The translations under genes were made by a program, and so were the position numbers. From positions 65,096,397 through 65,160,396 of the forward strand of contig NC_068990.1 of assembly GCF_001194135.2 (NCBI RefSeq): 64,000 nucleotides of DNA. Direction: 5' to 3'. Positions 1 through 64,000 of this stretch are shown one piece after another. The DNA comes from Octopus bimaculoides (Eukaryota). The notes under the pieces were generated by a model. It had not been told where the DNA came from and made no database searches. It saw nothing but the letters and a program-made list of their open reading frames with translations. Position 1 is the first letter of the stretch; the number at the start of each line of letters is the position of its first letter.

Positions 1-150
1 TTTTTTGACTAAAACACAACCGGAACCCTAAGTAAGGCATGTGTAAAATTTGAATGAAATTGGTCGTGTAGTTCTCGAGTTTTAGGGAAGCACACACACA
101 CACAGACAGACAGACACACACACATTCTCATTTTTATATATATAGATATA
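1..150 (+). repeat. End of a non-autonomous Helitron-like element
   Basis: aaaatttgaatgaaattggtcgtgtagttctcgagttt followed by (CA)/(CAGA) repeats and ttttatatatatagat resembles Lep1/DINE-type ends; recognised by pattern only. Confidence 0.35.
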
Positions 151-239
151 TATATATATATACACACACACACATAAAAAATATATATATAGATATATAT
201 TGTTGTATTTGGGGATGGTCATGTCAGTTTAGCCAATAA

Positions 240-1080
240 AAACACACACACTATATATTTGGTGTTCACTTGCTTCAGCTTTATTTTATATTAATTGTAT
301 TTGGGCCAGAGTTCTTTCGTCACACTTCTCTGACCTCATCAGTGCTTTCTTCTTTCTTTTTTGTGTCTTCCCTTACTAATGATCAGCCATTTTGTATTCA
401 TATTGTATGTGTTTTTATTTGTGCATGCGTCTATCCCTGTGTGTGTCTTTGTTTAGTTAGTGTGTTTGTGTGGGAATGTGCCTGTATTATCATTATCCCC
501 ATTTTTATACGTTTATTTAATTTGCTTTTATTTATTTTGTTCATTTGTTTATATCTACTTATTTTTCTTTTCATTCTTTTTTTGTATTTAATTTCATTAA
601 TTTTGTTTATGTATATAGTTATTTAATTCCATTTATTTATCTGTGTATTGTATTATATTCATATTATTATCAGTTTATGGGGATCTTATTCCGTCATAGG
701 TTGTGGTGTGTTGGGGGTGTGTGCTAGTGTTCCATTCTAATTTCCTATTCAAGCTAGGTTTATCTTCTATTATGTATGTAGCTTCTGTAATTTGTCTAAG
801 TGTTGCGTCTGTTCTGTATGTGGACAAGATATTAACTTCTATGTTGTTGAGCAAGCCCCCGTGTTCCTGCTCGGCATGCTGGCACTGCTTTAGATGACAT
901 TGTTAGAGTATAGCTACCTATTGAATATGCTGAGTTTTCCTTCCTCAGATCTACATTTCATGTCACAATACAATCACTTTGATCGAAATAGTAAATTTTA
1001 TTGTGAACCCAATACCAGATGACCTAGTTTCATTTTCTTCAACTTATTGCGTTTCAACAGCTAAAGTTAGATAACCAGAT
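240..1080 (-). mobile_element. Penelope-like retroelement 3' fragment (GIY-YIG C-terminus plus pLTR)
   Basis: Minus-strand translation of ~881-729 gives QHAEQEHGGLLNNIEVNILSTYRTDATLRQITEATYIIEDKPSLNRKLEWN, matching the LRQIxEA...PSLNRKxEW tail of PLE GIY-YIG endonucleases. It is followed by an A-rich pLTR-like stretch with a hammerhead core. Confidence 0.7.
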
Positions 1081-1156
1081 AGAAAGTGCAATGTGAAACA
1101 CAAGGATATGACTGTACAATTTATAGGTTTCATCTTATTGATCTCTATTCACTTAA

Positions 1157-1487
1157 GGAAAGTTGTGTTACAACTGAGAAGACTTTCTTTGTTAAGAATA
1201 GAGGTGAGGGATTGTCCACTTGTACTACAATCACCAACTCCTGAAGGTTGCCAACTAAGGACTTCCTACCATATCCTCTACTTGTCCTGAAGCTGCAAAA
1301 AATGAAAATCACTTATTTCTGTTAAATTCCAATGATTTTCATTTTTTACAGCTTCAGGACAAGTAGAGGATGTGGTAGGAAGTCCTTAGTTGGCAACCTT
1401 CAGGTGTTGGTGATTGTAGTACAAGTGGACAATCCCTCACCTCTATTGTTAACAAAGAAAGTCTTCTCAGCTGTAACACTACTTTCC
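1157..1487. mobile_element. Foldback MITE, Kolobok-type
   Basis: 155-bp inverted arms (1157-1311 / 1333-1487, 6 mismatches), 21-nt spacer, TTAA on both sides, GG...CC termini. Confidence 0.75.
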
Positions 1488-2733
1488 TTAATGTTAAGGT
1501 TCAAGCAGGGTAAATAAGTACAGATATGCCTGGGTGGTTTAGAAGTTTGTTTCTCAACCATGTTGTTTCGAGTTCTGTCCCATTGAGTGAGTGTCTTCGA
1601 CTATAGTGCTAGGTCAACCAAAGCCTGGATAAGTGGATATGGTAGACAGAAATTGAAAGGAACCCCATCACGAGAATATATATGTATATGTATGTTCATA
1701 AGTTGTGTGTGTATATGCTTGCATGAGTGAGATCATATTTTCCTTGTCTCCATGTGTGTCAGCTGGTTGTAAACAACAGTCTTGGTGAAAGTGTTGGATG
1801 GTGTCATTTGTTTGCAGTCCACCAGCAAAGTATGTCCGGGCTGCTGGTATAACATGTTACATGATCTGTGTATACAGAAGGCTCATTCATACAGCGTTGT
1901 TTGCCTCCAGTTTTCCGTGTAACCATGGACAGATTGTTTGTTGTTTGATATACTGAGAGATTATTACCTCACTTGGAATAAAGTGGGTTGTCATCAGGAA
2001 GGGTATCTATCTCTAGAAACCTCTGCTCCAGCATACACTTGTCTAACCCATGCAAGCATAAAAACTGATATTCCAATTTGACAATAAACAGGTCATGCAG
2101 AAACTATTTATGAGTTCCAAATTTTCAAAAAGCTTCCAAACAATTTTCTAAAATTAGTCTACACACCCACAAAATACACATCATGCATTTATGCAAAAAG
2201 GAGAGAAGGACTTAGCTTAGAATTTCTTGTGTGTTTTTGATAATGCCCATATTTTGAATATTTTATCATACTATAAAAAGTACCCATGTTTGAGACCAAA
2301 TATAAGAAATAGTTATGAAAACCAGCTTACAAACTTCACCTCTTAAACACATATATTAAAATTTATAAATAGCAACCAAATATTTTCCAGAACAGTGATT
2401 CTCTAGAGAAAAATATACTGACCAAACAATTTTTAAACCTACCTACATACTCTTATGGACATTAAGATATTTAATTAACAAATTTTCCATACTAATATCA
2501 TTGCAATATGCTTAAGTGAGAACCAACACCCTCCCAATTAAACAGGTGGAAAATTATAAATAATACAAATCCCCTAAAAGCTAACATACCCTGTAACACA
2601 TCTAAATATAAAGATTGAAAGACTGGACCGAACTCTATGATTTAACCATCACATTCTCAAAACAAAAGGTAAATATCCTATTTATATTTAAATAAAACCA
2701 ACAACAGCTAAACCAATTGACAGATCTGCTATC

Positions 2734-2866
2734 CAACAACAACTTGACTATGTCATCAAAATGAGTGACAAAAGAATACCCAAAGTCCTCATATACAGTC
2801 AGCTTGAGAGTGGACACAGGAATGGTGGTTGACCATGGCTCAGATATAAGGACAAGCTGAAGAGAT
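2734..2866 (+). mobile_element. RTE-clade LINE C-terminal fragment
   Basis: QQQLDYVIKMSDKRIPKVLIYSQLESGHRNGG*PWLRYKDKLKR resembles the RTE ORF tail. Confidence 0.65.
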
Positions 2867-3303
2867 TTTTGCTCATCATATTAGAATCCTCCTATCCCTG
2901 GGAATTATATTTTTCTGTTGGTTTGGCATTCTCTCTGGAGCAAACTTACTGCATATATCATGCATGATTATCATAAAGTGTTGCAACTTTGTGTCAGTAT
3001 CTTACATAGAGAGACTGGTAAACCTGTTGTGTTCCATGACTTCTTTCTCTACACCCTTCCAATCAGCTTTGTGAAAGTTCAGGTTGGAGAGGAGTTGGGT
3101 GAATCTAGTAGCCCCTATGTATGTAGTTTTCTGTGGACCATACACTGTTAGTTCTATTATGATATGGTCCGTATCTTGTGACCTGAAATAGAAGGTGATC
3201 TCCATTTGTCTGTTCGTTAAAACACCTATTAGAAGGAGAGAAAGAAGGGAAGGAATCAAAACATACATCGCAACATATGTTAGAAGGGGAGGAGAAAATG
3301 TTG

Positions 3304-3355
<52 letters not shown>

Positions 3356-3365
3356 NNNNNNNNNN

Positions 3366-3402
<37 letters not shown>

Positions 3403-4223
3403 TAGATAGATAGTTTTGTCACCATAGTAACTTGCAAGTTTTGATCAAAAATGTGAAATTTTAAGTCTGTTAGCACAACATGGTGCAGCTACATTATGTA
3501 ACAAATATAGGTTTTTTTGGGTTCTGTGTATATGTGTGTATTTCTGTATGTCTTTCAATATAGAAACAACACAATGTAAACAGCTTCAAAAACAAAAAAG
3601 ACTCACTATATAACAATATAGGTGGTTATTTTTTATTGTTTGTGTGTGTGTGTGTGTGTGTGTGCACATGCATGCATTTGTTTGCTTCTTTTTGTCTTTC
3701 AACATAGAGATAACGGTAGCACAGTCTTTCAAGAAAGACTTTCGTTATAATGACTGGTTGTTGCTGTTGAGAGAGAAATTCAGTGAGAGAGAGAGAAAGA
3801 AAGAGTATGTGCATGTGTGTTTGAAAGATAGAGAGATAGGTAGACTATTGTCACCATAGTAACTAACCAGATTTTTACCATATAAAAGTCTACTATTAAA
3901 TGAAAGTTCATGCATGTTTAACAAATATTTTTACTGGCAGCGGAGCAACGAGTAAAGACCTAGTAAATTAATAATGTTAGAATAGAATTCAGGCCAAAAA
4001 CACCAAGAAAATACCAGCAACAAATTTAAACTTGTTATTCATGAACTGTTAGTCAAATACCTTACCTATTCAGTAAACTTAAATTTATGAGAATCCATGT
4101 ATAATCAAAGAGGTATCTGACTGTTTAGTATATTCTTTTGTGTATGTTTCTTCTTCCCTCTCTTAGTTGTTCTATTCTCTAAATTTCAGGTATTTCAGAA
4201 GTGAAGAATATCTGATTTGCACC

Positions 4224-4346
4224 ATGACGATCTACCAGGCTTTGCAATTTCATGGCAAGAACTTACTCAAACATAATCTAAAATTAATTTGCAGCAATTA
4301 TCGCCATGTATCTGTAACCTGTGACATTCCCTCTAGAATTGCACGA
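4224..4346 (+). CDS. CPS1: CPS coding exon 1 (41 aa, putative mitochondrial transit peptide)
   Basis: gcaccATG; [41 protein letters not shown]|gtaagt. Basic, one acidic residue, phase 0 matches exon 2. No sequence homology support for this exon. Confidence 0.75.
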
Positions 4347-7300
4347 GTAAGTGTAAAATTTCACATCTCAATTTGTTTTCATTCTGTGTTATTAGATGCT
4401 TCTTTGTGTGTGTGTGTGCATTTAGTTGTTGTTATTTGTTCCCAGAATTACTCTGATTGAGCAGATTCATGGTCAGAGGCATTACTACTGTGATCATCCA
4501 GTCCATCGTGACTTGTCAAAGGCTATATTATCCAGTGAATTCCAACTCTGTTTCAAGATAGAAGAGTGAAAGGTGCAGGGAACTTGTCTACCATTTCTTC
4601 TAGGTCAAGTGACCTTTGTAAAGGATCCCATGTGTGTACGTATGTGTGCACATGCATGCACACCAGTGTTTATGTGTGTATATGTGTGTTCAAGGTGGAT
4701 GTAGTATGTCTCCTATAAGGAAATACCAACCTCAAACATGATACTATCATGCAATTTCCTTAGGCTAGAAGAGGGCATATGTAAGTTATGCAACCAAATC
4801 AAATCATTACAAATTGGAAGCTATTGGTTAAGTTGTTTTAGTGAAAGGTAACTCACCATGATGAGATGTGACATCACAACAATGACAATGCTGTATTTGA
4901 AGGCTTCATAAACACATGAATTTTGCTGAGGCTTCCAAAACTGAAAGGAGTAAAACAATTTATAGCTTTTAGAAGTTATAAATCTTGTCATTCTGTTCAC
5001 TTGTATTAATCTTGTTTCTGTGTGAGATTTTTATTTCCATTCATTCATCATGTTTGTTTAAGGTGATGCAAAACAATAAATATGATACCAGTTTTGTTAT
5101 TCTTAAGCAGAGACAACCAACTGTGTTTGAGTAGACTTGTGGCATGGTGGCAGTAAATCAAACATTTGGATTTAACCCAGAAGTCTAGTACATTAGGCTC
5201 CATTAGTTTAGACTTAGTGGCTTGAATGCCTCTTCCTACATTATATCTCTCAGCTCTCAAGAGAAAGATACTCTTGTTTTTTGTTTTGGTTTGTTTTGTT
5301 TTCTTTTCTCTTTCTTTACACTGTCCTGGCTGTGTGGTTAAGAAGCTTGTTTTTCAACCATGTGGTTTCAGGTTCAGTCCCACTGCTCAGCACCTTGGGC
5401 AAATGTTTTCTACTATAGCCCTTGAGCCAACCAATGAAGTTAGTAAACAGAAACTGTGTGGAAACCCCCTCATATGTTTATGCGTGTGCATGTGTGTTGG
5501 TCCCCCCCCCCCAACACACACACACTATTTACCAATCAGTGTTGGTCTGTTTACGTTCCTGTAATTTAGCAGTTTGGCAAAAGAGACCAGTACTGGAGTT
5601 GATTTCTTCAACTAAAATCCTTCGAGGTGCTGCAGTTCAATTACTGAAAGTAAAAAAAAAAAAACAATGAAAAACAACGAATTAACCAATAATATAATGT
5701 TAAGGTACATGCCATGTTGGTTGTAAAAAAATTTGTTGTTGGCCCATTGCAGATCAACACTAACCTTTTAATTAAAAGCATTCCAGCCATGGCAAGGTTG
5801 TCTTTTCCTTTCAAATTGTCTTTGTCTTTTTAAGACAGCATGATTTGAGAGAGATTTTGTTACTTTTTTACAGGTCAAACAGTCACAGTAAGTTACATCA
5901 TGGTTTTCTTCCTGGATATTTTCCTTTCCAATTTAACCACATCTATGAAGTAAAGATGGTATTTGTTATTCAGGTAGCAGATTGATTGAGATTAATTATA
6001 TACCCTACCTTTCATCAAGTTATATTGGTTATAGTTTGCTTAGTAGCCATGGGATTTGTAGTTACCTAGTATTATAATGTTAGTTAAATATTTCATTCTT
6101 TCTTATTAAAATGTTGGGTTTTTTTCCATTTTGTTATGATTTTTTCTAAAGTGATGAAAGCATCACTATTCTGAAGAAAAAAAAAGGAATGCATTCAATA
6201 TTTCAATGACAGATTTAATATGAAGGTTTTAGGACTTGTTTCAACATTTGTCAAATAAGTTTTAATGATACATTAAATTTTTTTCCAAAATATGGAATTT
6301 TTGTTTCCTTTTTACAACATAGTGGTGGCTTATATTTGAATGAAAGTGTATGAATTAAACTCTAAAATTCTATGCTTATATATTTGTTTACTTATGCATT
6401 TTCAGTTTTGTTCAGGGTTGTTAGGGCAAATATTTTTATAATTGTCAGTTTTTGTCTTTCCGTCGCAAACAGCAGCACAGTAATTATAATATAGGCAGAC
6501 TAACTAATAGCGTAGTCAAATTAGTGTTACCATACTTAATGAGGTAAAGTTAGAAATAATTATGTGCCAAGAAAAAGACATTATTAGTCAATGACCAATA
6601 TTACCTCAACTAGTCTGGCAAGTATAAAAGATAGCTCCAGATATGTTTTAGTGTCTTCTTAGACCTCATCAATGATGTGCAGGCTTCAACAAACTTACTG
6701 AAAGATGGAAGAAAGAATAACATACTTTGTTTTTAGGGTGGCGTGCTGGCAGAATCATTAGCACACTGGGTGAAATGCTTAGCGGTATTTTGTCTGCTAT
6801 TATGTTCTGAGTTCAAATTCTGCCAAGGTCGACTTTGCCTTTCATCCTTTCAGGATCGATTAAATAAGTACCAGTTACGCACTGAGATCGATGTAATTGA
6901 CTTAATCTCTTTGTCCTTGTTTGTCTCCTCTATTTTTATCCCCCTGTGGGCAATAAAAAAATAAACATATTTTGCTTTGCTTTTAGGGCACAACTCAATG
7001 GACTGTAGCAAGTTTGAAAACATGATAATTTTAAAAAATTTTCTGGTTATATGATATATTAATATTTTTAATTATCTGGTTATATGATATTTTAATTGAA
7101 GCTATTTTTTCTTTCTTTTTAATTGTTGAATCCTTTTAAATCTCTGAGAATAACTTAGCAAATGCACATTGGAAATGTCAGTTCAACAAATGGTTTTAGA
7201 ATCTAGTTGGCTACATAGTAAGACATGTTAACCTTACTGAGACTCTATAGATATGTTTCCACTCTGCTGCTGCTGCTACCTACACTGGCATACTCTAATA

Positions 7301-10300
7301 CTTGAAATGAAAAATAGATTTATATTGTTTGTTAAAATATGTTGTCCAATAAATTTATATTGTTCATACTACTTTGAAAAATGTGAATAACAGAGCCTCA
7401 CATTTTCCATTTCCTGAAATATTTCAGACTTTAACTTGTATAAGAAGAAGAAGAAGAAATAATAGTAGTAGTTGTTGTTGTTGCTGCTGCTGTTGTTGTT
7501 GTTGTTGTTCAAGCAGTTAATATTTTGGCACACCAGCTGCACCAAGAAACAGCTTCAAAATTCATCAGCAGCATTATTAGCAACAACAACATTTAGATGC
7601 ATGCAAGAATCATTGCTTATCATTATACTTAGCTTCAAATCACAAAGATCTTGCAACCAACCTTTCCAAACTATGCACAAGCACTTTGCTCATTCCTTCT
7701 TCCCCAGAAATGCCACTTCCTGTGTTTCCTTCCTCACCCGCATTTTTCCTGCAAGCATTGAACTACAGATGTTTAAATGGGTACATCAACTGTATCAATT
7801 TCAGCACTCTGGGAGAACTTGCAAATGTCATAGTTACTGCACCCCACCGCCTTTGAGTTACTTACAAAGAAAACACAGGAAAAAAAAAAAAAGAAAAATG
7901 CCAAAACATCTCAGCAGCCCTCTTGTGCAGTCTCTTTCTCATCTGATTCAGAAATATATGCAACACTAACAGTATTAATTGCCATACTAGCCTCTTGTTA
8001 CTAGCTTCTTCCAAATTACCTTTACTGAAAATGTCAATGTACTGAATATTAAAGTTGCACTTAATAAATATCTCTAGCTTATCTCTCCTGCTATTATCAA
8101 TAGGGTCTCTTATTAGGGATTAACATATCAAATATCACTATTATCCACAATCTCAAAAATACTTCAGTAGTTAATTGTGACACCCAACAACAACCAGACA
8201 AGAAAAGAAAGAAAAAAAAGTATTTTATAAGCCCTTGAGCTCATATTTATTGAGGAAGGAAAATGTAACTGTAAACACTCATGCATATCCTCTCCATCAC
8301 AGCCCATGTTTTACTGCCATGTAACATAGCCATTTGTACACAGGCATCATGCCATCTGCATTTCACTTTAAGAGAGAAGCCCTTTGTTTCTAACAAAAGT
8401 AACAGCACTCTGAACTTTGTCCAGTCAGTTCTTATTCTAGTAACTAGGCTTTCAGTGTATCCTCCTCCTCTACTTATTTGGTCACCTAGGTAACAGAAAC
8501 CATCTACTACGTCTAAGGATCTCCTTAGGCATTTGAGGAAATCTATTTCCTGTGTATTCTTAATGATTATTGTATTTGCGCATCTGCAACACACCAAGAC
8601 TACTTCTTCTGTTAACCTTCCTGTAATTTTACTGCACCTCTTATGTGTCCATAGCTTGCACTGGATACATCATATGGAATTTCTACCTCCTGCACCTTTT
8701 CTACATATTGAACTGGGCCATTTTCTCAAAGGAGTTGGTAATTTGTCTGCTTTTCTGTTATCTAGTATTTTGGCCATTGCTAAATTAAGTCTAAGGCCCT
8801 TTGATTCTGCTATTTGTTTCCACACCTGAAATTTCTTCTCTAATTCTTCTAGAGATTCAGCTATAAGATCAAGGTCATTGGTAGAGGAGTTTTCATGGGC
8901 AACGAGTTTTAAAATTCTTCTGTTATGGCCGGGAGTACTATGATAAACAAGATGGATCTGGGAATCAATCCTTGGTGAATTAGTGCACACTAATTTCATT
9001 GCTATACTCATTGCTGATATTCACCACCAGCTACTGATCTACCTCCTAGCTTCTACATCAACCACTAGACGAGTGAGTAAGGGTTCCTGTCAAAGGCTTT
9101 CTCCATATCAACAAATGCCAAGTATGAAGTTTTATTTTTGGCTAAATGCTACTTTTTCATTTAGATACAGGAAGATAACATCAGTAGTGCTTCTTCCTGG
9201 AGGAAAATCAATCTATCATACATCTCATCTAAGTTAACTCACTTCCTAATTAGTTGAGCTATGACCCTTTCTAGAACTTTCATGTCCTGGTCCAGCAATA
9301 TGACACCTCTGTAATTATTTCTGACTAAGGTATCACCTTCACCTTTGTAGAAGTTGACAATAATGTTGCTATACCTCTCATTGAGCATGACACCTTCCTG
9401 GACAATCAGATTATTTATACAGGTGACTAGGACATATCTCACTTCACCAGGTATTTTAAGCATTTCAGCAGTAATTCCTGATAGGCCAGGGGCCTTCCCT
9501 ATCTTCATATCTCTAATTGCTTTGTCTATGAAGCAGCTGTCAGCTCAGATAGGTGATCTCTCTGTTGGGTTCACATTAGGAAGACTCCTTTTCCTATGTA
9601 TTCTCTACATTTGGCAGCCTTTTGCAATGGCATTTCTTTACAAAATCACTAAATGCAAGTATACCATCATCCATCTGAACACACAGCTTCACAGCTTTCT
9701 CTGAACTTTGCTATTCAGAACACCTCAAACCTCTTGACTTCATGCCACAGAACATTAGCAAAATTTTTCCATTCTGTTTCTCCCTTAGCTAAATATAACT
9801 TTCCTGGCTTCTCTTCTGACATAGTTCCTTGCTGTCTCCTCTCTTCCAGACCCTCCAGGTTTGTTTCTCTGCTTTTATGGCCCTCTCTGCTTCATTGTTC
9901 CGCCACCATGTCACCCTAGGTCTGGTTGAGATTTTGTACCTACCACAAATTTGGCCTGTAGCCCTCAGTAAGCTATCTTGTTGGAACTTCCAGTCATCCT
10001 CTATGTTACAAATCTGTAACTCCTCCCGCTTCTCATCAAATGCTTCAATTAGAACATCTCTAAATCTCTGGCTATTCAAAGGACCCTTAGACCCTTAAGC
10101 TTTCAAATCTTTCTTTTCCAGATTTGGTTTGCTTCTTCTTGAAGTTCTTTTAACCCACAGTCTGAAGTTGCTAATGACTAAACTACATTGAAGAATACAT
10201 TCTTCTCCAGGGATGGTCCTTATGAGTAACCATCCATCCTGTTTTCTAGTGAGAATGTAGTCAATCTAGCTGTGTAGCCACTAGATAGATAGGAGGTCAG

Positions 10301-13300
10301 GTGACTGGCTGGTTTTCTGAAGTTAGTATTACAAATCATTAGGTCATTTTCATCACAAAGCTTCAATAGCCTTGTTCACTCCTCATTACAGGAACCAACT
10401 CCATAGCCTCCACACACACTTTGGAAGCCACCTGGATTCTGCCCAACATACCCATTGAAGTCACCAACCATGAAGATAAGGTTTCTGTCATTTGTCATCA
10501 AGGTAGTCTGAAAAACTGTATCATAAAAATCAATCTTGTTGTTCATCTGGCAGTTGGTTGAGGAACTTAGGTTGAAATAATAGTTGTTTTACTTTACAAA
10601 ATTAGCCTAAGCATAAGTACCCTGTTGCACACTTTGAATACCTTGATCATCTTAATCACCCAATTCTCATTATACCATTTTGAAACATTATTATATATAT
10701 TAGATTTAAGCAGTTAACCTTACAGGTGATTGTTTTCATCGTGTATTAACATGAACTAACATCTGCCTCATTCTTTCCCCTCTTAATGTATCTCATCCAC
10801 CAAATACTGAACTAAACATTTGGCTCAAATTCATTCTCTAAACACATTTTTTCCTATTTGTATGATTCTACAGAAATGCAAGCTGGGCATTGATTCTCAC
10901 CAGTTTTGCAGACCTGCAAATGTCATGGATACCATGTCTTCTCTGAGAAAACAAAATCACTATATGTATATACATAGATATCTGTGTGTGTGATCATCTT
11001 TTAACACTCGCTTTCCATGCTGGAACACACACACACACACACATACACACACCTACTTTATTTTCTTTCTGTAATAGGTAGACATTTTGTTGTGACTGTT
11101 TCTTTATGCCATTTGTTACATGGCTACAGAAAAGCCCAAAAGACTTTTTTTCTCAGTAAGTTTTGGTAATTATAACAAACATTTCCTTTGTAGCCACGTA
11201 AAGCTCACCTTGTGTTGCAAGATGGAAGCTATTACCAAGGATATTCATTCGGCCATGAAAGTTCTTGCAGTGGAGAAGTTGTATTCAATACAGGTCTTGT
11301 GGGGTAAGTTTTCCTGTCTTTTTTTCCCATGAATTTAGTTGAGTGTCCCTTCCAACTATTAAAAACTCTAGAGTGAAGTAAGAATGGAACCCAATATTTT
11401 ATCAGTTGTTAAAGCAATCATGTGATTCATCAGAAGCACAACAGTAAGTTGACTTCCAATAAGATTTACACTTACAGACATATTATTAGTGGTCTTGCAT
11501 CATAACAGCACTGCACTGTGCTTCAAGTATTATTGTGATTTTATGATCATCAATGCAACAACACCTCTTCAAAACATCTAGAAACTAGAATATACAGTAT
11601 GTCTTTTCAGTTTTTAAGACTACATGTGATATGAGGGATATGTGCATTTACTTTTAGATGCTATGGCAATGTAAAATATACTGCTGTAGTCATTAGAAAC
11701 ATTGTCTAATAGGATAAGTGAATTGAGATAAATTTCAGTGCATCAGAAAAAATATCTTGCAGTATTTAGTCATGCCTTTGTATGTTATGTGAGTTCAAAT
11801 CTTGTCAGATTTGACTGGTTAGCTGATACTCTTGTAGTGTGTATGTATGTTTAGAAATGCTGCATGTATCTTTTTAGAAGAATTCTCACAGAGAAGAAAA
11901 ATAAATTTAGGAACTATATATTTATTACATAAAATATATTTTATTCCCTGGTTGTTGATGAAACATAATCAAAATGTAGAAACTAATTGAATGAAATAAT
12001 CTATGCAAGAAAGTTCAGAAATGTAGAAATAACAGCTAAATAGTGGTTTTTAGTAATGTAGCATGGAGAAATAGATAGACATGGCAATGACGTGAATGGC
12101 TCTGAGTCTAATCAACAAAGAAGCAAAGAGTAGGACAAGCAAACTGTTTTTATTAATGAAACACTAGACATTCTAGAAACTTCCAAGAGAAACGCGAAGC
12201 TTCTTGAATAATTAAGAATTGCTTCTCATGAAATATCTTCCAAGAAACTTACTAACGGGAGATTACTCTATAACACTTCTTGCAAGATTATATCATTCAA
12301 CTATTTTAGCTACAGATGACAAACTACTACACCCTTTTGCCCCAGCTAGTTATGCTGGGCTTTTTTTTCCCCAACTTTTTTTGAAAAGTGCTAAGTTTTT
12401 ACAGGAGACAGATAGAATTTTTAGATTTGCAATACTTTGTCACTATAAGAATCAAACATTTAAAATTTCTTTTAAATATTCTTTTAAATATTATTATTAT
12501 GCAGCCCCGATCAGCAACAATTGGGATTGCATAACAACCATAACAACAAAATAAACTACTACTACTAACTGTTTTTACCTTTTTCTTTTCTTTTTATTTA
12601 TTACATATTTTATTTATTCTCCTTCTCTCTCACTCACTTTCTCTCATTTCAATTTGCTCCAGATATCCTGAAGCCCTTTCAGACCCAAGTTATCGAGGAC
12701 AGATATTGACATTGACATATCCAATTGTTGGCAATTATGGAGTCCCAGACACCAATATTAAGGATGAGCATGGACTAATGTTGAATGTTGAATCTGATCG
12801 CATCCATGTTAGTTATATTTCCTTCATCTGTTAGGATTTAGTATTTATATGATGAAGTCACACTGGTACCACAGGATTAAGGTTTTGGGTTACTGTATTT
12901 GTGATCTTAGTTTCTGATATACTGGGCGTATGATATAAATTTCTAATGTTTTGAGATTGTGGTCTATGGAATGTCAGTTTTGTGCTATTTTTTTCTCTCT
13001 TGCTAAATAGTGTTTTCAGTACATGTAAAAAAAAAAAAATTATTTCTGTGTTATTCATTGCAACTTGTATCTGCAGTTCTGCATCAATCATCAGCTGGAA
13101 CCATTTCACTTCTTAAGAAAGACATGAACTTATAACTTCCTCTTTCCACTGACTTTTAAAAATCTCGAGATTACATATTTTGTATGGTGAATGCTCTAAC
13201 ACCATATAATAATTCAACCAAATTTTTCCAAGTAGGATAAGATAAAACAGGAGTCAATAATGGAAACAATGAATGATGTCTATTTACTGATCAATTCAAA

Positions 13301-16300
13301 AACTATCTTTTTACAGATTTTGTCTGCACTAGGGATTTATTTATTAACATACTTTATTCTACAATTAAAATATGATATTCCACTGGAATATGAATTTTGA
13401 TAGTTTTTAATTCATTGAAATGATAATAACTAAATATATTTTGTTCTATTGGTATTGGTTATTTGTAAATATGAAGTACTGACTAATGCATCATAGAAAT
13501 GGAAGCTTCCAGAATCATTTTATTCTTATGAAATGAAATCAAATGTTTAGTTTTATATTTCATTTCCACCAATTGATTTTTGTGAAATTTGAGAAAAATC
13601 TTATGCATTTAACCTAAATTAACATATTTGTATATGCAATTTACTGGTGAATTTTAAAATCAATTTGATGTAAAATGCTTCAGTATTTTGAAATCTTATG
13701 CATTTAACTGAATCATGCATTTATTTGGCATTAAGTTCAGCAGAACCAACTGTATTATGATTTTTTTTTTTGTAGGTTTCTGGTTTGATTGTACAAGATT
13801 ATTCCCACCAACACAGCCACTGGAATTCAGTCAAATCACTCTCCCAGTGGCTTAAAGAAGACGAAATACCTGCCTTGTATGGTATTGACACCAGGATGAT
13901 AACAAAGAAAGTTCGCGACATGGTAAGGAGTTCCCAATATATATATCATCATGATTACAGTTTCAGTGTCCACTTTCACATGTTTAACATGGATCAAGTG
14001 AAAGTTGTTGAAGCAGATTTTCTACAACCAAACGTTCTTCCTGTCACCAACCTTCAATTCATGTTTTTAATGGAAGACTGATAATGAATGATACTTCTTG
14101 TATGATAATGACACAACTATCACATAATGTCAGGACAAGAAGACACACATGCACACACTTTCTCACATACATGACAGATTTCTTTTAGTTTCCATCTACC
14201 AAATCTACTCACAAGGCTTTGGTTGACCTAGGGCAAGTATCTTCTACTATTAGAAGTCCATGGTGCCACACAGTGGGATTGAAACCAAACCCATGCATAG
14301 ATCTGCAGTTGTTCATGCTGCTCTGGCTGGCTGGCTGGCTCTTTTAAAGGTTCAGTTTTTGTTTTTTTTGCATTAAAGCCATGTGTTATAACAACAGTTT
14401 CTGAAGTAGGAAATAGTTCGCATTTATTTGGTATTTCTTTGATGAGTAAATTACTTTTATAGTTAAGTCTTCATGTATCTGTATGTTGATCTTAAAATAT
14501 AAAGAATTACTTTGTAAGAAACTAAGACAGAAAAACTGTGTATAAAGTGTATCTCTGTATATGTATTAAAATGTTATTTTCAAGAGTAAATTCTGAACTG
14601 TGTCTTCAGTTTTCACTATTTGTTTTAAAAATCATATAGGGCACAGTCTTAGGAAAGATTGAATTTGAAGATCAGCCTGTGGAATTTATTAATCCAAATA
14701 CTCGAAACCTGATGGCAGAAATCTCAACAAATGTAAGTTTCTATAGTTTTTCTTTTTTTTTTGACAGGGTGGAGTTGAAAATTGTTATTGCTGTTTTTTT
14801 TTGTTTTTTTTTTGTTTTTTTTTTTAATATTTGGATAGTGAAATTATCATCATTGTTATTAGTGTAGCCAAATTAGAAGTAATTAAAATGGTATACTTTA
14901 CAATATTAAATGTTTAGTATGTCATTGCTTTGGACTAAAATCATTTAATCTTTACATTATGGGTTTGTTGAAACAAGCAGTAGTAAGATAATTGGATCTC
15001 ATTGACTGAACATATCACCCTAAAGAAACAACTTCTAGTTAGATAAAATAATAATTATAATAATAATTATTATAATAATAGTTTCTAATTTTGACACAAG
15101 GCAAGAAATTTCAGGAGTGGTGTAAGTCAATTACATCAACTCCAGTGCTCAATTGGTACTTATTTTCTCAACTCCAAAAGGATGAAAGGTAAATAATAAT
15201 AACAATAATAATAAAGGTTTCAAATTTTCACACAAAGTCAACAATTTTGAGGGTACAATATTTTTATCAATCCCAAAAGGATGAAAGGCAAAGTTGATCA
15301 TATAAAAGCATATAAAAATAATAATTACAAGGGTTGACAAAAGAATTGAGGACAATACAAGACAGTACAATGTGAAATTACATTAAAAGTGTAAAAGAGG
15401 GGAAAATACAAACAAAAGAAGTAGATGGAGAAACCAACGAAGGTTGTTTGTGGAAAACTCACAAAACTATGGTTACCCTGACCACTAACACAAGTACCCC
15501 CTCTCAAGTATCCTTCTCCAATCTACCTGTACATGATCAGAACTGGCCCTAGCCCTTTCACTTGTGCCTTGCTCAACATCCTCGTTTCTTTTCTGCAAAT
15601 TTGCTAGGAGGCAGTACTTTCCTCTTCCACCCACACTTTCTTTTTAAAAAGTTAATGTGGGCTTGGCCAAAGAAGATGGTGTGCATCTTCAGTCCTTTCA
15701 GTCACTTCCACCACTCAACATTTTTTATCAAAGCCACTGCATCAGTTAAATAAAGACTGCCTGCTCTCTCTGGCTAAAGAAATGCGGCAGTCAGGACAAT
15801 GTTCACAGCCCCAGCACACGTCTGTTCATCATCAGCCATGGTATACCAGTCCTCAGTGTAGCAAGTACTGACAGCAAATGCAATGCCTGATCAGGTTGAA
15901 CCCATCACTTCCATGAAAATCAAAAGAGCAGACAATCCAATTTGTTCAGATTTGAACTGGGGCTAGGCACAACAGTCAAGTGGTAAGAGATGTAGGCATT
16001 TGTTATTGCTGCCCGACCAGTCAGAGATAGCTTCTTTTTGGCCCATTTCTGAGTGCAACTGGCCACCCATAACTTACACAAAATTAAAATACACAAAATT
16101 AAAAATTTATACATACACGTGTGTGTGTGTGTGTGTTTGTATGTGTATACTATTGTAATATTAGGTTTTATCTTCTACCCAAATTACAGAGCAGTTTTTC
16201 AATTTTCCCATGTTATTACATATGTATGCTGTATGTTTTGAAGTTACCACATTTCCTATGAATATTCTGGCTTTGACTTTTGCTCCATTCTATAAAACTG

Positions 16301-17693
16301 ATCTAACGATTGTTTCATTTATTATAAAACTGTTTCATAGTTTCAATTGAACACTTTCCATTTTGAAGTTGATTTGATAACTAAATTATCATTTCTAAAA
16401 TTTACTTTATTGACATTTGAAAACAAAGTTTTAAAAAAAGAAAATATTCTAACAAAAGTGCTAGCTTAAGCATGGTGTACCTTACTATTGAAGAAGGAGT
16501 TGAAGGTAAAATAAAAGTAAATTGTAAACCTGAAATGGAAGCAATGAGGTGTTGAGAGGTGTTGATTCTATAGACATAAAGTACATATAAAAAAATGACA
16601 CAAACCAAATTGCACTCAAATGAAACCATGTAAGGGACAATTTAGTATTTTTTTATGTTTCATGTTCATTTTCAATGTGTGTGTGTATGTGTATGCACAT
16701 GCATGCATATACATATATTTCATTCAATGTAAAACTTCCATTGTCATCAAATCCCATTCTTATAATGTCTTTCACTTGTTGTTGATGGTAGTAATAGTGA
16801 TGATGATGATGATGATTAGGATATTATTTTGTTGTTATTTTCTCTAGGAAGTAAGATACTATGGAAAAGGGAACCCTTATAAGATTGTAGCTGTTGATTG
16901 TGGGATTAAGCACAACATGATTAGAAGTTTGATCAAAGTAAGTATATTTCAAAGTTTTTATCTTCTCTGTATGTATTCATTATTTTTCACTCATAAGGAG
17001 CACTATTTATCATGCAGTGTTTAGAAATGGTTAAAAAGTGCATCTATCTAGAATAATCCCAGCTTATAAGAAGACATGAAGTCAATATTTCAACTTAACC
17101 AGTGATCCTGCTTCTTAACCACAATAAGTTGTAGCTACTCGTCTATGGTTTAGTGAACTGAAAGTGGAATTTTTGAAATCACACTGATTTGTTTCTGGGA
17201 GTATTGGTACTTGGAAACCATTTTGGTCGTTGGTTAATCATATTGAATACTAATCCAGCAGCCCTTCAATATAACAGAAATAATCTTTGACTGAAATGAA
17301 TTTGTTCGTGTTTTGGGCGAAATGAAATGATGTAGATATGACGATTCTACTTTATGTTCAGTTAGTTATGGTTCTTGCACTCAAAATTTTAGGGATTTTT
17401 TTAACAAGTGCTTATCGCTATATGTTGAATGCACTGGTTCTTGTCCAATTTCTGAAGTACAGCAACATCAAGCCTAGATAGTACTTGGAAAACTTAGGTG
17501 CTGTAAGCATCTCACTTTTTTAAGGCACAGATGTTTCTGTGTGTTTAGAATCTTGCTTCCCAACCACATAGTTCCAGGTTCGGTCCCTCTGCATGGCACC
17601 TTGGGCAAGTGTCTTCTAACTATAGCCTCAGGTTGACTAAATCCTTGCAAGTAAATTTGGTAGATGGAAACTGAAAGAAACCCATTATATATA

Positions 17694-17738
<45 letters not shown>

Positions 17739-20700
17739 NNNNNNNNNNNNNNNNNNNNNNNNNNNNNNNNNNNNNNNNNNNNNNNNNNNNNNNNNNNNNN
17801 NNNNNNNNNNNNNNNNNNNNNNNNNNNNNNNNNNNNNNNNNNNNNNNNNNNNNNNNNNNNNNNNNNNNNNNNNNNNNNNNNNNNNNNNNNNNNNNNNNNN
17901 NNNNNNNNNNNNNNNNNNNNNNNNNNNNNNNNNNNNNNNNNNNNNNNNNNNNNNNNNNNNNNNNNNNNNNNNNNNNNNNNNNNNNNNNNNNNNNNNNNNN
18001 NNNNNNNNNNNNNNNNNNNNNNNNNNNNNNNNNNNNNNNNNNNNNNNNNNNNNNNNNNNNNNNNNNNNNNNNNNNNNNNNNNNNNNNNNNNNNNNNNNNN
18101 NNNNNNNNNNNNNNNNNNNNNNNNNNNNNNNNNNNNNNNNNNNNNNNNNNNNNNNNNNNNNNNNNNNNNNNNNNNNNNNNNNNNNNNNNNNNNNNNNNNN
18201 NNNNNNNNNNNNNNNNNNNNNNNNNNNNNNNNNNNNNNNNNNNNNNNNNNNNNNNNNNNNNNNNNNNNNNNNNNNNNNNNNNNNNNNNNNNNNNNNNNNN
18301 NNNNNNNNNNNNNNNNNNNNNNNNNNNNNNNNNNNNNNNNNNNNNNNNNNNNNNNNNNNNNNNNNNNNNNNNNNNNNNNNNNNNNNNNNNNNNNNNNNNN
18401 NNNNNNNNNNNNNNNNNNNNNNNNNNNNNNNNNNNNNNNNNNNNNNNNNNNNNNNNNNNNNNNNNNNNNNNNNNNNNNNNNNNNNNNNNNNNNNNNNNNN
18501 NNNNNNNNNNNNNNNNNNNNNNNNNNNNNNNNNNNNNNNNNNNNNNNNNNNNNNNNNNNNNNNNNNNNNNNNNNNNNNNNNNNNNNNNNNNNNNNNNNNN
18601 NNNNNNNNNNNNNNNNNNNNNNNNNNNNNNNNNNNNNNNNNNNATGGTGCATTTTATGTACCACCAACACAGAGGCCAGTCAGGCGGTACTGCCCACAGG
18701 TGTGCCATAGCTTTTGAAAATATAGGTGGGTTGGGCAATTCGGGTAGCAGAGTGATTGAAGGCTTCATTGGTATCATTGGAAAAAATCTGGGCATGGAAG
18801 TAAATGGATTCAGAAAAGTGGATAGAATTTTTCTCAGTGGGGTCGGGCTCAGGAGCGGGGTAAAATACTGAAAGAAATTAAGACAAATAATATAACTTGG
18901 ATGAAAAATTGATTAAAGCTTGTATCATCTATGTTGGAAGGAAAGTAGGCCTCGAACCAAATCATAAAAGAAGAAATGTTGCAAAAGTACCTTGATGGAA
19001 AAAAGAAGGGTAAAGCAATCAATGAACGAATTATGAAAACTTATTAACACCCTGGAATGAAACCGGGTGAAATCAGGAAGGAGAAATATCAGGAACTAGA
19101 TCTTAGGTATAGGGTCAAGAAAAAGGGGCTAAATGGCGTCCTTGAAGAGCTTAAACAGACAGAGAGATTATCTCTTTATAGATGAAGATCAGTTGCAATG
19201 GGAGGAGTAGAATCTCATAAGAATGGAAAAACAAACAACAAATGGGTTGTATCTAATAATGAAACTCTTTTAAGAGCATTCAAATCCCTCTGCAATGTTA
19301 AAATCATTGCCTCATTGAGCTCAGTTAAGTGCATCATCAAGTACAGGCTGAAAGGAGATGACCAAGCTAGTGTATATATGTTTATATGTATATATATGTA
19401 TGTGTATGTATGTATATGTAAATATACGTATTTTCGTTGTTCGAAAAATGTTCATTTTCTGTTTTCGTTTCTCATTGTGTTTAACGTTTTTTTTTATGTC
19501 CTGCACCCATATAAGCATGTATGTATACATATAGATGTAGGTATGTACATATATGTATGGATATATTCATATGTTTATATATTTTTTATATTATGTATGT
19601 ATATATGTATATGTATATATATATATGTTTATATATGTACATATGCATATATATGTTTATATTTAATGCTCTTAGCTTAGATTTTTGGAGCCAGTCAGAT
19701 TTGAACAGTCTCAAGCGTAACTGGCCGAAACTGTAAGGATAATGTGGAAACTTGACTGAGGAGAGAAGGCCACGATTGGCCCATCTTTGTTTTGTCCTGT
19801 CTGTCTTTTTGTTGCTTTTCTTGTCCATCTTTGTATCGTCTAACCATCTGGATGTTTTATTGTTGTCTGTTGTGTTCTTGTTCCAATTTTTGGATTTATA
19901 TGTAGGTGTGTGTGTGTATGTATATGTGTGTGTGTACGTACATATATCTGTGTGTGTGTGTGTGTGTGTGTGTATGTATATATATGTGTGTGTATGTGAT
20001 ATGTATATAGCTGAAATTTACAGAAAAACAAAAGGCGAAGACAGGTGTATGAACAACAAGCAGGTGTATTAGTTTGATGCTCAGGAATATATATATATGG
20101 TTCAAATGTACAAAAAAATAAAAGGCAGAGACAAGTGAGGGAACAATAAGCAAGTTGTATTAGTTTGACACTTAGGGAAAATGGGAAAGTCTTTGAGACT
20201 CTCTCTCTTTTTATTTATATACATATATTTAAGAAATATATATAGAGAGAGAGATTTGTGTGAAATTGGAGCCATGTGTCGGGACTGTTACAATGTTTAA
20301 CTTTTATTATCAAAAATATTAATCTGTTTCTTATAACTTTGCAGTTCCTGAATCAAAATAGACCAGAGCCTCTCTTTGGAATCTGTATGGGAAACCAACT
20401 GACTGCTTTAGCTGCTGGTGCTCAGACTTATAAGTTGGCACTTGGAAATCGGTAAGATGTGAATGTTTTTGTAGTTCACTCTCTTTTTCTCTCTTTTACT
20501 TGTTTCAGTCATTTGACTGTGGCCATGCTGGAGGACAGCCTTTAGTCGAGCAAATCGACCCCAGTACTTATTCTTTGTAAGCCTAGTACTTATTCCATCG
20601 GTCGCTTTTGCCAAACCGCTAAGTTACGGGGACGTAAACACACCAGCATCTGTTGTCAAGCAATGTTGGGGGGACAAACACAGACACACAAACATACACA

Positions 20701-23700
20701 CACATATATATATATGACGGGCTTCTTTCAGTTTCCGTCTACCAAATCCACTCACAGGGCTTTGGTCGGCCCGAGGCTATAGTAGAAGACACTTGCCCAA
20801 GGTGCCACGTAGTGGGACTGAACCTGGAACTATGTGGTTTGTAAGCAAGCCACTCCTCTTTAACTTATGGAATAAATTTGTTTTCTTTTCAACACCAAAC
20901 ATTCATTTGTATGTTTTGATTATTTTGTGTTATTTTTGTTGCATTTTAAATGTTTATTATGATTTGGGAGAGTTGTTAGAGCATTGAATAGAATACTTAA
21001 TGGTATTTGTTACAACTCTTTACATTCTGACTAAAAATCCTGCTCTGCTCAACTTTGCCTTTCATTCCTCAGGGGTCAATAAAATTAAGTACCAGTCAAA
21101 TACTAAGTTGATTTAGTCTACTTAACCCCACCCTTCAGACAATTACTGGTCTTCTTACCTAAATTAGAAACCATTATTAGTATTATTTTTTGTTATTAAG
21201 ATGGTGAGCTGGCAGAATTGTTAGCATGCGGAGCAAAATGCTTAGCAGCATTTCATCTGTCTTTATGCTCTGCATTCAAATTCTGCTGAAGTTGACTTTG
21301 CCATTCATCCTTTCAGTGTTGATAAAATAAGTACCAGTTACGCACTGAGGTTGGTCTAATTTATCTACCCCACCCCTAAAATTTCTGGCTTGTGCCAAAA
21401 CTTACAAGCAATATTATTATTGTTATTGTTTTTGTTATTATTGTTGATGATGATGCTGCTTTGTCAGTCATTGGGTATAATATTTCTCTGTAGTACATGA
21501 CTGACCATGCAATTGACATTTTATGATATATTCTATCATATATTATATTTTGCAAGGAATTTTCAGCACTGCAGCAACTATTCCTGATGGTCCAGTTGTG
21601 CTCTTTGCTTCATATCCTTAACTGTCCTTTCAATCATGTGGCTGTCAACTTTAAGAGCTGGTTCCTCTGATAGGTCTCATTTGGGTAGACTTTCTCTCCT
21701 TCAAATATTCTCTTTATTCCACAATCTCTTGAAGTAAAATACACAAACCTTTTTCTTCTCATTGTCAATGAAAGCAGTATCAATTAGCAGACACAGCTGC
21801 CCTAAAAATAGTTGGTAGCTTTTGTTACCTAGGTGACTTGTTCAGTTGTGGAGACAGATGTTCTAAAAGTATAGTAACCAGAATAATCACTCCTGCTGGC
21901 AACAAGGAGATAGGTTGTATGATACTTGTGCATGAAATTTTAGCTGAGTGGCATTTCTTATGTTTCAAATAATTTCTATTTTGATTCCATAGTCAGTAAC
22001 CAATAATCACTGAAATTGGTAAATAAAGAAATACATGTTGGTGTGCTACTACAAGTAGAGATTAATATTTTGTGCTGGATGGCAAGCTGGTAGAATCATT
22101 AGCATGCCCAGCTAAGCACTTGACAGCATTTCATCCATCTTTACGTTCTGAGTTCAAATTCCGATGGGGTTGACTTTGCCTTTCATCCTGAGGGGTCAAT
22201 AAAATAAGTTACCAGTTGAGCACTGGGGTCGATGTAATCAACTTACCCATTCCCTGAAATTGCTGGCCTTCTGCCAAAAAGTTTCAAACCAATATTTGGA
22301 GCTGGGTCCTTCATCTAAACCTCACTCTCTCATTCTCTCTTTCTCTCTCACTTTTTCTTTCAGTCATTCATGCACTGTACCTTTTTTATAATTTTGTTGT
22401 TTCATTTGTTTTATTTTCTTTTTTTTTTTTTGTTTTGTATCTCTCAGTGGCCATAACCAACCTGTTGTGAATGTTCTAACTAACCAGGCATTTATCACAT
22501 CACAGAACCATGGCTTTGCCATTGATAGTAGTTCTCTGCCAGAAGACTGGAATGTTTTGTTTGTCAATGCCAATGACAAAACTAATGAGGTTAGTTTAAT
22601 AAATGAAAAATCCAATCTAAACAACTAATGAACTATAAAAAGAATTTTCATGAGGACAGAGACACACAACAGGGTGGACAAGTGACTCTAATAGTTAAGC
22701 CTGTATCCTATAATCTTGTGTGTTTTGTGAGACATGACTTTAATCCTTTTTGCCATGTAATGTGTTTAGAAAAGGTAGCATGGTGGAACAAGTTTTTCTC
22801 AAACTAAAACTCATGTGAAAATTTGAACCACACATTACAAGATAATGAAAAACTTGCCAGTTATGTTAAAAGTTGAGTGTTTTTACATGAAGACAAAATA
22901 TTGCTTATAATAGGGGTTGAAGGGTTGACTTTTTCCATCATTGGTCTACTTTCTATGAGTTGCCCTAATATGACTCTCTTACTGATATTGATGATTCATA
23001 AATACATTTTGGTCCATTTAATCTCATGTCAAGTGTGATATTGGTGAAATATCAAACTAATATCATGGTGATGTTATCACACTACAAATATCACACACTA
23101 TATATATNNNNNNNNNNNNNNNNNNNNNNNNNNNNNNNNNNNNNNNNNNNNNNNNNNNNNNNNNNNNNNNNNNNNNNNNNNNNNNNNNNNNNNNNNNNNN
23201 NNNNNNNNNNNNNNNNNNNNNNNNATATATATATATATATATAAACACGTGTATGTATATACGTGTGTGTGTGTATGTGTGTGTGTGCATGTAAATATAT
23301 ATGTGTGTACACATACATTTATGTACATGTATGTACGTATTCATACATATATGTGTGTGTGTGTTTATATGTATTTTGATACGCACAGACACACTCATTG
23401 AGTTCCTTGCCTTCACTTGTTAGGTCTCCATCTACTTTTTTATTTTCTCTATTCATTTCCATCTCATTCTCTATCCTTTCAGTATACCACATTGCTTGCA
23501 TAACCAAAGGAGGATTACTAAGGCTGCCCCATATCCAGTAACCATTTCTATCACCTACCACCACAAACCATCATCCTCCCCTCCCTTGTGATTTTTTTGT
23601 TGATATTTACTACTCTTGCCATTACGATTTCTGTTGCTATTCTGTCAAGCCGCCCATGTTGTTCTTCTATTCCACTTCCTTACCAATCACTAGCATGTAG

Positions 23701-26700
23701 CTATTACTCTCTCTTTTTTCTTATCTCTCCCACCTCCTGCCTTCTCTTTGTTCTTCTTTTCACACTTTCAATCCTGTACATCAGAAACTCTCTAAAGTAA
23801 AAAGGGCCCCTTAGTCCAGTAGTTCTCAACCAATTTTTGCCTACGGATCCCTTTTGATTTCTATTTTCTTTGGATGGACTGATATAGCCATTCAATGTTT
23901 AAAAATCATATTATACTTTTATAATTAAATATTAATAAGAAATTGTATTAAAAAATTGTTAAAATATTTTTATGTATTGTAGAAGTATAAATAATTTATT
24001 GCACATAAATTTTAACAACAAAATCTTATATGGACCTCCACGGGCCATACGGACTCTAGTTGAGAAACATTGTCTTTGTCTCATAGGGTTGCAAGACAAC
24101 TTACCATAAAAGCCCATGTAATTTATGCACATTTTTTGCAAAAATAAAAATAAACTTTAGGGTGTGTGTAAATTACATGAGTAGATCGTTTCCAGAATTT
24201 TTCTTGTTGAAAAAACATACAAAACGTAAACATTCATACTGGAAGTTAACTCATTTAATGTCAGAATAGGTTTTTACAGAAAAAAAATAATGGCTTAAAT
24301 ATAATGAAGCTGACTTTTATTTATGCTGGATGGTATAATGCTTACTTTTTCTGTATAAATTTACTAAAGCCGTTAAATGTTTAACTCCTTTTTGAAGTCT
24401 GACGTCCATGCTGTTAAACACGGTCCAGGACATATTTTACATTGCTTGAAATTTCTACCTATCGCAGTAGAGCACCATTGATATACCTAGTGATACAGAT
24501 ATTCCTGACTGTAAAAAATTTAATGACATGGATAATCTTGATTGTATGTAACATATGGTATAATTATAAACAAGGCAAATTTTTAGCCATTTCTCCGCAG
24601 ACTGTAAAAAAAAAGATGAACAGCCTTAATCGATTTTCGAACTTTATTGTATTCTCATCAGAAGCATCTACATCATTCTGACAGTCTCCAGAGAAACAAG
24701 CAGCCAAACTGTTTATATACTCAACAAATGCAGCAGTTACTCTATGAAGGAGTCCCTAATTTGCATACCGAAAGTGTTTAACACTCCATAAATTCCAGTG
24801 GCTTGTCAAAGGGGATCTTAGTCTGTACAGTATCAAGATATGATATAATATACATGTAACATATGGTATAATTATAAACAGGGCCAATTTTTAGCCATTT
24901 CTCTGCTGACTGAAAAAAATGATGAACAACCTTAATCAATTTTCAAACCTTATTGGGTTCTCATCAGAGGTGTCTACATCATTCTGACAGTCTCCAGAGA
25001 AACAAGCAGCCAAACTGTTTATATACTCAGCAAATGCAGCAGTTACTCTATGAAGGAGTCCCTAATTTGCATACCAAAAGTGTTTTTATTTTTGTCTGTT
25101 TATTACAAGGTGCAGTTTTAAGTTTGTTGTACTATTTACGCCAATTTCAAACATTGGCGTTATTAACATTAAAATGCCTTCCAGCAGCTCTATTGCCACA
25201 TTCAAATGTATATTCAGCATATTTAATTTCTCCTTCGCAGTAAACAATTCATAAGTTCTGCCCGTACTGACAATAATGGTAATGACGAATTTTAAAGTTT
25301 GCTTGACATTTTATAAGTGTGGAAGGGATTAAAATTTCAATACTCCATATCAAAGGTTCCGACAAGAATAGACAGAAAAGAATTTTGTTTACACAATCAG
25401 TTTGATCAGTCACCTTTCTCTGTCGGTTGAGTAAAGTGTCATCCAAGCTGATGTTTATTTGCTAATTAAACTTAATTTGCAACACCTGTGTGTATTTATC
25501 AACTCTGTGTTTGTTGGTAATTCTTATCAATAACTTTTCCTGTGATCGTGATTCGAGAAGACATACAGCAGTATGCTAAAGATAGGACATAATCTCTTGT
25601 GGGCAGGAAAGGTAAAATAAAGTTTATTATAAACAACACAATTGTAATTTAATAGCTTTCAATGTGATACGTGTTAGACAGAAATTATTTTTATTTAATG
25701 AAAATTTAATAAAATTTAATCATAAGTAAGTGAAATTTTGCTAAATACAACTAAATTGAAAACCTTTTTCCCTGGCCATATCAGCAATTCTGAAAACTTG
25801 TGGGTGCAGATTTTACATGAGTAAAAGCTTTTTAACAAATTTTATCCTGTGTAATTTACGCAAGTGATTTTCAAGATAAAATCTGCAGGGGTCAGTGATA
25901 GGAAGGACATCCAGCCATAGAAACTATGCAAAATATGGAATGAACATGTAAGTTGTTGACCTCTGACCCATCTAGGAGAACAGTAACTTTAAATAAGAAC
26001 TGACTTGGACTGTGATAACTCTAACTCATGCCAGCAAAAAAAAGCAAAGACATAAATATTGATAATGATAATAATGTGTACACATAAGCATATATCCATC
26101 TTTCAGGGTTTCAGTTTGTGTTGCTTCCTACTAGAAATGACATAACAAACACCAATTACATATAGAGAACAATTAAAACATTTCTAATTTTTGATCTTGT
26201 GCAAATGTTAGAAATTATTTTCCTTACTCTTCATCATCCTCCTCATACTCCTTCACCCCATCATCATCATTATCATCATCATCATCATCATCATCATCAT
26301 TATTATAACTATTATTCTTTCAGGGTATTATGCACAAATCACGTCCTATATTTACGGCCCAGTTCCATCCTGAAGCTTGGGGAGGTCCAACAGATACAGA
26401 GGTAATTTTTGCTTTGTTGTTCCTTGCTTCATTATTTTAAGATCTGCAGCTGGTAGCAACACTTCATAATGGCTTCTATTTTATAGTTTTCGAATTGTGA
26501 ATTTTGTCTGGCATTTTGTCTTCCACTGATCATAACCATTTCTTTTTTTTTTTTTGTTACAATGGCTTCTACCTAATTTTTCTGACTTAAAATTTTGTTA
26601 TCAGTAACTTAACATATTCACAACATTCACTGGTAATAGTCCTGTGAACTATATATAATAGAACAAAGCAGGTAAATGAAAGTTTATTTGTTTGTTATGT

Positions 26701-29700
26701 TCATCAGTGACCATAAATATTTCATTGGTTCATGCATATGTTAGATGAATGTGTTATTGATGAGCTGTATTACAACCAGATGCCCTTCATGTTGCTAACC
26801 CTTGTCTGCTTTTCAAATAAGGGTTTGTCTTCAAAGATGCAAAGTGAGTAGACAGAGATGACAACAATAACATGGCTTGTAGCTTTTGATGTTTCTAGAG
26901 CACAAATGTATAAAAAAAAATACACACGCTCATATACGCACACTCTCGCACATGCATACAAATGATAGACTTCTTTCAGTTTCTGTCTACCAAATAATAC
27001 TTTGTTTGGAAACAGAAGATTGCTGGTGACAGGAAGGGCTTCCTGGCTGTAGAAAAATCTGCCTCAACAAGTCCTTTCTGACCCATGCAAGCTTGGAAAA
27101 GTAGATATTTAACTCTTTTGAGACACATGGTGTTTTGCTATGTGTAACTAAAAAGACGAAAATTTTTTTCCTATTGAGATACATCTACTGAAAGACAATC
27201 TCTGATTAGCTATTACACTTCAAAACCAACCATTCACAACATTTGTTCCATTGGGTTGACAGATCAGCCTCAAAGTCCTTTCAGTTTGTATCACTTGGAT
27301 CAACCAATTGGCCTGGGTGTCCCAAGAGGATTTAAATAGTGATGATGATTATGATGATGGTGATAATGACACCAGTACTGTTCATCTGTGACCATGACCT
27401 TCAATTTAATAAAGACCACATCATTTACTCATTGATCTGCACTTGCTAAAGTAAACATATATTTAATTAACTTGGCAATTTGTTATAAGTTGAAGTGTGA
27501 AGGATTTGGAAAAGCAGTAACGTGTTTGTTTGAAACTTTGTTTCATATTGGAAGAAAGTTTTGGGGTGAATTGTCTGAACTGTATACCATGTCTCAAATA
27601 GTACTATGTTTCAAATCAAGAACATCATCTTTGAGATCATTCTGAATCTGGATGGTTCCCATGACAATAAATAACAATTACTTTGCTCAAGTGCATGTTG
27701 TGATCCATATAAACCATTGTCTGACTGTCTGTAAAGTTTCTGAAGATGCAAGCATCTGTAAGAGGTTGTGCCACATAACTTTAAAAGAAAAAATGACGAA
27801 AAAAACGTTGATTTGTCACAAGATTTGGACCTCTTATGCTAAGAGATGACCAAATAGAGAACCAAAGTGACAGTCATCCAGATGTGACTGTACAGATGTT
27901 TATGAAAACTTTCTGAGAAGTGTCACAGCATGTGATGATGAAACATGAATGTAGAGCTGTGGGGTTGAAAGAGAAACATAGTTGTCAGTTGGGGTCAGTT
28001 TATCTTTGCTGAAAAAAAAAGCCGGTCACTCAAATGTGAAGGTAATGTTGCACATGTTTTTGATTGGAAGGGCTGTGTCCATTATGAGTTTGTTCCGCAT
28101 CAATGATGATGATAATCTTTAAATTTTAATTTCAGTTCCTATTCGACTATTTCCTTGAACTTGTCAAAACTCAGCAGCCCTCTGTGTACCATATTTTGAA
28201 ACCAGCACCTAAAGTTCAACCTCTTGTAAAGGTATGTAAAATCATTCACACATCAAAGTATTTAGTAAGGATAATGTGAACACAAGCAGTGATGTTGACT
28301 ATCCTCTTTGAATCCAACTCTACACAGTGCAAAAATCGAAAGTTTGTAGCTTTTGGGGGGAGTGACTAGATGCCACTCTAAACCCCACCCATGTTCTCTT
28401 GATAACCACTCATCTTACACACCATCCCATAACCACCCCACTCAAACTCAAAAAATGGCCTCTCGCTATCACACTATCTCACAACAAGACATCTTGAAAT
28501 GCCTCCATTTTCGCTTTATCCAACTCCACACCCCAACATAAAATCTATCTTTTTCCATCCATATCAGACTTGCCACCCTGTACACATGCATGCCATTTAC
28601 AAAAGCACTGCTAATCACTTTCAACTCAACAGGACTATTAGCCTGACATTATTCGGTCCCTCCAATCCTGCCAACTATTATCCTATCACACTTACTTCCA
28701 ACATCTGAAAGTGAAGTAGACAACAATTAACAACAATCTTTTCCAACCTCTTAAGTTTCTCTCTCCCACTTTAGTGGTTTTTATAAAGTCAGATCTACTG
28801 GAGACATGTTCTTCTTTGTAATTCACTAGTAGGTCATTGCCCTCAAAAATTTGGTGAGAGCAAAATCATTGCACTTGACATCAGCTTGTTCTTGTCAGTT
28901 TACATTTGTTTTTTTTTGTATTTGATTACAAATTTCAGTGATGGCTACAACCAATACTTTACATCTTGCATTCCAAATTATTAGATGAACTGATTTAGTG
29001 AATTCCTTATATATAGTAATAAGCTATATTTACCTCATTTCTGATGCAGTCCCAATTGGAACAGAAACCAGTAAGGTCAATCTTTTTTGTGGCCATGGAG
29101 AGATAAAAAAGAAGAAAAATACAGTATTTGTATTTGTGTGTTCAATTGCATATTACAGCCAATAGCTTAAACTAGTTAGTTGTACCTTACTTTACATTTC
29201 AGATTTTTCGTTGCACAATGTTTAGGTCTGTCATGTGCCCTTGGATTCATAAGGGCAGAGCTTAATCTGGATTCCCTGGCAGATGAAACTGAGATTACAA
29301 CACTCCCCATGAATAGGATGCCAGTCCATTATAGTAGTAATTTCCCAGCTATTGCGGAAACTCATGTATAGCTGAGTGGACTGGAGCAATGTGAAATGAA
29401 GTATTTTGCTCAAGAACACAACACACTACCCAGTCCAGGAATTGAAACCCCAATTTTATGATCATTAGCGCAACACCCTAACCATTAGGCTATGTGCATT
29501 TTTACAATGTTTAGTGCCTCATTGATTAATATTATTATAATCATTTTGCCAAATACAGAAGACATGTTTATTTTATTTATCACTCTCAAATATTTTTATT
29601 TTTACTTCAAACATTTTATTTTTATATATTCAGGTCAAAAAAGTACTTGTATTGGGCAGTGGTGGACTGTCTATTGGTCAAGCTGGAGAGTTTGATTATA

Positions 29701-31322
29701 GTGGTTCTCAAGCTGTGAAGGCTCTAAAGGTAAGAAAACATTACACTAAACCCATAATCTCTTCAATCGTACATTTTTATATTTTTATGGTTTTGTCCGA
29801 AGAGGAAAGGCAGAGCCTACAATCTTCTTCACAGCTTCCCAAACAGGTGGGACAAAGGGTAGAAAATAGCCTCAGACTTGACATTTCATGCAGGTGCTTG
29901 TAGCCAAATGGACTCTGCTCTTTAGTCAGGTGCTAGTGTTAAACCTTGCACTGTATCACACCTACCACATAGTGTATAGTTGTTTGCAGTGAATTGTATG
30001 ACACCTGACCCATGACAATATGGAAGAATAGAATGAGATATGGAAAGCTGAGTCCTCCCAAAATTATTTAAATTGTTTCCAACTCACACAAAGGGGGTTA
30101 AGAGTTGTGTCCGTTTGGTCCATTTGAAAAGATGCGGTTAATTTTATTAGGAAAGTCTAGTTTGTAAGACCGTATCCAGAGAGGGTAGTGTTCTCCTGTT
30201 CAATAACAGAAACTTGTTGAGATGCTTGCATCTTGTGAAAATTTCTGATCTTAGTAAGTTTTTGGATTTGGAAAGGATATGCAAGACTTCCATTTTTTCT
30301 GTCCTTCAATACTACTCCCTACCTCAGTTGAGGGGGTCTTGTCTTGCAGGTTACTTGGTTGTCTCATTGCTGCTGTTGCCACTTTAAAATCACCCAGTGC
30401 ATTCTGAAAGTTGTTGACATTAGGAGGGGCATCCAGCCATAGAAACCATGTTAATGCAGACAGCCAGGCTTGGTGTCTGCCGAACTATTCAACCAATGTT
30501 AGCATGGAAAACAGATGTTAAATGATTATAATAATGATGATGATGATATTGGATGTCGGTATGCACATACCTGTACGTATATATGCATATACTCATTTAC
30601 TATTGTTTTCACCAATTTGTAAGTAGTTATCGTAACTTTATATTTTCCTACGCTACTCTATCTCTTTCTCTTTCTCTTCCTCTATCATTTTTCCCCCTCT
30701 CGTTCTTCCTCTTTACTACTACGTATCTCGCTTTACTCCTCTCGTTCTTCCTCTGTTACTACTACGTATCTCTTTTTCCCCCCTCGTACTTCCTCTCTTT
30801 CTCTTTTCCTCTCGTTGCTCACCTATTCTTCTACTTCCTCCCTTTGTTTCTCCCTCTACCACTCTCTCTCTTCCCCTTACACTGGCATGGTCACATGCTT
30901 CCGGTCAATAATCCTTTTCTTCCTTGGCTATCGCCGAGCAAACACGCGAACTNNNNNNNNNNNNNNNNNNNNNNNNNNNNNNNNNNNNNNNNNNNNNNNN
31001 NNNNNNNNNNNNNNNNNNNNNNNNNNNNNNNNNNNNNNNNNNNNNNNNNNNNNNNNNNNNNNNNNNNNNNNNNNNNNNNNNNNNNNNNNNNNNNNNNCCA
31101 TGGGAAGAGCCGTTTTAACGATGCGTCCTGCCCAGCTCTTCGAAACACCGGTGTTAAAACGGGGGTAGCTGATGAAGAAGAATGTTCTCTATGTGGCTTG
31201 TGTGTTTTCTCGTCTAGGTTTTGTTTGCAATGTCCTGTACCCAGATATGCACCTATACATACAGGTGGATGTCGGTATACACATACCTGTACGTATATAT
31301 GCATATACCCATTTACTATTTG

Positions 31323-31363
<41 letters not shown>

Positions 31364-32973
31364 GCACATGCACACACACTTTCATATATTAATAAAGCTG
31401 TACATTTGTTTCCAGGAAGAGGACATTCAGACCGTGCTGATGAATCCTAACATTGCTTCAGTACAGACGAATGCTGAAGGGGCAAAACAGGCAGATATCG
31501 TTTATTTTCTGCCAATCACAACAGAATTTGTGACAGAGATCATTAAAAGAGAGCGTCCTGATGGTTTACTACTTTCCATGGGAGGTCAGACAGCACTGAA
31601 TTGTGGTAAGTAGCAAGTAAAATTCTAGAATGAAGGCCGAAAATGTGTTCCACTTCAGTGATTAATTTCTGTCTCCAAAATCAATCTTTTTTTGCCAGAA
31701 GAAATAAGAGAAGTTGATTCTCTTGACTGCTCTTATATCTTTAGTAGAATGGCTGTGTGACTGATAAACTAAAAAGCTGCTGATACTAGGAGAATATTAG
31801 GATTGTGATTAAAGACACAGCAGTTGCAATTTTAAAGTTTACTACCTTATTCCAAGTTCAAATTTTGATTGTTTCATTAAAAGGTAAGTCTAATTACAAA
31901 AGAAATTGTTAGTGTGGCTGTGTGGTAAGAAGTTTGCTTCCTGACCACATGGTTCCAGTTTCAGTCCCACTATGTGGCAACATGGACAAGTGTCTTCCAC
32001 TATGGCCTTGGGTCAGCCAAAGCCTTGTGAGTGGATTTGGTAGACAGAAACTGAAAGAAACCTGTCTAAACCTGAGCTGGCAGAAACGGTAGCAAGCTGG
32101 GCAAAATGCTTTGCGGTATTTCGTCTGCCGTTACGTTCTGAGTTCAAATTCCGCCGAGGTCGACTTTGCCTTTCATCCTTTCAGGGTCGATTAAATGAAG
32201 TACCAGTTACGCACTGGAGTCGATGTAATCAACTTAATCTCTTTGTCCGTCCGTGTTTGTCCCCTCTATGTTTAGCCCCCTGTGGGCAATAAAGAAATAC
32301 GAAACTGAAATAAACCTGTCAGCCTGTTGTGTGTGTGTGTTTACTTCCCTGTAATTTAGCATTTCAGCAAAAGAGATTAATAGAATAAGTATCAGGCTTT
32401 AAAAAAAATGATATGAGTAATGGTGTTGATTCATTTGACTAAAATTCTTCAGAGCAGTGCCTCAGCATGGCCACAGTCTAATGACTGAAATGAGTAAAAA
32501 ATAAAAAAACAATAAAGATTGCTATTAGATATTTTTTGTCTGCACAGTTTCAATCAGCATTACTAATTTTGTTTTTTGTTTCGTTGTTAGTACTGTTTTC
32601 CTCTTTTTGTATAGGTGTGGAGTTGTATCGTAATGGTATTTTGAAAGAATATGATGTAAAGGTACTTGGTACGCCCGTTGAATCAATTGAGGCAACTGAG
32701 GATCGCCAGATTTTTGCAGACAGATTGATAGAAATCAATGAGAAATTAGCCCCCAGCTTTGCTGTGGAAAATGTGAGTAAATTTTGGCTAATCTCTAACA
32801 GTATGTGTGTGTGTGTGTGTGCGCATGGATGACTGCTTAATATATGTTATATTCACATATAAGTAGTTACTTGTAGGCTTGTCAGAAACTGCCTATGGTT
32901 TTTTGATAGCAAGGCAGAAAGACAGATGTAAGGTTGAGAGAAAAGCATACAGGTGTTTGTATGTGTGTTATGT

Positions 32974-33025
<52 letters not shown>

Positions 33026-36000
33026 TTCAACCAGTCGACCACCCATTTCTTTCAAGATATTACTTTTCCACTACTACCATCCTCTTTGAATGCCCCACAT
33101 GTTTTTATGCAGCTGTCTTCATCCAAGTATCATCTACTACAGCCTGGGGCTATAGTAGTGTATGGATTTGGTAGATGGAAACTGAAAGAAGCTTGTTGTG
33201 TATATTTATTCATATGTGTGTGTGTAAGCTTGTGTGCTACTGTCTCCTTTCCTTGACATTGCATTATAATTGTAAACAGTATCACTGTCATGGAAGTAGT
33301 GACCTTCATTTCCAATCTTATGGGAAAACATGTCTGGTCATGGGGAAATATCTTAGAAATAGGTGAGGGTTGGTGACATGAAGGGTATCCAACCATAAAA
33401 AATCTGCATCAACTGATTCTGTCTGACATGGTTATGTGGATGTTAAAATTATGTTGATGATGATGATGATCACATGAATACACACACACACACACACAGT
33501 GTATAGTCTCACATATGTGATGTAATGAATTGAAAAACTCCAGTTTATTGAGATTATCCTTGCAGTTATAAAGTGAAAACTTCCTCTGGGATTGTTTAAA
33601 ATTTTAAAACTGCATGGATGAAACATGTCTAATTAAATTAGCTAAACCAAAGTTTTGGAAAATAATCACATTGCAGTTTGGGGTCTTAAAAGCCATCTGG
33701 TAAAAGCAATGGGTGTGTTGATCTTGTCTGTGGAGCTATCTTGTGAAAGCAATGGACATGTTTATAAAAACAATACAATCAGCTTTCTGTTCAATTAAAC
33801 ATAAATTTCTCCCACTTCCTTATTTAAAGATCTCACACTTATGCTCCTACATCCCACTGCCACAACCATCACTATAATCAAGACCAATTTAATTCCAGAC
33901 TTTATCATGTCTCCAGATTCTTACCATTTCATAATCACAGACAACTTGGCTATATTTTCTGCTAGCATGTTTCCTCTTCTTTCCCCTACTTCATCACCAT
34001 GCTGGCATAAAATGGACTAGTTATCATGGTTTGAGTTGGTACTTGACTGATGGTACTAGTCTAAATCAAGGAACCATGCATCACTCATCTGTTTCCATTT
34101 TGGCATGGTTTCTCTGGCTGTATCTTCCTCCTAGCACCAGTCACTTTATAGAGTGCATTTGGGTGCATTTTTCTTGACACCAGCACTAGAAAGATAATCA
34201 TGTCCTTGAAAATACAAAACTAAAGGTTCTGTAGACCCTATACTATCTCTGCTCCTTTTCCCACCACTTCACTGGATGCATTTTATAATAACATTGATGT
34301 GAGATTGACCCAGGATCTCTGATCTATGCTGTCTTCATTTGCTCAGGGTAGCATGACTATTAGAGAGGACAGAGAAGAGAATGTTTATAAAAGATGAACT
34401 TCAGTGAAAGAGGGACAAGGAGGCCTTTGGTATAACAGTGGGAGAAATGGAAGCGATGGTGATATATATTTAACCTTCAAATGGTTTAATTATTGGCTTT
34501 GAAAACTACCAGAAGGATAGGCATGGAATAATAACTTTGTTAGCCAGTCATTAATAAACAAATGTATGTGTTTATTAACAACTGGCTTACAACATTTATG
34601 TGTATTTAATACATACACATATGATGATGGCTATTTACTTGTTAGACAGGTGTAACTATTGCTGACAGGTAAATGTCAACAATGTCTGTTCAAGGGTTTT
34701 AAGTTGAGTGTGGCTTGCACAACACAACTTCTCTCACCTGCAGTTCCAAAAAATCCAGTGACAAGCAAAGTGCAAGATTTTCAGCTCAATAGGGCTGCAG
34801 GTTTTACATGCAAGTTAGCATTCTCCTTGACATATGCCTTAACAAAGACCAAGAGCCCTTCACTTCTAGTAGGCTTACTGCATCCTCAGATACCAACCTG
34901 AGTATTTCTATGTCCCAGCAGTCATATGCTTGTTAACCCATACCTGGGTGCTACTACTCCGTTTCAGAGTAGACCTGTGTATGGCTTTAAAGTGGGTATC
35001 TGATTAAGGAGGCACTTGGCTCAGTGGTTAGAAAGTTGGGATCACAACCATAAGGTAGTGAGTTTGATTCCTAGACCAGGCTGTGTTGTGTTCTTGAGCA
35101 AAGCACTTTATTTCATATTGCTCCAGTTCATTCAGCTGTAGAAATGAGTTGTGATGTCACTGGTGCCAAGCTGTATCAGCCTTTGCCTTTTCCTTCGACA
35201 ACATCAGAGGCATGGAGAAGGGAGGTGTTATGCATGGGCAACTGCTGGTGCCTCAGAGAGGAACTTTCTAGGTGCTATCCTATGGTCATTCATGATTGAA
35301 GGAGGTCTTTATCCTTTACCCAGTTCAGGAGTTCCAGGATTTTGTGGAGTGTGGAACCACCTCTTAGCCACATACATACTTACATCATCGTTTAACGTCC
35401 ACTTTCCATGCTAGCATGGGTTGGACAATTTGACTGAGTACTGGTGAACCGGATGGTTGCACCAGGCTCCAATCTGATCTGGCAGAGTTTCTACAGCTGG
35501 ATGCCCTTCCTAACGCCAACCACTCCGAGAGTGTAGTGGGTGCTTTTACATGCCACCAGCACGAGGGCCAGTCACGCAGTACTGGCAATGACCATGCTCG
35601 AAATGGTGTTTTTTACATGCCACCTGCACAGGAGCCAGTCCAGCGGCACTAGCAACGACTTCGCTCGAATGATTTTCTAACGTACCACCGGCACAAGTGC
35701 CAGTAAGGTGACGCCAGTAACGATCACACTTAAATGGTGCTATTTACGTGCCACTAGCACGGAAGCCAGACAGCTGCTCTGGCAATGATCATGCTCAGAC
35801 AATGCTGTTAGTGCTCCACTGGCACAGGTGCCAGTCATCGAATATGGTTCAATTACGATTTCGATTTCACTTGCCCCAACAGGTCTTCGCAAGCAGAGTT
35901 TAGTGTCCAATGAAGGAGAGGTTGGCAAGGGTGACAGTCGTCGAATTTGGTTCAATTTCGATTTCAAATATATGTATATTCACTTTTCTTCTTTTTCAGT

Positions 36001-39000
36001 TGAAAGATGCATATAATGCAGCAGAAACCATTGGATATCCTGTTATGGTGAGAGCTGCCTATGCTCTTGGCGGTCTTGGCTCTGGAGTATGCTATGACAA
36101 GCAGTCTTTAAAAGCTGTTGTGAACCATGTACGTGACTCAATAAGTTTTGACAAGATTTCCTTGTGTAAACATCAGTGATCCTTTTGAATACTCATTATT
36201 CCTGTACTTGTCTTCATTAACTTTAATTTAACTTATCACTACTTCAATTATTTTGATTAGCTTTTTGTTTGTCTAGATGTTTATGTATTTGATTATCTAT
36301 CTCTCTGTTTCTAGCTTTTCTGTCAATTTATGATATTTTGTCATCTATATGTCTATCTATTTATCCATGCATCTCTTTGTCAGTTTGGTGTTAATTGCTT
36401 ATATATGTATCTTCCTGTTTATTTAGTTCAAGAGTTTTAAGAGCCATAAACTGACAGGCCAATGAAGTGTTCTCTTTGGCCCTCAAACTTTTTCTAAAAA
36501 AATTTCATATTTGATAAACTTGTGAGCCATTGAACAGTTGGTTTTTAGATAATCTTTTGTGCCAGGATTTGTTTAATTTTTGCTGACATCATTGCTAGTG
36601 GTGTATATGTGGAGATAATTTTATACATAAGATATGATATAATATAGATGTGGGCCATGAGCAAATGTAAGATCATCATAATTGGACCATTATAAAAAAA
36701 AAAGTTCCTATTTCCTGGTTTAGTTGATACTTGTTTAGCCAACAAGCTAACTGAAATCCGTTATGATTTTGTAACAGATGTTGATGTTGCAGATGTGCAT
36801 GAAAGAAGAACCATGATTGAAGTTGTAAACAAGCATTTATTAACTATTACATATTGTTATAGCCAAACCACAATGGTCTAGCATGTATAATATAATTTGT
36901 AAAGCATGCGAGGTAAAGAGAGATATTGTAGATTTTTCTTGTATAGGTGTGTTTGTGTTCTTGTCATTCTAGCAGCAGGGAAAATGATAGAGTGATGTTG
37001 TAGAGTAGAGAAAGTGAGCTAGTGAAAGTGAGAGTGGTAGGACAAAGCAACTGCTTTGATGGTGAGTTACCATAGCTGTCCCTCTGTGCCCTTTCATTCA
37101 GAGATGGCATTTTGATCAGCCAGTTAGCCAACTCAGTTCTCACTAACTGACTTTGGCTTACAGAGTTCTTGTATTCATAACTATACAAAACTACCAAGAA
37201 AAATAGGTATATTGTATAGAACACTAGATATTCTTTGGGGAGTCGACTGTTTTCTCAATTCAACTCTCCACTGCATACAAGAAGTTAGAAGGGTGAAGTG
37301 GCAAAGACATAAATCAGCTTAGCAAGGCCATGTGTTCATTGCACCTGCTGTCAACCATTTTCTCTTTTTCTCTTTTACTTGTTTCAGTCATTTAACTGTG
37401 GCCATGCTGGAGCACCGCCTTTAGTCGAGCAAATCAACCCCGGGACTTATTCTTTGTAAGCCTAGTATTTATTCTATCGGTCTCTTTTGCTGAACCGCTA
37501 AGTTACAGGGACGTAAACACACCAGCATCAGTTGTCAAGCGATGTTGGGGGGACAAACATATACACACACATACATATATCTATACATATATACGATGGG
37601 CCTCTTTCAGTTTCCATTTACCAAATCCACTCATAAGGCTTTGGTCGGCCTGAGGCTATAGTAGAAGACACTTGTCCAAGGTGCCACGCAGCAGGACTGA
37701 ACCCTGAACCATGTGGTTCGTAAGCAAGCTACTTACCACACAGCCACTCCTACATCTGTTTTTTCTGTGAGAAAAATGCTGTTGCATTGTTAAGGGAAAT
37801 TGGCAGATTCTGATTCAAATCGACTCTATGTTTAAATGAAGTCACTACAATTTCTTTTGACCAGATACCTAACTGATTTGTTTGAAAGGTGGAATTTTAT
37901 TAATTGGAGCATATTTATCACCTGAATAAGATAATTTGAACTAGTAAATTCAGATACATAAAGACTGACTTTGGTTTATGTCTTTAGTGTCTGTATCATT
38001 ACTACGCCTGGATTATGGGTAATTTTGTTGGCCATTTTTCAGAGTATTAGCAGAGGCTCAGAAGGAACAGTGAAAAGCAGACCTTGAGTGAAAGGATATT
38101 AGCAAATATTGGTTTAACTATCTGACAAAGTACTTATGTGTAAGTGTGACCTATACATAATTTCAACTCTCAGTTTAGATACAGTCATCACACCTTATTT
38201 TTTTCATGGTGAGCCTTGCATTTTTTTAAGGTTATGTGATGATATGATGCCAAAAGTACTGAGTTGAGTAAGACCATAACTCTACTTGTCTTTGAAGAGA
38301 AACGTAATTAGACATAGTGTGAGGCAGTCATAATAAACTGGAAATATACCATCAAATTCTTTGTATTTGTTTCAGGCTCTGGCAGTGACAAAACAAGTTC
38401 TTATTGAGAAGTCTCTGCTTGGCTGGAAAGAAGTTGAATATGAAGTAGTACGTGACTGTCAAGACAATTGTATTACAGTTTGCAATATGGAAAACTTTGA
38501 TCCACTTGGTGTACACACAGGTAAAAATTAACTTTGCTGAGAATGAATATACAGGGTGTGTCAGTTTTTGTGAGGACACCTCTTTCAAGTACGCTAACTT
38601 TTTTCTAAATTATTTTTTTCGCCTTACTTTTCAGATAATGTTAGGAATCAGCAAATGAAAAGGCACACTGTTATTGTTGCCTTAAAAGTGCAGCATAGTG
38701 ATACAGAGATAGCTCGCTTCCTGAAAGTTCCCTGATCCTTCAATGTCAAAGCTCAAAAGGAGCTGAAAGCTGTTAATAGGGATCAGCTGCTAAATGCAAA
38801 ATGCATGCACAATTTCCTTAATACAGTCAGAACACATGACTTGGTACAAAAGGTTCAAGAAATAATCACTAAATACTTCGAAAGGTCAATCAGAGCCATT
38901 GCAAAGGATCTCAAGGTTTCAGAATGCAGCATCAGATGAGTTGTGCGTGATGAGATTTGGTACAAGTCATATGTGATGCAGAAGGGTCAGTTTATGTTGG

Positions 39001-40201
39001 ACATAACAAGAGAGCATTGTTCGATCTATGCAAAGTGCTTGGCTAAACCAGTTAAAACACCAAAAGGCTGGAATGCTTTGGTTTTTCTTTGATGAGAAAA
39101 ACATAGATCAGGACCAAAAGGTAAACTAAAGAAATGACAAATGGTTATACAAAGATCTGAATGAGGTTCCAACAGTCATGCATACTAAATTCCCAGCAAC
39201 TGTAATGGTTCTGGGAGTCATCAGCAATGAGTGAGTTGTCATGCCTTCTCACTTTTTTTTTTCACAGGCCTTAAGAGTCAATGCTGCTGTCTACTCAGAG
39301 ATGTCAGAGAAAATTGTGAGGCTCTAGATAGACAGAGTATGCAATGGAAGATCATACATCTTCCAACAAGACTCTGCACCATCTCATAAGACTAGGACAA
39401 CCCAGGTGTGGATGTGTACCAGTCACCATGCTTATTTTCTCCCAGATGGATGGCCTCTTTGCTCACTAGACTTCAATGGACTATTACATATGGCCTGTAG
39501 TCAAGGGAGAGGCCAATCAACACCCTCCCCTTATACCATGTGATCTCTCAAGTCTGCCATAATCAGCACTATGTCCAAAATTGACAGATTATCTGATTCA
39601 GGTGTGTCCATATTTCCAACCCTGTATTGAAGCACTCATTTATGCTAATGGTGGATTCATAAAATCGGTGTGATAAAAGAATTCTGGAGATTATTTGTGC
39701 CTGTTTCTTTTCAAAGACAACTTTTCTTTGATGAACAATGCATCTTTATCTAAATTCATACCAATGACCTCAAAAAACTAATGTTCCTGTAATTAAAGGT
39801 AACTTTTGTCTAGATTGTAGATTTGCTCATGTCATATATTATCCCTATCATCATCAAGTTGTCAACATTTTAATGTCCACTTTTCTATGCTTCATGAGTC
39901 AGAATTTAATGAGACAGATTTCCTACAACTGGATGCCCTACCTGTCACTAACCCACACCTGTTTTCAAATATGGTTATATTTCCCTATGACTGGACATAT
40001 ATTTTCATGGAAGATTAGAGACAAAGGACATCGCTTATAAAATGATGATACTCATTTACAACTATCTAATTGAAAGTGTGTGTGTGTTTTTAGCTTTCTT
40101 GGGTGATGCTATTATTTCTATTTAGTATCCTTGTTTTTTGCTTATGTTTCTGTTCTTGGTTGCTTTGTGTATTCTGTGTACACACACACACACACACTCA
40201 C

Positions 40202-40287
<86 letters not shown>

Positions 40288-43200
40288 ATGCACAGATAAA
40301 TACATACTCATTTACATATTTTTATATGTATCACTTAAGAAGAAATGTCTGTGTGTTTAGGGCGAAAATAAACAGAAGTGAAGATAGAATGTACCTTTGA
40401 AATATTGGAAGATCTATAAGATCTCTTAAATATAGAACTCATTATTATTATTATTATTTATATGTTGCTACCAATTCATCTTGCAGGTGATTCTATTGTT
40501 GTTGCTCCCAGCCAAACCTTATCCAACCAAGAGTATCATATGCTGCGGGAGACGGCCATTAAAGTAAGTTAAACTTACCCAATATATTGCTAATTAATCA
40601 ACTTACACAACTAATTACCTCCTTACTTACACTATTTCAATGTTGTAATAATTAATGTAACCTTGTAAACAATAACTGTACAATAAATTTTCAACAGCTT
40701 GAAACTCTTCTTAGATACTGACTACTCAATCAAGAATTAAGTGTTTTGTCAGATAAGCAACTGAAGACAGTAAATAGGAGATTTTGACATTCTGAGGCTT
40801 TTACCTTCTATCTGAGAGTGAAGAAACTAGAGAGAAAGAGGTGCTGTGGTTTGGACTACAGACAAGTAAATGACGGAGGGATTGGCATAAAGTAGTGATA
40901 ATGGGAAGGGAGAAGATTAAAAGTAAAGGGGTGTAAGATGGTCTGAAGTCTGAATTGAAAATGAAGGAAGAAGTGGAAGATAAAAATTTGGAAGGGTGCA
41001 TTGAGAAAACTAATGCCTCAAACAAAGCAAAAAGTAAAATGAAATGGAAAGACAGGGAAATATTAAGCAGAGGGAGCAGAAAACAAGCAGCAACCACTTC
41101 TTGAAAAAAGTATTCAAGGATACAAGTATAAAGACATGAATTTTTTTTTTTTTTTTCTTCTTCAGAGGAATGAAATAGCTTCAGAAGTAAAAAGTTATAC
41201 CCAGAAATATACATGTGACTATATGCATACCAGAACAGAAGATATTTACATAGACATACATTTGCATAGATCATGCCTATGTAGACTCAGATATATATAT
41301 GCCTTCATTTACAAGTACACATACACATGTATATCATTTCATTCAAAATTAAGAAATTAAGAATATTAATTGTGTTTGTATTTATGGGTATGTATACAGA
41401 AATGTATGATTATGTGTACTCTCAGATACTTGTGTTTGTATGTGCATTGTGTGCATGTATGTATCTATCTTATATATATATGTATGTATCTATCTTTATA
41501 TATATGTATGTATCTATCTTTATATCTATTAAATTAAACAATAGGGTAAAAATTGGATATTAATTAATATCAATTTAATACCAGGTAACCAGCACATTAA
41601 AAGAATCAGGGAGATTCAGAAAAATTATCTGAATATCAAAGGATTATTGTATCTGTACATATAAAAATATATATAAAGGAGGCCACTAGGTGGACTGCCA
41701 ATGTGCTAGAAGAAGATCACATGTCATGTGTCTTCTAAGACCGGATAATTCTCAAAGGGAATTTAGCAAAGTAGCAAAAACGGAAAGCGAGCAAGGCTAG
41801 TGAAAATTACATAATGTAATTTTCACTAGCCTTGCCCATAGTAGACACATGACATGTGATCTTCTTCTAGCACATTAGCAGTCCACCTAGTGGCCTCCTT
41901 TATATATATTTTTATATATATTAAAGGTACATTAAAGATATTTCTTTTATTTGTTTCAGCTTCATTAGACTGTAGCCATGCTGGGGCACTGCCTTATTTT
42001 TCACACATTTTTATACATCTGAATGCAAAAGATATTTACTGTAGAAAGTTTCTCTCTTTAGCTTTTATGTGTGAAAAATACATTGAACTGAGCTGCAGTG
42101 GACTACCTGATACATTGCCTTCTCAGTGGTGATCGTTTTTATATACAAAGTCTATGGGGAGAAATTATCTCCAATCCTGTTGTTAATGCCTTTCATGTTT
42201 TAGTGGACAAGAACATCATCATTATCATCATCAACATTTAATGTCCATTGTCCATATTGGCATGGGTTGGACAGTTTGATCAGAGCTGGCAAGCTGAGGG
42301 GCTGCACAAGACTCCAGTCTGGCTAGGCATGATTAACATGATTTTTTAGTTTTATCTCACTTGGTGGCACCTTGGGCAGGTATCTTCTGAGGTTGACTGA
42401 TGCTTTCTGAGTGGGATTTGTAGACAAAATCTTGCCATAAGTGTATGTGAATATTTACATTCTGCATGTTTGCATGAAATCATCATTTGAACAAACAGTG
42501 ATTTTATGTTGATATTCCCCTTTAAACTGTCCCATAATTTCTTGACTTTCAAGAATGGTGGAATAGAAAAAAAATCTCTTCCTGTGAAAAAAAAAACAGA
42601 TAATGGATAGCAAAAGAAGGGCATCTAGCTGTAAAACAATGCCTCAGTGATAAGTCTTCATCTAACTAGCATGGAAAAAAATTGATATAAACTGAATGAA
42701 TGAACAAACAGTGTATCATGAGTTTCTTTAGATTAAAAATTTTTCTTTCAAATACCAGAAGCAGTATTGTGCTTTACATTAAAGCATGGCATAATGGCTA
42801 CAGCAGTGTTTGAACTCAGAAGCATGCACATCATAGGTTCAAACAGTCCACTAAATTAGAAAGAGAAAGAAGACATATATATATGTATATCTAAACTGCT
42901 TCGCTTCATCTCTATGACAAACTGAACTGTTTTTACTTCATAAAAAATATTGTAACAGGAAGTATTCATTCTTTCTAAAATGTTGCTTTTGAATTCATTA
43001 TTTGTTTTTTTTTTTTGTTTTTTTTTTCTCTAGGTTGTCCGACACTTTGGCATTATTGGAGAGTGCAATATTCAGTATGCTCTTCACCCAACATCATTAG
43101 AGTACTGCATTATTGAAATCAATGCTCGTCTTTCTCGAAGTTCTGCTTTGGCTTCTAAGGCCACTGGGTAGGTAGAACTAGTTCGATTTCTACTGCTTGT

Positions 43201-44541
43201 TACTTTAGCATATGTTTTAGATACACTGCATCTTTTCATATAACTAAAAGGGTTGGTCACAGGAAGTGTCTTCAACCATTAAACACTGCTCAAAAAAATT
43301 GTCCAACCCATGCCAGGATGAAAAGGCAGAGACAGAGAGAGTAAATGAGAACTGAAATTAAGTACCTGTCAAGTGCTGGAATCAATAAAATCAACTAACT
43401 CCCTCCCCTAAATCTGTGGCCCTCTATTTTTTTAAAGTACAAGTACTTAATTGATACTTTATTTTATAGATCACAGAAATATGAAAAGCAAAGTTGATTT
43501 CAGTTTTAAGAATCATAACTAAATATTAGGTATTTTGTCCTAACAAAGCCACTTCATATTCTTTATTATGGAATTCTTATTACTCCCATAGACACTATAT
43601 CCTTCAAAACTTCCATGCTTCCTGAAATTCACCAACAATACCCTGTTTCTTTTTTTTTAAAGATTTTTTTTCATTGTTCATTTTCTGTACATATGCTATG
43701 TACTGTTCATGTAGATTTGGTTATTTTTTCTGATGAGTTGTAGTGCACTTGAGCCCTGTATACAATAAGTTCATTATAGATGTCACTTCATTTCAGGTAC
43801 CCATTAGCATTTATTGCTGCCAAACTGGCTCTGGGTATTCCTTTGCCCAGTCTTGAAAACAAAACAACCCAAATGACAACAGCCTGCTTTGAGCCAAGTT
43901 TAGATTACATCGTTACCAAAATTCCACGCTGGGACCTTGATCGCTTCCAAAACATTTCCAAAGAGATTGGCAGTTCAATGAAAAGTGTCGGTGAAGTAAG
44001 TACTTTAGCATCACTTTTCTTAAGTTATACAAATCCTTTGCTTTAATTGGTTTATTCCTGAAATTTCTTGTTGGTTGCATCAAAAAGATGGCAATCAAAG
44101 TTACCTTATATTTGATTTATTTTTTTCTTTAGGATTAGTAAAAAGCCCCTGCAGTGTTTAGTTTTATCTCCTTAAGTTTAAAATTCAAATCTTTCTAGCA
44201 TCTGCTTTTCCATTCATTCTTTTTGGGCACTGATAAAATAAACAGTAGTCTAATATTAAGGTTGATCTAATTAACTACACTCTCCAAAATTTTAATATAC
44301 ACACGCACATACACACACACACACACTACATTCAGTCTTTTCTCTCCCCCTTTCAAAACAGTGGTGCAGAACTGGAAAAAATGTATTTGTTTTTTTTTGT
44401 GGTGTTATTGATTGAAATTTAAAATCCAAATCTTCCTGGCATCTGCCTTTCCTTTTATTCTTTTTGTGGGGATTTGATAAAATAAGTACTAGTCTAACAT
44501 AAGTTTTGATCTCTTCAGCTACACTCTCCAAAATTCTAATG

Positions 44542-44575
<34 letters not shown>

Positions 44576-47500
44576 CTCTCTCTACTGGTGCAGAACTGGG
44601 TAAAAAATGTTTCTGTTCTTTGGTGGTGTTGATGATTACAATGATGTTGAGTGTATAAAAAACTGTGTGATGGGTTCAGTATCTCAGTATTTTTTACTCT
44701 TAACAGCAGTAATGAGGGAACTTCTGTGTAGTCACTTGGTCTGCTAGAAACCGAAGCAAAATCCCTCTGAAGTCACATACTCCACCCAAGTAACTTAAAA
44801 CAGGGAGGAAGCATGTTTATACATGATAATGTACTTTTAGGTACAGGTACACCTTAAAAAAAAAACAGGATGATTATGATTTAACTGTCATTAATCAGAA
44901 GATTACTTGATAGTAACTGCTCTGGGGTTAAATAATAACAACAATAATGTTTCCATCCATTAGCCAGTGTCTGATGCAATGAAAAGTTGGAAGTCTTATT
45001 GAGTGAGGAGAATTTGTTTATTTTTAATAGTATATACTAGTCAGAGGATTAAGGGCTATACCCACAATATATTTTTGCAGGCCACCAAGACTGTGAGATT
45101 GATGTGGTTAACATCTGTAGAAAGGATACTAGGTGGGATGATGTAGGTCTGATTGAAATGATTGTAAGCAAATGAACTGTAGCAGAGGCATCCAGAAACT
45201 GGCTGAAAGGGTTAATATTGGCAGTGTGTTATGCTTACCACCCAAATTTGTCATCATCTTCTGTAAGTTGGTAATCAGATTGATCTCAGAAAAATGATGG
45301 TTTGTAGAAATAATCATCATCCTCATTAACGTCATCATAATTATTATGATAGTTGTTGTTTTCAATATTATTTGGTTTTTATTCTTCCATATTTGATTTG
45401 TTGATGATAATGATGAAAGATGATGAATATGCCAAGAAAAATGAGTGTGAATTGAGCCAAACACAACATAAATATTTGAAGTGCAAGCAAAATACACTTG
45501 TCTCTACCTTCAAGATGTGCACCCTCAGAAACCTAAACCAACTCCCTGAACTTGATTGCCTCAACCATCAAGGACAATATTGAGGTTATCTGTCTGCAAA
45601 GAAGACAGGCCTTATCTTAATGATATTGAACTGAACTACCACAATGCTGGTCAAGGTTGGACTTTCATCTCAGCCTCAGCTTGGAAAATTCCATCATTTC
45701 CACCATTTATGGCATGAGCATGCTACTAAGCCCACCTGCCCTCAACTCTTTAAACAGCAAAATGAAAATTCATGCAAAAATAGTTATAGCCTCCTTTCAA
45801 GGAAATCCAGAAACATTTCTCATATCTTGCTTTTTTTTCACCAACAAACACAGCTGACAAAGAAGAGGTTTTGAATTTTTATTGTGTTTTAGATACTAAA
45901 GCAGTGTTTTCATGATATGAATAACTATCTCAAAAAAGCCAAAGTCCATAAATGCACATTCCACACAGCAATGAACAGAAATGGCCAATATCTAACTCAA
46001 TTTATTCTTGAAAATCAATTAGTATGTTTAAATGCCAAATTCCAAAAGAAACCCCTCCAAGCTATATACATTCACCAATACCACTAGCATGAATGCCTGA
46101 CTAGATTGACAAATGGACAAAAGGCTGCATACTCCCATTTCCAGAGAAAGTTCATCTGAGTCTCACAAAGAACTACAGAGGCATCACTCTTACAGCCATT
46201 GTTGCAAAAATTTTTAATTCATTGGATACAACCAGAAACTGAGAATGTTTTGAAAAGTAATCAAAGTTACTTCAGAAAAAATAGTTTAATCGTCAGACAA
46301 TCATCCACTGGAAGGAGTAACTGCTACAAATCTCGAAGCAGTATTACTGTTTGTTGATTTCTCAAAGGCTTTTGACTCCATCCACTTTAGTAAAATGGTA
46401 GAAATACTACTGACCTGTTATGATGCTCTATTACAACACTAAATCAATGGTGAAGTCCCCAAATGGAGATACAGTTTCTTTGACATCAAAGCAGGAGTAC
46501 TCCAATGGAGCATTCTGGCACCTTTTCTCTTTTCTCAGAACATCACTTAACATTTTAAACAGCCTCAGTTTCATACTCATAAAAAAATGATCAATTGGAT
46601 ATCCAGCTCAAAAATTAACTGATGCAGATTATGCTGATTATTTAGCCTTGCTCTCTGACACAATATCAAACTCCACTTAATTACTTTATAGACTAGAATT
46701 AGCTGCACATGATGTTGAACTACTTGTTAATCTTAGTAAAACCAAGTTCATTGCTCACACTCGACAAAGATCCATTACAGATATCAGCAGAGATCTCATC
46801 AACCAAGTGGATGACTTCATGTGTCTCATTTCTGGGATAGCCTCAACTGAAAAGGATGTAAAAATGTGGATTGCCAAAGCATGGTTGACCCTAAACAAAC
46901 TGGATATTGTCTGGAAATCAGCTGTGTCAAACAACCTAAAGGGGAATTTTTTTCCCTGCAACAGTAGAGTCAGTCCTTTTATATGAAGTAACAACCTGGA
47001 TGCTTACCAAAAGAAAAAAAAAAAATAATTAATTCCAAGTTAGATGGGAACTTAAACCCAAGTGTTAGGGACAGTCTTAAATATATCTTGGAGAATTTAT
47101 CCCACCAAGAAACAGCTATATGGAGATCTCTTGTCTGTTTCCACCTTTACAAGGGGAAGACACTTGAAATTTGCAGAACATTGCTGATGAGCTAAATAGG
47201 AGTTGGCAAGTGCTGCTATGGATGCCAAAGTATGTTGTCCAAGCACAGACAGTGAATACTTCCCTGAAGACCCCCCTCAACTAATGTAGGATGGGATGGA
47301 TGGTGTGTGCAGATTGAAAATGTCTGAGTAAACTTGACCCGATGATGATGATAGTATTGGTGATGGTGATAATGATGGTGGTGGTGGTGCTATTGGTGGT
47401 GGTGGTGGTGGTGGTGATGATTGTGATGATAATATGATGATAATGATAACTGAAAAAGTGTTAACTTTTTACTTTGTCATTTGATTGTAGGTGATGTCAA

Positions 47501-50500
47501 TTGGACGGACATTTGAAGAAAGTCTACAGAAAGCTCTTCGGATGACACACCCTTCCATTGAGGGATTTAGCCCCAAGCTGCCTGCAGGTAAGACCTATCC
47601 ACCTGAGTTTGACCTTGAAGCAAATCTGAGGGTGCCAAACAACACTAGGATTCATTCAATAGCAAAGGTGAGGTTATGCATCATTTCTTTCATTTTCAAT
47701 AATAAATCTGAAAAAGAAGTACTACTTGTAATAACTTCCATCTCTTTCAAGTCTCTGTGTAGAGTATTGGTCATTAAGTGATGCTAGTGTAGTTTGATGA
47801 GTGATTATAGTTAATTGTTGGAATGAACACAGAAAGGAATTCCTGAGATTTGCCATGCTGGTGAGAAAGGATAAGACAAAGTGTTTAGTATCCTGTCTAG
47901 AGTTCAGTGTCATACAGTATATATATTTTTGTGTTTGTGTGTGAGTGTATTAGTGTGTATGTATGAAAATACACCTTTAGTTTGATACTCATGCATACAC
48001 ATAGTAGTAGTAATAGTACTATTATATCTTGTGTATGATGGGTGACATATACAAGTCAATCTGGAGCACCCACTTCCCAGATCAATGGATGTATGCATTT
48101 CAGAGTAGTTATTTCCTCTTCAGCATCAAACACTGGTTGAAATATGTCTCTAACATATTTGAATTGGTAACAAGTTTATATTTCTACACATCACTGCTTA
48201 GTGCTTCCAATCCATTTTTTACTATGGCCAGACTGCCAATTAGTGCAACCAGTCACAGTACTTTGACTGGAATATAATAGAGAATGGTTTCTCATAGTGC
48301 TTCTCTTTCCAGTGTTCAATTACTTTGAAATGCATACAAATGAGCAGCATATAGACTGGAGGAATAAGAAGCTATCATAGAGGGAGAGGAGCAGGTGTCT
48401 TGCTGAAGAGATGAATACATGGTTTGCCTATATATACCAGCACATAATAATTTCTTTTTAACTGAGAGTAATTTACTGACCAATATAGGTGCCGGCATGA
48501 CTGTGTGGTAAGAAGCTTATTTCCCAACCGCATGGTCCCAGGTTCAGTCCCACTGCGTGGCACCTTGGGCAAATGTCTTCTAGTATAGCCTCAGGCTGAC
48601 CAAAGCCTTGTGAGTGTATTTGGTAGATGAAAACTCAAAGATCAGTGTGTCTTTGTGTTTGTCCCCCTCACCATTTGACAACCAGTGTTGGTGTGTTTAT
48701 GTCCCTGTAACTTAGTGGTTTGGCAATAGAGACTAATTGAATAAGTACTAAGCTTTAAAAAAAATAAGTCCTGGGGTTGATTTGTTTGACTAGAATCCTT
48801 TAAGGCAGTGCTCCAGCATGGCTACAGTCAGATGACTGAAACGAGTAAAAGAATAAAATAGTTGTATATTTACAAATCATAACTTAAAATATTACTCTCT
48901 CAACACATTACTACAATCCTTATTCCACACTCTTAATTCTGCATTTTTAGTTATTTATATTTACTCTTCTTTAAAAAGCCTATCTATCCACTCTGTTAGG
49001 CATTCCACGCTGGTTACAGTGTTGAAGATGTGCATCAGTTGACACAAATTGATCGGTGGTTCCTGCACAAACTCCTGAGTGTTGTCAACTTAGAGAAAGA
49101 TCTTGCTTCATATTCAAAGTAAGTTTCCTCCACATTGCAAATTTATATTCCATTACATATGTGTATCATTTCTTGTTATGCTTATTGTTGATGATAACAT
49201 TTCAAGCATATTAAAAACATTTGATCAAATTCTGATATTGATTTTGATGCTTTTGTAGTTGAGAATTGTTGTTTTATGTGTTTTCATTGTTATCAATATT
49301 GCCATAGTTAATATTGACAGGCTTTTAAATTTCTAAATTATATTTTTTATGTTGTAGTTGAGTAGAGATTGTGTAAAGTTTAGAAAAAAATTATGTTAGT
49401 GTGCTCCACTGGGTGTGTGATAATGTGTACATGAATATCAAAGCACAAATGAGCTTAGAGAAATACTTGTATCAGAGTCAAATGTAATGTGCCAAAAGGA
49501 AGACTGAGCTGGCATAGACATAAAGTGCGTACAGGGGATGACAGTTGGGTAAAAATGTGCCAAATTATTGAAGCAGAAGGAACCTGTGGTAGATAAAGAC
49601 CAAAGAAAACATGGTAAGATGAGGTGAAGAGAGGTTTCAAGAAGCTGAACATCATGTAAGAAATGACAAAAAAAAAAACTATAAGTGGAAAGACGCTATA
49701 TTGGAGAAAATTTGTCCAACTCAAGCAAGCATAAAAGGAAATCATAAAAGGATGATGGTATAGACATGCATTTTTTATGTGTCTCTTTAATGTCAGCTAT
49801 TTTGTTTTTCTAGGGAAACTATTGAGGAAGAAATGCTGAGGCTGGCAAAACAAGCCGGTTTTTCTGATAAGCAGGTTGGAAATGTGTTGGGAATCAGTGA
49901 AGATGTAGCTCGAGGGCTGCGAATCAAGAAAAATATAATACCCTGGGTTAAACAGGTATGTTTTTAACCATTGGTTCTGAATTGAACCAGTGGTTCTGAT
50001 TTCTCTGCAAACTGCTGTTCAGAATTTACATTTTTACTTTTCCTTGTGTCTTTCTTGAAAAGTAGATTTATGTGTTTACATTAGCATATATATTTACATA
50101 TACTGATTTGTGTGTGTGCATATATACATACACACACGATCATCACATCACTGACCATTGTCCATGCAAAATGCCAGCACTGCCCATGTATGAGGTTGTT
50201 TCACCTGTGGTCATCTTCACCTGGGTTATCCCTGTGGCTTCAGTGCTTACCGCGCACCCTTCTATTCAACCAGGCATTGGAAGCCATCTCGCTGGCTATT
50301 GCACAACCTAGAATTTTAGGTCCAATATAGCTTGTACAACACCTCACAGTTCCTCTATGCACAATTGACATACTCCAGAAACAAGTCAGTGCAAGCTATT
50401 CAGTATCAATATGGGTTATACCTCGGTAATGTTTGAGAACTATGGTTTCAAGCACAAGCAAAAGATACCTAAAATGCTCAATGCCATTCCCTGTATATCT

Positions 50501-52770
50501 GGTTTTATATCAGAATGACCTTCTCCTAGAGACATGCTTTAACAAAAGCTAAGAGGTGCCTCATTCCTAGTGGTTATCCAACATGCCAGACACCAAACCA
50601 GAATTTCTGAGGGCCTGTGTTACTGATAGTCATTGAACATACACTAGGTTGGCCTGTACTATTGATAGATAGTCATTGAACTTACACTAGGTTCATTTGT
50701 CCTTTTGACAGGTCTTGTTTTTAGCCCTGCTGGGTTTCTAGCAACCCTTCTCACCAGGCAAACCTAGTGGGGATACTGGTTTAGTCACCGACAACCCAAC
50801 TGTGCAGCAGATTGTACTAGATTCCATGTTACCAGTAGCACTCATGACCTAACATATACATATACACACACACACACAAGTGACCTGACATATACATATA
50901 TACACACACACAAGTGACCTGACATATACATATATGCAAACACACATACATATAATGCAACTGTGTATGAAAAGAGACAGGAGGAAAAGGATTATATCAA
51001 AATTCAGTTACATTCTTCAGGTATCTTTGATTAACCTCAGTATTCCTTTTATTTCACCAGATTGATACAATGGCAGCTGAATACCCTGCAAAAACCAACT
51101 ATCTGTATTGTTCTTACAATGGAATGGTAAGTTGTGGAATATTACACCTCTCTGGTACACACACATACTTTCTGTTCCTGGGAAGATTTGAAATCAGCAC
51201 TTCACTTCAGTCCAACAAAATATTTATCAGTTGTCTATGCCAAATACAGCAACAAACTGCACCATCTTGAAATGTTATGAATAATGAAAGGATTGCGATT
51301 ACAGATTGTCTTTTCTTGCACCATTAATGACAATATTCTATTCTTCAACCTGTTAGAGCTGGTCAAAAATTTACTGATGTCCCTCATTGCAAGTGAACAT
51401 ATTTTAGCATTAAGTTTGTTTTAACATAACGTGGTACAGTCTAAAGTAGATTCCATTTTTTTAAAGTCCAGTGTCCCCTTTCACCAAATAGCATTTTACA
51501 AATATCCCTTCTCATGTTTTGTAGAAAAAATACATATAATAAAAATAAAAATATGACAGATCAATTTAATCAAACTGAAGCTAATTTTGTACAGTAAGTT
51601 ACTATCCATTTTTTTTTCTTAAACTCTCTTATCCAGTGTATCCCACTTTTTAGATATTTGCATGAATTAATACCCCTATGTTAAATATTTATAGAAAAGG
51701 CACAAGTGTGGCTGTGCAGTGAGAAGTTTGCTTCCCAAGAAAGTGGTTCTGTGTTCATTCCCACTGCATGGCACCTTGGGCAAGTGTCCTCTAGTATAGT
51801 CCTGGGCTGTCCAAAGTCTTGTGAGTGGATTTGGTAGAAAGAAACTGAAAGAATCCTGTCACATGTTCATACATACATACATATATATGTGTGTATGTAT
51901 GGTGTGTTATGAGAATTTATGGAAATGTATCCCATAGAAACTCAACAAGTATGTTAAAAAATGGAGAAGAGAAGATGTTGAAATATAAAAGAACTTTAAT
52001 ATGTGCATACGATCGTTTTGAACAGTGATATTAACATGTAAATAACATGGTAGAATAATTAAAATTAATTTGATTAAATTAATTATATATCACTGTTCTC
52101 GTCTATGCAAAAAGTATACAACAGGAATTATTACTATTTCAGAAGGCTTGATGAAGGAAATGGCAGATAACAAAATTCAGATAGACATATTTTATCCTTA
52201 TGGAAAATTGAGAGTATACTAAAGAATCTAGTTGTGTATAAACTAAAACTGATGCAGCTAACAGTTATTTGAAAATATGAGTGAGAATATTTAAGACACG
52301 TTCCCTCTATATGATAATAAATAGCTAAGTAATTTTAACTCCAAATAAGTCATTTATCATAGAAAGTTTGATAGATGTGTCCAATGGAAAGGTATGGTTG
52401 TGTTTGAATTAATATATGAATTGGCAGTTATAAGTAATATTAGGTATGGTGTGTATTTAAAACATTTTTTTTGTGTGAGAATGAAATTAAAACTAGTAAA
52501 TGTAGTAATATGTAGTAGGCTGTTAGAATGCAACGATAATAAGAGTTAGTAGAAATTCTTCAATAGTTACATATTTTGTTATTTGGGAAATTTTGTTAGT
52601 GTGAGAACTTATGTTCATTTGTGTGTATTAAATATAAGGTAAAAATATAAAAATAGGAAAATTAGTTGTTGATATTACAGAATTAAAACAGTAAATACTT
52701 GCTGTGGCTAAAGATATTTAAAAAAATGTTCATAGATGTAATATATTGTAATACTGTATATTGTATACTG

Positions 52771-52812
<42 letters not shown>

Positions 52813-53547
52813 GTGCAAAGTGAAATAATTGTAGGCAACGTTAAATGATTAATTAATCTATTCATATCCATTGAATCTATCAATTTCCAAACTTATTTAT
52901 AATATTTGATGTCTTATAATATGCTCATTGAAGAAATATCTTTCCAAAATATATATTAGACTAAAGCATCTTAGATAAAACAAACCCTATATATATATAT
53001 ANNNNNNNNNNNNNNNNNNNNNNNNNNNNNNNNNNNNNNNNNNNNNNNNNNNNNNNNNNNNNNNNNNNNNNNNNNNNNNNNNNNNNNNNNNNNNNNNNNN
53101 NNNNNNNNNNNNNNNNNNNNNNNNNNNNNNNNNNNNNNNNNNNNNNNNNNNNNNNNNNNNNNNNNNNNNNNNNNNNNNNNNNNNNNNNNNNNNNNNNNNN
53201 NNNNNNNNNNNNNNNNNNNNNNNNNNNNNNNNNNNNNNNNNNNNNNNNNNNNNNNNNNNNNNNNNNNNNNNNNNNNNNNNNNNNNNNNNNNNNNNNNNNN
53301 NNNNNNNNNNNNNNNNNNNNNNNNNNNNNNNNNNNNNNNNNNNNNNNNNNNNNNNNNNNNNNNNNNNNNNNNNNNNNNNNNNNNNNNNNNNNNNNNNNNN
53401 NNNNNNNNNNNNNNNNNNNNNNNNNNNNNNNNNNNNNNNNNNNNNNNNNNNNNNNNNNNNNNNNNNNNNNNNNNNNNNNNNNNNNNNNNNNNNNNNNNNN
53501 NNNNNNNNNNNNNNNNNNNNNNNNNNNNNNNNNNNNNNNNNNNNNNN

Positions 53548-53600
<53 letters not shown>

Positions 53601-56404
53601 CAACTTTGAAAAGTACCTTGGGAATGAAAACCCAGGTTCGAAATTTCCCCAAGACACCTGATGAAGGCTGGAAAGTATATCAGCCAAAATGTTGTGTTAA
53701 CAACAAACAAGATGAGGACAAATATCCATCAAATGTAAATAATGCAAATATTGTAAATAATGTACATAATTCCTCATCTCTTAAATATAGAACTGTATTA
53801 TCTTAATTTTGTTAAACATGGCAATTTATTCTTCCCCCCCACCCTCCACCTTCAATCCTCTCAGCACCTTCCCCTGTCAGCGACAATGCATGCAGAGCAA
53901 AAATGAAATTTCTCAAAATCAAAGTCTGCATCAGTGATCAGGCATTTAGTTCAATGGTTACAGCTTCAATCCATTTGACCAGTTTGTCCACATGTGTTAC
54001 TCACAAACAAAACTGCACTAGAAACCTCAATGGGATGTTTTTAACCTGCTAGAAATAACAGACCTGAGTACGTGCAGCAGAATCAGATTCTGCTAAAGGT
54101 ACCCAAGGCTGACTATTGGTATTATTAAACTAACTAATGGATTAAATCTGCCACCCAGGAACATGGTCAAAATCTCTGATAGACTTCAACAAAGCTCTAG
54201 TCAAATCAAGGTTATGAAGAAGACATTTGTCCAAAGTGCCATATGGTACTTTGGACAGGTGTCTCAATACTCAAGCGAAGACTTGGGCAGTCATAGCTAG
54301 AATAACTCTGATCACACACCTCCTCAACCATGACTGACTCGGGGCTAAACAACAACCTCCAGTGACATAGTTTGTATATAGTCATATGATGTGTTTATTG
54401 TAACAATGAAATATGATGTCTCAACAAATATATTTGTGTCTTTAAATAGAAACTAAATATTTTAAGTGATAAATTGAAATGATTATTCCCTTATTATAAA
54501 GAGTGGATAGGAGCCCTTGGCTATAAATGCCTATTAAGTACATTATTTGATCTGCTTCATCTGTGGTATAGGTTTGCTCAAACAGACCTGGTTAGCACTA
54601 CCCAATTTTAATAGCAAGAAATCCCTATTATTGCCTATAAATCCCTACTGTTGCCACCTCTATGAAGATCATCACACCATTACATTATGACTAACATCAT
54701 CTTGTAATTCGTTGTGTCTAAAATATTTGTAGTGAGTGTTGTCAGAGTTGAAGCTAAATTGTAGTAAGTCTAAGTATGCTTATATAATTATAACTGATTG
54801 TCACATGATTTGCAGTGAAACTTATAATTGATTTCAGCTTATTTTAATGTTTTCTATTCCTATAGCCTCAAGATTCTGTTACTACTGCTTTGTCTTAATA
54901 GCTAGACTTGCAATTATGAAGAAAATAAGATTGCAAGAGTGAAAATGAGAGCCATTTGTTTGGCTTAGAAAGGCCAAAAGTGTGACCTTTAACCTTATCA
55001 TTTCCACCATCACCACCACCACCACCTCATACAACACCATCCATGACAGCACAATTGCATAACAATGAATAGCATTTTATTGGTGTTATTTTCAATATTT
55101 TCTTTTTGTAGGAACATGATCTTCAATTTGGAGATCTTGGAACAATGATTCTTGGATGTGGTCCGTATCATATTGGCAGCAGTGTAGAATTTGACTGGTG
55201 TGCAGTATCTGCTATCCGGTCCCTCAAAGAAGCTAATCGCAGCACCGTATGTATGATGGTTTTTGTTTAATCTATAGACAGTGGAGGCGCAATGGCCCAG
55301 TGGTTAGGGCAGCGGACTCGCGGTCATAGGATCACGGTTTCAATTCCCAGACCGGGCATTGTGAGTGTTTATTGAGCGAAAACACCTAAAGCTCCATGAG
55401 GCTCCAGCAGGAGATGGTGGCGAACCCTGCTGTACTCTTTCACCACAACTTTCTCTCACTCTTTCTTCCTGTTTCTGTTGTACCTGTATTTCAAAGGGCC
55501 AGCCTTGTCACACTGTGTCACGCTGAATATCCCCTTGAACTACGTTAAGAGTACATATGTCTGTGGAGTGCTCAGCCACTTGCACGTTAATTTCACGAGC
55601 AGGCTGTTCCGATCAACTGGAACCCTCGACGTCATAAGTGACGGAGTGCCAACAACAACAATCTATAGACAAATTATTGTCATTTCCTTAATTACTGTCA
55701 TTAGTGATGCAAAATCACTGTTAGCATTATAGTTAATCATCATTATCATTTTGATCATTATTATTATCTATATCATTGTCATTTCACTTTGGTGCAAGGA
55801 AAGAAAAAAAAAATTGTTCAGTGACAGTAAAGAGAATTGCTTTCAGCTATCTTCCTTATTACTCTATGATGTTATGTCTGTTTAATTCTTTAACTAGTTT
55901 CACCTTGAGAGCTGCAGCCATGCTGTGGCACTGCTGTTAAATAAAAATATAATAGAGTACAGATTCGTATTTCACATAATATTTTGCTCTGTTAAATATT
56001 ATCAGGTTTTAAGCTTCTGTTGAGTTTACATTTATCATCACTATCAATATTAAAACAGCACAGCATTGCATAAATCAGATTAATGAAATAAACCCTGCTG
56101 AATTTATATTCAGTTTCTGCGCTAATGCTTAGATTTTGATGAGAAAAAATGCATCATTATGTTATGTTGTATATACATGAAAATATTACTTTCTTCTAAA
56201 TTGAAGAATTTACTCTTTTACTTGCTTCAGTCACTTGACTGCGGCCATGCTGGAGCACCGCCTTTAATCAAGCAAATCAACCCCAGGATTTATTCTTTGT
56301 AAGCCTAGTACTTATTCTATCAGTTGCTTTTGCCAAACCGCTAAGTTATGGGGACGTAAACACACCATCATCGGTTGTCAAGCAATGTTGGGGGGACAAA
56401 CACA

Positions 56405-56442
<38 letters not shown>

Positions 56443-56818
56443 TACATATATACAAATATATATGGCAGGCTTCTTTCAGTTTCCATCTACCAGGGCTTTG
56501 GTCAGTCTGAGGCTATAGTAGAAGACACTTGCTCAAGGTACCACGCAGTGGGAATGAACCCGGAACCATGTGGTTGATGAGCAACCTACTTACCACACAA
56601 CCACTCTTGCACCTATAATTTGTGGATGTTTTTTCATTAACTTTGTTTTGCTCATGGTTATCAGGACTGCATTTTCAGTCCTACACATTCCCTATGTATT
56701 TCTATTTCTTCATCTTTAGAAAGTTTGTCTTGTTCTTACATAACATCATACAATTTCAATTCTCCATATTCATTACATTTTTTCTCTCTGTCTCCCCCCT
56801 CCCCCCTCTCTCTCTCTT

Positions 56819-56888
<70 letters not shown>

Positions 56889-59800
56889 AATAGCTGTGCT
56901 ATTGTTTTTCTTTTCTAGATTGTCATCAATCATAACCCTGAGACTGTAAGTACTGACTTTGATGAATGTGACAAATTGTATTTTGAAGAACTCTCTCTTG
57001 AACGTGTACTTGATATTTACCAGCATGAGGTGAGTAGATCTACTTAGTCTTCACTATTTGGCTGTTTCTACACACACACACATTCTTGTATAAGAATAAT
57101 AAATTTGTCCTCTACAAAAGTATAGAGTAACCAATCAGATTAATGTAAAATTGTTTTTATAACTGAACATAAAAACAGAGATTCTGTCCATTTGTGTGTT
57201 TGTTTGTCCCATAATATGAAAGTAAATGGTTCAAAGGAGGCAACACTAATTGTGCACAAACTTATGATGAACTGCACTGAGGCAAATATTCTCACTGGTT
57301 GTGGTAAATGTGACACCATCTTTATTCCTTGCATACCAGTTATACCATCTAATGTCCTGTTCAAATTTAATCCCTTACAGTTTCCTATCCCACTTCTTTT
57401 GCCATGAGCATTAATAAAAGTCAAGGCCAAACACTAAAACAGAAGTGAATTTATGAAATCCATCTTTTTTCTACTTCAGTTATTACATGTTTTTCTCTTA
57501 TATAATACACACATAGAGGTCGAGTAAACCTAAATCTGACTGTTGGGACACAGTATTTGTAATTTCATTGGACTATTAGTTACTGTTGCCTTGCCTTCCA
57601 ATCCTGTAATATAGTGTTGGAATTTCAGCACTAACGTTGACAGGACACAGCATTTGTAATTTCATTTGACTATTACTAACTGATATTCCTAATAAAAAAA
57701 TGTCTCCTAAAAAAGACCGTCAAAAAATGAACACCAAACAAACACACAATTTGCAGCAGAAAACGAGGATAAGACACATGCAAACCTAAATCTGTTGTCA
57801 TAGTCTCACCCTGGTTCAGATTCAAAACTGAATCTTTCAATTCTCCTTGGGCATACGGCCTATTCAAATGTCAAAAGAAGCCATGACAAATGGGTCTTCC
57901 ACTTCACCTGTGACCTTCTCAGTGCCATCGCACAGTCACCTGAATTCCCTAAAGCTATTCTTCTATATGATATAGCTATTCTTCTTGCTTCATTCACAAT
58001 ATACTGCCTATTCAAACATCAAAAGGAACAGTGACAAATGGATGTTCCACTTAACCTGTCACCTTTTCAGTGCCATCGCACAGTCACCTGAATTCCCTAA
58101 AGCTATTCTTCTATATGATATAGCTATTCTTCTTGCTTCATTCACAATATACTGCCTATTCAAACATCAAAAGGAACAGTGACAAATGGATGTTCCACTT
58201 GACCTGTCACCTTTTCGGTGCCATTCCGGTCACCTGGATTTCGTAAAGTTAGTCTTCTATATGATGTACCCATTCTTCTAGCTTTTTGGTTCTGATATGA
58301 GCATTAATAAAAGTCAGGGCCAAACACTGAAAGTTGCTGGATAGCAACTTGAAGAACAAACAGGAGTGAATATATAAAATCCATCTTTTTTCTACTTCAA
58401 TTATTACATGTTTTTCTCCTATATAATACACACATACAGGACAAGTAAACCTAAATCTGACTGACAGGACACAGCATTTGTAATTTCGTCGGACTGTTAC
58501 TTACTGTTGTCTTGCCTTCCATTTCTGTAATTGCATGGAAAAATGCGAGCAAGAGAAATAATATTCTTAAGATTATAAATCTGGAAAAATACAGGACAAG
58601 TTATTATACTTGGAAAAGTTCAGGACAACTTATTACATCTGGTAAAGTACAGGAAAAAAAAAATTTTACTTAAAATATTACAGCCAAGGATAAAATTTCA
58701 AATAAAATATTTAGATTTAGAAAATATTAGCCTTTATCAAAACTAAAAACTTTATTACAAGTTATTACTTCTATTTGTTATTACTTGTTACTGCTATTAA
58801 AATTTTTTTAAATAACCCAATTAAAATATTTTTTGCACTTTAAAAAAATTCATTTTTTTAAATNNNNNNNNNNNNNNNNNNNNNNNNNNNNNNNNNNNNN
58901 NNNNNNNNNNNNNNNNNNNNNNNNNNNNNNNNNNNNNNNNNNNNNNNNNNNNNNNNNNNNNNNNNNNNNNNNNNNNNNNNNNNNNNNNNNNNNNNNNNNN
59001 NNNNNNNNNNNNNNNNNNNNNNNNNNNNNNNNNNNNNNNNNNNNNNNNNNNNNNNNNNNNNNNNNNNNNNNNNNNNNNNNNNNNNNNNNNNNNNNNNNNN
59101 NNNNNNNNNNNNNNNNNNNNNNNNNNNNNNNNNNNNNNNNNNNNNNNNNNNNNNNNNNNNNNNNNNNNNNNNNNNNNNNNNNNNNNNNNNNNNNNNNNNN
59201 NNNNNNNNNNNNNNNNNNNNNNNNNNNNNNNNNNNNNNNNNNNNNNNNNNNNNNNNNNNNNNNNNNNNNNNNNNNNNNNNNNNNNNNNNNNNNNNNNNNN
59301 NNNNNNNNNNNNNNNNNNNNNNNNNNNNNNNNNNNNNNNNNNNNNNNNNNNNNNNNNNNNNNNNNNNNNNNNNNNNNNNNNNNNNNNNNNNNNNNNNNNN
59401 NNNNNNNNNNNNNNNNNNNNNNNNNNNNNNNNNNNNNNNNNNNNNNNNNNNNNNNNNNNNNNNNNNNNNNNNNNNNNNNNNNNNNNNNNNNNNNNNNNNN
59501 NNNNNNNNNNNNNNNNNNNNNNNNNNNNNNNNNNNNNNNNNNNNNNNNNNNNNNNNNNNNNNNNNNNNNNNNNTGTTGATAATTTTTTCCTTACATCAAC
59601 GATGCCGGTGACATATTAAACATCCCCTAGAACTATATTTATAAAAAAGTATAGGACTATATTATCACCCTCAACTTTGAGAAACAAATGCTAATAACTT
59701 TTTTTCTTTTAACATTTCATTACATGAAGTTGATACCATGAAATACCTGAAATTGAGCTCTATCATTTAAGCTTAATTAAAATATACTTTGTTCTTAAAA

Positions 59801-62800
59801 TAAAAAAAATAATTATACTTAGATCCAATTTTTTGCCTTACTTATATTTTTTTTCATGATATTTTACCTCACAACTTTCTTGATACAAATTTTTGTTGCA
59901 TGGGACCATAACTATGGAATTCTTCACGCTGTCTTCTGTCGTTGAAGCTAAGATAAATATATTTTGCTTTTAAAATAAAAAAATTATTTAGATCTAAACT
60001 TGATTGATGGTGTTACTTACTCTCCCATAACGTCACTACAAATTTTGATGTAAACTGTTTTTCTATTGGACCAAATCTCAAATTTTTTATGCCAAAATGA
60101 AGCTAGGGACCAGTCCTCTGAAAGATGTTGCATGTGAGTAAATTGTGACCTTAAGAATATTATTCAACTACTACCATAATTGAATAATGTTGTGTCCTGT
60201 TATACCATCTAATGTCCCATTGAAATTTAAGCTCTATCCCACTTTCTATTGCCATGAGCATTAATAAAAGTCAGAGCCAAACACTAAAAGTTGCTGGTTT
60301 GCAACTTGAAGAACAAACAGAAATGAATATATGAAATCCATCTTTTTTCTACTTTAATTATTACATGTTTTTCTCTTATATAATACACACATATAGGATG
60401 AATAAACCTAAATCTGACTGACAGGATACAGCATTTGTAATTCCATTTGACCGTTACTTACTGTTATTCCAAATAAAAAAAATGTCTACTAAAAAAAGAC
60501 CCTCAAAAAACGAACACCAAGCAAATGCATGGCGTGCAGTGCTTTTTCTATACCTCCTATGATGCTATTGCCTAATATGTCTCAACAAAAATTATGCAAT
60601 GTGCAACACTAATTGTGCACTGACATAGCATTTGTAATTTCATTTTACTATTACTGACATTCCTAATCAAAAAAATGTCTACTTAAAAAAGATCGTCAAA
60701 AATGAACACCAAACAAAAACATGATGTGCAATGCTTTTTTTATATGAACAGCGATGTTCCACTTCACCTGCAGCCTTTCCACTGCCATTGCAGTCAACTG
60801 GATTTTGTAAAGCTATTCTTCTATATAATATACCCATTTTTCTAGCTTCTCAGTCCAATAAACAGTAAAAGTAATTACCCATTCAACGACAGGTATTACA
60901 GCTATTACACACACACATATATGTATATATATATATATAATACAAACAGACTAATAAGATACAAACAGACTAATAAGATACAAACAGACTAATAAGATAC
61001 AAACAGACTAATAAGGACACATGACCACATACAGGGTATCTTACGTACATTATCTCCATTGTATATTTTCCTTTTTACATCTTGCATTTAGAACTGTAAT
61101 GGCATCATTGTTTCTGTTGGTGGTCAAGTCCCTAATAACCTTGCCCTGCCACTTTACAACCATAATGTGCACATATTTGGTACAAGCCCTTTGATGATTG
61201 ACAATGCTGAGAATCGATCTGTTTTCTCTGCTATCCTTGATGAATTGAATATAGACCAACCAGAATGGCGATCCCTCAGCTCATTGGTAAGTTTTGTTTC
61301 TTTCTCTTCCTTTTCTTTACACCTATCATTTTTAATTTTTAAATAAAAATGAGACCCCACCCCCTTAATTTTGCTCAGATTGCTTTCAATTTTGGTGAAT
61401 CGATGCAACTCTGAATTTTGATTACAATCAACCAATTGCTTTATCTTGTAAATTAAAGAATCTGATGTTATTTGGAATTAAAGTTGGGAAATTTGAGTAA
61501 TTTTAGCCAATCAACAGACAGCGTGGCATTTGCAGCTTGTTACCATGACAACCGCACACTGTGTTGTGGTTCACTGTTGTTTGTGCCACTGTTGTCTGTG
61601 TTGATTTTTCACACCACGAGATACTTTTCACCTGCGTGTTTTGTTTTAATTTTTCTGTGTGTTAGTATATTACATATTTTTCTTTGCTTCTGTGTGTTAG
61701 TGTTTTTTAGTATTCGGTATTCAGCATCTACCTTTCTTCGTTTTGCATTCATGGTCATTGAAATTTTTTCCTATGAATAAAATTAAAATTCAAATTAAAA
61801 ATTTTAACATTTGAATAATCCTATTTTTTTAATGGCAGACCTTTTATTCTATTCAAAAGCCTCGCCTCTCATGTTACAATTGTAATAATACCAGTTAGTT
61901 GTGGGTGATGATGATGATGATGATAAAGGCAGAAATAGGTATGCGTTTGGTGGCAAGGACAAGAGGAAGAAACAAATGAGATCTTAAATGATGACAAATG
62001 TATTATTTGAAAAATACAATAATGAAATAAATCAGGAAAAATCATGGTTCATGTTTTACCTGTTCCATTTCTTTCATTCTTGGATTTTTATTCACACTTT
62101 TAGTTGCTAAACTGTGAATTGCATGGTGACTGTCAGATTATTGGATTTTCTTTTGATTTCTATATAGGATAAGGTGTGTAAATTATGATGGTAACAAACA
62201 CATTTTATTGTATATTATCCACCTTTTGTCATCTGTACTCCTGCATACATGCTAGAAGCTTACTGCCTTCCTGCACTTGAATCCCTGGATTGCACTAACC
62301 TATTACTATACGTGTGTGTGTGTAGCCCACTCTGTGGAGTGGTTGGAGTTAGGAAAGGCATCCAGCTGTAAAACCCATGCAAAAACAGACATAGAAGCAT
62401 GGTGCAGGCTCCTGCCCAGCCAGCTCCTGTCAAACCGTCCAACCCATGCCAGCATGGAAGGAGGATGTTAAATGATGATGATAAATATATATGGACCAGC
62501 TATCCTCATTGACAGCAGGATAAGGCACTTCAGGATATGAAGACAAGGAAAGCCCTTAGTCCATCAGGAATCACAATTCAGGTCCTTAAAATATCTAGTC
62601 ACCCGTATAGTTAATCAGGTTATTCAGGAAGGCGTATTCCCCAATGACTGGTGTAGCAGCACTGTAATCAGCTGCTACATGCTTCCTGAGCCACTCCTAT
62701 GTTTCCTATCGTACCCCTTTCTATACTGGTATTGCCCATCATCTACATCTGCACCCTTGCTCATCACTCACTACATTAATCTCTATCACCACCTGTTTGC

Positions 62801-63869
62801 TACTCCCTTAATGTTCCTATGAAAACATCCACACATTTTCTGAGCACACTACCTTCCTTTTATCACCTTCAGCCATATACCTCCTGTATGGCAAGACACC
62901 TGTGCTGGTTCCTCTATCATACTTTGGCCTTTCAACACCTGGTGTAAAGCCACCCACCTCCATCTTCCCCTCCCAAATTCTTTCTCTTTGTTATTGAAGC
63001 TTTTTCGATTTCCTTTTTCCCTATTGATTTTCATGGCAACCTCACGAGTGCTGGTGGCATATAAAACGCACCCAATGCATTCTGTAAAGTGGTTGGCATT
63101 ACGAAGGGCATCCAACCATAGAAACCAAGCCAAAGATGACATTAGAACCTGACAGAGCCCTGCAGCTCAGCAGTTCTCTGTCAAACTGTCTAACCCATGC
63201 CAGCATGGAAAGTGAATGTTAAATGATGATAATGATGATGACTGTACGCCGGTGTTAAAACGGGGGTAGCTGATGAAGGAAAATGTTCTCTCTGTGGCTT
63301 GTGTGTTTTCTTGTCTACGTTTTGTTTGCAATGTCCTGTACCCAGATATGCACCTATACATACAAGTGGATGTCGGTATGCACATACCTGTACGTATATA
63401 TGCATATACTCATTTACTATTTGTTTATATATATATATATATATATGTTTGAATGCATATACAGGTATTTATTTATGTTTGTTCTTATTATTTTTCTTCA
63501 AAAACAAATATTACATCACTTACCACCACAATAAAATACAACAAACTCATCTGTGTACACACACACACACTACAAACTCCTGCACAATTGTACACCATCC
63601 TTCAAATACTCCTTTCATACAAAACAAAAATCAATACAAAAACACAGGATGAGGCACTGGATTTTGCCGCCAGCGTCGGTTACCCATGTCTACTACGTCC
63701 GTCTTACATACTGAGTGGCTCAGCCATGAATGTAGCTTATGAACCAGAGGAGTTAGAGACATACCTACAACAGGCAACTCAAGTGTCAATGGAGTATCCA
63801 GTGGTCATCACAAAATTTATTGAAGGAGCTAAGGAGATTGAAATGGATGCTGTAGCTGACCACGGTCAT
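4224..63869 (+). CDS. CPS1: Multi-exon carbamoyl-phosphate synthetase, mitochondrial CPS1/CPS III clade (3'-incomplete; one exon in a gap)
   Basis: 26 hand-translated exons join in frame with AG/GT boundaries. They give CPSase small-chain, glutaminase and ATP-grasp motifs ([65 protein letters not shown]). The [18 protein letters not shown] insert and the N-terminal leader match the CPS1/CPS III clade, not CAD. Confidence 0.97.
5328..5660 (+). mobile_element. tRNA-derived SINE, family A
   Basis: ggctgtgtggttaagaagcttg...ggttcagtcccactg head shared with about ten other copies in the window. Confidence 0.8.
6738..6965 (+). mobile_element. SINE family B (further copies 21200-21410, 22078-22295)
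   Basis: gctggcagaatcattagc...ttctgagttcaaattc...gactttgcctttcatcctt...gtaccagttacgcactg shared among copies. Confidence 0.85.
8240..10560 (-). mobile_element. Degraded RTE-clade LINE (APE plus RT)
   Basis: Successive minus-strand ORF pieces: [10 protein letters not shown] (endonuclease), [77 protein letters not shown]; many frameshifts. Confidence 0.9.
11194..11303 (+). CDS. CPS1: CPS exon 2 (110 nt)
   Basis: tag|[37 protein letters not shown]|gtaagt. Confidence 0.95.
12663..12807 (+). CDS. CPS1: CPS exon 3 (145 nt)
   Basis: cag|[29 protein letters not shown]...ESDRIH|gttagt. Confidence 0.96.
13776..13922 (+). CDS. CPS1: CPS exon 4 (147 nt)
   Basis: tag|[49 protein letters not shown]|gtaagg. 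Confidence 0.96.
14640..14732 (+). CDS. CPS1: CPS exon 5 (93 nt)
   Basis: tag|[31 protein letters not shown]|gtaagt. Confidence 0.96.
15330..16060 (-). mobile_element. L1/Tx1-clade LINE 3' fragment
   Basis: [43 protein letters not shown] resembles the post-RT region of L1/Tx1 ORF2; T-rich 3' UTR follows. Confidence 0.7.
16848..16937 (+). CDS. CPS1: CPS exon 6 (90 nt)
   Basis: tag|[30 protein letters not shown]|gtaagt. Confidence 0.96.
17523..17690 (+). mobile_element. SINE family A (5' part, runs into gap)
   Basis: cttcccaaccacatagttccaggttcggtccctctgcatggcaccttgggcaagtgtcttc...gtagatggaaactgaaagaa. Confidence 0.85.
17739..18643. other. Assembly gap (905 N); other gaps at 3356-3365, 23108-23224, 30953-31097, 53002-53547, 58864-59573
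   Basis: Runs of N, mostly flanked by microsatellites. Confidence 0.99.
18860..19170 (+). mobile_element. R4/R2-like (RLE-type) non-LTR retrotransposon fragment
   Basis: [31 protein letters not shown]...[28 protein letters not shown] resembles the pre-RT region of these elements; stops and frameshifts present. Confidence 0.6.
19198..19372 (+). mobile_element. Helitron Rep fragment
   Basis: [45 protein letters not shown] matches the Helitron Rep motif-3 region (NxWVVPYN...SxKYxxKYxxKGxDxA). Confidence 0.7.
20345..20451 (+). CDS. CPS1: CPS exon 8 (107 nt; glutaminase nucleophile Cys)
   Basis: cag|[36 protein letters not shown]|gtaaga; TGT at 20384-20386. Confidence 0.97.
20480..20858 (-). 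mobile_element. SINE family A, full length, antisense
   Basis: Near-identical to 37362-37752 and 56212-56612; reverse complement of the family A head. Confidence 0.9.
22448..22589 (+). CDS. CPS1: CPS exon 9 (142 nt)
   Basis: cag|[47 protein letters not shown]|gttagt. Confidence 0.97.
23817..24072. mobile_element. hAT-type MITE
   Basis: TIRs cagtagttctcaac / gttgagaaacattg; flanking 8-mers ccttagtc / tctttgtc (6/8 identical) are consistent with a decayed 8-bp TSD. Confidence 0.6.
24623..24665 (-). ncRNA. Minimal type I hammerhead ribozyme, copy 1
   Basis: GCUU-CUGAUGA-GAAU(ACAAUAAA)GUUC-GAAA-AUCGAU-UA^AGGC; full core, palindromic helix III AAUCGAUU, helix I GCUU/AGGC. Confidence 0.8.
24929..24971 (-). 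ncRNA. Minimal type I hammerhead ribozyme, copy 2
   Basis: ACCU-CUGAUGA-GAACC(CAAUAA)GGUUU-GAAA-AUUGAU-UA^AGGU; full core, helix I ACCU/AGGU. Confidence 0.75.
25095..25255 (-). mobile_element. pogo/Tigger transposase N-terminal (BrkDBD-like) fragment
   Basis: [40 protein letters not shown], with a frameshift and stops. Confidence 0.6.
26324..26401 (+). CDS. CPS1: CPS exon 10 (78 nt; catalytic His/Glu)
   Basis: cag|[26 protein letters not shown]|gtaatt. Confidence 0.97.
27560..28100 (+). mobile_element. Degraded mariner transposase fragment
   Basis: [30 protein letters not shown] (HTH), [34 protein letters not shown]. Confidence 0.75.
28136..28231 (+). CDS. CPS1: CPS exon 11 (96 nt; interdomain linker)
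   Basis: cag|[32 protein letters not shown]|gtatgt. Confidence 0.9.
28350..28740 (+). mobile_element. CR1/L2-type LINE fragment
   Basis: [17 protein letters not shown] resembles the pre-RT motif DPxNPxNYRPIxLTS; surrounding sequence is C/A-rich coding relic. Confidence 0.5.
29634..29729 (+). CDS. CPS1: CPS exon 12 (96 nt)
   Basis: cag|[32 protein letters not shown]|gtaaga. Confidence 0.97.
31098..31320 (+). repeat. Dispersed PLE-like terminal repeat with a half hammerhead (other copies 63249-63425 and 30550-30605)
   Basis: ccggtgttaaaacgggggtagctgatgaag...ggatgtcggtat(a/g)cacatacctgtacgtatatatgcatat occurs near-identically at these loci. Confidence 0.8.
31416..31605 (+). CDS. CPS1: CPS exon 13 (190 nt)
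   Basis: cag|[33 protein letters not shown]...[10 protein letters not shown]|gtaagt. Confidence 0.97.
31915..32490 (+). mobile_element. SINE family A interrupted by a family B SINE
   Basis: Family A head at 31915-32066 and tail at 32321-32490. Confidence 0.85.
32067..32300 (+). mobile_element. SINE family B nested insertion
   Basis: gagctggcagaa...gttctgagttcaaattccgccgaggtcgac...aataaagaaata; flanking 20-mers 32047-32066 and 32301-32320 are 19/20 identical. Confidence 0.88.
32615..32772 (+). CDS. CPS1: CPS exon 14 (158 nt)
   Basis: tag|[33 protein letters not shown]...APSFAVEN|gtgagt. Confidence 0.97.
35008..35290 (+). mobile_element. tRNA-derived SINE (antisense relative at ~29240-29495)
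   Basis: ggctcagtggttag...gagtttgattcc (A/B-box-like) then gtgttcttgagcaaagcactttatttca...gctccagttca. Confidence 0.7.
35383..35900 (-). mobile_element. SINE with RTE-like 3' tail and internal ~66-nt modules (partial copies 62325-62480, 63035-63243)
   Basis: Tail ccaacccatgc(t/c)agcatggaa...gttaaa(c/t)gatgatg shared among copies; five diverged internal modules. Confidence 0.82.
36000..36128 (+). CDS. CPS1: CPS exon 15 (129 nt)
   Basis: cag|[43 protein letters not shown]|gtacgt. Confidence 0.97.
37362..37752 (-). mobile_element. SINE family A, full length, antisense
   Basis: Same family as 20480-20858. Confidence 0.9.
38376..38520 (+). CDS. CPS1: CPS exon 16 (145 nt)
   Basis: cag|[49 protein letters not shown]|gtaaaa. 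Confidence 0.97.
38552..39650 (+). mobile_element. Degraded Tc1/mariner (DD37D/maT-like) transposon
   Basis: TA|CAGGGTGTGTCA left end; [11 protein letters not shown]...[51 protein letters not shown]; right TIR not found. Confidence 0.85.
40487..40563 (+). CDS. CPS1: CPS exon 17 (77 nt)
   Basis: cag|[25 protein letters not shown]|gtaagt. Confidence 0.96.
41659..41917. repeat. Nested foldback (outer 75-bp IR plus inner 22-bp palindrome)
   Basis: 41659-41733 pairs with 41843-41917 (1 mismatch); 41791-41812 pairs perfectly with 41814-41835. Confidence 0.92.
43034..43167 (+). CDS. CPS1: CPS exon 18 (134 nt)
   Basis: tag|[45 protein letters not shown]|gtaggt. Confidence 0.97.
43797..43995 (+). 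CDS. CPS1: CPS exon 19 (199 nt)
   Basis: cag|[17 protein letters not shown]...[21 protein letters not shown]...MKSVGE|gtaagt. Confidence 0.97.
44178..44640. repeat. Diverged ~240-bp tandem duplication with (CA)n
   Basis: ttaaaat(t/c)caaatctt...gcatctgc...tacactctccaaaatt...ggtgcagaactgg occurs twice in tandem. Confidence 0.75.
45480..47270 (+). mobile_element. Degraded RTE-clade LINE (second family)
   Basis: [13 protein letters not shown]...[67 protein letters not shown]. Confidence 0.88.
47491..47667 (+). CDS. CPS1: CPS exon 20 (177 nt)
   Basis: tag|[26 protein letters not shown]...TRIHSIAK|gtgagg. Confidence 0.96.
48487..48855 (+). mobile_element. SINE family A, sense
   Basis: ggtgccggcatgactgtgtggtaagaagc...ccaggttcagtcccactgcgtggcacc...gactgaaacgagtaaaagaataaaa. 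Confidence 0.88.
49000..49118 (+). CDS. CPS1: CPS exon 21 (119 nt)
   Basis: tag|[40 protein letters not shown]|gtaagt. Confidence 0.95.
49814..49955 (+). CDS. CPS1: CPS exon 22 (142 nt)
   Basis: tag|[22 protein letters not shown]...IIPWVKQ|gtatgt. Confidence 0.96.
51061..51126 (+). CDS. CPS1: CPS exon 23 (66 nt)
   Basis: cag|[22 protein letters not shown]|gtaagt. Confidence 0.97.
51698..51862 (+). mobile_element. SINE family A, 5' half
   Basis: aggcacaagtgtggctgtgcagtgagaagtttgcttccc...ggtagaaagaaactgaaagaa. Confidence 0.8.
53596..53790 (+). repeat. Retroelement terminal repeat with a mutated hammerhead (53653-53698)
   Basis: GACAC-CUGAUGA-A-GGCUG(GAAAGUAUAU)CAGCC-AAAA-UGUU^GUGUU: helices I and II intact, G12 replaced by A. 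Confidence 0.75.
55112..55246 (+). CDS. CPS1: CPS exon 24 (135 nt)
   Basis: tag|[45 protein letters not shown]|gtatgt. Confidence 0.96.
55281..55659 (+). mobile_element. Young tRNA-derived SINE with 12-bp TSD
   Basis: tRNA-like head ggcccagtggttagggcagcggactcgcggtc...gtttcaattccc, (ACA)n tail, TSD aatctatagaca at 55269-55280 and 55660-55671, CpGs retained. Confidence 0.9.
56212..56612 (-). mobile_element. SINE family A, antisense
   Basis: Same family as 20480-20858. Confidence 0.88.
56919..57029 (+). CDS. CPS1: CPS exon 25 (111 nt)
   Basis: tag|[37 protein letters not shown]|gtgagt. Confidence 0.97.
57334..60860. repeat. Complex higher-order local repeat spanning the 58864-59573 gap
   Basis: Block atgagcattaataaaagtca...aaacctaaatctgactg recurs at ~57400, ~58300 and ~60250; sub-modules recur at 57643, 60425 and 60623. 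Confidence 0.85.
57885..58270. repeat. 148-bp tandem repeat, ~2.6 copies
   Basis: gacaaatgg starts at 57885, 58033 and 58181; copies 1 and 2 are nearly identical. Confidence 0.92.
60941..61015 (+). repeat. 19-bp tandem repeat x4 (tacaaacagactaataaga)
   Basis: Units start at 60941, 60960, 60979 and 60998. Confidence 0.95.
61092..61286 (+). CDS. CPS1: CPS exon 26 (195 nt)
   Basis: tag|[21 protein letters not shown]...[38 protein letters not shown]|gtaagt. Confidence 0.97.
62490..62690 (+). mobile_element. RTE LINE RT fragment
   Basis: [24 protein letters not shown]...[14 protein letters not shown]; homologous to the 9239-9508 region. Confidence 0.65.
63648..63869 (+). CDS. CPS1: CPS exon 27 (222 nt)
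   Basis: cag|[30 protein letters not shown]...[19 protein letters not shown]|gtaaat; the acceptor is atypical (see findings). Confidence 0.92.
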
Positions 63870-64000
63870 GTAAATATAATTTGGATTCTCTCTTTCATTT
63901 TCGTACCCCCCACCACTATTTAAAACAACTCTTTAGTTACTCTCTCTCAAAACTATTTCTTTTTTTTCTTTCTTTCTCCCTTCTTCTTACATTTCTTTTT

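Follow-up and report, generated by a model that had tools for sequence, protein, structure and literature searches.

A partial tandem repeat carrying two type I hammerhead motifs, probably of the hammerhead satellite or non-LTR retrozyme class, antisense in a carbamoyl-phosphate synthase intron

The canonical type I hammerhead of metazoans combines a helix I of about 6 bp and a helix II of 4 bp, in contact via conserved loop nucleotides, with a helix III of 1–2 bp that is closed by a palindromic loop of 2–4 nt; such motifs are active as dimers within tandem repeats (PMC4209133). Non-LTR retrozymes carry type I hammerheads in repeats of 150–450 bp, with a GC content below 50% and without LTR, PBS or PPT, and molluscs are already among their hosts (PMC7229834). 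The criterion applied to them elsewhere is two or more successive units, each having a complete type I hammerhead, detected by TRF and with a hammerhead MFE below -5 kcal/mol (bioRxiv 10.64898/2026.07.22.740005). Retrozymes of this kind are also expected to form a multicopy family with covarying hammerheads and to be expressed as unit-length RNA, both linear and circular. A design for cleavage as a dimer is also found in newt satellite 2 and axolotl HHR_Amex1-2, which have a period of approximately 330–350 bp, a helix III of 1–2 bp with a palindromic tetraloop that is elongated between tandem copies, and an internally looped extension of helix I (Forster et al. 1988; PMC7229834; PMC6155905). 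The minimal hammerheads in the pLTRs of Penelope-like elements (PLEs) have a loop III that is absent or of 0–2 nt, a helix II of 7–8 bp and a short helix I, and an unpaired additional base follows A9 (PMC4209133). Nearly all natural hammerheads have a GUC cleavage triplet, and a few have GUA or AUA (PMC1636495).

Two complete type I hammerhead motifs, each reading CUGAUGA - helix II - GAAA - AAUYGAUU - A, were identified on the minus strand of the window, that is, the whole 64-kb stretch of DNA analysed here, with 306 nt between their predicted cuts. They were contained in direct repeats, spaced 306/308 nt from start to start in a repeat search. The upstream copy, a partial unit of 232 nt (24854–25085), held hammerhead 1, while the downstream copy of 234 nt (24546–24779) held hammerhead 2; both were delimited on the minus strand by repeat search, alignment and blastn. 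Their identity was 92.3% over 234 nt (alignment and blastn), a difference of 7.7%. Alignment showed that they were separated by a single-copy segment B of 74 nt (24780–24853, minus strand), which did not significantly resemble the sequence on either side of the array and for which no continuation past the downstream copy was found. The array comprised 1.76 units in an A-B-A layout, in which only 232–234 nt of the 306-nt period were duplicated. A preliminary description of this locus had reported a tandem 306-nt unit; the spacing was upheld, but the array amounts to 1.76 units and not to a full tandem. No target-site duplications were found around the array or either copy.

Hammerhead 1 (24921–24980, minus strand, 60 nt) read GAUGUAGACACCU-CUGAUGA-GAACC CAAUAA GGUUU-GAAA-AUUGAU-UA/AGGUUGUUCAUC and hammerhead 2 (24615–24674, minus strand, 60 nt) read GAUGUAGAUGCUU-CUGAUGA-GAAU(A) CAAUAA (A)GUUC-GAAA-AUCGAU-UA/AGGCUGUUCAUC, where the slash marks the predicted cut. 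As the preliminary description had maintained, both copies possessed the full core, consisting of C3-U-G-A-N-G-A9 (CUGAUGA), G12-A-A14 (within GAAA), A15.1-U16.1 and an H17 other than G, which was A17 in each; all 13 core positions were intact in both, compared with a divergence of 15% across the motif. Its placement of the cuts at 24933/24932 and 24627/24626, 306 nt apart, was also correct, since H17 fell at 24933 (site 1, 24932–24933) and at 24627 (site 2, 24626–24627), with cleavage predicted 3' of A17 from motif position on the minus strand. The two sites bracketed the 306-nt monomer (24627–24932, minus strand; 35% GC) that had been proposed as the excised product. An alternative register for U16.1/H17 was dropped, as helix I pairing was poorer.

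Three helices were present, namely an open-ended helix I of 4 bp and the loop-closed helices II (4–5 bp) and III (2 bp); 96.7% of helix cells were paired, against 20–57% when partners were slid. The loop of helix II measured 6–8 nt and read CAAUAA (ACAAUAAA in copy 2). Helix I began with 4 bp, followed by an internal loop, a further 4–6 bp and then a long extension, and each ribozyme lay in a long imperfect hairpin on the minus strand. The first of these (24898–25002) had hammerhead 1 at its tip and arms at 25002–24977 and 24924–24898 that formed the helix I extension; the second (24590–24696) surrounded hammerhead 2, with arms at 24696–24671 and 24618–24590. Loop II and the internal loop of helix I were identical between copies, except for position 2.5 in the latter. 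Helix III consisted of two A-U pairs and a tetraloop, which was palindromic (UCGA) in the downstream copy and had become UUGA in the upstream copy after a C-to-U change. The cleavage triplet was UUA; given the usual GUC, this was counted against a retrozyme.

Nine differences distinguished the two 60-nt ribozymes, of which none occurred in the core and none broke a shared pair; this structure-sparing pattern was significant under random substitution (p = 0.0005–0.009). Pair 2.4-1.4 was A-U in one copy and G-C in the other, both sides having changed with pairing kept, while pairs 2.2-1.2 and 10.4-11.4 each alternated between C-G and U-G. Pair 10.1-11.1 was G-C in the downstream copy and G-U in the upstream copy, corresponding to a CpG transition from TTCGAA to TTTGAA, and pair 10.5-11.5 was C-G as opposed to A.A, pairing being lost in the AAUCGAUU copy. 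Motif alignment agreed with every helix I and helix II difference listed previously. The accompanying claim, that these differences mostly keep pairing, held in cis; in trans, however, one helix I of the heterodimer contained an A.C mismatch, a result that also counted against a retrozyme. This mismatch arises from the 'double change' when helix I forms in trans within a double hammerhead, and the covariation therefore favours cis pairing, or homodimers of identical units. The downstream copy retained four CpGs and the palindromic loop III, whereas the upstream copy had no CpG and had also lost the G10.1-C11.1 pair and the loop palindrome. Given these losses and the 7.7% divergence between copies, the array copy is probably old and ageing.

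The helix III segments, AAUUGAUU (24941–24934) and AAUCGAUU (24635–24628), formed an inter-copy duplex of 8 bp with one U-G pair. It had been suggested that helix III was too weak to fold alone while the two copies could pair with each other, and the energies supported this. For a 386-nt dimeric transcript, the MFE was -90.4 kcal/mol, the double hammerhead -87.5 kcal/mol, and a pair of single hammerheads, each forced to form helix III, -74.6 kcal/mol; hence, the double hammerhead was approximately 13 kcal/mol better than two singles and 2.9 kcal/mol above the MFE. The single hammerhead fold reached only -5.9 and -1.7 kcal/mol, its helices being weak and A-U rich, and the MFE structure of a single copy was a competing fold in which the core UGAU paired with the helix III segment; both results counted against a retrozyme. 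With a helix III of only 2 bp, both A-U, the single active fold is disfavoured. The two complete hammerheads had MFEs of -13.8 and -8.6. A 540-nt transcript folded better than its shuffles (z = -3.6), while the 306-nt circular monomer had an MFE of -70.4 kcal/mol with 61% of bases paired (z = -2.2).

Judged from its sequence, the motif belongs to the canonical type I hammerheads of metazoans, with a short helix III and a palindromic loop that can be extended between copies, and not the minimal Penelope pLTR type to which the preliminary description had likened it (PMC4209133). Because each copy contains such a hammerhead, the array was assigned to a known class, and its likely explanation is a 1.76-unit insertion of an AT-rich, non-coding repeat of the hammerhead satellite / non-LTR retrozyme class. 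Metazoan non-LTR retrozymes from coral, mussel and axolotl (Cervera & de la Pena 2020, PMC7229834) share with it a hammerhead in each repeat, low GC, the lack of an ORF or LTR and the period range, the 306-nt unit with 35% GC falling within 150–450 bp and below the GC limit of 45–50%; in both, two cut sites delimit a monomer for which extensive base pairing is predicted. Retrozymes, however, run from dimers to 62-mers (PMC7229834), while this array had 1.76 units, a UUA triplet and an intronic, antisense position. Newt satellite 2 and HHR_Amex1-2 share the cleavage-as-dimer design, the short helix III with palindromic tetraloop and its elongation between copies, the looped helix I extension and a similar period, although the sequences are unrelated and helix III here was entirely A-U. 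Since the array copies are no longer identical, their heterodimer would contain U-G in helix III and A.C in one helix I, unlike newt and axolotl.

Martick and Scott reportedly described the structure of the Schistosoma Sm-alpha hammerhead in 2006. Sm-alpha offers a lead, in that it resembles the motif in the GAUGUA... start of helix I, in a 6-nt, A-rich loop II beginning with CAA, and in an internal loop or bulge of helix I, which lies about equally far from the core. It differs in having a G-C-rich helix II (GUCC/GGAC), a GUC triplet and fast cleavage as a monomer. Sm-alpha is also a SINE-like element, and its tRNA-like promoter part was absent from the array. Canonical type I hammerheads are likewise found inside the amniote introns of RECK and CTCL (PMC6155905), but those are single, sense and deeply conserved, while the present hammerhead was duplicated and antisense to its host gene.

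Besides those already given, several results were counted against the retrozyme. The partial duplication and the lack of target-site duplications were two of these. The array was not reported by Tandem Repeats Finder, with either default or published retrozyme-pipeline settings, and neither blastn nor a covariance model built from the two sites and run without filters uncovered a further copy in the 64-kb window (next best E > 0.5). Rfam hammerhead models gave no match at gathering score, nor at E ≤ 10 when applied to 801 nt or 86 nt. Scans for exact patterns of the repeat had no matches among metagenome contigs, for which two patterns were used, or among viral contigs and prokaryote genomes; a literature search for its sequence returned no papers. 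In favour of the retrozyme, no Pfam domain was detected in six frames of the repeat. Its translations had no protein relatives; the query for this search joined the three longest frames into one chimera, aimed at spurious ORFs on other copies.

The missing Rfam match, the weak predicted helices and the fact that two copies are non-independent observations might suggest a chance hammerhead likeness in a locally duplicated piece of intron. This is extremely unlikely. A descriptor combining the core, at least 4 bp in helices I and II, at least 2 bp in helix III and UH matched only hammerheads 1 and 2 in the window, and it had no match in 300 dinucleotide shuffles or on either strand of 60 Mb of simulated Markov-1 sequence. 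The 13 core positions were intact in both copies despite the divergence of the motif, one pair was compensatory, no shared pair was broken, and the palindromic helix III and looped helix I extension matched the canonical animal type (PMC4209133). More serious, though still improbable, is the possibility that the array is the remnant of an autonomous Penelope-like element, with the copies representing pseudo-LTRs and the RT-EN interior deleted to 74 nt. PLEs do have type I hammerheads in the direct repeats that flank them, with the same topology, dimer logic and palindromic 15.2-16.2 positions, and can be found as partial tandems whose upstream copy is 5'-truncated (PMC8557442, PMC4209133); a relationship between animal retrozymes and pLTRs has been reported (bioRxiv 10.64898/2026.07.22.740005), and the A-B-A layout agrees with a truncated unit ahead of a full one. 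In PLEs, however, the hammerhead repeats surround an ORF for a telomerase-like RT and a GIY-YIG endonuclease, while the array copies were separated by just 74 nt. A Pfam scan of 23600–26000 on both strands found no RT, GIY-YIG or other protein domain except one weak HTH relic, consistent with the earlier statement that no RT/EN ORF is attached, and no Penelope-like ORF was seen in the host intron, which counted against the retrozyme as well. The ribozyme also departed from the minimal PLE type (PMC4209133) in its 4-nt loop III, 4–5 bp helix II, lack of an extra A9/G10.1 base and long, looped helix I, and neither an inverted truncated copy nor a microsatellite target was found near the array by repeat search and blastn.

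It is about as doubtful that each copy is a dispersed, SINE-like element of approximately 234 nt with one hammerhead, comparable to Schistosoma Sm-alpha, and that two copies arose by local duplication or nearby insertions. The repeated part was only 232–234 nt with a single-copy spacer, no tandem was called by TRF, each copy had a promoter-like block and a T-run, and hammerheads are documented in a non-autonomous retrotransposon of S. mansoni (PMC6155905). Against this, neither copy had target-site duplications, no tRNA-like part (SINE head) was found in the repeat, and the copies did not end in a poly(A) or simple-repeat tail; the shared orientation and identical end points are expected of a 1.76-mer, and a palindromic helix III is a feature of dimers. 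Under a SINE-like origin, the 306-nt unit and excisable monomer would be accidents of the locus. The promoter-like block was recognized by motif inspection on the minus strand, and comprised an octamer, ATGCAAAT, and a TATA-like element, TATATAAA, at 25072–25065 and 25025–25018 upstream of hammerhead 1 (block 25018–25072) and at 24766–24759 and 24719–24712 upstream of hammerhead 2 (block 24712–24766). Both elements were exact in both copies, the TATA preceded helix I by approximately 45 nt, and helix I was directly followed by a T-run (T7–T9) in each copy; over 105 nt, the promoter-like region was 98% identical between copies, against 85–90% elsewhere (Fisher p = 0.002). On these motifs, the block is a candidate internal promoter. 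Together with the structure-preserving divergence of the ribozyme, it might suggest that each copy is a small, immobile transcription unit kept at this locus by selection, in which an octamer and TATA-like promoter would produce a hammerhead hairpin RNA of approximately 80 nt ending at a T7–T9 terminator. This is very unlikely, since the motifs were chosen post hoc in DNA with 65% A+T, no proximal sequence element is definable for this taxon, the T-run lies inside the 3' arm of the hairpin and would truncate helix I, and gene conversion could account for the 98% block. The related proposal, that each unit is a domesticated invertebrate hammerhead RNA gene with promoter and fold under selection at this intronic, antisense position and the carbamoyl-phosphate synthase locus of the host as a possible target, is considered equally far-fetched.

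If the array is a hammerhead satellite or non-LTR retrozyme, as preferred here, it may have been transcribed, cleaved, circularised and mobile in the following manner. A minus-strand transcript covering both copies would begin from the octamer and TATA-like block of a unit, or result from read-through. In a two-unit transcript, the palindromic AAUYGAUU segments would pair into an 8-bp helix III while the helix I strands swap partners, and the double hammerhead would cut after A24933 and A24627. If characterised retrozymes are a guide, an RtcB-type ligase of the host could circularise the monomer RNA, which would remain intact because a monomeric circle cannot form a double hammerhead. A reverse transcriptase supplied in trans, probably Penelope-like, could then copy the circle into tandem units of DNA. 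The cephalopod origin proposed earlier is plausible, the one hint being a LINE relic in the window. Should the window be cephalopod, hammerhead repeats (retrozymes) would be extended to a group without reports in the literature searched, and a 306-nt candidate for a ribozyme-made circular RNA would be available there. In compact, natural form, the locus illustrates a dimer-only design, in which a weak, 2-bp helix III and palindromic loop are combined with a preference of 13 kcal/mol for the double hammerhead and a possible built-in promoter; it leaves the understanding of how retrozyme-type elements work unchanged.

The array was situated antisense to a carbamoyl-phosphate synthase gene on the plus strand, within the intron at 22590–26322, between an exon that stops at 22589, with a GT donor, and the next one at 26324–26401. 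The best named relatives of this gene were carbamoyl-phosphate synthases from fish and sea-anemone (61–64% identity), which was uninformative as to origin. Directly upstream of the array was a BrkDBD/HTH_psq-like relic (25108–25221, minus strand; PF09607, E = 5.6e-4). It had been described as a pogo relic, a label that was not sustained, as the only match was BrkDBD/psq-like, spanned 38 residues and scored 20.2 bits, under the Pfam cut-off of 23.4. The idea that the repeat itself was a coding relic continuing this HTH was dropped, there being no Pfam match in the repeat. Elsewhere in the window, the only named relatives of a LINE relic were two Octopus bimaculoides proteins, with 46–58% identity.

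The repeat array on the minus strand (25085–24546) comprised an upstream copy of 232 nt (25085–24854) and a downstream copy of 234 nt (24779–24546), separated by a single-copy spacer of 74 nt (24853–24780). Two copies around a single-copy spacer give the layout A-B-A, equivalent to 1.76 periods of 306 nt; the copies were 92.3% identical and lay 306–308 nt apart, start to start. Tandem Repeats Finder did not call the array, either with the tool's settings or with published retrozyme-pipeline parameters. Homology between the copies did not continue into either flank, and no target-site duplication of at least 6 nt was present around the array. Sensitive blastn identified no third copy in the 64-kb window, a covariance model built from both ribozymes and applied with filters off identified no third hammerhead there, and large protein searches and metagenome scans recovered no second locus.

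Each copy contained, from 5' to 3', a helix I strand (GAUGUAGA-NNNNU), CUGAUGA, the helix II hairpin, GAAA, AUYGAU, UA, the cut site and AGGYUGUUCAUC. The cut positions given in the preliminary description were confirmed, with H17 at 24933 and 24627. A descriptor specifying the full core, helices I and II of at least 4 bp, helix III of at least 2 bp and a UH site matched exactly these two hammerheads on both strands of the window. Neither 300 dinucleotide-shuffled versions of the window nor 60 Mb of sequence simulated with a first-order Markov model (both strands, three replicates) contained a match; in the Markov sequence a relaxed descriptor produced nine matches. The window is thus unlikely to contain a match by chance (probability well under 0.01), and chance resemblance was rejected by these null simulations. 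Rfam hammerhead models returned no match at the gathering score, nor at E ≤ 10 on 801 nt or on 86 nt, and by Rfam's own membership criterion the motifs fall outside the family; in the field, hammerhead motifs are normally found with descriptors (PMC8557442; PMC4209133). The cleavage triplet was UUA, which is atypical because natural hammerheads mostly use GUC (PMC1636495).

Helix II had 4–5 bp and a 6-nt loop (CAAUAA in the upstream copy, ACAAUAAA in the downstream copy). Helix III consisted of two A-U pairs closed by UCGA, which had become UUGA in the upstream copy through a CpG transition. These features fit the canonical metazoan type I hammerhead, where helix II has 4 bp and helix III has 1–2 bp with a small palindromic loop (PMC4209133), and which is poorly active singly but active as a tandem-repeat dimer (PMC4209133; PMC6155905; axolotl data in PMC7229834). 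The motifs are not of the minimal Penelope type, whose hammerheads have no loop III, a helix II of 7–8 bp and an extra base after A9 (PMC4209133). Helix I comprised four proximal pairs, an internal loop, 4–6 distal pairs and a long imperfect extension, such that each ribozyme caps a hairpin of approximately 105 nt (minus-strand arms at 25002–24977 and 24924–24898 for hammerhead 1, and at 24696–24671 and 24618–24590 for hammerhead 2). Runs of seven T (24913–24919) and nine T (24606–24614) directly followed the 3' strand of helix I on the minus strand; these would be candidate pol III terminators, and they also belong to the 3' arm of the long hairpin.

The single hammerheads were predicted to be weak: nearest-neighbour energies for their catalytic fold were -5.9 and -1.7 kcal/mol, against minimum free energies (MFE) of -13.8 and -8.6 kcal/mol for folds that paired the core UGAU with the helix III segment. 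For a 386-nt transcript spanning both ribozymes, the unconstrained MFE was -90.4 kcal/mol; two single hammerheads with the 2-bp helix III enforced gave -74.6 kcal/mol, and a double hammerhead with helix I strands exchanged between units gave -87.5 kcal/mol. The modelled difference between the double and the two single forms supports the earlier proposal that the units are poised to form a double hammerhead. Its helix III would have 8 bp (A-U, A-U, U-A, U-G, G-C, A-U, U-A, U-A). This topology entails that helix I forms in trans, which corrects the preliminary description; the pairing of the upstream 5' strand with the downstream 3' strand would contain an A.C mismatch at 2.4/1.4, and the reciprocal pairing two wobble pairs.

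The copies differed at 18 alignment positions: two in the 105-nt block that precedes the ribozyme on its upstream side (24981–25085 versus 24675–24779), nine in the 60-nt ribozyme and seven in the 69 nt downstream. Difference density was higher in the ribozyme than in the upstream block (Fisher p = 0.002). None of the nine ribozyme differences fell at the 13 core positions and no shared pair was broken; three one-sided changes retained pairing, one pair was altered on both sides and still paired (A-U versus G-C), while at a distal helix II pair one copy had C-G and the other A.A. When nine substitutions, eight of them transitions, were placed at random, equally structure-friendly patterns arose with p = 0.0005–0.009, depending on polarity and the counting of the fifth helix II pair. 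Standard covariation shuffles are powerless on two sequences, and since the structure was read from those same sequences, the pattern is only suggestive of constraint on the hammerhead fold while the units diverged. CpG decay accounted for several differences, leaving no CpG in the upstream copy and four in the downstream copy; the window is strongly CpG-depleted (o/e = 0.23). The upstream block was also less divergent than the other 129 nt combined, which held 16 differences (Fisher p ~0.002), and this remained significant with CpG sites set aside. Its near-identity may be due to selection, gene conversion or chance.

The array most likely belongs with the known hammerhead-bearing short animal repeats, i.e., newt satellite 2, Sm-alpha and the non-LTR retrozymes, given that each unit has a type I hammerhead, the period is 306 nt, GC content is 35% and coding capacity is lacking. 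An internally deleted Penelope-like element is improbable, since the hammerhead is of another type and no ORF is attached; a dispersed SINE-like hammerhead element that was locally duplicated is a less likely alternative. Both copies (25072–25018 and 24766–24712, minus strand) carried the exact octamer ATGCAAAT, followed 47 nt further on by TATATAAA, which began approximately 45 nt ahead of hammerhead helix I; across both strands of the window these motifs occurred 5 and 16 times respectively. Judged by sequence, this block could be an internal promoter. Such promoter-like motifs favour a locus-specific small RNA gene, a reading that is nonetheless very improbable. Use of an snRNA-type promoter has been reported for newt satellite 2.

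For a retrozyme-like repeat, a transcript spanning both units would, by analogy (PMC7229834), cleave itself through the double hammerhead, releasing a 306-nt RNA with 5'-OH and cyclic-phosphate ends. A tRNA-type ligase would close this into a circle, which would be stable since it could not form the dimer; the predicted circular monomer folded moderately well (MFE -70.4 kcal/mol, 61% paired, z = -2.2). The circle could then be copied into DNA by a reverse transcriptase acting in trans, probably that of a Penelope-like element, and the resulting tandem cDNA of arbitrary phase would explain the 1.76-mer. The insertion is probably old and cleavage may now be poor, because the copies have diverged by 7.7%, CpGs have been lost, and the upstream copy has a G-U at 10.1–11.1 and a broken helix III loop palindrome. 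No report of cephalopod retrozyme-like repeats, nor any paper containing the array sequence, was found in the searchable literature; such repeats are described from cnidarians to amphibians, molluscs included (PMC7229834).

The window is draft eukaryotic DNA (34% GC, several N gaps) with many (CA)n/(TA)n microsatellites. A carbamoyl-phosphate synthase gene (12544–63920, plus strand) extended over more than 50 kb in at least 14 exons (e.g., 22455–22589, 26324–26401 and 29637–29729), with glutamine amidotransferase and CPSase domains; its best named relatives were fish and sea-anemone 'CPS [ammonia], mitochondrial-like' proteins (61–64% identity), not CAD. The intron containing the array is bounded by exons 22455–22589 (GT donor) and 26324–26401; the array is antisense to the gene, and the host pre-mRNA therefore bears only the complement of the ribozymes. 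Abutting the array upstream was a Brinker/psq-type (BrkDBD/HTH_psq-like) helix-turn-helix relic (25221–25108, minus strand) with no transposase DDE domain nearby. The preliminary description had called this neighbour a pogo relic; a helix-turn-helix relic is present, but a 38-residue match below the Pfam cut-off (E = 5.6e-4) lends the pogo label weak support. Pfam had no other match in any frame of 23600–26000, in agreement with the earlier statement that no RT or endonuclease is attached. Elsewhere, a decayed LINE (~8200–11000, minus strand) retained endonuclease and RT together with a PHD-like CxxC motif at the C-terminus. Two Octopus bimaculoides proteins (46–58% identity) were the sole named relatives of this LINE in a protein search; a cephalopod origin of the window is plausible. 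A Tc1/mariner-like transposase fragment in a plus frame (approximate position ~24,300–41,000) represented another DNA-transposon relic.
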